From Flavitalea sp. (lineage in GTDB: Bacteria; Bacteroidota; Bacteroidia; Chitinophagales; Chitinophagaceae): DNA of 25,611 bases. This document shows positions 1 through 25,611 of this stretch, piece by piece (position 1 is the first letter of the stretch; every line of letters starts with the position of its first letter). The position numbers were made by a program, and so were the translations under genes. The stretch is taken from positions 1-25,611 of the forward strand of contig JBEVNF010000072.1 in assembly GCA_040508255.1 (NCBI GenBank), in the 5' to 3' direction. The notes below the pieces were generated by a model, which saw only the letters and a program-made list of their open reading frames with translations, was not told the origin of the DNA and searched no databases.

Positions 1-663
1 AGTGGTGATCTTGGTAACCGTTGGGAAAACCGTCCTGGCATCTATGGTCGTGCAACGGATAAGGATCGTACGCCCGAATCAGAAAAGATCTATAAGGAAG
101 AGTGGAAAGAGATCATGCAGGATCTTCACAACTTCCCGAGCATCATTGTATGGGTTCCATTCAACGAAGCATGGGGTCAGTTCAAAACAAAAGAGATCAC
201 AGAATGGACAATGGCAAAAGATCCATCACGTCTTGTTAACAGTGCAAGCGGTGGAAACTTTGAACCCGTTGGTCATATCATGGATCTTCACAACTATCCT
301 GAACCATTGATGCCTGATGCATCGATCTATGGTAAAAAGCAGATCGTTGTGCTTGGTGAGTGTGGTGGTCTTGGTTTACCTATTGAAGGACATACCTGGC
401 AGGAAAAAAACAACTGGGGTTATGTAAGTTTCAAGAACAGCGAAGAACTTCAGAAACGCTATGCAGAACATATCGCAGCAATACCAGCGCTTATCAAAGC
501 GGGCATGAGTGCCGCGGTGTATACACAAACTACAGATGTGGAAGTTGAAACCAACGGTCTTATGAGTTATGACCGTAAGGTGATCAAGATCCCTGTAGCA
601 GCGCTGAAACAAATCCACGCGCAGCTTTATCAGCAAAACATCGCCGTTAAGGCAACAAAATAG
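1..663 (+). CDS. Glycoside hydrolase family 2, C-terminal part of the TIM-barrel catalytic domain (5' end outside the window)
   Basis: Frame 1 is open from base 1 (SGDLGNRWENRPG...) to TAG at 661-663. It contains the GH2 acid/base motif WVPFNEAWGQ, the DPSRLVNSASG segment, the nucleophile motif LGECGG (usually GEF/YGG) and the C-terminal YTQTTDVEVETNGLMSYDRK motif. Confidence 0.9.
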   Translation, partial: SGDLGNRWENRPGIYGRATDKDRTPESEKIYKEEWKEIMQDLHNFPSIIVWVPFNEAWGQFKTKEITEWTMAKDPSRLVNSASGGNFEPVGHIMDLHNYPEPLMPDASIYGKKQIVVLGECGGLGLPIEGHTWQEKNNWGYVSFKNSEELQKRYAEHIAAIPALIKAGMSAAVYTQTTDVEVETNGLMSYDRKVIKIPVAALKQIHAQLYQQNIAVKATK

Positions 664-667
664 GTTT

Positions 668-720
668 TGATGGCTTCATGTTGCCGGGTGATGAGTAGTT
701 GCCCGGCGACTGAAGTATCA
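668..720 (+). other. Intercistronic stem-loop (probable mRNA stability or processing element)
   Basis: TGAT..CTTCA.GTTGCCGGG-loop-CCCGGCGAC.TGAAG.ATCA forms a long stem with a G-U pair on the + strand. No U-tract follows, so it is not a typical intrinsic terminator. Confidence 0.55.
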
Positions 721-753
721 TAATTCCTTACTCTTTACGACAAGCATCTTTTT

Positions 754-3189
754 ATGTTGAAACAACTGTTTGCACTTTCAATGAGTGCAATGTCATTTGG
801 TTTATTAAATGCACAGGAATTACGTGCACCAGCTTACCCGCTGATCACGCATGATCCATATTTCTGTATCTGGTCAAACACCAATGAACTCACAGGTTCT
901 GCAACCCGCCACTGGACAGGGGTTGATCAGTCTATCGTTGGCACTGTTACTGTTGATGGAAAGACCTTTCGTTTTCTTGGCGATAAGGAAAAGGCCTTTG
1001 CGTCAGTATTAAAAACATCCGATGAAATGCCGGCATATCAATCGGTTTATACTGAAACAGAACCATCAGGCAACTGGAAAGAGATCAATTACCAGGAGGG
1101 TGGATGGAAGAAGGGTACCGGATCTTTTGGTGATAACCGGAAGGCAGGCACAAAATGGACAAGCAAAGATCTTTGGGTTAGAAGAACGTTTACGCTTGCG
1201 ATGCTTCCTGACACAGAACTTTTTCTGAAGCTGATACACGATGATAATATCGAAGTTTATCTGAATGGTGAAGAGATTTTCAAAACCGTCGGATGGACGA
1301 ATAAATACATTTACCCGGCGATCAGCAAAGCTATCGTTTCAAAAATGAAGGCCGGTAAAAACGTTCTTGCGATCCATGTGGCGAATACTGCAGGCGGGCA
1401 GGAGCTGGATGCAGGAATTGTTTCTGAGATCATCGATAAACGTGATCCCGCCGAGCTGGTGGCAGTTCAGAAATCTGTGAAGGTAACAGCGTTATCAACC
1501 GTTTACGCTTTTACCGCGGGTGCTGTTGATCTTTCGCTGACATTTACTTCGCCGCTGCTGGCAAAGGATCTGGAGCTTCTTGCAAGACCGGTCAGCTATA
1601 TCACTACATCAGTAAAATCTAATGATGGAAAAAATCATAAGGTTCAGCTGAATTTCGGTGTTTCAACTGATCTCGCTGTGAATACACAGGTTCAGCCAGT
1701 AAAAGCCGAAAAATATGTTGCTGCGGGTTTGAATATTCTGAAAGCGGGAACGGTTGAGCAACCTGTTCTTAAAAAGAAAGGTGATGATGTGCGGATAGAC
1801 TGGGGTTACTTATATGTAGCAGTTTCGACCGCAGCCAACGCGACACAAAGCATCAAGCCTACCGGTCAGCCGGCGATCAAGGGAAATACGCTGACTGGTA
1901 AACATATTAGTCTCGACACAAGATTTGATCTTGGTGAGGTAGGGAGATTACCTGTAGGAAAGGTTATGATGATCGGTTATGATGATCTTGAATCTATTCA
2001 GTATTTCGGTACCAATCTGAAACCATGGGGGAAGAAAGATGGGATCACATTTGAACAGTTACTTGCGAAAGCTTCAAAAGAGTATAGCACAGTTACGGAT
2101 CGATGCTTTGCTTTTGACAGGGTTATTCACGAAGATGCATTGAAAGCAGGTGGTGAACAATATGCAAAACTTTGTGTGCTTGCGTATCGTCAAAGCCTGG
2201 CTGGTCATAAACTGGTGAAGAGTCCACAGGGTGAGCTGTTATTTCTTTCAAAAGAAAACTTCAGTAATGGTTCTATCAACACAGTTGATATCACTTATCC
2301 ATCTGCACCATTGTATCTCGTTTACAATCCGGAGTTATTGAAGGGCATGATGAACGGGATCTTTTATTATAGCGAAAGCGGGAAATGGGCGAAGCCATTT
2401 GCCGCTCATGATCTTGGTACCTATCCATTGGCCAATGGTCAAACCTATGGTGAAGATATGCCGGTAGAAGAGTCTGGTAATATGCTGATCCTTACAACAG
2501 CCATAGCTGCTGTTGAAGGCAACGCAGCGTATGCTAAAAAACATTGGAAGGTTCTTACAACCTGGGCTCAGTATCTGTCCAGAGAAGGTCTTGATCCGGC
2601 GAACCAACTTTGTACAGATGATTTTGCGGGTCATCTTGCCCGTAACGCCAACTTATCTGCAAAGGCAATCGTAGCGCTTCGTGGTTATTCAAAACTTGCA
2701 GAACAACTTGGCTTTGCAGATACCGCAGCTGCCTATAAAAAGATGACCGATGAAATGGTTCAGAAATGGATGCAGATGGCGGATGATGGTGATCATTATG
2801 CGCTGACTTTTGACGGTAAAGGTACCTGGAGTCAGAAGTACAATATTGTGTGGGATAAAATTCTGGGACTTGATCTTTTTCCGAAAGAGGTTTATAAAAA
2901 AGAGATGAAGTATTATCTCGGTAAACAGAATGAATTTGGTTTGCCGCTTGACAGTCGTAAGACTTATACAAAGTCTGACTGGATCATGTGGACAGCTGTG
3001 CTTTCCGACAATGATGCCGATTTCCAGGCTTTGATAGCGCCGATCTACAAATATGCAAATGAGACCTCCACACGTGTGCCGCTTAGCGACTGGCATGAAA
3101 CAACCGACGGAAAGCAGGTTGGTTTCCAGGCAAGGAGTGTGGTTGGGGGTTATTTCATTAAATTACTTCAGCAAAAACTCGCAAAGTAA
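754..3189 (+). CDS. Secreted 'glutaminase A (GtaA)'-like protein, DUF4964/DUF5127/DUF4965 architecture, with an inserted galactose-binding-like beta-sandwich; probable glycoside hydrolase-like enzyme
   Basis: 811 aa. Signal peptide ends LLNA|Q. Family motifs: LRAPAYPLITHDPYF.IWS, KKGDDVRIDWGYLY, SKENFSNGSINTVDITYPSAP, HDLGTYPLANGQ.YGEDMPVEESGNM, QLCTDDFAGH, YGLPLDSRK.YTKSDW-like, VGFQARSVVGG. Insert at about aa 78-232 (WKKG.GSFG, LWVRRTF, HDD.IEVYLNG, GKNVLAIHVAN). Confidence 0.85.
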   Translation: MLKQLFALSMSAMSFGLLNAQELRAPAYPLITHDPYFCIWSNTNELTGSATRHWTGVDQSIVGTVTVDGKTFRFLGDKEKAFASVLKTSDEMPAYQSVYTETEPSGNWKEINYQEGGWKKGTGSFGDNRKAGTKWTSKDLWVRRTFTLAMLPDTELFLKLIHDDNIEVYLNGEEIFKTVGWTNKYIYPAISKAIVSKMKAGKNVLAIHVANTAGGQELDAGIVSEIIDKRDPAELVAVQKSVKVTALSTVYAFTAGAVDLSLTFTSPLLAKDLELLARPVSYITTSVKSNDGKNHKVQLNFGVSTDLAVNTQVQPVKAEKYVAAGLNILKAGTVEQPVLKKKGDDVRIDWGYLYVAVSTAANATQSIKPTGQPAIKGNTLTGKHISLDTRFDLGEVGRLPVGKVMMIGYDDLESIQYFGTNLKPWGKKDGITFEQLLAKASKEYSTVTDRCFAFDRVIHEDALKAGGEQYAKLCVLAYRQSLAGHKLVKSPQGELLFLSKENFSNGSINTVDITYPSAPLYLVYNPELLKGMMNGIFYYSESGKWAKPFAAHDLGTYPLANGQTYGEDMPVEESGNMLILTTAIAAVEGNAAYAKKHWKVLTTWAQYLSREGLDPANQLCTDDFAGHLARNANLSAKAIVALRGYSKLAEQLGFADTAAAYKKMTDEMVQKWMQMADDGDHYALTFDGKGTWSQKYNIVWDKILGLDLFPKEVYKKEMKYYLGKQNEFGLPLDSRKTYTKSDWIMWTAVLSDNDADFQALIAPIYKYANETSTRVPLSDWHETTDGKQVGFQARSVVGGYFIKLLQQKLAK

Positions 3190-3194
3190 AAATT

Positions 3195-4367
3195 ATGACA
3201 ATGAAAAAAACAGGATTATTAGCGTCAATAGTAGCTGCACAGTTGATCGTATCGTGCGGTGATGCTCCAAAAGATTCAGAAAAACCAGGTAGTGATTCTT
3301 CTTCGGTAGCGCCCACATCATCACTGTACCCTGACAGCACTGCTTTCAGCAAAGTGATCGATGGCCAGCAAACCCATCTTTATATTTTAAAGAATGGAAA
3401 AGGCATGTCTGCCGCCATTACGAATTATGGTGGCAGGCTTGTGGGGCTGTATGTTCCTGTTGGAGATAGTACGGTTGATGTAGTAACAGGATTTAAGAGT
3501 GTTGATGATTTTGCAAATTCAACAGAGCCTTATTTTGGTGCTACCATTGGTCGTTATGGCAATCGTCTTGCAAAAGGTAAATTCTCCATTGATGGTAAAC
3601 AATATACTGTAGTTCCAAACAATGGTCAGAATGCATTGCATGGTGGTAAGAAAGGTTTCCAGTCTGTAGTGTGGAACGCAGTGCAGGAAAATGATTCAAC
3701 ACTTGAACTGAGATATCTTTCAAAAGATGGTGAAGAAGGATTTCCCGGTAACCTGACCGTGAAAGTTGTTTACACGCTTACATCTGATAACGGACTTGCA
3801 ATTTCTTACGAAGCACAAACAGATAAGAAAACAGTTGTGAATCTTACCAATCATGCTTTCTATAATCTCAATGGTGAGGGAAGTGGTACGATTTTAAATC
3901 ATACGCTTCAGATCGATGCTGATCAGTATACACCGGTAGATTCTACATTGATACCAATCGGCAAGAATTTACCTGTTGCCGGAACTCCTTTCGATTTCAG
4001 GAAACCAACTACTATTGGTGCACGCATCGAAGAGAAAAACGAGCAATTGAAAAATGGTACCGGTTATGATCATAACTATGTTGTGAATGGCAAGGGTATG
4101 AGGAAGGTTGCTTCTATTACGGGTGATAAAAGCGGTATTACCATGGATGTGCTTACTGTTGAGCCCGGTCTCCAGTTCTACAGTGGCAACTTTATGCAGG
4201 GTAAGAACACCTTCAAAGGCGGATCGAAAGATGAATTCAGAAATGCATTTTGTCTTGAGACCCAGCATTTCCCAGATTCACCAAATCAACCTTCGTTCCC
4301 GACAACTATTTTGAATCCGGGCGAAACTTACAAGACCAACACCTTGTACCTATTCAAGACAAAATAA
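3195..4367 (+). CDS. galM: Aldose 1-epimerase (mutarotase), predicted lipoprotein
   Basis: Motifs YFGATIGRYGNR, NALHGG, NLTNHAFYNL, GYDHN, FCLETQHFPDSPN. The N-terminus MTMKKTGLLASIVAAQLIVS-C is a lipoprotein signal, followed by a Ser/Pro-rich linker. An alternative ATG lies at 3201. Confidence 0.93.
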   Translation: MTMKKTGLLASIVAAQLIVSCGDAPKDSEKPGSDSSSVAPTSSLYPDSTAFSKVIDGQQTHLYILKNGKGMSAAITNYGGRLVGLYVPVGDSTVDVVTGFKSVDDFANSTEPYFGATIGRYGNRLAKGKFSIDGKQYTVVPNNGQNALHGGKKGFQSVVWNAVQENDSTLELRYLSKDGEEGFPGNLTVKVVYTLTSDNGLAISYEAQTDKKTVVNLTNHAFYNLNGEGSGTILNHTLQIDADQYTPVDSTLIPIGKNLPVAGTPFDFRKPTTIGARIEEKNEQLKNGTGYDHNYVVNGKGMRKVASITGDKSGITMDVLTVEPGLQFYSGNFMQGKNTFKGGSKDEFRNAFCLETQHFPDSPNQPSFPTTILNPGETYKTNTLYLFKTK

Positions 4368-4389
4368 TTGCTGATTCAACGTACTGATC

Positions 4390-5424
4390 ATGAGTGATGT
4401 TTTTTCACGTGTTACCATTCTTGATATTGCCAAAGAGCTGAATATTACTGCTGCAACGGTTTCACGCGCATTGAACGATCATCCTTCGATCAGGGAATCA
4501 ACAAAACAAATTGTAAGATTAACAGCTGATAAACTCAATTATCAGCCCAACAAACTAGCTTCTTCTCTGCGTCTCGGGAAATCAAAGATCATCGGTGTGA
4601 TCATTCCGAGCGCAGAGATCAGCTTCTTTGGTTCTGTGGTTCATGGTATTGAAAAGATCGCCAATCAGCATGGCTACAACCTGCTGATCTATCAGTCAAA
4701 CGAACAATATGAATCAGAGAAAAAAGGTATACAGACTTTTCTTCAATCACAGGTTGATGGTGTACTTGCCTCTATTTCCAAAGAAACAATTGACCTGGAC
4801 CATTTTGCAACTATCCGTAAAAGAAATGTTCCGCTGATCCTTTTCGACAGAACAAGTGATGAACTTGGCGTTTCTTCGGTTGTTGTTGATGATTATCATG
4901 GTGCTTTCGAGGCAACGAAACATCTTGCAGAACAAGGTTGTAAAAGGATCGCCCATATAGCCGGCCAGCAACATGTTGGAATTTTCAACATGCGCTTAAA
5001 GGGTTATGTGGATGCGCTGACGAGTTGCGATCTTCCTGTACAGGATGAACTTATAGTGTATGGCAATGTGAGTATCGAGAGCGGTAATCACTGTATGCGC
5101 AAATTACTTGATCTTGCATCACCGCCGGATGGGGTGTTTGCAGTAGAAGATTTCTCAGCCCTCGGGGCGATGCAGACTATCAAGGCTGCAGGTATTCAAA
5201 TGCCGGATGATATTGCTATCATTGGCTTCGCAAATGAAGCCTTCGGCGAATATTTAACACCCTCCTTATCGACCGTAAATCAGCAAACCGTACAAATGGG
5301 TGAGCTGGCTGCTGAATTGTTTTTTGACATGTCGCGTAACGGATATCATCCGGCATTCAAACCTCAGAAAAAAATCATGCAACCAACACTTGTTTGTCGC
5401 GAGTCGTCGCTTCGTCACAAATAA
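4390..5424 (+). CDS. LacI family transcriptional regulator
   Basis: N-terminal HTH VTILDIAKELNITAATVSRALND, hinge YQPNKLASSLR, and a periplasmic-binding-protein-like core ending PSLSTVNQ...GELAA...LVCRES. Confidence 0.95.
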   Translation: MSDVFSRVTILDIAKELNITAATVSRALNDHPSIRESTKQIVRLTADKLNYQPNKLASSLRLGKSKIIGVIIPSAEISFFGSVVHGIEKIANQHGYNLLIYQSNEQYESEKKGIQTFLQSQVDGVLASISKETIDLDHFATIRKRNVPLILFDRTSDELGVSSVVVDDYHGAFEATKHLAEQGCKRIAHIAGQQHVGIFNMRLKGYVDALTSCDLPVQDELIVYGNVSIESGNHCMRKLLDLASPPDGVFAVEDFSALGAMQTIKAAGIQMPDDIAIIGFANEAFGEYLTPSLSTVNQQTVQMGELAAELFFDMSRNGYHPAFKPQKKIMQPTLVCRESSLRHK

Positions 5425-5447
5425 GCATCAAACTATATTATTCATTT

Positions 5448-5463
5448 AGTGCAACATTGCGCT
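5448..5463. promoter_or_regulatory. Candidate LacI-family operator
   Basis: AGTGCAACATTGCGCT is an imperfect palindrome (6 of 8 pairs). Its core GCAACATTGC differs by one base from GCAACGTTGC. It lies in the 61-bp gap between the LacI gene and the next ATG. Confidence 0.4.
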
Positions 5464-5485
5464 GGCATTGCAAAATCAAATCCAT

Positions 5486-7564
5486 ATGATCAGATCTTTT
5501 TTCGTTTTATTTTTAATGTTGCCGTTTCTCGCCGGGGCTCAATTGAAACCTGATGCTTCGGGGTTTAAGAAGTCTTCAAACGCTGCCTGGTCAGTAAAAG
5601 GAAATGAACTTACATTGAACTGGCCGGTTTCAAAACAGCAGAAGGGAAGGGTGGTGATAGATATGAGTGAAGGCGCTCCTCTTATTAAGGCCCTGCAATT
5701 GGTTAAGGGTAAAACCGTTTCTGATATTACCACAAATGTGGATCCCGCTTTTGTACTGACAATAGGTAAGAGAGATCTTGTTTCGCAGAATGGATGGAAC
5801 ATTTTCTTTGACAGAGTTCCTACAAAACCATTCAGGTCTCACAAAGTTGAGTTTCAAAAGAAATCAGTTGCTATCATTTCTGAGGGCAACAGAACAGTGC
5901 TTCGGATCGGGTCTGTGAGTGCACCCGCATTTACAGGCGATCTTGAAATTACTGTTTATCCGCAAAGCCCGCTTGTGAATATTGCTGCAGTAATGACAAC
6001 GAATGTTGATTCAACTGCTATTCTTTATGATGCAGGACTTACTGCCTCAAAGTCTGCCTGGGATACTATCTCATGGTCAAATGTTTATGGTGAAATGCAG
6101 CATCATGCTCCCGGTGAGTTTGATACCGCTACCAACAATGCTGTGAAGTATCGTACCATATTGGGTAAGGTAAAGAATGGAACGCTCGCTGTATTTCCGG
6201 CACCACATCAATATTTTTATCCGCTCGATGAAGCTTTCAACCTTAATTTTACCTGGTCAGGAAATAACTATCGCAGGATGCTTGATGGCTTTGGATTGGG
6301 TATACGCCAGGATCTTTATGGTGATCGTCGTTTTGTACCATGGTTCAATGCTCCGCCGGGCACAAAACAACGCATGAATTTCTATTGCCTGCTCAGCGAA
6401 GGCGACCAGGCGGCAACGCTGGAAGAAGTAAAGAAATTTACTCACAGTGATACCTATCCGAAAATTGCAGGTCATCAACGTATGTCAAGTCACTTTCATA
6501 ATGAATACGTGATGAATACGATCATACCAGGCAAGCCTGTTCCTGATACTCCGAATTTCGTAAAGGTGTTCAAAACACTTGGTGTTGATATCGTTCACCT
6601 TGGTGAGTTTCACTATACCGCACATCCGCGTGGTCCGGATGATCAGAGACTTAATGAACTGAATGAGCTTTTTAAAATGTGTCAGCGTTATTCTGATGGC
6701 AGGTTCCTATTGCTGCCGGGTGAAGAACCAAATGAATTTTATGGTGGTCACTGGTTACAATTTTTTCCAAAACCGGTTTACTGGATCATGTCGCGTGCGA
6801 AAGATCTCCCGTTTGTTTCTGAACATCCGGACTATGGAAAAGTATATCGTATAAGGAACAGCGAAGAAATGCAGAAGCTGCTCGAAGTTGAAAAGGGACT
6901 GGCATGGACCGCGCATCCGCGTACAAAAGGTTCAACAGGTTATCCGGATAAGTATAAGAACGAACCATTTTTTAAATCTGAGACATTTATGGGTGCAGCC
7001 TGGAAGCCAATACCGGCTGATCTTTCTGTTGACAGACTTGGAATTCGTGTACTTGATCTTATCGATGACATGAACAACTGGGGACTAAAAAAGAAAGTGA
7101 TCGCAGAAGCTGATCTCTTCACCATCGAACCGGAAAATGAAATGTATGCGCATCTGAATGTGAACTACCTGCGGATGGATAAACTTCCTGAATACAAAGA
7201 TGGATGGCAGCCTGTGATCGATGCTATGCACAACGGAAGTTTCTTTTCTTCAACAGGTGAGATCGTTATCCCTGAGTTCAAAGCAAATGGAGGTTTATCC
7301 GGCGATACTGTTGCGCTTGCGGCCAATGGAAATGCCGATATCAACTTTGATGTTGAGTGGACGTTCCCGTTAAACTTCGCATTGCTTGTGTCAGGAGACG
7401 GATCTAAAGTTTATAAAGAGCGAATCGATCTGAGAAATACAACGGCATTCGGCAAAGAAAAATTCAGAAAACAACTTAACCTGAAAGGACGCAAATGGGT
7501 GCGCCTCGAAGTTTGGGATGCTGCTGTGAATGGTGCTTTTACACAAACAATCTGGCTAAAATAA
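5486..7564 (+). CDS. Secreted protein of unknown function with a PHP-like (CehA/McbA-type) metallohydrolase domain
   Basis: The ATG at 5486 gives a clean signal peptide MIRSFFVLFLMLPFLAGA|Q (the ORF track starts at TTG 5468). The N-terminal half is beta-rich. The C-terminal half has PHP-type ligand motifs SSHFHNE (6491-6499), HLGEFH, LLPGEEP, GGHW, WTAHP and AEAD, then a small C-terminal beta domain (WVRLEVWD..VNGAFTQ). Confidence 0.7.
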   Translation: MIRSFFVLFLMLPFLAGAQLKPDASGFKKSSNAAWSVKGNELTLNWPVSKQQKGRVVIDMSEGAPLIKALQLVKGKTVSDITTNVDPAFVLTIGKRDLVSQNGWNIFFDRVPTKPFRSHKVEFQKKSVAIISEGNRTVLRIGSVSAPAFTGDLEITVYPQSPLVNIAAVMTTNVDSTAILYDAGLTASKSAWDTISWSNVYGEMQHHAPGEFDTATNNAVKYRTILGKVKNGTLAVFPAPHQYFYPLDEAFNLNFTWSGNNYRRMLDGFGLGIRQDLYGDRRFVPWFNAPPGTKQRMNFYCLLSEGDQAATLEEVKKFTHSDTYPKIAGHQRMSSHFHNEYVMNTIIPGKPVPDTPNFVKVFKTLGVDIVHLGEFHYTAHPRGPDDQRLNELNELFKMCQRYSDGRFLLLPGEEPNEFYGGHWLQFFPKPVYWIMSRAKDLPFVSEHPDYGKVYRIRNSEEMQKLLEVEKGLAWTAHPRTKGSTGYPDKYKNEPFFKSETFMGAAWKPIPADLSVDRLGIRVLDLIDDMNNWGLKKKVIAEADLFTIEPENEMYAHLNVNYLRMDKLPEYKDGWQPVIDAMHNGSFFSSTGEIVIPEFKANGGLSGDTVALAANGNADINFDVEWTFPLNFALLVSGDGSKVYKERIDLRNTTAFGKEKFRKQLNLKGRKWVRLEVWDAAVNGAFTQTIWLK

Positions 7565-7578
7565 ATAACGAACTCTGA

Positions 7579-9654
7579 ATGAAGCTTAGAAAATTTAAAA
7601 CAGCAATCATTATCGCAACATTGCTGCGATCGTTTTCGGTATTTGCACAGACTGCGGATGTTACCACCTCAAAGGCGAATTTCAGAACAGCTCCTTTGCC
7701 AACGGGTTTGATAAAAGATAAATACGCTGAGCTACCGCTTGGTGCAATAAAACCAAGCGGCTGGCTCAAAGGTCAGCTTGAGATAATGAACAAAGGAACT
7801 ACCGGGCATCTTGATGAGGTATATCGCAAGGTCCAGAACGATAATGGGTGGCTTGGTGGTAGAGGCGATGGCTGGGAGGAAACACCTTATTGGCTGGATG
7901 GGGCAGTGCCATTGGCTTATTTGCTGGATGATGCCGTATTAAAAGAAAAGGTTCTGAAATACATCAACTGGACAATCGACAATCAGCGTCCCTCCGGATA
8001 TTTTGGCCCCCTTACAAAATGGGAACGTGAAACAGGTAAAAAGGTTTCAGCGGAAGAATGTGATATGGGTGAAGACTGGTGGCCAAAAATGGTGATGCTG
8101 AAAGTTGTTCAGCAATACTATACCGCAACAAATGATAAGCGTGTAATTCCATTTCTTACAAAATATTTTGATTACCAGTTGAAGACACTGCAAGCCTGTC
8201 CCATCAAAAAGTGGACAGAATGGGCGGAGTCGCGTGGTGCTGATAATATGCTTGTGATCCAATGGCTGTATACTAAAACAAAAAATCCTTCATTACTAAA
8301 ACTTGCATCTACTATCCAATCACAATCACTTGGATGGAGCAAAATGTTTTTCGAGCGTGATTGGGTGATCAATGCTGCAACGCTTCAGAACTCTGATAAA
8401 TGGATGACAAGACATGGAGTGAATGTTGCGATGGGTATCAAGGATCCTGCAGTAAACTATCAGCGCACCGGTGATAAAAAATATCTTGAGGCGTTGAATG
8501 TTGGTTTTCATGACCTGATGACCTTGCATGGTTTGCCTTATGGTGTTTTCTCTGCCGATGAAGATCTTCATGGTAATGATCCCACACAGGGTGTAGAACT
8601 GTGCGCAACGGTTGAGGCAATGTTTTCACTTGAACATGCTATTGGCGTTACGGGGAGTACAAAATATATGGATGCATTGGAGCGTATGACCTTTAATGCA
8701 CTTCCAGGGCAGACAACTGATGATTATAATAACAAACAATACTTCCAGATAGCGAACCAGGTTCATATCAAACGTGGTGTGTTCAATTTTTCTTTACCAT
8801 TTGAAAGGGAGATGAATAACGTGCTTGGTATGAGGGCAGGTTATACCTGTTGTCTCGCAAACATGCACCAGGGCTGGACAAAGTTCACTTCGCATTTGTG
8901 GTATGGAGCTGATGGTAATGGCATTGCAGCGCTTCACTATAGTCCCAGTGTTGTAAAAACAAAACTTGGTGCCGCTAAAAAGGAAGTGACAATCACAGAA
9001 AACACTTCTTATCCTTTTGATGATAAGATTGAATTCAATTTCGCAATGACCGGGACAAATGCATTTCCATTCGATGTGAGAATCCCGGAATGGTGTGATA
9101 ACGCTGTCCTGGAAGTGAATGGTCTGAGCCAGGGAATAGTAAAGCCGGGTGAGATGATCAGGATGTCAAGAACCTGGAAAAACGGCGATAAGGTTTCGCT
9201 GATCCTTCCCATGAAAGTGCGTACTTCAAATTGGGGACGGAACTCAAGATCTGTGGAACGCGGCCCGCTTGTATATGCACTTAAGTTGGGGGAGCAGTGG
9301 GAAAAAGATAGTATCAAAGAAGAGGGTGAGTACTTCAATGTGTTTACCAAAGATCCATGGAATTATGGTTTGGTAGAAGCGGTGATCAGGTCGCCGGTGG
9401 AGCAGGTTGGGGTGAAAGTTATCAGTAAACCTGGACAGGGATTTGTCTGGAATCTTGCGAATGCACCGGTTGAACTTACCGCGAAAGCGAAGAAGATCCC
9501 GGATTGGAAAATTGTGAATGATGTAGCTCCACAGCCGGTTACAGCGAGGGAAGGATTGTATAAAGGCAAGGTGGAAAGTGAGGTTGAAACGATAACGTTG
9601 GTGCCTATAGGATGTACGAAGGTGAGGATTGTGGCGTTTCCGGTAGTACCGTAA
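7579..9654 (+). CDS. GH127/GH146-type (beta-L-arabinofuranosidase family) cysteine glycosidase, secreted
   Basis: Signal peptide ends SVFA|Q. Motifs LPLGAIKPSGWL..QL, GGRGDGWEETPYWLDG, HGVN, FSADE, E-L-C (8596-8604) and T-C-C (8848-8853), matching the Zn-binding Glu/Cys/Cys-Cys set of this family. Also T.YPFD, RIPEW and RGPLVYAL in the C-terminal sandwiches. Confidence 0.88.
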   Translation: MKLRKFKTAIIIATLLRSFSVFAQTADVTTSKANFRTAPLPTGLIKDKYAELPLGAIKPSGWLKGQLEIMNKGTTGHLDEVYRKVQNDNGWLGGRGDGWEETPYWLDGAVPLAYLLDDAVLKEKVLKYINWTIDNQRPSGYFGPLTKWERETGKKVSAEECDMGEDWWPKMVMLKVVQQYYTATNDKRVIPFLTKYFDYQLKTLQACPIKKWTEWAESRGADNMLVIQWLYTKTKNPSLLKLASTIQSQSLGWSKMFFERDWVINAATLQNSDKWMTRHGVNVAMGIKDPAVNYQRTGDKKYLEALNVGFHDLMTLHGLPYGVFSADEDLHGNDPTQGVELCATVEAMFSLEHAIGVTGSTKYMDALERMTFNALPGQTTDDYNNKQYFQIANQVHIKRGVFNFSLPFEREMNNVLGMRAGYTCCLANMHQGWTKFTSHLWYGADGNGIAALHYSPSVVKTKLGAAKKEVTITENTSYPFDDKIEFNFAMTGTNAFPFDVRIPEWCDNAVLEVNGLSQGIVKPGEMIRMSRTWKNGDKVSLILPMKVRTSNWGRNSRSVERGPLVYALKLGEQWEKDSIKEEGEYFNVFTKDPWNYGLVEAVIRSPVEQVGVKVISKPGQGFVWNLANAPVELTAKAKKIPDWKIVNDVAPQPVTAREGLYKGKVESEVETITLVPIGCTKVRIVAFPVVP

Positions 9655-9660
9655 ATTTTT

Positions 9661-9697
9661 AAACTGCTCTTCATAATTGGGGAGCAGTTTTGTTTTG
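9661..9697 (+). terminator. Intrinsic terminator closing the carbohydrate locus
   Basis: AAACTGCTC...GAGCAGTTT stem followed by TGTTTTG, 6 nt after the GH127 stop. Confidence 0.75.
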
Positions 9698-9714
9698 GGC
9701 GAGTGGTTAGGACG

Positions 9715-9782
9715 GCTCACTTATTCTGCGAAGATGCTTATACACCCACCTACGCTGTAGCTTCTGCGGGATAATTGTGAGC
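9715..9782 (+). repeat. Long imperfect palindrome, REP-like extragenic element
   Basis: GCTCAC-TTATTCTGC-GAAG pairs with CTTC-GCGGGATAA-GTGAGC (19 pairs with bulges and G-U pairs). The 3' arm CCACCTACGCTGTAGCTTCTGCGGG resembles, from memory, an extragenic palindrome common in Bacteroidota. Confidence 0.45.
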
Positions 9783-9814
9783 ATGGCCCCCAATTTGCAT
9801 CGCGGTCACTTCAT

Positions 9815-11311
9815 ATGACAAACGGCACACTGCTCCAGTTTTTTCACTGGTATATCCCAACGGACGGAAGCTTATGGAACGACGCAAAAGACAAAGCGCA
9901 ACAACTTGCCGACCTCGGCATTAATTCAGTTTGGTTGCCACCTGCATACAAAGGAGAACAGGGTGCAGAATCTTCGGGCTACAATGTTTACGATATATAT
10001 GATCTTGGAGAGTTTGACCAGAAAGGTTCAGTAAGAACCAAGTTTGGTACAAAAGAAGAATATCGTGCTGCCGTGGATACGCTTCATGAAAAAGGAATAC
10101 AGGTTTATGCCGATATAGTTGTGAATCACATGGGTGGCGCGGATGAAACTGAGAAAGTCTGGGTCCGCCGCGTAGATCCGGACAATCGAAATGAATTCAC
10201 CAGCGAGCCTTTTGAGATCGAAGCATTTACAAAATTTACATTTCCTGGCAGGGGCGGTAAGTATTCTGAGTTTGTTTGGAATTATACCTGTTTCACCGGA
10301 ATTGACTATGCAAAAGATCTGGATGAAACAGCGATTTTCAGTATTCTCAATGATTACGGGGAAGGTTGGGAAGATGTGATCGATACAGAAAAGGGGAACT
10401 ACGACTATCTTATGTTCAGCGATATAGAATTCCGTAACAAGGAAGTCAGGGAAGAAATTAAGCGCTGGGGTAAATGGTATCTGGAACAGATCCCCTTCGA
10501 TGGTGTACGGCTCGATGCTGTTAAACATATCGCACCGCAATTTTTCAACGAATGGCTGGACTACATGAGAACGATCAAGCCTGATCTTTTTGCAGTAGGA
10601 GAGTATTGGGCACCAGGTGAGCTGCCATTATTATTGAAATACATTGAAGCGACAAATGAAAGGATGAGTCTTTTCGATGCATCTCTGCATCACAATCTTC
10701 ACAATGCTTCAAAACAGGGAAAAGATTTTGATCTTACAACAATCTTTAATGACAGTCTTGTTGGGGTAAAACCTCAGCTTGCAGTTACAGTTGTAGATAA
10801 TCACGATACACAACCTTTGCAATCATTGGAGGCTCCGGTGGAGGCCTGGTTTAAACCGCATGCCTATTCGCTTATCCTGCTTCGCGAAGGCGGTTACCCG
10901 ACAGTGTTCTACCCGGATCTGTTTGGCGCACACTATACCGATAAAGGGAATGATGGGAACGAGCATGAGATTTTTCTTGACAAAGCCAGGCATATTGAAG
11001 AACTACTGATGGCAAGAAAGCTTTATGCCTATGGACAGCAACGTGACTATTTCGATCATCCCAACTGTATTGGTTGGACCCGCGAAGGCGTAGAGGAAAA
11101 TTCAAACTCCGGTTGTGCCGTTTTGCTCAGCAATAGTGAAGACGGATTTAAGTCTATGGAGATCGGTAAACAATTTACCGGCAAGCCGTTCGTTGATATG
11201 CTTGGAACTATCGGAGATGAAGTTGTAATTAATCAAGACGGGTGGGGTGAGTTCCGGGTTAACGCCGGCGCAATAGCTGTTTGGGTTTTAAAAGAAGCCT
11301 TACCACAATGA
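9815..11311 (+). CDS. amyA: Alpha-amylase, GH13 (subfamily 5 type), cytoplasmic
   Basis: Starts NGTLLQFFHWY with no signal peptide. Conserved regions YADIVVNH, GVRLDAVKHI, AVGEYW and VVDNHDTQP are present with the catalytic D/E/D intact. Confidence 0.93.
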   Translation: MTNGTLLQFFHWYIPTDGSLWNDAKDKAQQLADLGINSVWLPPAYKGEQGAESSGYNVYDIYDLGEFDQKGSVRTKFGTKEEYRAAVDTLHEKGIQVYADIVVNHMGGADETEKVWVRRVDPDNRNEFTSEPFEIEAFTKFTFPGRGGKYSEFVWNYTCFTGIDYAKDLDETAIFSILNDYGEGWEDVIDTEKGNYDYLMFSDIEFRNKEVREEIKRWGKWYLEQIPFDGVRLDAVKHIAPQFFNEWLDYMRTIKPDLFAVGEYWAPGELPLLLKYIEATNERMSLFDASLHHNLHNASKQGKDFDLTTIFNDSLVGVKPQLAVTVVDNHDTQPLQSLEAPVEAWFKPHAYSLILLREGGYPTVFYPDLFGAHYTDKGNDGNEHEIFLDKARHIEELLMARKLYAYGQQRDYFDHPNCIGWTREGVEENSNSGCAVLLSNSEDGFKSMEIGKQFTGKPFVDMLGTIGDEVVINQDGWGEFRVNAGAIAVWVLKEALPQ

Positions 11312-11364
11312 TTGTTTGTCAGGTATGGGTTTTGATGCTTTAACAAAGCCGCAAAAGGAATTAA

Positions 11365-11763
11365 ATGGACAAACTCAAGATTCTGATCGCTGAGAATGAT
11401 GAAGATGAACAGGATTTTTTAAAGGAAGGATTCGATAGCACAGAGAATTTTACGGTGGTTGCAATGGCAAAAAATGCCTATCAGCTTTACGACCTGCTTG
11501 GTAATGCAGGATCCGATCTCCCTGACCTGATCTTAACTGATCTGAATATGGAAGGGCAGAGCGGGTATGATGTATTAAGGTATATCAACGCCCACGAACT
11601 GTACTACAAAATACCTGTCATTGTTTACACAGGATCGTTACTTGACAGCATAGTCACAAAATGTATGGAGCTCGGTGCTCTGCAAGTTGTGATGAAACCT
11701 TCGAGTCTTGATGGTTATCAAAAGTTTCCCGGCCAACTACACGAAATTTTACTTGACAGATAA
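11365..11763 (+). CDS. Single-domain response regulator (receiver only)
   Basis: 132 aa: ILIAENDED, PDLILTDLNM (phospho-Asp), IPVIVYTGS, VMKP. No output domain. Confidence 0.9.
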   Translation: MDKLKILIAENDEDEQDFLKEGFDSTENFTVVAMAKNAYQLYDLLGNAGSDLPDLILTDLNMEGQSGYDVLRYINAHELYYKIPVIVYTGSLLDSIVTKCMELGALQVVMKPSSLDGYQKFPGQLHEILLDR

Positions 11764-11764
11764 T

Positions 11765-12166
11765 TTATACTTCGAAGAAAGTATTGGTGTCTGTACGCAT
11801 AATAACATTGCGGATAATATTTGTAAGTTTCGGAATATCCGCCGCTTTGCGAACACAACCGGCAGCACCTAAAGCAAGTGCCCTGTTGCAAGCTTCTGTG
11901 TTTATCCCATTCGAATACATGATCACCGGAACATTGGCAACATTATCTATCTTTTTGATTTCCTGCAAGCACTCGTAGCCATCCATCCGGGGCATATTGA
12001 TGTCAAGGAAGATCACATCAGGCGTTTTATCCTGAAGAATGTCCAGTGCTTTTGAAGGACTATTTGCCCATGTACAGGTAAAACGCGGATCCACCTCAGT
12101 CAGGGCCTCTGCAAAGATGTCCAGTTCATCCGGATCATCATCAATTAGAAAAAAATTTGTATACAT
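11765..12166 (-). CDS. Single-domain response regulator (receiver only)
   Basis: 133 aa: FLIDDDPDE, PDVIFLDINMPRMDG, VPVIMYSN, VRKA. No output domain. Confidence 0.92.
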   Translation of the reverse strand: MYTNFFLIDDDPDELDIFAEALTEVDPRFTCTWANSPSKALDILQDKTPDVIFLDINMPRMDGYECLQEIKKIDNVANVPVIMYSNGINTEACNRALALGAAGCVRKAADIPKLTNIIRNVIMRTDTNTFFEV

Positions 12167-12267
12167 TTCGACGGTCTGCTCCTTTCTGCTTCTTAACCAA
12201 CATACCGGATCAGACTCATCGTCGTGTCCGTACCGAAGAATACTATCGGAGTATTTGAGTTATGCGT

Positions 12268-12297
12268 CAAAAATAAGGAGAATTTGGAGAAAACAAA
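12268..12297 (-). promoter_or_regulatory. Putative Bacteroidota housekeeping promoter for the - strand receiver gene
   Basis: On the - strand, TTTG (12297-12294), an 18-nt spacer, then TATTTTTG (12275-12268) match TTTG-N19-21-TAnnTTTG with a slightly short spacer. Confidence 0.45.
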
Positions 12298-12450
12298 GTA
12301 TTCGGCCCAAAGTGTAACTGGTTTTCCCCATATTCAAGTAAAATTCAGCATGTTATCCACGTTTTGATAAATAGTAGTTTCCAATTATAATAATTGGGAA
12401 AAACACCCGTTATCTGGGGAAGAAACTAACTAGACTTTCCAAGACTTCCT

Positions 12451-14562
12451 ATGACGTCCCTGAAGACCTTTCCGTTAAACCCAAGACGATTCGGTTCATT
12501 CCTGGTTTTGCTTGCCCTGGTGGCAGCAGGCGTCCTTTATGTATTCCCTGAAAAGAACAAAAAGGTTGTCCGTACATCGGAATTTCTCAATTTTGATTTC
12601 AAGAAGATCAGCGACCTGATCGATGACAGTGCGCGTTACTTCAGAGCCGCAGATTCCATTTTCTCAAAACTACCAAAGGGCCAGGATCTGTACGAAAACT
12701 ATGCTTGTAAGCGCGGATATTTTCTCTTTATCAAGCGTGATCCGTGTAAAACACTCGCCTATACCGACAGTATGCTCAACATCCTTGAGGATCTGAAGGA
12801 TGATCCTGCATATTATTTCTGGTATTCAACAGCCCTTACTTATAAAGGAGATGACCTGCGTGCGCTCAACAGGCACAGCGAAGCACTTGGATTCTATTTC
12901 CTTGCGCGGGAAGCTATTCAGAAAACAGGGGATAGCTGTCTTTACGGAAGTTATAGTGCAACCCTCGGTATGGTTGCCTATGAGCAAAAGAATTATGTGG
13001 ATGCCGGTGAATATTTCAAGCAGGCATTTAATTATCCAAATTACTGTGAGGACCGTGACAATGGTAATACAACACATATGCAGTTTGCCCGTCAGCAAAC
13101 TATTCTTGATAATATTGGATTGTGTTACAGCAAGCGGGGTGTAAGCGACAGCGCGCTTTTCTATTTTGACAGTGCCCTGAATTATATCAGGAACAATTAT
13201 ATGATGGCTTCCACTTTTGATGATAATTATGACCGGCATATCGACACTATCCTGCTTGCAAAGGCACGTGGGGTGATCTTTGGTAATAAGGCTGTGGATC
13301 TGATCAAAACTAAAAAAACAGCAGAGGCAGAAGTCCTTCTGAAGGAAAGCATACGTCTCAACAGTCTTCCGTTTCACGCGCTTGAAGATGTACCTTATTC
13401 GCAGGTAAAGCTTGCGCGTTTGTATCTCGATCAGTCGCGCAATAAAGAGGCTGGTTCAGTGCTCACTGCACTGAAAAAAGGACTTGATACTTTTCCCAAT
13501 ACTGAGAATCTAAAAAACTGGAACCAGCTCCAGGCAAAATATCTGGCAAGTACAGGTGATATGGCCGGTGCAAACGAAAGGTTGAACCGCTATCTGTTCA
13601 TGAAAGATTCTATCGATTCAAAAACTCAGCGACTAACGTCTTCGGATATACGAAAAGAGTTTGCACATCTGAAAACAGAATACCAGCTTCATAATCTTCA
13701 GAAAGAAGATGCACTTAAGAAACGATACCTGCTTGTTGCGTTTGCAGGCATCGTACTTTCTACCATAATCGGTTTGCTGATCTGGAGAAACTACAAACAA
13801 TCACGCCGGAACGTTGATGCGCTGGAAGCATTGAACAGGCAGGTTCGCAGAAAGAACATCCATCTTCAGAATACACTGAGTTCACTTGAAAAAAGCCATG
13901 AAGATAACAGCCGGATGATGAAGATCGTAGCGCATGATCTTCGCAATCCTATTGGTGGTATAGCAGGACTTTCGGCAATCATGCTGAAAGAAGAAAACTT
14001 TCCTGCTGCACATCGTGGTATGCTCGAGATGATCCACAAATCAAGTAATCACTCGATAGAACTTATCCAGGATCTTGTACATATCCACAACTCTGCAATG
14101 GACAGGCATAATGAACCCATGGAGCTTCGTGATCTGCTTAGTTATTGTATTGAGATGTTGCATCTGAAAAGTGAAGAGAAGAATCAACGGATCTTCCTTG
14201 TGGGCAGCAGCGCAATGGTTAAGGGTGATCGTGATAAGTTATGGAGAGTATTTAATAACCTGATCAGCAATGCCATCAAGTTCAGTCCAAACGATACTGA
14301 GATCAGCGTTTCACTGGAGGTGAAGGATAGTGTTGTGACTGTTAGTGTACAGGATCAGGGAATCGGTGTGCCTGAATCCCTTCGTGATAAAATGTTTATG
14401 ATGTCGGGAGAAGCCAAGCGTCGTGGTACTGCAGGTGAGCCGTCGTTTGGTCTTGGACTTGGCATCTCGAAACAGATCGTTGAAGCAAACAATGGAAAGA
14501 TCTGGTACCAGAATGCCACGGGGCAGGGTGCCGTGTTCAATGTGTCGTTCCCGCTGGCTTAA
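12451..14562 (+). CDS. Membrane sensor histidine kinase with a periplasmic TPR-like sensor
   Basis: TM1 near the N-terminus, helical TPR-like repeats (ALGFYFLA, AGEYFKQA, LDNIGLCY..ALFYFDSAL), TM2 YLLVAFAGIVLSTIIGLLIW, H-box VAHDLRNP, N-box NNLISNAIKFS, G1 DQGIG, G2 FGLGLGIS. Confidence 0.93.
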   Translation: MTSLKTFPLNPRRFGSFLVLLALVAAGVLYVFPEKNKKVVRTSEFLNFDFKKISDLIDDSARYFRAADSIFSKLPKGQDLYENYACKRGYFLFIKRDPCKTLAYTDSMLNILEDLKDDPAYYFWYSTALTYKGDDLRALNRHSEALGFYFLAREAIQKTGDSCLYGSYSATLGMVAYEQKNYVDAGEYFKQAFNYPNYCEDRDNGNTTHMQFARQQTILDNIGLCYSKRGVSDSALFYFDSALNYIRNNYMMASTFDDNYDRHIDTILLAKARGVIFGNKAVDLIKTKKTAEAEVLLKESIRLNSLPFHALEDVPYSQVKLARLYLDQSRNKEAGSVLTALKKGLDTFPNTENLKNWNQLQAKYLASTGDMAGANERLNRYLFMKDSIDSKTQRLTSSDIRKEFAHLKTEYQLHNLQKEDALKKRYLLVAFAGIVLSTIIGLLIWRNYKQSRRNVDALEALNRQVRRKNIHLQNTLSSLEKSHEDNSRMMKIVAHDLRNPIGGIAGLSAIMLKEENFPAAHRGMLEMIHKSSNHSIELIQDLVHIHNSAMDRHNEPMELRDLLSYCIEMLHLKSEEKNQRIFLVGSSAMVKGDRDKLWRVFNNLISNAIKFSPNDTEISVSLEVKDSVVTVSVQDQGIGVPESLRDKMFMMSGEAKRRGTAGEPSFGLGLGISKQIVEANNGKIWYQNATGQGAVFNVSFPLA

Positions 14563-14592
14563 TTTTACAACGATGCAATGGTATGATTGTGG

Positions 14593-14600
14593 TATATTCG
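14593..14600 (+). promoter_or_regulatory. Putative -7 promoter element for the small ORF at 14621
   Basis: TATATTCG is one mismatch from TAnnTTTG, 20 nt upstream of the ATG and followed by an A-rich leader (ATAAATAAACAACCAG). Confidence 0.4.
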
Positions 14601-14620
14601 GTTGATAAATAAACAACCAG

Positions 14621-14737
14621 ATGAACAAACTATTCAGGGCGCTTATTGCAGGCTACGGTGCAAAAAAACTTGGTGGCGGTTGCCTTAGTACAATTATTAT
14701 TTTCGTTCTGATATATTACGCACTGGGACATTGCTAG
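14621..14737 (+). CDS. 38-aa single-pass membrane microprotein (below the ORF-track cutoff)
   Basis: Hand translation: MNKLFRALIAGYGAKKLGGGCLSTIIIFVLIYYALGHC-stop. It has an A-rich initiation region, a candidate promoter, and a basic Gly-rich N-terminus followed by a hydrophobic helix. Confidence 0.75.
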   Translation: MNKLFRALIAGYGAKKLGGGCLSTIIIFVLIYYALGHC

Positions 14738-14982
14738 GCTTTCTTCCCGTTCCATTTCATCTTCATGTAAACATCACCACTTTTCAGTTCTTCCAGCATT
14801 TGAGCGAGACGCTTTTGCCTGGTTGCCTCTGTTTTAGGTGACGAGATCCAGTATATGTAATCATTTTGCTGGTAAGGGGGGCGTTTTTTATAGGATGACA
14901 TAAATCCGTTGTCATTCAATGCTGCGCGCATCCATGTGGGCATAGTATGCCTTTCGCGCCGGAGAGTTGAATTGGCTGACAT
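14734..14982 (-). CDS. YdeI/OmpD-associated family protein
   Basis: 82 aa with MP.W...AL, Y..RPPYQQNDYIYWISSPK.EATRQKRLAQML.EL..G..YM.M.W, the pattern of this family. Confidence 0.85.
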   Translation of the reverse strand: MSANSTLRRERHTMPTWMRAALNDNGFMSSYKKRPPYQQNDYIYWISSPKTEATRQKRLAQMLEELKSGDVYMKMKWNGKKA

Positions 14983-14985
14983 AAA

Positions 14986-15231
14986 TTATTCTTTAATTGT
15001 ACCAAGATACTCATCGATGCTTACCCCAACGAGCCTTGTAAGTTCCTCAGGGCGATCCTCACTGTTGGTCCAGTTACCACTTCCGTTTGAAACGTTTCCA
15101 AAAAATATGTCATTCAGTACCACATGAAATGATGTTGGGATGCCGTTTTGTTTTTTGGAAGATGGATTTACCCATCCGTTGTAATGCATCCCGTTATAAT
15201 CGAATCTGATATCAAAGATTTTTTCAGCCAT
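14986..15231 (-). CDS. Hypothetical protein (81 aa), likely co-transcribed with the YdeI-family gene
   Basis: The ATG at 15231 (MAEKIFDIRFDYNG...) is preferred over the track start at 15297, which overlaps the fabF upstream region. The stop is 3 nt from the next start. Confidence 0.7.
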   Translation of the reverse strand: MAEKIFDIRFDYNGMHYNGWVNPSSKKQNGIPTSFHVVLNDIFFGNVSNGSGNWTNSEDRPEELTRLVGVSIDEYLGTIKE

Positions 15232-15302
15232 ATTCTGTGAATTGTTAATGGTGTAACAGATTGGTCGGTCAATTGTTTGATGGTTTTGCCCCCGCATTAT
15301 CT

Positions 15303-15310
15303 TAACTTTG
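15303..15310 (+). promoter_or_regulatory. Putative -7 promoter element for fabF
   Basis: TAACTTTG is an exact TAnnTTTG match 44 nt before the fabF ATG. No TTTG at canonical -33 spacing was found. Confidence 0.55.
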
Positions 15311-15354
15311 CGCCTGAATTTTTAAGAGGCAAAAATCAACATCACAATACTTCT

Positions 15355-16605
15355 ATGAAAAGAGTAGCAATTACCGGGCTCGGTTGTATCACTCCATTGG
15401 GCAATTCAGTTGCTGAATTCTGGGAAAAGATACTTGCAGGAGAGAGCGGCGCGGGGCCGATCACAAAGTTTGACGCATCAAAATTCAAGACCCGCTTTGG
15501 ATGCGAGGTCAAGACATTTGATGCCGAGGCATATTTTGAAAAAAAAGAACTCAAAAAATACGATCTGTTCACCCAGTACGCAGTTGCGGCGAGTGACCAG
15601 GCGATCAAGGCTTCCGGTCTGGATTTCACCACCATGTCAGACGCAGACAGGTCCGAAGTAGGGGTGATCTGGGCTTCAGGCAATGGCGGTATTGGTACAT
15701 TCGAACAGCAACTGGAAGATTTTCATAAGGGAGATGGTACCCCAAGGTTCAACCCTTTCTTTATTCCAAAAATGATTGTGGATATCGCGGCGGGGGTGAT
15801 CTCAATCCGTCACAAACTACATGGACCTAACTATTGTACCGTTTCAGCCTGTGCTTCTTCAAATACCGCTATTATAGCTGCCTTTGATACGATCAGGCTG
15901 GGTAAGGCAACGATCATGGTTGCCGGCGGTTCCGAGGCTGCGATCACGCCTGCATCAGTTGGTGGATTCAATGCGGCCCAGGCGCTTTCAAAAAATAATG
16001 ATAATCCGCTTACTGCTTCAAGACCGTTTGATAAAACACGGGATGGATTCGTGATCGGCGAAGGTGCGGGTGCGCTTATCCTTGAAGATTATGATCATGC
16101 AATCAGCAGAGGTGCAAAGATCTATGCCGAGATGGTTGGTGGCGGAATGGCCGCTGATGCATACCATCTTACAGGTACTCCTCCGGATGGCTTCGGTGCT
16201 TCACTTGGCATCCGCAAGGCGCTTGCTGAAGCTGGCATTACGCCTGATAAGATCGACTATATCAACGCACACGCTACATCCACACCCCTGGGTGATATTT
16301 CTGAGCTGATAGGTATCAGCAATGTATTTGGAGATCATAAGGTTGCGATCAGTTCAACCAAATCAATGACGGGTCACCTGTTAGGTGGTGCCGGTGCAAT
16401 TGAAAGCATTGTGAGTATCTGCTCTGTGATGTATGATAAGGTTCCTGCAACCATCAATACAACAGAGATCGATGAACAGATCCCTGCCGGTTTGAACATT
16501 GTAATAGGCAAATCAATCGATCAGAAAGTGAATTATGCGCTTAATAATACTTTCGGGTTTGGTGGACATACCGCTACTGCGATCTTCAAAAAACACGAAC
16601 CATAA
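15355..16605 (+). CDS. fabF: Beta-ketoacyl-ACP synthase II
   Basis: Starts MKRVAITGLGCITPLGN. Catalytic Cys in TVSACASS, His in YINAHATST, His in KSMTGHLLG, and C-terminal NNTFGFGGH. The true start is ATG 15355, not 15277. Confidence 0.95.
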   Translation: MKRVAITGLGCITPLGNSVAEFWEKILAGESGAGPITKFDASKFKTRFGCEVKTFDAEAYFEKKELKKYDLFTQYAVAASDQAIKASGLDFTTMSDADRSEVGVIWASGNGGIGTFEQQLEDFHKGDGTPRFNPFFIPKMIVDIAAGVISIRHKLHGPNYCTVSACASSNTAIIAAFDTIRLGKATIMVAGGSEAAITPASVGGFNAAQALSKNNDNPLTASRPFDKTRDGFVIGEGAGALILEDYDHAISRGAKIYAEMVGGGMAADAYHLTGTPPDGFGASLGIRKALAEAGITPDKIDYINAHATSTPLGDISELIGISNVFGDHKVAISSTKSMTGHLLGGAGAIESIVSICSVMYDKVPATINTTEIDEQIPAGLNIVIGKSIDQKVNYALNNTFGFGGHTATAIFKKHEP

Positions 16606-16631
16606 AACTCCGGTAATCATAATTTATAAAG

Positions 16632-16658
16632 ATGCCCTGCTTTCGCGGGGCATTTTTT
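16632..16658 (+). terminator. Intrinsic terminator after fabF
   Basis: ATGCCCTGC-TTTC-GCGGGGCAT followed by a T-run. Confidence 0.85.
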
Positions 16659-16725
16659 ATGGCAGGTAGTTATCGTGAAGCGTGTTAATTGGATGACCGG
16701 TAAATTTCTTAGGGGTCAGTGAGAT

Positions 16726-16733
16726 TAATTTTG
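16726..16733 (+). promoter_or_regulatory. Putative -7 promoter element
   Basis: TAATTTTG is an exact TAnnTTTG match 29 nt upstream of ATG 16763. Confidence 0.45.
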
Positions 16734-16762
16734 ACGCCATCTTTCTAATCTTATCTGCCAAT

Positions 16763-17224
16763 ATGAATCTTTTTTCCTGTGTACTTTTTGTGTACACGTG
16801 CTTTTATTTTGTAACTGCGGGCCAGGCAGTTTTTTACAGGTTATGCTTCGGGCAGGTCTTCCTGAAAATTCCCGCAACAAGTTTCCTCGTCATACGAAAA
16901 CTTGCAGATCCTTTGCTTGAACTCAAACTGAAGATCGTTTATTTTGGTGGGCTGATTACCGGAGTTGCTTTGTGTGTAATGAGTATTACTCAGCAATCAA
17001 TGTATCAGATTGCGTCAATGAGTTCCATGTTATTTTTCGTGACGGATCTCGTGTTTGCAAAAAAGTACAGTATGCCGTTAAATGAGAAGATCAGGCTTGC
17101 AACGTTGAATGATCATGCGACTGCTGTATCCTTACAGAAAGCATGGATACGATGGATACTGATCAGGGGAAATCTTGCATTGATTGGTTTTGCGGTTATT
17201 TTGCTGGCGGTTGTAATAAGCTGA
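16763..17224 (+). CDS. Integral membrane protein, DUF1772/anthrone-oxygenase-like
   Basis: 153 aa with about 4 hydrophobic helices. PLN..I followed by W..W...R before the last helix is the pattern I associate with this family. Confidence 0.55.
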   Translation: MNLFSCVLFVYTCFYFVTAGQAVFYRLCFGQVFLKIPATSFLVIRKLADPLLELKLKIVYFGGLITGVALCVMSITQQSMYQIASMSSMLFFVTDLVFAKKYSMPLNEKIRLATLNDHATAVSLQKAWIRWILIRGNLALIGFAVILLAVVIS

Positions 17225-17250
17225 AAGCCCCGCGGGGCGGGGCTTTCTAT
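17223..17250. terminator. GC-rich hairpin, possibly a bidirectional terminator
   Basis: GAAAGCCCCG-CGGGG-CGGGGCTTTC is a perfect 10-bp stem overlapping the stop codon, followed by TATTCT on the + strand. Confidence 0.75.
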
Positions 17251-17390
17251 TCTAGGTTAAATTGTGTTCAGGACGGTTGTTTTTCCCGGAATACGGATTG
17301 ATTTTCAAAGGTCAGGATTTAAAGGGTGTTCGGTCAGGGGCCTGGTTTCAAAGGATATGGGTGGTTTTCTTAGGATACGGACAATTATCT
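17223..17390 (-). ncRNA. Candidate small RNA made of degenerate ~20-nt repeats (strand inferred, not certain)
   Basis: Seven GGA trinucleotides on the + strand within 17271-17381, in recurring units like TTTTC..AGGATACGG. A -7-like CATCTTTG on the - strand (17405-17398) points into the repeats, and a hairpin closes the far end. No ORF of 60 aa or more. Confidence 0.35.
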
Positions 17391-17869
17391 GATGACACAA
17401 AGATGCGGTACAATTAAACATTCACCATGATATGTGTTGTGTTTATTGGTGAAATGAATGGTTCAGTTCAAGAAGTTCTAAAGATTACCACTTAATACAA
17501 ATGGGTTACACATAGCCGTGAGCAGGTTAATCGTGATCAATATCGAAGCTGTAACGATAAGTTGATTTGTTTTGATAATTTTTTTGTGCTAATTTAAATG
17601 AACAAACTGCTACTATGCATCAGCGTTAGTATCGCAACGATTCCGTCCCTCCGAAAAAAATCTCATACATAGATCTGCTGCAGGTTAATTATGTCAAAAC
17701 CAATGTTGGCGTTTAAATAATTTTTCCTGTGAAAAACACTTAGTCGTTCCGCCATCGCGTAAAGCATCGGCAGGACGACTTTTTCTTGCTTTCACCATTC
17801 CACCTTAAGTTTCAGCAGTTCATCACAAAGCGTTTCCTGTCTTTAATGATTTGAGAAATCTTTGCAGTT

Positions 17870-20275
17870 ATGAAGTTTACAGCCATAATTCTGTTTTGTG
17901 TTATTAGTGTATTTGCTGCGACTGCACAGGAGTCGGGCTCTTTCCGTGGAAATATTTCAGTAAATGGTGCACCACATTCCGGTGCTACCATTGCCTTGCT
18001 CAGACAAACTGATTCAGTACTGGTGAAGTTGTCGCTTTCGGATAAAGAAGGTCATTTCGAATTTCTGAATATTCCCGTAAACAAATATCTGCTTCTTGTT
18101 ACATCAGTTGGCTATGACTCAGTGTATGCGATAGCTGCTGAAGGTTCCTCAAATGATTTCACGCTGGTTGCAAAATCTCAGTCGCTCGGCACTGTGACCG
18201 TGGTTGCAAAACGACCGCTTGTTGAAGCACGTCTTGATAAAACAATAGTGAACGTTGATGCTTCACCATCCAATGCGGGTGCCAATGCGCTGGAGTTACT
18301 GGAAAAATCACCCGGGATTTCTGTTGACAAGGATGGTAACATCAGTCTCAAAGGCAAGCAGGGCGTGATCGTTCTGATGGATGGTAAGCAAACCTATCTC
18401 AGTGGTCAGGATCTTGCGAATCTTCTTCGCAGCATGCCTGCAAGTCAGCTCGACCAGGTTGAGATCATGACTCAGCCATCTGCCAAATATGATGCGGCAG
18501 GAAACTCTGGTATCCTGAACCTGAAAACCAAAAAAGCAAAAACAATGGGCTTTAATGGGAGTGTAAGTGTTGGTTATGTGCAGGGTATCTATCCGAAATC
18601 ACCCAATAGCTTTAACCTTAATTACCGCAAAGGAAAGGTGAATCTGTTTGCAAACGGAGGGTTTACTTACTGGGCCGGAAACGGTGAACAAACTTTAAAC
18701 AGGCGATTTGGACAGGGAAATCAACGTTATGTTTTTGACCAGGCGGGTGACGCACTTAATCGCAGCAGTTCATACAATGCCAGGGTGGGTGCTGATTTTA
18801 CGATCGATCCCAAAACAATCATTGGGGTTGTTGTGGGTGGAAATTATAGTCTCAGGAACAGTACCAACGACAGCCGTGGAAACTTCTTTGCTGAAAATAC
18901 AATGGTGGTTGACTCAGGTATTCTTGCATATAACAGGCAAAGAAATCCGTTCAAAAACTTCAGTGCGAATGCAAACTTCAAAAGAACATTGAACAAGAAT
19001 GGAAGGGAATTAACCGCAGATATCGATTATCTTAAATACAGTTCTGAACTTCAGCAGTTCACAGAGAACCGCTCTGTATACCCATCAAAGGCCGATGATG
19101 TTTATTATCTCCGTGCTAACCTCCCTTCAGAGATTGATATCTATACAGCGAAGATAGATTATACGCATCCATTGGGGAAAGAAGCAAAATTTGAAACAGG
19201 TGCCAAAACAAGTTATGTAAGAACTGATAATAATGCACCCTATGAAACACTTGATAAAACGACCGGCGAATGGATCGATGATGTAAGAAAAGATCATTTC
19301 AGGTATGCGGAGCAGATCACGGCAGGTTATATCAATTTCAGCAAACAGATCAAAAAGTGGGGTTTCCAGGCAGGTTTGCGGGGAGAACACACTCACTCAA
19401 AAGGTACGCAGGTGTTGCTCGCTAAAAGTATTTCGCGTGATTATTTTCAGTTGTTCCCTACTGCCTATATCAGTTATTCTATGAATGACAAAAACCAGTT
19501 TGGTCTGAATTATGGAAGAAGAGTGGAAAGGCCGAATTACCAGGATATGAATCCGTTTCAACAGTTTCTCGATCTCTACACTTTTAACCAGGGAAATCCT
19601 TATCTCACCCCTCAGTTTACTCATAACATTGAACTCAGTCATATTTTCAGGAGTAAGCTCAGTACAACTTTAAATTACACCCGTACAACAGATATTATTA
19701 ATGATATTCTTGTGCAGGACGATGAAACGAAGGTTACTTACCAGACAAAACAAAATGTTGCAACAAGGCGTAACATTGGTCTGGCAATCAGCTATAACGC
19801 GCAGCTTACAAAATGGTGGACCACCAGTTTGTATGGCAATGTTAACAACAATTATTTTGAGGGACTCGTGAATAATGCGATGCTCAGCACTGATATAACA
19901 TCGTATAATGTGAACATTAACCAGCAGTTCCGGTTTGCAAAAACATGGGGAGCGGAGGTCAGCGGATTTTATCAGAGTAAAATGTTGTTCACCAGTATGT
20001 TTTTGCTTGAGCCTATGTATGTGGTTTCATTTGGAGCAAGCAAACAGGTACTTAAAAATAAAGGAACTGTTAAGCTGAGTGTTATTGACCCTTTCCGACT
20101 TCAGCGTTCGAATGTAAAGATCGATCACTCCAATGTTGATATGTATGTGACCAATCTTTGGGATAACAGGAGGGTGGGACTCACATTTACGTATCGTTTC
20201 AGTAAAGGGCAGGCAGTTCAGCAGCGCAGAAGAGCTTCCGGTTCGCAGGACGAGCAGAATCGTGTATCCCAATAA
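17870..20275 (+). CDS. TonB-dependent receptor / outer-membrane beta-barrel family protein with an N-terminal carboxypeptidase-regulatory-like domain (not SusC type)
   Basis: Signal peptide ends ATA|Q. N-terminal Ig-like domain (GATIALL...SDKEGHFEF..I...YLL.VTSVGY), plug motifs LELLEKSPGISVD and IEIM-like QVEIMTQPSAKYDAAG..GILN, barrel strands with ERPNYQDMNPF and GNPYLTP, and a C-terminal FTYRF followed by EQNRV. Confidence 0.88.
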   Translation: MKFTAIILFCVISVFAATAQESGSFRGNISVNGAPHSGATIALLRQTDSVLVKLSLSDKEGHFEFLNIPVNKYLLLVTSVGYDSVYAIAAEGSSNDFTLVAKSQSLGTVTVVAKRPLVEARLDKTIVNVDASPSNAGANALELLEKSPGISVDKDGNISLKGKQGVIVLMDGKQTYLSGQDLANLLRSMPASQLDQVEIMTQPSAKYDAAGNSGILNLKTKKAKTMGFNGSVSVGYVQGIYPKSPNSFNLNYRKGKVNLFANGGFTYWAGNGEQTLNRRFGQGNQRYVFDQAGDALNRSSSYNARVGADFTIDPKTIIGVVVGGNYSLRNSTNDSRGNFFAENTMVVDSGILAYNRQRNPFKNFSANANFKRTLNKNGRELTADIDYLKYSSELQQFTENRSVYPSKADDVYYLRANLPSEIDIYTAKIDYTHPLGKEAKFETGAKTSYVRTDNNAPYETLDKTTGEWIDDVRKDHFRYAEQITAGYINFSKQIKKWGFQAGLRGEHTHSKGTQVLLAKSISRDYFQLFPTAYISYSMNDKNQFGLNYGRRVERPNYQDMNPFQQFLDLYTFNQGNPYLTPQFTHNIELSHIFRSKLSTTLNYTRTTDIINDILVQDDETKVTYQTKQNVATRRNIGLAISYNAQLTKWWTTSLYGNVNNNYFEGLVNNAMLSTDITSYNVNINQQFRFAKTWGAEVSGFYQSKMLFTSMFLLEPMYVVSFGASKQVLKNKGTVKLSVIDPFRLQRSNVKIDHSNVDMYVTNLWDNRRVGLTFTYRFSKGQAVQQRRRASGSQDEQNRVSQ

Positions 20276-20300
20276 TTGCAGACAGTTAGCATAAAAATTG

Positions 20301-20327
20301 AAAGTCCCGTATTTGCGGGACTTTTTT
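20301..20327 (+). terminator. Intrinsic terminator after the TonB-dependent receptor
   Basis: AAAGTCCCGT-ATTT-GCGGGACTTT followed by further Ts. Confidence 0.85.
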
Positions 20328-20372
20328 GTGTGGTTAGGCTTTATCTTTAAGTCATAATTCAAACTTTTAGCT

Positions 20373-21212
20373 ATGAAATGGATGGGCAGACGCGAAAGCG
20401 GTAATGTTGAAGATCGCAGGGGTAGTGGTGGTGGCAGGATGGCCGCAGGTGGAGGCATTGGTGCACTGGTGATAGCCGCGATCATTTATCTTTTGGGGGG
20501 CGATCCTTCGCAGGTGTTGCCAACTGAACCGTCTTCACAGCCCCAGGAGCAGTCATCTGCTGCCAAGGCGGAAGATGATCAGCTTGCGAAATATCTTTCA
20601 GTCGTGCTTGCAGACACCGAAGATGTATGGGATTCGCTTTTTACGGCAAGTGGTAAACGTTATGAACATCCGGGTCTTGTCCTGTTTTCAGGAAACGATC
20701 AGTCAGGCTGCGGTCCGGCAGATGCGGGGATGGGCCCTTTTTATTGCCCTGCAGACAACAAGATTTACATTGATCTTTCTTTTGTGCAGGAACTGCAGGA
20801 GCGTTTTGGGGCAAAGCAGGGTGATTTTCCGATCGCGTACGTACTTGCACATGAAGTTGGTCACCATGTTCAGCATTTGCTTGGTATTACTCAGAAAACG
20901 GCCAGGCTTCGTCAACAGCTTACTTCTACAGAGTATAATAAAGTCAGTGTTCAGGTAGAATTACAGGCAGATTTCCTGGCAGGGGTTTGGGTACACTACA
21001 ATCAGAAGATGAAGAACGTACTTGAGCCCGGCGATATTGAAGAAGCATTGAGTGCTGCTGCCGCAGTAGGTGATGATAAAATTCAACAACGTTCTTCGGG
21101 CAATATACGCCCGGATCTTTTTACACATGGTACCGCTGCGCAGCGTATGGAGGCTTTTACCAAAGGTTATAACACCGGTGATCTTTCACAGAGTCCTGCA
21201 GTTTCTAATTAA
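20373..21212 (+). CDS. Neutral zinc metallopeptidase (YpfJ/Zn_peptidase family), membrane-anchored
   Basis: N-terminal RRESGNVEDRRG, a Gly-rich TM segment, GPFYCPAD..IYID, zinc motif LAHEVGHHVQ, ELQADFLAG, and FTHGT..QR. Confidence 0.92.
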   Translation: MKWMGRRESGNVEDRRGSGGGRMAAGGGIGALVIAAIIYLLGGDPSQVLPTEPSSQPQEQSSAAKAEDDQLAKYLSVVLADTEDVWDSLFTASGKRYEHPGLVLFSGNDQSGCGPADAGMGPFYCPADNKIYIDLSFVQELQERFGAKQGDFPIAYVLAHEVGHHVQHLLGITQKTARLRQQLTSTEYNKVSVQVELQADFLAGVWVHYNQKMKNVLEPGDIEEALSAAAAVGDDKIQQRSSGNIRPDLFTHGTAAQRMEAFTKGYNTGDLSQSPAVSN

Positions 21213-21283
21213 CTGAATACTGCAGTTTGCCGGAGCTTCAAGACTGATGGCTTGCTTATTGTGTACATGGCGAAACGCTTACC

Positions 21284-22186
21284 ATGAACGCAAAAGTCGC
21301 AAAGAAAAAAACGGCAGCTAAAAAATCAGCAGCAAAAAATATTAAAGAGATCCCTCCGCAGAAGCAGACCAAACAACCGGGGGTTGAAAACAAAATGGAT
21401 CCTGAGCCAATATACGATAATGGCAAACCGGGATTAGGCAGATTAAAGGGTAAGGTTGCCATTATAACCGGTGGTGATAGTGGAATTGGGCGTGCAGTTG
21501 CAATCAGTTTTGCGAAAGAAGGTGCAGATATTGTAATAGCCTACCTGGATGAACACGATGACGCAAAGCAAACAGCTGATGATATAAAAAAGTATGGCCA
21601 GGAAGTATTGCTCATACCAGGTGATCTGAGCGATGAAAAAAATTGCAAGAAGGTTGTTGATAAAACAATTGCAAAGTTTGGATCCATCAATATACTTGTC
21701 AATAATGCCGCGCAGCAATATGTACAGAAGAATATCGAAGATATAACCGCGCAACAACTGCATAAAACTTTCTCAACAAACATTTATCCTTATTTCTATA
21801 TGTCGAAGTTTGCCATGCCACATCTCACGGATGGCGATGTGATCATTAATACAGCTTCTGTTACCGCTTTCAAGGGTAATCCGCTTCTGATGGATTATTC
21901 CTCAACAAAAGGTGCAATAGTAGCGTTTACAAGAGCTTTTGCTGAACCAGCGCTTGAGAGAGGTGTGCGTGTGAATGCTGTGGCACCAGGTCCGGTCTGG
22001 ACACCATTGATTCCTGCATCGTTTGATGAAAAACACGTAGAGGAGTTCGGTAAGAATACGCCAATGAAACGTCCTGCGCAACCATTTGAAATTGCAGGAT
22101 CTTATGTGTTCCTGGCAACAGACGAGAGTTCATTTATCATCGGGCAGACCATACATCCAAATGGCGGTTCAATTATAAACGCCTGA
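21284..22186 (+). CDS. Short-chain dehydrogenase/reductase, general-stress YhdF/YghA-like subgroup
   Basis: N-terminal PPQKQ..QPG.E..MDPEP extension, TGGDSGIGRA, LVNNAA, catalytic YSSTK, VNAVAPGPVWTPLI, and TPMKRPAQP.E. Confidence 0.92.
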   Translation: MNAKVAKKKTAAKKSAAKNIKEIPPQKQTKQPGVENKMDPEPIYDNGKPGLGRLKGKVAIITGGDSGIGRAVAISFAKEGADIVIAYLDEHDDAKQTADDIKKYGQEVLLIPGDLSDEKNCKKVVDKTIAKFGSINILVNNAAQQYVQKNIEDITAQQLHKTFSTNIYPYFYMSKFAMPHLTDGDVIINTASVTAFKGNPLLMDYSSTKGAIVAFTRAFAEPALERGVRVNAVAPGPVWTPLIPASFDEKHVEEFGKNTPMKRPAQPFEIAGSYVFLATDESSFIIGQTIHPNGGSIINA

Positions 22187-22510
22187 TCAGTATGGTGTGA
22201 TCATATCATAGTTGCTGATCCATCTGTATGGATACGGATCCTCATGTCCGGTAACGCTTTTGAAAATCTCGTTTACAATAGCTTTTCTCAGCAAGCCGAG
22301 ATTGCCGGATGCGTGGGTGTTACCCATCTTGAGGATCTGACCATTCTTCTCATAAAGCAGACTATGGTTACCTGCATTTAACAGGTTGTCAAGTTTCTGA
22401 TTCATGATCCTGACGTGATAGAATGACTTGTCGCCAACCTGGCGGTGGCGCACTATTGCGTAATAATCCTTGTTCTTGAATGTGAAGTTTAAGCTCCTGC
22501 AGTCTTTCAT
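22187..22510 (-). CDS. Hypothetical protein (about 107 aa)
   Basis: Open frame with a plausible soluble protein sequence. ATG at 22510 is preferred; the track start is TTG at 22525. The stop abuts the SDR stop. Confidence 0.6.
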   Translation of the reverse strand: MKDCRSLNFTFKNKDYYAIVRHRQVGDKSFYHVRIMNQKLDNLLNAGNHSLLYEKNGQILKMGNTHASGNLGLLRKAIVNEIFKSVTGHEDPYPYRWISNYDMITPY

Positions 22511-22693
22511 AAGTATCAATTTCAATTTGTTTATAAAGTGTACGGAAACAAGCTGATAATCTCTATATGAGTTTCAAGTGCAGGCAATCGAAGGCAGATA
22601 GCTAAATTTAAGCTATTTTTTCAATAATCAATCTTAATTACTGGTTGATTATATTCTCCCAAGTTCGTTATTCGTTCCGTTAACCCAGGTTGG

Positions 22694-22733
22694 TTAAAGA
22701 TCGATGCCCGGATAACCGGGCATCAATCTTTAA
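22694..22733 (-). terminator. Long hairpin terminating the susC/susD-like transcript
   Basis: TTAAAGATCGATGCCCGG-ATAA-CCGGGCATCAATCTTTAA pairs at 17 of 18 positions and lies 11 nt past the SusD-like stop. Confidence 0.8.
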
Positions 22734-22744
22734 ATTTAATTGAA

Positions 22745-24463
22745 TTAATAACCGGGATTTTGTTTGAATTGCGGCGATATGTTCAATACGCCCTGACCTA
22801 AAGGGTAAATCTTAGTGTGGTCATCGGCATCGGGGTTTTTATCCCACCAGGTACCGGAATTGAAAACTCCCCAACGAATCATGTCGGTTCTGCGACGTCC
22901 TTCAACCAGGAATTCGCGACCCCATTCATCAAGCATTTCAATATCTGTGAGCTGACTTCCGCTTGGATCATACAGGCTTGGAGAGCCTGCAGGATAATTG
23001 CGTTTACGCACAGTGTTGAGAAGCTCTGCAGCAGCGCCTTTATCACCAGCACGGTATTTACACTCAGCCAGTGAATAGTATACTTCTGCCATCCGGATTT
23101 CCGCATATGCAGAAGAAATTTTATTTGGATCATCGGAAGGATAATATGGATACTTAACCGGCCACACACCAGAATTCTGATCTGCGTTGTTCATATTGGA
23201 GGTTTTGTCTGCGGGGGATTGTCCCGGTGGCGTATATAAAAATTTTCCGACGGCATCTCTTGAATAAAGTGTATAGCCTCTTGTGCTTTTTACCGTATCT
23301 GTTCCACCGTTTGCATTAGGATAGGTCAGGTATCCATAAAGAAACATGCCTTCGCGCTTACTGTTTCCAATATTCTTGTATTTCACCAGTCTGAAATCAT
23401 CGGGATACTTTTGAAATTTCACAAACGGTTTACCCAAAGCAAATGGGTATTCAACGCTATCCACATCGCGACCTGGCTGCAAGGCATATCTTGGGTTCAT
23501 GCGTCCAAAATCTTTGAATCCGAAATAATCCACTGCATTATACGGGGCCATCCAGAAATACATACCAGCATCGTATTGCCAGTGAGTCAATGCAAAACTT
23601 CCGGGAAAACCATAGATAGTTTCAGGTGATGTACTGTTTGTATAATCAAACGGGGCATCCCATCTTGATTCAAGTGAATGTTGTCCATATTTTCCATCGA
23701 TGATCTCTTGTGCAATCGCGGCGCATTCATTAAACTTTGGTGTGCCTATATAAACTTCTGCATTCAGATAAAGGCGCATGAGTAAAGCCGCAGCGCCCGC
23801 TTTGGTCCAGCGACCTATTGCAGTTGCTCCTAAACTCTCGCGTGTTGGCAGACCTGGAATGGATTCAAGCAATTCTTTTTCAATGAAGGCAAATGTTTCA
23901 GCCGGTGTTGCCTGTGCAGGAGAAAGTTTTTCGCCTTTTACTTTGGTGATAATCGGAATGTTTCTATAAAGATCAAACAAACGCAGGTTGAACCAGGCAC
24001 GTAGGGTACGTAGTTCAGAAACGAAATCTGTTTTCTCAGCTTCAGTAATATTGAATTTTGCCGGATCAATTGCTTCAATGTCCTCAAGTGAGTTTGTTGA
24101 AAGATTTACTCCTGTAAATAATGCGTTCCACATGCTTGTTGTATAGCCATCCTGAATGGTCCACGTGTGATAATGAATTCGCTGATAGTTTCCGCCGTCA
24201 AACCAATCTCCCTCTCGGTTTGGCGTCATCAGTTCATCAGTTGGTAACTCCTGCGCATAATATAAACCATCACCCTGGATTGACCAATAAGCGTGTTCAA
24301 ATGCACGAAGGAAATCGCGAATAACATCCTCTCTCGTTTGAAGGAATGTTTCAGATGTGATCCGGTCATACAAAGTTTCGTCGAGTTTTGTACAGCTCCC
24401 CAGGAACAGTATAGTGAATACCGTTGCGATCCTTAGCCTGTTGTATTTATTGATAAGTTTCAT
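22745..24463 (-). CDS. RagB/SusD family outer-membrane lipoprotein
   Basis: Lipoprotein signal ILFLGS-C, ELRTLRAWFNLRLFDLY.NIPI, F.FIEKEL, LMRLYLNA, IRMAEVYYSLAEC, EWGREFLVEGRRRTDMIRWG, and terminal QNPGY. Confidence 0.95.
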   Translation of the reverse strand: MKLINKYNRLRIATVFTILFLGSCTKLDETLYDRITSETFLQTREDVIRDFLRAFEHAYWSIQGDGLYYAQELPTDELMTPNREGDWFDGGNYQRIHYHTWTIQDGYTTSMWNALFTGVNLSTNSLEDIEAIDPAKFNITEAEKTDFVSELRTLRAWFNLRLFDLYRNIPIITKVKGEKLSPAQATPAETFAFIEKELLESIPGLPTRESLGATAIGRWTKAGAAALLMRLYLNAEVYIGTPKFNECAAIAQEIIDGKYGQHSLESRWDAPFDYTNSTSPETIYGFPGSFALTHWQYDAGMYFWMAPYNAVDYFGFKDFGRMNPRYALQPGRDVDSVEYPFALGKPFVKFQKYPDDFRLVKYKNIGNSKREGMFLYGYLTYPNANGGTDTVKSTRGYTLYSRDAVGKFLYTPPGQSPADKTSNMNNADQNSGVWPVKYPYYPSDDPNKISSAYAEIRMAEVYYSLAECKYRAGDKGAAAELLNTVRKRNYPAGSPSLYDPSGSQLTDIEMLDEWGREFLVEGRRRTDMIRWGVFNSGTWWDKNPDADDHTKIYPLGQGVLNISPQFKQNPGY

Positions 24464-24480
24464 AAAGATTCTTGAGTAAG

Positions 24481-25611
24481 TTAGAAATTTAGTTGAAGTC
24501 CGATCAGTACCTGTAATGAAGATGGGTAATACGCCATCGATGCGTTGATACCTGGCGTAAGGCCGTTTACCTGAACGGACTCAGGGTCTCCACCTGTCCA
24601 TTTCGTAAATGTGTACAGATTTCTACCGGTAACGTATAGTCGCGCCGATTGCAGGTATTTTGAAGTTGATCTGTGAGTGTAACCAAATGTTACGTTGTCA
24701 ATTTTCACGAAATCCCCTTTTTCAAGAAAATAATCCGAAAGACTTGAATAGGTTGCAGCATTGGTAAGCTTAGCATATTTTCCATCACCGTAAGCCGATG
24801 TCAGCACGTTGGCTCCCGTTTGTGTGACCGGAGTACCTGCGTAAAATGCAACCGTATTGAACAAATCATAGCCGAAGGCGCCACGCAGGAACACATTGAG
24901 GTCAAAGTTTTTGTATGTGACTGTCTGACCAAAGCTCATCGTAAATTTGGGAAGACCATTACCTACGTATTGTTTGTCATCAATGGTTGCGGTATTGCCT
25001 GGTATCGGTTTACCATCTTTGTCATATACCAACAGTCTGCCGGCTGTATCCACACCTGCAGAACGCAGCATGAAAAAACTTCCGATACGTCTGCCTTCCT
25101 CAAGTCGTTGTGCTGTACCAGGACTTCCAGGTGCAGGCATTCCGACCTGATCAACAAATTTTTGTCCCTGGTAGGTATCATTCGAGAATGAAACAAACTT
25201 ATTACTGTTGGTTGCACCGGCAAAATTTACAGAATAGTTAACCTGGCGATCCCGGACCACATCCGCATTCAATTGAATCTCGAAGCCAGAGTTCTCCATT
25301 GTTCCAACGTTCGCGAATGTTGAACCCTGTACGTTCGGCGGGATTGGTACATTGTAACTCCCAAGAAGATCTTCATTTCTTCGTATGTAATAATTTAAAC
25401 TTCCGGCAATTCTGTTTTTGAATAACTGGAAGTCAAGGCCGAAGTTTAAGTTGATTGCTTTCTCCCAACGAAGATCGTAGTTGGTATTCTGACTCGGGCC
25501 CCAAACCTGATAACTGGTCCCACTATAAAGGAAATATCCGAAGCCGGAATAAGTATCAAGTGAAAGGTAGTTTCCGAAATCCTGGTTCCCGGTAACACCA
25601 TAATCAGCTCT
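24481..25611 (-). CDS. SusC/RagA family TonB-dependent transporter, C-terminal part (5' end outside the window)
   Basis: The frame is open from the window edge: RADYGVTGNQ...DLRWEKAINLNFGLDF...ANVGTMENSGFE. It continues to YFLEKGDFVKIDNVTFGY...LYVTGRNLYTFTKWTGGDPE...GLQLNF. The stop is 17 nt from the SusD-like start. Confidence 0.95.
   Translation of the reverse strand, partial: RADYGVTGNQDFGNYLSLDTYSGFGYFLYSGTSYQVWGPSQNTNYDLRWEKAINLNFGLDFQLFKNRIAGSLNYYIRRNEDLLGSYNVPIPPNVQGSTFANVGTMENSGFEIQLNADVVRDRQVNYSVNFAGATNSNKFVSFSNDTYQGQKFVDQVGMPAPGSPGTAQRLEEGRRIGSFFMLRSAGVDTAGRLLVYDKDGKPIPGNTATIDDKQYVGNGLPKFTMSFGQTVTYKNFDLNVFLRGAFGYDLFNTVAFYAGTPVTQTGANVLTSAYGDGKYAKLTNAATYSSLSDYFLEKGDFVKIDNVTFGYTHRSTSKYLQSARLYVTGRNLYTFTKWTGGDPESVQVNGLTPGINASMAYYPSSLQVLIGLQLNF

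What the first reader, a model, noticed from the sequence alone, without database searches (positions are those of the whole stretch)
1..9654. Candidate furanoside (L-arabinofuranose / D-galactofuranose) utilisation locus carrying two enzymes of unassigned function
Seen: six co-oriented genes with gaps of only 5-90 bp (GH2, GtaA-like, mutarotase, LacI, PHP-like, GH127/146), ending in a terminator. Established: GH127/146 enzymes cleave beta-L-arabinofuranosides, some GH2 enzymes are beta-D-galactofuranosidases, and L-Araf and D-Galf share ring stereochemistry (beta-L-Araf resembles alpha-D-Galf; alpha-L-Araf resembles beta-D-Galf). Inference: the locus may strip both anomers of furanosides from one glycan, such as fungal galactofuranose-containing wall polymers, plant extensin arabinosides or a bacterial wall polysaccharide. 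The GtaA-like and PHP-like proteins would supply missing activities. The SusC/SusD pair of this locus is presumably upstream of the window.
Basis: partly seen in the sequence, partly recalled or inferred. Interest (0 to 1): 0.72.

Follow-up and report, generated by a model that had tools for sequence, protein, structure and literature searches.

The report
Conserved furanoside-trimming glycosidase gene cluster
This is a real operon-like cluster of secreted sugar-cleaving enzymes from a soil Bacteroidota genome, built around a furanose-specific type of GH2 enzyme. The same enzyme families recur together, and are even fused into one protein, in many other bacteria, which gives two orphan enzyme families a testable job.

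Summary
Six + strand ORFs lie 5-90 nt apart and end at a strong terminator (9661-9690).

The furanoside reading is largely supported by homology and comparative genomics.
- **GH2:** it belongs to GH2 "group III" (GH2_18/19), the only GH2 clade with furanosidase activities. Its closest characterised relative is the Galf-specific ORF1110.
- **DUF4965:** the model folds like clan GH-O enzymes (GH116/GH52).
- **GH127-like:** it keeps the E-x-C and C-C zinc/nucleophile motifs.
- **Fusions:** 42 of 48 long DUF4965 homologues are fused to GH2. Three are GH2+DUF4965+GH127 triple fusions, in the window's gene order. One of these sits next to galactokinase.
- **Neighbourhoods:** 27 of 80 loci centred on the PHP-like gene, from three orders, carry at least one of GH2-III, DUF4965 or GH127-like. 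Twelve of these also carry SusC or SusD.

Not supported: same-genus relatives have only GFO-GH2-GalM-PHP-amylase, with no SusC/SusD upstream. The window is therefore an expanded variant, and its own upstream flank is not assembled.

Galf versus L-Araf is unresolved. I lean towards D-Galf glycans. The PHP-like protein has a mutarotase-like domain plus a PHP fold, and its function is unassigned. This scan had already reported GH2-DUF4965 fusions in other genomes.

The parts
1..663 (+). 3' end (220 codons) of a secreted GH2 group III (GH2_18-like) furanosidase gene. Predicted beta-D-galactofuranosidase and/or alpha-L-arabinofuranosidase. The N-terminal ~400 codons are lost at the contig end.
   Evidence: PDB sequence hits: 7SF2 at 230 bits, 9J6N ORF1110 Galf-ase at 104 bits, 7XYR at 49 bits, and nothing else at E<=1e-5. 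The 77%-identical full-length orthologue L008:275-2125 scores 741, 452 and 324 bits against these, with 82 bits for the next GH2. The N-E acid/base, the nucleophile E, and the equivalents of Y551 and E594 are present. The N-terminal half was not found in the MAG.
664..753 (+). 90-nt spacer with a 9-bp G+C-rich hairpin (about 681-710) and no T-run. Possible junction, attenuator or internal promoter region.
   Evidence: Sequence read. The terminator scan does not call it. In same-genus loci GH2 is followed directly by GalM.
754..3189 (+). Secreted DUF4964-DUF5127-GtaA_6_Hairpin ('glutaminase A-like', DUF4965) protein. Candidate clan GH-O-type glycosidase of unassigned specificity.
   Evidence: Pfam 479, 145 and 81 bits. 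No PDB sequence relative. The AF2 model (pLDDT 74) matches GH116 (TM 0.52-0.55, E 4e-15), including the exo-beta-D-arabinofuranosidase ExoMA2 8IC6, and GH52. Of 48 long homologues, 42 are fused to GH2. Signal peptide seen.
3195..4367 (+). Lipoprotein aldose 1-epimerase (GalM-type mutarotase)
   Evidence: Pfam Aldose_epim 296 bits. NF008277 galactose-1-epimerase 330 bits, above its cutoff of 240. The N-terminus has a lipobox (…IVSC) followed by a Ser/Asp-rich linker. Orthologues (62-74% identity) sit in the same module in G002, G022, L031 and L047-49.
4390..5424 (+). LacI-family repressor, the likely local regulator
   Evidence: LacI HTH plus Peripla_BP domains. Orthologues of 69-73% identity lie inside the same module in L022, L044, L045, L046, L057 and L068. 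A LacI gene is also in L119.
5486..7564 (+). Secreted three-domain protein: a galactose-mutarotase-like beta-supersandwich (about 35-327), a PHP-fold metallohydrolase barrel (about 334-599) and a C-terminal beta-sandwich. Function unassigned. The ORF may start at TTG 5468.
   Evidence: No Pfam hit; CehA/McbA 46.9 bits, below the cutoff of 80. AF2 model pLDDT 84.7, pTM 0.86. VIA gives Z 15.0 to the PHP phosphoesterase 2ANU, 14.6 to 3E38, and about 14-15 to GalM and to GH36/PL26 N-domains. H342, H344, H377, H382, E419/E420, H428, H483 and D549 are invariant in 33 homologues. More than 3000 homologues were found.
7579..9654 (+). Secreted, divergent GH127/GH146-superfamily (DUF1680) cysteine-type glycosidase
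   Evidence: PF07944 97 bits and PF20736 65 bits. Weak PDB hits: 5MQO and 4QJY (GH127) at 60 and 57 bits, 5OPJ (GH146) at 33 bits. The E-x-C and C-C motifs align with those chains. It aligns over its full length (32% identity, E 3e-102) with the C-terminal part of the GH2+DUF4965+GH127 fusion P0260.
9661..9690 (+). Intrinsic terminator closing the cluster
   Evidence: 13-pair stem, 4-nt loop, T-rich tail. The alpha-amylase gene starts at 9815.

Best explanation
The stretch is one transcription unit of secreted or periplasmic exo-glycosidases. It is a compact version of a polysaccharide-utilisation module that recurs in soil Bacteroidota.

Proposed working:
1. Imported oligosaccharides carrying furanosyl residues are trimmed in the periplasm.
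2. The GH2 group III enzyme removes terminal beta-D-Galf. Alpha-L-Araf, the C6-less look-alike, is not excluded.
3. The DUF4965 protein (GH116/GH52-like fold) and the GH127-like cysteine glycosidase cut further linkages of the same glycan.
4. The lipoprotein GalM equilibrates the released aldose, D-galactose or L-arabinose.
5. The LacI repressor senses a product.
6. The PHP-fold protein with a sugar-binding-like N-domain is an accessory metal-dependent hydrolase. My inference is that it removes a phosphate or ester substituent, or cleaves a phosphodiester link.

I commit to a microbial Galf-containing glycan, such as fungal-type galactomannan or a bacterial galactofuranan, as the most likely substrate class.

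Shown: the family assignments, the conserved catalytic motifs, the co-localisation, the fusions and the folds. Inferred: the actual substrates, the order of action, the regulation and the PHP chemistry.
For: **1. GH2 clade.**
- The full-length orthologue scores 741 bits to 7SF2, 452 to the Galf-specific ORF1110 (9J6N) and 324 to 7XYR. Every other GH2 structure scores 82 bits or less.
- Group III (GH2_18/19) is the only GH2 group with furanosidase activities (PMC12243196).
- All ORF1110 ligand residues (K212, Y228, H401, N463, E464, E530, Y551, E594) are conserved in the orthologue. Those lying within the window fragment are present there.
- The orthologue has a signal peptide, as GH2_18 members do.

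**2. Natural fusions (Rosetta stone).**
- Of 48 DUF4965 homologues of at least 1421 aa, 42 carry GH2 domains.
- Three are GH2+DUF4965+GH127. One is DUF4965+GH127, one +GH51, one +GH92 and one +GH31.
- In P0260 the GH2 part is 49% identical to the orthologue over its full length. The GH127 part matches the window's protein end to end (E 3e-102). P0253 behaves likewise.
- G022 has a DUF4965::GH43 fusion followed by TAT-GFO, GH127-like, GalM (63% identity) and GFO.

**3. Neighbourhoods.**
- In 80 loci around PHP-like homologues: GH127-like in 23, GH2-III in 16, DUF4965 in 14, GH43 in 20, a GH5-like 359-aa family in 19, and SusC/SusD/DUF3823 in 21-23.
- 27 loci have at least one of the three core families, 18 have at least two, and 8 have all three (Pfam).
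- GH2-centred look-ups give the same partners.

**4. Nested phyletic pattern in 40 relatives.** GH2-III occurs in 11 genomes. DUF4965 occurs in 7, all inside those 11. GH127-like (5) and PHP-like (4) each lie entirely inside the 7 DUF4965 carriers.

**5. DUF4965 fold.** GH116/GH52, TM 0.5-0.6. An activity-based probe study also argues for a glycosidase (PMC9668830).

**6. GH127-like active site.** It keeps E-x-C and C-C.

**7. Hints towards galactose.**
- Galactokinase lies directly downstream of the triple fusion P0266.
- GalM scores above the cutoff of the galactose-1-epimerase subfamily.
- GH92 and GH125 alpha-mannosidases lie in the Flavisolibacter version of the PUL.
- No araA/B/D genes were seen in any annotated locus.

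**8. Operon signs.** Short gaps and a terminator.
Against: - Four same-genus loci carry only GFO-GH2-GalM-PHP-amylase. DUF4965, LacI and GH127 are therefore three additions, or three losses, at this site. The six genes are not an invariant unit.
- The ORF1110 ligand residues are invariant in all 14 group III sequences examined, including 43-48% identical paralogues. They do not separate Galf from Araf specificity. Group III also holds alpha-L-arabinofuranosidases. 7XYR was deposited as a beta-glucuronidase.
- Characterised GH127/146 enzymes act on beta-L-Araf or aceric acid, not on Galf. GH43 and GH51 partners, and a Terrimonas GH51/GH43 PUL next to the GH2, point to L-arabinans.
- The PHP-like gene sits with the module in only about one third of 80 loci. 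Ten loci have it in a glycosidase-free SusC/SusD-DUF3823-ThuA/DUF7133-GFO-TIM cluster, and 34 loci show none of the partner sets recognised here.
- The galactokinase hint rests on one locus.
- There are no expression or enzyme data.
- The GH2 gene is truncated in the assembly.
Confidence: 0.6

Rival explanations
1. The same functionally linked module targets plant L-arabinofuranosides (pectic arabinan caps, arabinogalactan-proteins, extensin Hyp-arabinosides) rather than Galf. The GH2 acts as an alpha-L-Araf-ase and the GH127-like enzyme as a beta-L-Araf-ase. GalM mutarotates L-arabinose.
For: - The GH127/146 superfamily is known for beta-L-Araf-ases (molecule names).
- GH43 partners occur in 20 of 80 loci.
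- There is a DUF4965+GH51 fusion (P0258).
- In Terrimonas the GH2-III gene is adjacent to a GH51x3/GH43 PUL.
- Group III GH2 includes alpha-L-Araf-ases (PMC12243196).
- Bifunctional Araf/Galf-ases are common (PMC11627007).
Against: - The nearest characterised GH2 is strictly Galf-specific, and its O6-binding triad is conserved.
- Galactokinase, not arabinose genes, lies beside the triple fusion.
- GH92 and GH125 mannosidases lie in one full PUL.
- No araA/B/D genes appear in any locus that was annotated.
Confidence: 0.3
2. The six genes are a chance mosaic. A conserved genus backbone (GFO-GH2-GalM-PHP-amylase) picked up three unrelated genes, with no common substrate.
For: - Same-genus loci lack DUF4965, LacI and GH127.
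- There is a hairpin-bearing 90-nt spacer after GH2.
- Co-orientation extends over 22 kb and so is uninformative.
Against: - The three "extra" genes are exactly the families that accompany GH2-III and PHP-like genes in other orders.
- Two of them are fused to GH2-III in single proteins.
- The LacI has 69-73% identical orthologues inside the same module elsewhere.
Confidence: 0.07
3. An ordinary beta-galactoside or beta-glucuronide (pyranoside) locus, as automatic annotation suggests for the GH2 ('beta-galactosidase/beta-glucuronidase') together with a Leloir mutarotase.
For: - Source names of the GH2 homologues.
- 7XYR is deposited as a beta-glucuronidase.
- A Streptomyces DUF4965 homologue showed weak beta-galactosidase activity (PMC9668830).
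Against: - The GH2 scores 452 bits to the Galf-ase and 82 bits or less to any pyranosidase GH2 structure.
- Group III lacks the stacking Trp of the pyranosidases and has only furanosidase activities on record (PMC12243196, PMC11627007).
Confidence: 0.03

Closest known systems
ORF1110, beta-D-galactofuranosidase of Streptomyces sp. JHA19 (GH2_18; PDB 9J6M/9J6N), and the uncharacterised BACCELL_01794 (PDB 7SF2)
   Same: Same GH2 group III. The three-domain core is about 600 aa. The catalytic N-E and E, and all Galf-contacting residues, are conserved. The protein is secreted.
   Different: About 43% identity only. There is no C-terminal AbfB/CBM42 domain. No activity has been measured. The gene is truncated in the window.
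Bacteroides galactan PULs induced by mycobacterial arabinogalactan (B. finegoldii GH43_31 BACFIN_08810 and GH182 BACFIN_04787; PMC10115798)
   Same: Bacteroidota loci that degrade Galf polymers using exo-furanosidases. A GH43 partner is present in the fuller versions of this module.
   Different: Those PULs rest on GH43_31 and GH182. This module rests on GH2-III, DUF4965 and GH127-like, with the PHP-like gene in about a third of its loci. No substrate has been tested here.
GH127/GH146 beta-L-arabinofuranosidases (for example Geobacillus GH127 4QJY, BT0349 GH146 5OPJ) and the GH127 aceric-acid hydrolase (5MQO)
   Same: (alpha/alpha)6 catalytic domain plus middle domain. The E-x-C and C-C motifs are conserved.
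   Different: Very divergent (57-60 bits), with only residues 324-570 aligning to solved chains. The PF20737 C-domain is not detected. The acid/base residue is not located. The specificity is unknown.
GH116/GH52 (clan GH-O) retaining glycosidases, including TxGH116 and the exo-beta-D-arabinofuranosidase ExoMA2 (8IC6; PMC10509167)
   Same: The overall two-domain fold of the DUF4965 model: a beta-sandwich plus an (alpha/alpha)6 domain.
   Different: No detectable sequence similarity. An extra inserted jelly-roll is present. The catalytic residues are not mapped. The family is not in CAZy as far as the searched literature shows.
PHP-family metal-dependent phosphoesterases (TM0559 2ANU, BVU_3505 3E38)
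   Same: The fold of residues about 334-599 (Z 15) and the conserved H-x-H and further His/Glu/Asp positions.
   Different: Flanked by a mutarotase-like N-domain and a beta-sandwich, an architecture like GH36/GH97/GH101. The protein is secreted, lies in PULs, and its chemistry is unknown.

Membership tests
GH2 group III (GH2_18/GH2_19 furanosidases) | Sequence far closer to group III members than to other GH2 enzymes | tested here: met
   Window fragment: 230, 104 and 49 bits to 7SF2, 9J6N and 7XYR, with no other PDB chain at E<=1e-5. Orthologue: 741, 452 and 324 bits, against 82 or less for the rest.
GH2 group III (GH2_18/GH2_19 furanosidases) | Catalytic N-E acid/base and Glu nucleophile | tested here: met
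   Both are present in the window fragment (the …NEAWGQ… and …VLGECGG… stretches) and align to N463/E464 and E530 of ORF1110.
GH2 group III (GH2_18/GH2_19 furanosidases) | Galf-contacting residues of ORF1110 (K212, Y228, H401, Y551, E594) | tested here: inconclusive
   The Y551 and E594 equivalents are present in the window. K212, Y228 and H401 lie in the missing N-terminal part; they are conserved in the 77%-identical orthologue. All are invariant across 14 group III sequences, so they do not discriminate Galf from Araf.
GH2 group III (GH2_18/GH2_19 furanosidases) | Furanosidase activity | not testable with these tools
   Needs an enzyme assay.
GH127/GH146 (DUF1680) cysteine glycosidases | Catalytic and middle domains above the Pfam gathering score | tested here: met
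   PF07944 97.3 bits (cutoff 24.9) and PF20736 64.7 bits (cutoff 24.2).
GH127/GH146 (DUF1680) cysteine glycosidases | Zn-binding and nucleophile motifs E-x-C and C-C | tested here: met
   These motifs align with the same motifs of 5MQO and 4QJY and of the fusion P0260. Their assignment as Zn ligands and nucleophile comes from my own knowledge of HypBA1.
GH127/GH146 (DUF1680) cysteine glycosidases | Acid/base Glu upstream of E-x-C | tested here: inconclusive
   The HMMER alignments start at residue 324 and do not cover that position.
DUF4965 / 'glutaminase A-like' family | DUF4964 + DUF5127 + GtaA_6_Hairpin domain set | tested here: met
   81, 145 and 479 bits.
Clan GH-O (GH116/GH52) glycosidases | Shared fold | tested here: met
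   Foldseek E 4e-15, TM 0.52-0.55 to GH116. TM 0.5-0.6 to GH52. The model's pLDDT is 74.
Clan GH-O (GH116/GH52) glycosidases | Catalytic Glu nucleophile and Asp acid/base in equivalent positions | not tested
   No residue-level structural alignment is available. The conserved loops 545-571 and 612-634 are modelled poorly.
PHP superfamily metallohydrolases | PHP barrel fold with H-x-H and further metal ligands | tested here: met
   Z 15.0 (rmsd 3.4, 200 residues) to 2ANU, and 14.6 to 3E38. H342 and H344, plus six further invariant positions (four His, one Glu, one Asp), are conserved.
CehA/McbA metallohydrolase domain (NF038032) | Score above the curated cutoff | tested here: not met
   46.9 bits against a cutoff of 80, and only residues 408-698 match.
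Canonical PUL (SusC/SusD-linked locus) | Adjacent SusC/SusD pair | tested here: inconclusive
   The window starts inside GH2, and the rest of the gene was not found in the MAG. Same-genus loci have a GFO oxidoreductase upstream and no SusC/SusD. In Ferruginibacter, Foetidibacter and Flavisolibacter, SusC-SusD-DUF3823 lies in the same locus upstream; in Ferruginibacter and Foetidibacter it immediately precedes the GH2.
GalM aldose 1-epimerase | Family score above the cutoff | tested here: met
   NF008277 330 bits (cutoff 240). The TIGR02636 equivalog scores 342, below its cutoff of 398.

The most novel reading that the evidence does not exclude
GH2-III, DUF4965 and the GH127-like protein, with the PHP-fold protein as a frequent accessory, form a previously undescribed and widely distributed enzyme set. 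It would be dedicated to microbial galactofuranose glycans (fungal galactomannan or actinobacterial galactan).

In this reading:
- DUF4965 is a new clan GH-O furanosidase family.
- This divergent GH127 clade cleaves a non-L-Araf linkage, for example alpha-D-Galf or another furanoside.
- The PHP-fold protein has a GH-like three-domain architecture and is the only hydrolase candidate in 10 glycosidase-free SusC/SusD loci. It would be a new kind of glycan-active metallo-hydrolase, such as a glycan phosphodiesterase, or even a metal-dependent glycosidase on a PHP barrel.
Probability: 0.25. Interest if true: 0.8.

Novelty: new variant of a known kind. Interest (0 to 1): 0.62.

Why it matters
Galf-degrading systems are poorly known and are sought as tools and targets, because Galf occurs in fungal and mycobacterial walls but not in mammals.

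The locus, together with the natural GH2-DUF4965(-GH127) fusions, ties one large orphan family to a defined furanosidase clade. That family is DUF4965, which is annotated as "glutaminase" throughout the databases. The fusions and neighbourhoods also tie in a divergent GH127 clade. A second orphan, the PHP-fold protein with more than 3000 homologues, is tied in more loosely, by neighbourhood in about a third of its loci.

This turns "function unknown" into a short list of substrates to assay. It also flags a systematic mis-annotation: these GH2s are named beta-galactosidase/beta-glucuronidase by their sources.

Tried and rejected
- **Upstream flank.** The window is the whole contig. A search of the MAG with the N-terminal 392 aa of the orthologous GH2 found only a 47% paralogue on C431. 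DUF3823 hits on C565 and C68 (33% identity) could not be linked to this locus.
- **PDB by sequence.** Nothing for the PHP-like profile, for DUF4965 or for the GH5-like 359-aa partner.
- **Phylum-wide sampling of the PHP-like gene.** It was too sparse (3 of 300 genomes) for co-occurrence statistics. I switched to 80 loci from the search for related loci.
- **Literature.** There is nothing on DUF3823 function. BACCELL_01794 appears only in the ORF1110 papers. The supplements of PMC10115798 held no PUL gene lists. I could not map GH182 to any protein of these loci.
- **LacI operator.** A scan for short palindromes in 1-9800 gave nothing convincing.
- **Other structure and feature searches of the PHP-like protein.** AFDB-SwissProt gave only uncharacterised Chlamydia proteins and GH36-type architectures. 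The ESM Atlas gave only "hypothetical protein" clusters.
- **Contexts of two GH2-DUF4965 fusions.** They were uninformative: stand-alone genes, one followed by an MFS sugar transporter.
- **Using the ORF1110 ligand residues to separate Galf from Araf.** Rejected, because the residues are invariant across the whole group.

Full report
**Observation**

The window is the whole contig C468 of a 574-contig MAG that is 63% complete. Best hits place it in Chitinophagaceae, near Flavitalea. ORF listing and domain scans confirm six + strand genes:
- a GH2 C-terminal fragment (1-663);
- a DUF4964/DUF5127/GtaA_6_Hairpin protein (754-3189);
- an aldose 1-epimerase (3195-4367);
- a LacI regulator (4390-5424);
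- a 692/698-aa protein with no Pfam family and a sub-threshold CehA/McbA hit (5468/5486-7564);
- a GH127-like protein (7579-9654).

The gaps are 90, 5, 22, 43-61 and 14 nt. A 13-bp-stem terminator follows at 9661-9690. Co-orientation continues to about 22 kb, so it is not evidence in itself.

The DUF4965, PHP-like and GH127-like proteins have signal peptides. GalM has a lipoprotein signal, and the orthologous GH2 has a signal peptide. This is therefore an extracytoplasmic enzyme set with a cytoplasmic repressor.

**The GH2**

The fragment matches only three kinds of PDB chain:
- 7SF2, the uncharacterised BACCELL_01794;
- 9J6M/9J6N, ORF1110, the Galf-specific beta-D-galactofuranosidase of Streptomyces sp. 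JHA19;
- 7XYR.

The 77%-identical full-length orthologue from a same-genus genome scores 741, 452 and 324 bits against these. The next GH2 structure scores 82 bits.

A 2025 subdivision of GH2 places 9J6M (GH2_18) and 7XYR (GH2_19) in "group III". That is the only group with furanosidase activities, beta-D-Galf-ase and alpha-L-Araf-ase (PMC12243196). The ORF1110 structure paper names the ligand residues (PMC11627007). All are conserved in the orthologue, and those within the fragment are present in the window.

They are also invariant in 43-48% identical paralogues. They therefore fit Galf binding but do not exclude Araf. The database names "beta-galactosidase/beta-glucuronidase" are probably wrong.

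**The two unassigned proteins**

DUF4965:
- It has no sequence relative in the PDB.
- An AF2 model (pLDDT 74) matches GH116, including the exo-beta-D-arabinofuranosidase ExoMA2, and GH52, at TM 0.5-0.6 (PMC10509167).
- This agrees with an activity-based-probe study which concluded that the family are glycosidases, not glutaminases (PMC9668830).

PHP-like protein:
- It models well (pLDDT 84.7) as three domains.
- The first is a galactose-mutarotase-like supersandwich.
- The second is a PHP phosphoesterase barrel (Z 15 to 2ANU, 14.6 to 3E38).
- The third is a beta-sandwich.
- This domain order recalls GH36, GH97 and GH101.
- H-x-H and further His/Glu/Asp positions are invariant in 33 homologues.
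- Its chemistry cannot be read from this.

**The GH127-like protein**

It is divergent: 57-60 bits to GH127 structures and 33 bits to GH146. It keeps the E-x-C and C-C motifs.

**Is it a unit?**

Within the genus the answer is mixed. G002 and three metagenomic relatives have the order DUF218 | GFO_IDH_MocA - GH2 - GalM - PHP - amylase - RR. The window sits in the same chromosomal place but has three extra genes: DUF4965, LacI and GH127. The genus backbone has a Gfo/Idh/MocA gene upstream, not SusC/SusD.

Across the phylum the answer is clear. Among 80 loci around PHP-like homologues, neighbours within 10 kb were as follows (Pfam).

| Neighbour family | Loci (of 80) |
|---|---|
| SusD | 23 |
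| GH127-like | 23 |
| SusC | 22 |
| DUF3823 | 21 |
| GH43 | 20 |
| GH5-like 359-aa family | 19 |
| GH2-III | 16 |
| DUF4965 | 14 |
| LacI orthologues | 8 |
| GalM | 6 |

Of the 80 loci, 27 have at least one of GH2-III, DUF4965 or GH127-like, 18 have at least two, and 8 have all three.

Model PULs:
- **Ferruginibacter (L044, L068):** HTCS | SusC SusD DUF3823 GH2 PHP DUF4965 u215 GH5-like LacI GH127 GH43 GFO(TAT).
- **Mucilaginibacter (L084):** DUF3823 GH2 GH127 GH43-like BNR GH5-like GH43 PHP.
- **Flavisolibacter (L118 + L031, contiguous, about 40 kb):** GH2, sulfatase, two GH92, GH125, two GH127, FG-GAP, SusC/D, DUF3823, PHP, DUF4965 and GalM.
- **Foetidibacter (L119):** SusC SusD DUF3823 GH2 LacI GH43 DUF4965 FG-GAP PAP2.

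In 40 relatives the carriers are nested. GH2-III occurs in 11 genomes and DUF4965 in 7, all within those 11. GH127-like (5) and PHP-like (4) each lie within the 7 DUF4965 carriers. Relatives are not independent, so this is a supporting pattern rather than a statistical test.

**Fusions**

Of 48 proteins of at least 1421 aa:
- 42 carry GH2 domains, and three of these also carry GH127 domains (P0260, P0261, P0266);
- one is DUF4965+GH127+PF06439;
- one each carries GH51, GH92 or GH31;
- two carry no further Pfam domain.

In P0260 the GH2 part is 49% identical to the orthologous GH2 over its full length. The C-terminal part aligns with the window's GH127-like protein end to end (E 3e-102). The module order, GH2 then DUF4965 then GH127, is that of the window. 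P0253 behaves likewise.

G022 carries a DUF4965::GH43 fusion followed by TAT-GFO, GH127-like, GalM and GFO. These fusions are the strongest argument that GH2-III, DUF4965 and the GH127-like enzyme act on one substrate.

**Which substrate?**

For D-Galf:
- The nearest characterised enzyme is Galf-specific, and its O5/O6-binding residues are kept.
- Galactokinase lies directly downstream of the triple fusion P0266.
- The GalM is of the galactose-1-epimerase type.
- GH92 and GH125 alpha-mannosidases in one full PUL fit fungal galactomannan.
- No L-arabinose catabolic genes were seen in the annotated loci.

For L-Araf:
- The known activities of GH127/146.
- The GH43 and GH51 partners.
- A GH51/GH43 PUL next to the GH2 in Terrimonas.

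I lean about 55:45 towards Galf within the furanoside reading.

**The PHP-like protein**

It is the least securely tied member. Two thirds of its loci lack the three core families. Ten loci place it after SusC-SusD-DUF3823 with ThuA/DUF7133-cupredoxin, GFO and TIM-barrel genes and no glycosidase. That hints at a glycan-active role of its own.

**Comparison and novelty**

The pieces belong to known kinds: a GH2_18-like furanosidase, the GH127 superfamily, GalM, LacI and PUL-type organisation. The library of papers I could search holds no description of the conserved association, or of the fusions, of GH2-III with DUF4965 and a divergent GH127 clade, or of their recurrent link to the PHP-fold protein. 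Only this scan's own earlier notes mention GH2-DUF4965 fusions.

I rate it a new variant of a known kind, of moderate to high interest. It makes the function of two large orphan families directly testable.

**Limits**

The GH2 is truncated and the upstream flank is absent. Specificity and the PHP chemistry are inferred.

Noticed in passing
It lies in the same position, directly after the TPR histidine kinase, in two relatives (L014:17283-17402 and L103:8002-8121), where it was called as a 39-aa gene.
   Followed up: partly
L061:3881-20964, and about 9 similar loci (L040, L052, L069, L085, L090, L078, L095 and others): In Spirosoma, Larkinella and other Cytophagales the PHP-like gene follows SusC-SusD-DUF3823. 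After it come a 1196-aa ThuA-DUF7133-cupredoxin protein, ThuA, GFO_IDH_MocA, a xylose-isomerase-like TIM barrel and UPF0261. No glycoside hydrolase lies within 10 kb. This is a PUL-like locus with only oxidative-type enzymes and the PHP-fold protein.
   Followed up: partly
L121:6951-11507 (G001, same genus): A 1518-aa protein with a DUF4965 N-terminal half and about 700 C-terminal residues that have no Pfam family. It lies directly after a SusC/SusD pair and diverges from a LacI gene.
   Followed up: no
G000:C431:4129-5796 (-), G000:C209:5126-7048 (-), G000:C86:4160-6145 (+), G000:C114:2466-4217 (+): The same MAG holds a second group III GH2 (47-48% identity), two further GH127-like paralogues (47% and 35%) and a second DUF4965 gene (57%). 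The genome therefore invests repeatedly in this enzyme set.
   Followed up: no
window 664-753: The GH2-DUF4965 spacer has a G+C-rich 9-bp hairpin (about 681-710) with no T-tail. Same-genus loci have GalM at this position instead of DUF4965, so this may mark an insertion junction or an internal regulatory site.
   Followed up: no
L044:14737-15384 and L044:15421-16518 (families u215 and GH5-like 359 aa): Two further conserved partners of the module are absent from the window. One is a 215-aa protein with no family (9 loci). The other is a ~360-aa protein (19 loci) with only weak GH5/GH2-TIM similarity and no PDB sequence relative. Both are candidates for additional unassigned glycosidases.
   Followed up: partly
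L118:11884-14753; L048:16070-17392; L119:17679-21854: A sulfatase with its FGE maturase, PAP2/vanadium-chloroperoxidase-like phosphatases and ~1180-aa FG-GAP/ASPIC-UnbV proteins recur beside the module. This suggests a substituted (phosphorylated or sulfated) glycan.
   Followed up: no
window 9815-11311: The alpha-amylase (PRK09441 type), and the response-regulator/histidine-kinase genes after it, belong to the conserved genus backbone. A terminator separates them from the cluster, so they are probably not part of it.
   Followed up: partly

Follow-up and report, generated by a model that had tools for sequence, protein, structure and literature searches.

The gene under study lies within a window of 25,611 nucleotides, by which we mean the whole stretch of DNA that was analysed, in the company of glycan-active neighbours; the genes described below are encoded on the + strand. 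At the window edge, the 3' end of a GH2-like gene (1-663) clusters with an open reading frame from the Chitinophagaceae locus L029 that matches the GH2 TIM-barrel domain of Pfam. It is followed by the genes for a GtaA-like six-hairpin protein (754-3189) and an aldose 1-epimerase (3195-4367), both assigned by Pfam, and the order of these two genes is repeated in loci L023, L024 and L029 of the same family. A LacI-family regulator carrying the Pfam LacI and Peripla_BP domains (4390-5424) ends 61 bp upstream of the target; its cluster recurs at distances of up to 10 kb in 7/80 fetched loci, in addition to the window. On the other side, at a distance of 14 bp, lies a divergent GH127-like gene (7579-9654) with the Pfam GH127 catalytic and middle domains, which matches 5mqo and 4qjy at E 1e-15 in a PDB sequence search and has counterparts in the neighbourhood of the target homologue in 15/80 fetched loci besides the window. 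It is probable that the target and this GH127-like gene are co-transcribed. A GH13 alpha-amylase-family gene (9815-11311; Pfam Alpha-amylase and C-terminal domain) begins 160 bp further downstream. No solved sequence relatives were found for the GtaA-like and GH5-like partners.

Translation of the window gives an uninterrupted frame of 692 aa plus a stop codon at 5486-7564 (+ strand). The longest open reading frame begins upstream, at a TTG (5468), and the alignments of homologues begin at the ATG at 5486; no overlapping frame of at least 100 aa is present on the opposite strand over the gene. The N-terminus resembles a type I signal peptide (aa 1-19; 5486-5542, + strand), since a basic start is followed by a hydrophobic core and an A-G-A|Q site, without a lipobox cysteine, and cleavage is predicted from the sequence before Q19/L20. 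A comparable hydrophobic segment, often ending in A-Q, is found in 70 of the 77 full-length orthologues. On these sequence features, the protein is probably exported and periplasmic. The single frame, its signal-peptide-like start and the glycan-active surroundings agree with an earlier note on this DNA, which had described an exported 692-aa protein embedded among glycosidases; its additional description of a beta-rich N-terminal half is borne out by a model in which this half is almost entirely beta strand.

Domain architecture and fold of the barrel

The N-terminal domain (aa ~30-315; 5573-6430, + strand) is an all-beta, galactose-mutarotase-like supersandwich in the model, for which Foldseek and VIA-align returned the GH36 N-domain, the GH38 C-domain, PL26, the YidC P1 domain and aldose 1-epimerases at Z 12-16. 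W46, R223 and Q295 of this domain are invariant in the family, and R96, D109 and H241 nearly so. It is followed by a PHP-fold barrel with a putative metal site (aa 322-592; 6449-7261, + strand), delineated from the model, VIA-align, hhalign and conservation, and by a C-terminal beta-sandwich (aa 593-692; 7262-7561, + strand). In the latter, DSSP shows strands only; the 3e38, NF038032 and hhalign alignments extend into it, and it holds an invariant W671-x-R673 ... W677-D678 motif.

Because the N-terminal supersandwich dominated the full-length fold searches, residues 322-692 were modelled separately (pLDDT 93.9, pTM 0.93). A Foldseek search of the PDB with this model returned only the weak matches 3o0f and 3e0f (E ~3e-3 to 9e-3), and the PHP matches emerged in VIA-align, with Z 15.0 to 3e38, 14.0 to 7rty, 13.8 to 2anu and 12.1 to 5zb8. 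These four were followed by the PHP domains of PolC, PolIII and RNase AM, with Z 8-10 to 3o0f (9.6), 9etk, 3f2b and 2hpi. The barrel matches above Z 9 are all PHP domains, with no GH barrel among them, and the neighbours of the target in AlphaFold-DB and the Atlas carry the names CehA/McbA, PHP or DUF3604. The catalytic half is accordingly modelled as a PHP fold, a distorted (beta/alpha)7-type barrel, and its match to solved PHP proteins at Z 15.0-12.1 upholds the fold that had earlier been deduced from motifs. Barrel and sandwich form one module, as they do in BVU_3505 and the CehA/McbA proteins; the alignment with 3e38 reaches model residue 334.

The solved PHP-fold proteins matched at Z 15.0-12.1 comprise BVU_3505, PsfC, TM0559 and EndoQ. 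A classical glycoside hydrolase with a GH36/GH31-like barrel was also considered and rejected, as the high-scoring barrel matches are all PHP and only the beta domains resemble GH accessory domains.

Family membership and conserved residues

The target has no Pfam family at E <= 0.01, the thresholds of PF02811 and PF12228 (DUF3604) not being reached, and the earlier note could not assign it to a CAZy family. Among 41 family members, no PHP-clan family appeared at E <= 1, and the matches obtained were scattered single ones at E 0.05 or weaker. A PDB sequence search with the target alone gave no homologue, only one chance match at E 0.23, and the same search with the family profile found nothing. 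The NCBIfam model NF038032 matches residues 402-692 only, at 46.9 bits (E 2.4e-12) against a curated cut-off of 80 bits, and scores the target at 44.8 bits in the genome search. When the family profile was compared by hhalign with four bona fide NF038032 domains, the alignment (95.9 %, E 5e-9, 295 columns) extended from HxH into the sandwich as far as its W-x-R strand, with model residue 356 (aa 677) still covered, and paired HxH, E414, H422, H477 and D543 with invariant residues of these domains. Within the PHP superfamily, barrel and sandwich together are homologous to the branch that holds CehA/McbA and BVU_3505, and PGAP labels some orthologues 'CehA/McbA family metallohydrolase domain-containing protein'. 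With the PHP domain of DnaE from the same genome, hhalign gave 0.3 % and aligned the HxH motif only, so that no direct residue map onto canonical PHP enzymes was obtained.

From 8000 scored candidates, the family comprises at least 3100 clusters at 90 % identity and at least 1183 at 50 %, mostly in Bacteroidota, Verrucomicrobiota and Planctomycetota, and some members are fused to DUF4861, DUF4350 or LamG domains. It is unnamed and without a Pfam model, and none of its members has been characterised or solved; literature searches that linked CehA/McbA, DUF3604 and PHP with PUL yielded no paper on it.

The six motifs that had been listed from the letters of the gene are all present in the translation: HFH (336-338), H.GEFH (371-376), GEE (412-414), GGH (420-422), AHP (476-478) and EAD (541-543). 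Their conservation was evaluated in 41 relatives, with identity to the target down to 28 %. E414, H422, H477 and D/E543 are each found in 41/41, H336 and H338 in 40/40, E/D374 in 40/41 and H376 in 34/41; H371 (15/41) and E541 (29/41) are not family-wide. Further invariant residues of the barrel are Y454, K481, D512, Y554 and Y561, an invariant T-G-E592 comes after the last barrel strand, and R96, R223, R479, K481, R521 and R673 are conserved basic residues. In the C-terminal model, HxH sits at the end of strand 330-337, and the conserved His, Glu and Asp residues each lie just after successive barrel strands, with the exception of H422, which opens a strand. We propose H336, H338, E/D374, H376, E414, H422, H477, D/E543 and E592, all invariant or nearly so, as candidate metal ligands, and the histidines among them would be expected to cluster in space. 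The last motif of canonical PHP enzymes is Asp-x-His. No match to this motif was found in the target family, and T-G-E592 could not be aligned to canonical PHP sequence; the absence of an Asp-x-His match suggests that the metal stoichiometry may differ from that of canonical PHP enzymes.

Genomic contexts and the proposed reaction

Glycan or sugar-redox genes lie within 3 kb of the target homologue in 47/80 loci, and in 31/80 such a gene directly adjoins it on the same strand. The earlier note had suggested this neighbourhood analysis as a check, and the two counts indicate that homologues do not occur mostly outside carbohydrate loci. Some of the proximity to CAZyme genes would nevertheless be expected by chance in PUL-rich genomes. 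The shared partners are oriented with the target in nearly every case (GH5-like 17/17, GH127-like 15/16, DUF3823 10/10, GH2 8/8). The sets of partners vary, from PULs with GH43, GH5-like, GH127 or GH2 genes to ThuA/GFO/xylose-isomerase-like and KduD-KduI-DUF4861 combinations. Orthologues are present in Spirosoma linguale, Mucilaginibacter and Segetibacter aerophilus, and one Mucilaginibacter operon has the order SusD-DUF3823-GH2-GH127-GH43-BNR-GH5-GH43-target. By contrast with such operons, 27/80 loci have no annotated carbohydrate gene, and distant members of the family are often stand-alone genes. It is therefore unlikely that one conserved glycan serves as substrate throughout the family.

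We propose, with somewhat better than even confidence, that the target is a three-domain metalloenzyme which cleaves a sugar-derived substrate and acts in polysaccharide utilisation. At the barrel mouth, two or three divalent metal ions would activate a water molecule for the hydrolysis of a bond in this substrate, which the polysaccharide utilisation system would deliver. W46, R223, Q295, H241, R673 and D678, contributed by the two beta domains, could help to form the substrate pocket. Our favoured reading of the bond, which we hold to be slightly more probable than all others together, is an ester linking a non-sugar substituent, acyl or phospho, to an oligosaccharide. Within this reading, cleavage of a carboxylic or acyl ester is advanced tentatively, on the precedent of CehA/McbA, which act on carbamate esters; carbaryl hydrolysis by McbA requires three histidines in its PHP-like domain (PMC8292978). 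Cleavage of a phosphoester would be the slightly more doubtful form. The preference for acyl esters is nonetheless weakened by the record of characterised PHP enzymes, most of which are phosphoesterases. A non-classical role, be it in glycoside cleavage or as a lyase or hydratase, is also doubtful, and lactone hydrolysis is improbable, as is any reaction of another kind.

The prevalence of phosphoesterases among PHP enzymes, together with structural matches that include RNase AM, EndoQ and the polymerase PHP domains, would fit an enzyme that, as a phosphodiesterase or phosphomonoesterase, removes groups attached through phosphate (phosphodiester bridges, phosphocholine, phosphoethanolamine) from a glycan, for instance a fungal galactofuranose polymer. 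The conserved R96, R223, R479, K481, R521 and R673 would suit an anionic group, and furanosides would in principle be possible substrates of the GH43, GH2 and GH5-like partners. However, none of the recurrent partners in the 80 neighbourhoods belongs to phosphate metabolism, the nearest named sequence family cleaves carbamate esters, the terminal Asp-x-His of canonical PHP enzymes was not found, and nothing examined points to galactofuranose; such an enzyme is, in our judgement, unlikely. The earlier note had advanced phosphodiester, phosphocholine or galactofuranose substrates among its possibilities, which we do not retain, while the PHP fold, the lack of a Pfam family and the linkage to glycan loci stand. 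A new metal-dependent glycoside-cleaving enzyme (hydrolase, lyase or hydratase) would agree with the order of supersandwich, barrel and sandwich, which is that of GH31, GH36 and GH97-type glycosidases, but we know of no PHP-fold glycosidase or lyase. In six loci of Cytophagales and Flavobacteriia, the target is directly preceded by ThuA-DUF7133 and ThuA genes (L039, L042-L044, L055) and/or by a GFO and a xylose-isomerase-like gene (L039, L043, L044, L055, L056); SusD and/or DUF3823 come before them in four of these six, and in four no classical GH lies upstream. Family members fused to the ThuA-like DUF4350 domain point the same way. It is conceivable that the target would act in a periplasmic oxidative 3-keto-glycoside route, in the place occupied in Bacteroides by DUF1080; the published pathway combines a Gfo/Idh/MocA oxidoreductase, a 'sugar phosphate isomerase' lyase and a DUF1080 lyase/hydratase, all three exported and metal-dependent (bioRxiv 10.1101/2024.03.25.586180). 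No DUF1080 gene was found among the annotated neighbours of the target homologues. Since contexts of the ThuA/GFO type account for only about 13/80 loci, and most PULs place the target beside a full set of ordinary GHs, a glycoside-cleaving enzyme also appears rather unlikely. It would be a comparably bold proposition that the family is an unrecognised carbohydrate-active enzyme class built on a PHP metal barrel (CE-, GH- or PL-type), which in one version may supply the cleaving or hydrating step that is missing from PULs without a classical glycosidase. If this were true, PULs with only SusC/D, DUF3823, ThuA-type, Gfo/Idh/MocA and xylose-isomerase-like genes would represent oxidative glycan breakdown with a PHP-fold partner.

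Other contexts bring to mind a periplasmic sugar-lactone hydrolase downstream of sugar dehydrogenases, since some loci have cytochrome-c or cupredoxin-linked dehydrogenase-like, SDR, AKR, GFO or MR_MLE neighbours, and the related amidohydrolase superfamily includes lactonases with a metal barrel. We consider it very improbable: the weak Foldseek match to D-apionate lactonase has a TM-score of only 0.2 and concerns mainly the N-terminal domain, a lactonase of the SMP-30 type already adjoins the target in three Verrucomicrobiota loci, and the large sugar-binding N-terminal domain would suit oligosaccharides better than small lactones. The D-apionate lactonase lead was dropped on that TM-score, an Atlas score of 0.78 and a literature search that found nothing on it. 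The least credible proposals are a xenobiotic carbamate hydrolase like CehA/McbA and a non-catalytic binding protein. The former could invoke the sequence and profile similarity to NF038032, but the score stays at 46.9 bits against the 80-bit cut-off, in related genomes the bona fide members, unlike the target, have an N-terminal PD40 or CarboxypepD_reg domain, and the target family is ancient, widespread and PUL-linked; the invariant set of candidate ligands argues for catalysis and against mere binding.

In Bacteroidota, Verrucomicrobiota and Planctomycetota from soil and water, many conserved PUL genes still have no assigned chemistry, and in a sizeable share of genomes the target family is operonic with GH43, GH5-like, GH127-like, GH2 or sugar-oxidising genes. 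Once its reaction is assigned, glycan degradation could gain either an esterase or phosphoesterase activity that is new to it or a non-classical cleavage of glycosides. To our knowledge, the CehA/McbA-like branch of the PHP superfamily has so far been known only from pesticide hydrolases, and the assignment would give it a first native function.

Comparison with known systems

The domain order of the target, supersandwich, barrel and beta-sandwich, is shared with GH36/GH31-type glycosidases and the PL26 lyase, to which the N-domain aligns at Z 14-16. Nevertheless, their whole-chain TM-scores against the target are only about 0.2, and the glycosidase barrel is a (beta/alpha)8 one with a carboxylate nucleophile and an acid/base, whereas that of the target is of the PHP type with candidate metal ligands. 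With the PF02811 PHP proteins (TrpH/RNase AM, histidinol phosphatase, polymerase PHP), the target has in common the barrel fold, the HxH ending strand 1 and the later Glu and His ligands of these enzymes; its own candidate ligands, five His and four carboxylates, appear richer in carboxylates. BVU_3505 (PDB 3E38) and TM0559 (PDB 2ANU), PHP-like 'metal-dependent phosphoesterases' from structural genomics, belong to the top structural matches (Z 15.0, spanning model residues 1-334, and Z 13.8, respectively). The title of the 3E38 entry describes a two-domain protein, and its match enters the beta-sandwich of the target, which suggests the same layout. Both proteins are, however, small, with solved chains of 343 and 224 residues; they lack the 300-aa supersandwich and have no sequence similarity to the target detectable by phmmer or hmmsearch. 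The carbaryl and carbofuran hydrolases of the CehA/McbA group (NF038032) are exported and related at the profile level, with HxH, Glu, GH, AHP and Asp aligned. They differ in carrying an N-terminal PD40 propeller or CarboxypepD_reg where the target has its supersandwich, and E592, K481, D512, Y454, Y554 and Y561 are an invariant set of the target family's own. The CehA/McbA enzymes serve the catabolism of aromatic xenobiotics, whereas the context of the target is that of glycan catabolism.

Architecture and relationships of the PHP-fold protein

The PHP-fold protein, encoded at window 5486-7564 (+), is established here as an exported three-domain protein. Its PHP barrel is homologous to CehA/McbA, a set of its histidines and carboxylates is conserved, and its gene is frequently linked in operons to glycan catabolism. 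Translation gave an unbroken frame of 692 codons plus stop, as the earlier note had read it, and all six His/Glu/Asp motifs listed there were found (residues 336-338, 371-376, 412-414, 420-422, 476-478 and 541-543). The longest ORF starts at a TTG at 5468, the homologue alignments begin at the ATG at 5486, and ORF calling returned no frame of 100 aa or more on the opposite strand. The N-terminus, with a basic start followed by a hydrophobic core and an A-G-A/Q site, and lacking a lipobox cysteine, is predicted to be a type I signal peptide; a similar hydrophobic segment is present in 70 of the 77 full-length orthologues. The signal peptide ends A-Q at window 5540-5545 (residues 19-20), and several orthologue N-termini end alike. 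Q19 is invariant in an alignment of 21 close homologues, and this end may mean an N-terminal pyroglutamate once cleaved.

In the full-length AlphaFold2 model (pLDDT 76, pTM 0.79), residues ~30-315 are entirely beta, in agreement with the beta-rich N-terminal half described previously. This domain matches galactose-mutarotase-like supersandwiches at Z 12-16, namely PL26 lyase, the GH36 N-domain, the GH38 C-domain, YidC P1 and aldose 1-epimerases. Since these matches drowned the full-length fold search, residues 322-692 were modelled separately with 41 diverse sequences (pLDDT 93.9, pTM 0.93) and compared by VIA-align with 48,161 PDB chains. The best matches are 3e38 (Z 15.0 over model residues 1-334), which is BVU_3505 and described as a 'two-domain PHP-like metal-dependent phosphoesterase', 7rty (PsfC; Z 14.0), 2anu (TM0559; Z 13.8), 5zb8 (EndoQ; Z 12.1) and the PHP domains of BAD_1165, PolC, PolIII-alpha and RNase AM (Z 8-10). 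Neighbours in AlphaFold-DB and ESM-Atlas beyond the protein's own family are named CehA/McbA, PHP or DUF3604, and the final ~100 residues of the model form a beta-sandwich. At the sequence level, no Pfam family was matched, the PHP and DUF3604 models both being failed, and neither the protein nor its family profile had a match among PDB sequences. The sole family match (E 2.4e-12) is to NF038032, the NCBIfam domain model of CehA/McbA metallohydrolases; it is restricted to residues 402-692, and its 46.9 bits fall short of the 80-bit cut-off. In a profile-profile comparison, four bona fide NF038032 domains drawn from related genomes aligned with a probability of 95.9 % (E 5e-9); the 295 columns covered begin at the HxH motif and reach into the sandwich. 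The inference of a PHP fold made in the earlier note stands because of this comparison and the VIA-align PHP matches; at fold level the protein belongs to the PHP superfamily, and the CehA/McbA branch holds its closest sequence relatives.

Among the 8000 candidates scored, 3100 or more clusters at 90 % identity matched the family, a lower bound, and nearly every name given to these is 'hypothetical'. At 50 % identity, 1183 clusters match (threshold E <= 1e-3). Members keep the full-length architecture to about 27 % identity, and those whose carrier is named come from Chitinophagaceae, Sphingobacteriaceae, Cytophagales, Flavobacteriia, Verrucomicrobiota and Planctomycetota. The source assembly is a Chitinophagaceae MAG of 63 % completeness, and the nearest named relatives are from Flavitalea (~65-67 % identity). 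Three of the 20 relatives' genomes searched (G001, G002 and G007) carry a 704-786-aa frame with a likewise partial NF038032 match below the cut-off, which we take to be orthologous.

Candidate active site

Conservation was computed over 41 sequences, to 28 % identity. H336 and H338 are conserved in 40/40, E/D374 in 40/41 and H376 in 34/41, while E414, H422, H477, D/E543 and E592 are each present in all 41. According to DSSP, each conserved candidate ligand sits just after a barrel strand, with the exception of H422, which opens one; this position just behind the strands is the usual active-site geometry of a barrel. In hhalign, H336/H338, E414, H422, H477 and D543 fall opposite HxH, E, GH, AHP and D, respectively, which are invariant in CehA/McbA domains. 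Canonical PHP proteins end their motif series with Asp-x-His, for which no counterpart was found in the family; an invariant T-G-E592 lies right after the last barrel strand. Invariance extends to Y454, K481, D512, Y554 and Y561 of the barrel, to R673 and D678 of the beta-sandwich and to W46, R223 and Q295 of the N-domain, where R96, D109 and H241 are almost invariant. The low-confidence segments of the shallow full-length model fall on conserved loops of all three domains, a distribution that would fit a single composite site where the domains meet.

Genomic context in the window and among orthologues

On the same strand as the PHP-fold gene, the window holds a GH2 fragment (1-663), a GtaA-like gene (754-3189), an aldose 1-epimerase (3195-4367) and, 61 bp upstream, a LacI regulator (4390-5424). 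Downstream, still on that strand, lie a GH127-like gene of divergent sequence after a gap of 14 bp (7579-9654) and a GH13 gene (9815-11311). The GtaA-like product in this operon (811 aa; DUF4964-DUF5127-GtaA six-hairpin, 'glutaminase A-like') found no relative in a PDB sequence search and constitutes a second PUL enzyme without assigned specificity; its gene (cluster 18) accompanies the PHP-fold gene again in 4/80 fetched loci, from Chitinophagaceae and Flavobacteriia. The sequence of the GH127-like gene is very divergent: it matches Pfam GH127 (E 1e-27), scores 94 bits where the NCBIfam 'aceric acid hydrolase' model requires 950, and finds PDB 5mqo and 4qjy at E 1e-15 across only ~240 residues. 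Its kinship to beta-L-arabinofuranosidases is only distant, and its specificity probably differs from that of the classical enzymes. Further window genes, on the plus strand at 11365-14562, 15277-16605 and 17870-21212 and on the minus strand at 22745-25611, encode a stand-alone response regulator, a TPR-containing histidine kinase, a beta-ketoacyl synthase, a Zn_peptidase and an OMP_b-brl_3 outer-membrane protein with a carboxypeptidase-regulatory-like domain, as well as a minus-strand SusD/TonB-receptor pair that continues past the window end.

Eighty genome loci were fetched with 10-kb flanks, their ORFs called and clustered, and representative members annotated with Pfam. Glycan or sugar-redox genes lie within 10 kb of the orthologue in 53/80 loci and within 3 kb in 47/80, counts which are lower bounds because many singleton ORFs carry no annotation, and which come from phylogenetically non-independent loci and PUL-rich genomes with a high background of CAZyme-gene proximity. 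The earlier note had named homologues occurring mainly outside carbohydrate loci as a refutation of its proposal, and this is not what the counts show. A direct same-strand neighbour of this type occurs in 31/80 loci, and shared partners are nearly always co-directional (GH5-like 17/17, GH127-like 15/16, DUF3823 10/10, GH2 8/8). Nothing recognisable surrounds the gene in 27 of the 80, and distant family members can stand alone.

In Sphingobacteriaceae PULs the gene comes last, after SusD-DUF3823-GH2-GH127-like-GH43-like-BNR-GH5-like-GH43; in Chitinophagaceae loci resembling the window, it is preceded by GH2, GH127-like, GtaA-like, GH5-like and LacI genes. Six Cytophagales/Flavobacteriia loci, with partners ~3-10 kb upstream, differ in content: ThuA-DUF7133-cupredoxin and ThuA directly precede the gene in L039, L042-L044 and L055, and a Gfo/Idh/MocA oxidoreductase (GFO) with a xylose-isomerase-like TIM barrel does so in L039, L043, L044, L055 and L056. 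SusD and/or DUF3823 stand at the start in 4/6 of these loci and a classical GH is absent upstream in 4/6; they may encode an oxidative route of glycan breakdown. UPF0261 and PEP_hydrolase-like genes are paired beside the orthologue in L055 (12080-14298) and L042 (2136-5902), with an MFS transporter between them in L042. Operons of KduD-KduI-DUF4861 and the orthologue (L013, 7866-12085, and L058), together with a natural fusion to DUF4861 (P0124, 989 aa), link the family to unsaturated uronate metabolism. Other fusions involve DUF4350 (ThuA-like), Ig and LamG domains. In Spirosoma, a PF05426 lyase-like gene overlaps the gene downstream (L016, L019) and a GFO is divergent (L016, L019, L065); CE15, SMP-30 lactonase, GH92, GH31, MR_MLE and fucose isomerase are scattered partners. 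No single glycan can be defined from partners as varied as these.

Possible reaction and relation to known systems

We propose that two or three metals at the opening of the barrel would activate water, which would attack an ester-type centre of an imported oligosaccharide or sugar derivative in a pocket shaped by the two beta domains. PHP enzymes characterised apart from McbA and CehA are mostly metal-dependent phosphoesterases, and we regard a phosphoester as a doubtful candidate; no specific evidence was found for the galactofuranose or phosphodiester substrate suggested in the earlier note, and the GH43 partner is similar to arabinanases and xylanases. McbA and CehA, both exported, hydrolyse the carbamate ester of carbaryl, and three His residues are essential in the PHP-like domain of McbA (PMC8292978). 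A carboxylic or acyl ester is the foremost, if still tentative, candidate. A non-classical glycoside cleavage, or an elimination or hydration, seems to us as doubtful as the phosphoester, and the cleavage reading is retained because of the ThuA/GFO/xylose-isomerase-like contexts in Cytophagales/Flavobacteriia. A periplasmic oxidative pathway has been described with a Gfo/Idh/MocA oxidoreductase, a 'sugar phosphate isomerase' lyase and a DUF1080 lyase/hydratase (bioRxiv 10.1101/2024.03.25.586180); no DUF1080 gene is among the annotated neighbours of these ThuA/GFO loci. A lactone appears improbable, and a reaction of any other kind equally so.

The family is a good candidate for enzyme discovery. 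Our literature searches turned up no earlier description of a supersandwich joined, in PULs, to a CehA/McbA-type PHP module. Compared with the CehA/McbA enzymes covered by NF038032, the PHP-fold protein is a distant relative that fails the model cut-off; compared with GH enzymes, its accessory domains are GH-like, whereas its barrel is unlike GH barrels.

Follow-up and report, generated by a model that had tools for sequence, protein, structure and literature searches.

The question raised by this locus is which strand of a short repeat tract would be transcribed, and what the resulting RNA would bind. The tract lies in the gap between two genes (17223-17405) of the window, by which we mean the whole stretch of 25,611 nucleotides of Flavitalea sp. 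DNA that was analysed. It had been singled out as a candidate repeat-built small RNA, with GGA motifs on the plus strand and UCC on the minus strand. Our preferred reading, to which we give a probability of about 0.7 on the strength of sequence analysis, is that a minus-strand non-coding RNA (ncRNA) of ~175 nt acts as a multi-site sponge that titrates FopS-like small RNAs (sRNAs) and thereby relieves repression.

The repeat tract and its relatives

The locus and its neighbours comprise the following elements:
16763..17224, plus strand: convergent neighbour gene, 153-aa protein with a weak anthrone-oxygenase-like match (E 6e-4, below the cut-off)
17223..17247, both strands: perfect GC-rich hairpin of 11 bp (arms 17223-17233 and 17237-17247, 3-nt loop), seen in the sequence
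17216..17393, minus strand: predicted ncRNA of ~175 nt with an A/C-rich, weakly structured body
17398..17405, minus strand: -7 box CATCTTTG of the Bacteroidota primary-sigma type, seen in the sequence, with a start predicted at ~17393
17870..20275, plus strand: divergent neighbour gene, 801-aa outer-membrane beta-barrel protein (PF14905)

All seven GGA motifs that had drawn attention to the plus strand are present (17271, 17288, 17295, 17315, 17353, 17373 and 17379). The genome rate gives an expectation of 1.5 per 111 nt, and a count of at least seven is reached by 0.1% of the windows of that length in the genome and by 34 of 10,000 base shuffles. The four degenerate units of ~20 nt are there as described (17281-17301, 17302-17319, 17346-17364 and 17365-17382). 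The minus-strand box that the original prediction had placed ahead of the array was recovered as CATCTTTG at 17405-17398, and no -7 box of this type was found on the plus strand between 16901 and 17280. The perfect hairpin also exists, with 11 bp instead of the 10 that had been counted; it overlaps the stop codon of the plus-strand gene, its U-run is weak on both strands, and it is probably an intrinsic terminator shared by the two directions.

The predicted minus-strand RNA, delimited as a promoter-to-terminator unit with orthologs, contains no AUG. Comparison with Rfam, proposed earlier as a check, gave no match at the locus up to an E value of 5 and none on the paralogous tracts. A helix closing the 5' and 3' ends was considered and dropped, as it partly relies on bases upstream of the predicted start site. 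REP/BIME palindromes and a CRISPR array were also rejected: the units are non-palindromic, degenerate and irregularly spaced, blastn found no copy in the genome, and there are about five tracts. Two other elements lie nearby. An imperfect inverted repeat, CATTCACCA...TGGTGAAATGAATG (17421-17481), just upstream of the minus-strand promoter, may be a regulator site or an RNA hairpin, and a GC-rich hairpin followed by a T-run (17741-17790), ~80 nt upstream of the beta-barrel gene, may be an attenuator or the end of a short plus-strand RNA.

Homologous tracts, which the original prediction had anticipated, occur both in the source genome and in others. Motif and Markov scans of the source genome, which is 63% complete, revealed four further tracts (contigs C230, C215, C283 and C313), and we predict that it carries at least five tract genes of the sponge type. 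Other tracts were found in relatives and in named Chitinophagaceae records, including Puia and Niastella. Both genomes of the same genus (G001 and G002) have an orthologous tract at the syntenic position with unchanged polarity, between the same 153-aa gene, which sits downstream of a fabF-like gene, and the same beta-barrel gene. These orthologs retain the promoter box, the half-sites and the terminator, with sites weaker than those of the source locus, even though blastn misses them, and their hairpin stands at the matching place with a run of 7-9 U on the minus strand.

The polarity of the tracts points the same way. A strict -7 box within 75 nt upstream was found on the A/C-rich strand of 18 of 27 tracts and on the G/T-rich strand of none (random non-coding rate, 3%), and a terminator downstream on the A/C strand of 13 of 27 as against 2 of 27 on the other, tallies that are indicative and overstate independence, since the tracts are mutually related and the windows were anchored at the promoter by eye. 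Thus, judging from these sequence features, the transcribed RNA is likely the minus strand. The idea of a repeat-built minus-strand ncRNA running from promoter to terminator is supported by the box, the terminator and this polarity, all of them predicted signals, whereas its GGA/CsrB interpretation does not apply if the likely RNA is the minus strand.

Each tract carries between 3 and 14 sites, and no conserved fold or sequence was found in the RNA body outside them. The tracts diverge quickly, so that blastn-type searches with the tract returned few homologs or none. A promoter-anchored search pattern was too noisy, and a sequence-only tract model, insensitive and with 100 of ~2,000 candidates scored, gave matches in at least 7 of 61 genomes. 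With these insensitive searches, tracts were detected in a minority of the sRNA-bearing genomes. Recent tandem expansions were seen in L075 and L078. In addition, we noted a subfamily (L131, L133, L146, L163, L212 and L213), often downstream of cbs, whose sites are flanked by two conserved elements, a helix on the 5' side and a hairpin on the 3' side, and, also downstream of cbs, a stretch of ~230 nt in which an 8-mer (AACAAGT followed by A or G) is repeated in tandem (L198, G321:C34).

FopS-like small RNAs and their predicted pairing with the tract

In Bacteroides thetaiotaomicron, FopS pairs near the start codon of SusC-type mRNAs and represses their translation; its targets in Bacteroides are outer-membrane and glycan-transporter mRNAs, and the RRM protein RbpB binds and antagonises it there (PMC11697453). 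FopS has been reported for Bacteroidaceae, and the redundant family of B. thetaiotaomicron resisted multiple deletion (PMC11697453). The source genome (G000) holds sRNA genes of similar design:
G000:C39:3635; C156:6-29 (cut by the contig end); C274:119-142; C500:3743-3766: seed-A sRNA genes
G000:C524:1491-1549: single-copy seed-B sRNA gene, revealed by the sRNA covariance model
C320:8016-8078: divergent sRNA copy
C347:1-29: sRNA gene fragment

These sRNAs are multicopy and 60-65 nt long (65-70 nt for FopS), with an R1-type 5' seed at the start site, a primary-sigma promoter and a 3' terminator. The four seed-A genes share an invariant 24-nt 5' seed followed by the terminator. A seed-A covariance model found a strong match in 38 of 60 family genomes; the terminator stem covaries in 6 of 8 pairs and the seed is fixed. 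The core of seed B is exact, invariant and single-copy in 35 of the 60 genomes, and a third class, seed C, occurs in other genera including a large sister genus. Moreover, the variant CATCTTTG of the -7 box lies 5-6 nt ahead of the sRNA genes and also ahead of most other tracts. Seed A agrees with the published B. thetaiotaomicron FopS consensus in 20 of 21 bases, carries an insertion of 2 nt and lies equally far from the -7 box (PMC11697453 Supplementary Data 2). With RF04319, the C500 gene scored 18.7 bits and a seed-C gene 24.4, under the cut-off of 56, and a Bacteroidales-type control 80.9. For this reason we call these sRNAs FopS-like and not members of the family; presumably they act like FopS. 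An intact seed-A gene with promoter box and terminator was also observed on a 236-kb viral contig (IMGVR_UViG_3300037418_003161, L315:5815-5875), adjoining a ribonucleotide-reductase-like gene.

On the minus strand of the tract, four docking sites for these seeds are predicted (energies in kcal/mol):
17364..17382, minus strand: site 1, 18 bp with seed B; -25.6 with seed B, -21.0 with seed A
17344..17361, minus strand: site 2, about -18 with seed A, -14.2 with seed B
17300..17320, minus strand: site 3, -16.5 with seed B, -13.2 with seed A
17279..17299, minus strand: site 4, -17.4 with seed B, -17.2 with seed A; the least accessible, opening cost 6.8

The sole mismatch of site 1 to seed B falls at the AUG position (AAG). 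Its opening cost is 2.4 kcal/mol, and it is the best non-coding, non-self site of the genome for seed pairing. For the whole locus and seed B, the four sites sum to -73.7 with a best value of -25.6, and neither figure was reached by any of 400 shuffled tracts or 400 shuffled seeds; for seed A, the fractions of shuffles reaching the observed values were 0 to 0.0125. When the whole genome was scanned on both strands, with the antisense of the sRNA genes set aside, the five tracts were the top five multi-site clusters and the source locus ranked third. Among 18 tracts, none has a stronger seed-B site than the source locus, and seed B pairs better than seed A at this tract and one other, which suggests, from this one locus, that the source decoy leans towards seed B. 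The units being predicted seed sites, the GGA motifs are read on the minus strand as CC doublets, which lie opposite G residues peculiar to the local seeds.

Similar results were obtained in other genomes, where 19 tracts gave 119 sites for seed A, compared to 26 +/- 20 for shuffled seeds and 1 on the opposite strand, and none of 120 shuffled seeds attained the summed energy of seed A. Also, at matched relative thresholds the Bacteroides FopS seed found 11 sites and seed A 179. Since tracts supplied the pattern that led to seed A, and also the patterns by which tracts in other genomes were located, part of the complementarity between tracts and seed A comes from the search itself. This circularity weighs less on seed B, which emerged from the sRNA model, and the invariance of seed A, its promoter, its terminator and its likeness to FopS are independent of the tracts. 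A base-pairing sponge is expected to expose sequence complementary to the target-binding seed of an sRNA encoded in its own genome, and this is predicted for the locus.

We then considered how far tracts and seeds go together across lineages. With the patterns used, no tract was found in seed-C genomes or in five Bacteroidales-type genomes, and a search for co-variation of tracts with further seed classes was likewise negative. At the locus downstream of cbs, a tract was present in 2 of 5 seed-A genomes, 0 of 5 with a variant seed and 0 of 7 in which an sRNA was not detected, with synteny broken in most. A class-wide pattern combining promoter and seed matched mostly the antisense of start codons, and a metagenome scan with site 1 gave two uninformative matches. 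The unpublished genome G399 is not used in support of any conclusion. A literature search found no description of such tracts, nor of an RNA sponge for FopS.

Start-codon avoidance, predicted targets and competing explanations

Over the 119 sites, predicted pairing drops to 0.32-0.53 at seed positions 9-11, compared to about 0.8-0.97 on either side. At the site centre (n = 40) the perfect triplet UAU occurs twice, and UGA (12), UAA (11), UUA (6) and UUU (6) prevail; in the non-coding DNA of the genome, counted with its real start regions and the sRNA genes, UAU ranks first in the same context (15 of 73). When substitutions were compared neutrally and without gaps, those preserving a G-U pair were enriched in the sites (A>G, 0.51 vs 0.30 in the background; C>U, 0.50 vs 0.34) and the wobble-incompatible U>C was not (0.20 vs 0.29), with counts that, like those for AUG avoidance, are small and not independent. 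Together, the avoidance of AUG and the wobble bias favour an RNA decoy.

With seed A, start regions had a mean of -8.6 kcal/mol, and a value of -18 or better was predicted for 10 of 2,601, so that decoy sites would compete well with real targets. The start region of the adjacent beta-barrel gene lies at the 16th percentile for seed pairing and is not a strong predicted target. Among the top 50 predicted targets, 52-56% have signal-peptide-like starts, compared to 28-31% overall, an enrichment that follows from pairing of the seed with Met-Lys starts; the upstream half alone adds little. We also observed mRNA leaders with 1-3 seed-complementary sites just 5' of the start codon (G000:C432, that is L014, and L226, L181, L164, L227 and L351), ahead of a bactofilin-like gene and of several genes with signal-peptide-like starts. 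Such leaders are probably genuine targets, and the decoys may have evolved from sequences of this kind. Two single sites contain an AUG: one, ~60 nt ahead of an ftsZ-like gene, pairs with seed B at -31 kcal/mol (L358, G236:C20:85916-85932), and the other is a seed-like site in a small promoter-to-terminator unit, where the retained AUG opens a 13-codon ORF (L229, G011:C2:181467-181515).

In the sponge model, for which we infer transcription, pairing in vivo and the direction of control, a Bacteroidota housekeeping-type promoter would drive the minus-strand ncRNA of ~175 nt, whose four tandem sites would mimic the translation-start region of an mRNA; having no AUG, this decoy would escape translation. 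The sites would base-pair with the single-stranded 5' seeds of the FopS-like sRNAs, and each RNA could titrate several sRNA molecules, so that repression would be lifted from mRNAs that start with Met-Lys, many of them for exported proteins. What was computed is the anatomy of the unit, its polarity, its paralogs and orthologs, the existence and invariance of the sRNAs, a complementarity above controls and the avoidance of AUG. In a broader version, which we consider slightly better supported than an even bet, Chitinophagaceae would possess a circuit of multicopy RNAs against multicopy RNAs, in which classes of FopS-like seeds repress over start codons and AUG-less decoys of 3-14 sites titrate them, each leaning to particular classes, the source one to seed B.

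The explanation that best withstands these data after the sponge, even if we hold it unlikely, is that the RNA pairs with the sRNAs as a substrate or partner and not as an antagonist, for example as a protein-binding or scaffold RNA of sRNA-controlled stability, or as a store or protector of sRNAs. All the evidence from complementarity and polarity fits this equally well, and the existence of mRNA leaders with 1-3 sites (L226, L181, L164, L227 and G000:C432) indicates that multi-site regions can be targets. The genome also has a single RRM-1 gene (G000:C451:1281-1490, L196), whose product is a candidate RbpB-like partner, and RbpB binds FopS in Bacteroides (PMC11697453). However, an RNA body without conserved fold or sequence beyond the sites argues for the sponge, as do a site number ranging from 3 to 14, which suits titration capacity, and the avoidance of AUG, which suits a decoy.

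Less probable is a protein sponge, as the original prediction had proposed, in which the A/C-rich RNA would titrate an RRM/RbpB-like, cold-shock, Rho or ribosomal protein that reads start-region-like sequence. The match to the sRNAs would then be secondary, both RNAs being related to mRNA start regions. The motifs are indeed repeated, unstructured and A/C-rich, Bacteroidota start regions are A-rich, and the RRM gene that the prediction had asked for is present. Yet average start regions pair weakly with the seed (the -8.6 mean and 10 of 2,601 given above), the CC doublets match G residues of the Chitinophagaceae seeds and not those of Bacteroides FopS, and a protein ligand predicts neither the wobble bias nor the 18-bp match to seed B. 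The evidence points to an RNA ligand, the FopS-like sRNAs, and not to a protein, although the single RRM protein may also play a part.

Somewhat less credible again is a DNA-level or neutral origin, in which the repeats would be protein-binding boxes, or decayed inverted copies of sRNA genes amplified by slippage, without RNA function. The recent tandem expansions (L075 and L078), the resemblance of the plus-strand units to the sRNA seed and the fast sequence turnover would fit, but not the fixed polarity with a promoter upstream and a terminator downstream, the syntenic positions retained across species, the strand asymmetry of the wobble bias or the non-random loss of the AUG triplet.

Finally, a plus-strand RNA, whether a GGA sponge of the CsrB kind or a FopS-like repressor with several seeds, is very improbable: despite the seven GGA, the units that resemble a seed and transcription that might run on from the upstream gene through a leaky hairpin, the GGA strand has no -7 box here and a promoter in 0 of 27 tracts, the hairpin lies upstream on that strand, the GGA are not predicted in exposed loops (unpaired probability 0.08-0.60, below 0.2 for 4 of 7), csrA (PF02599) was not found in the 63% complete source genome, and the anti-AUG triplet that a multi-seed sRNA would need is the one the repeats avoid.

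Comparison with known systems

The closest parallels to the proposed sponge are CrfA of Caulobacter crescentus, which sponges SisA-D, SisA being a repressor of a TonB-dependent receptor mRNA (PMC12559287), and QrrX of Vibrio cholerae, a sponge of the Qrr sRNAs (cited in PMC12559287 and PMC13501541). Like them, the tract RNA is predicted to be a stand-alone ncRNA whose pairing partner is the core conserved among the sibling sRNAs of one family. CrfA is encoded by a single gene, has a single mapped site (G49-C63) and depends on Hfq (PMC12559287). In contrast, the source genome has several paralogous genes, each with 3-14 tandem degenerate sites in which the start codon is mismatched, and its host group is reported to be without classical chaperones; there is no sequence relation.

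With FopS/GibS (RF04319, RF04182; PMC11697453), the partner sRNAs have in common the multicopy state, the size, the primary-sigma promoter, an unpaired 5' seed over the anti-AUG and the 3' terminator. They differ by the 2-nt insertion, the terminator and a score of 18.7-24.4 bits against 56. The tract RNA is complementary to FopS-type seeds and not itself a FopS, and it is proposed as an RNA antagonist where the known antagonist of FopS is the protein RbpB. CsrB, RsmY and RsmZ resemble the tract as repeat-built multi-site titrators with their own promoter and terminator, but here the predicted ligand is an RNA, the transcribed strand carries UCC and not GGA, GGA loops are absent and csrA was not found.

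The link to FopS, the second seed class, the tests of AUG avoidance and wobble, and the genome-wide ranking are what this analysis adds. If the sponge reading is correct, it would extend to Chitinophagaceae the FopS system, so far a glycan-transporter switch of gut Bacteroidaceae, and would place an RNA antagonist beside the protein RbpB, the sole one known. Because it names the ligand and a base-resolved pairing, the sponge model is directly testable, and the decoy would offer a ready-made means of silencing a redundant sRNA family.

In eukaryotes, target mimics include plant IPS1 for miR399, CDR1as for miR-7 and engineered bulged miRNA sponges. The tract shares with them a central mismatch within complementary sites and, with CDR1as and the engineered sponges, many sites per RNA. 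The machinery is different, and the mismatch of the tract removes a start codon and not a slicing site. Natural multi-site decoys that form a family and are systematically mismatched at the start codon would represent a new design and, if the sponge reading is true, a natural bacterial counterpart of the multi-site bulged miRNA sponges.
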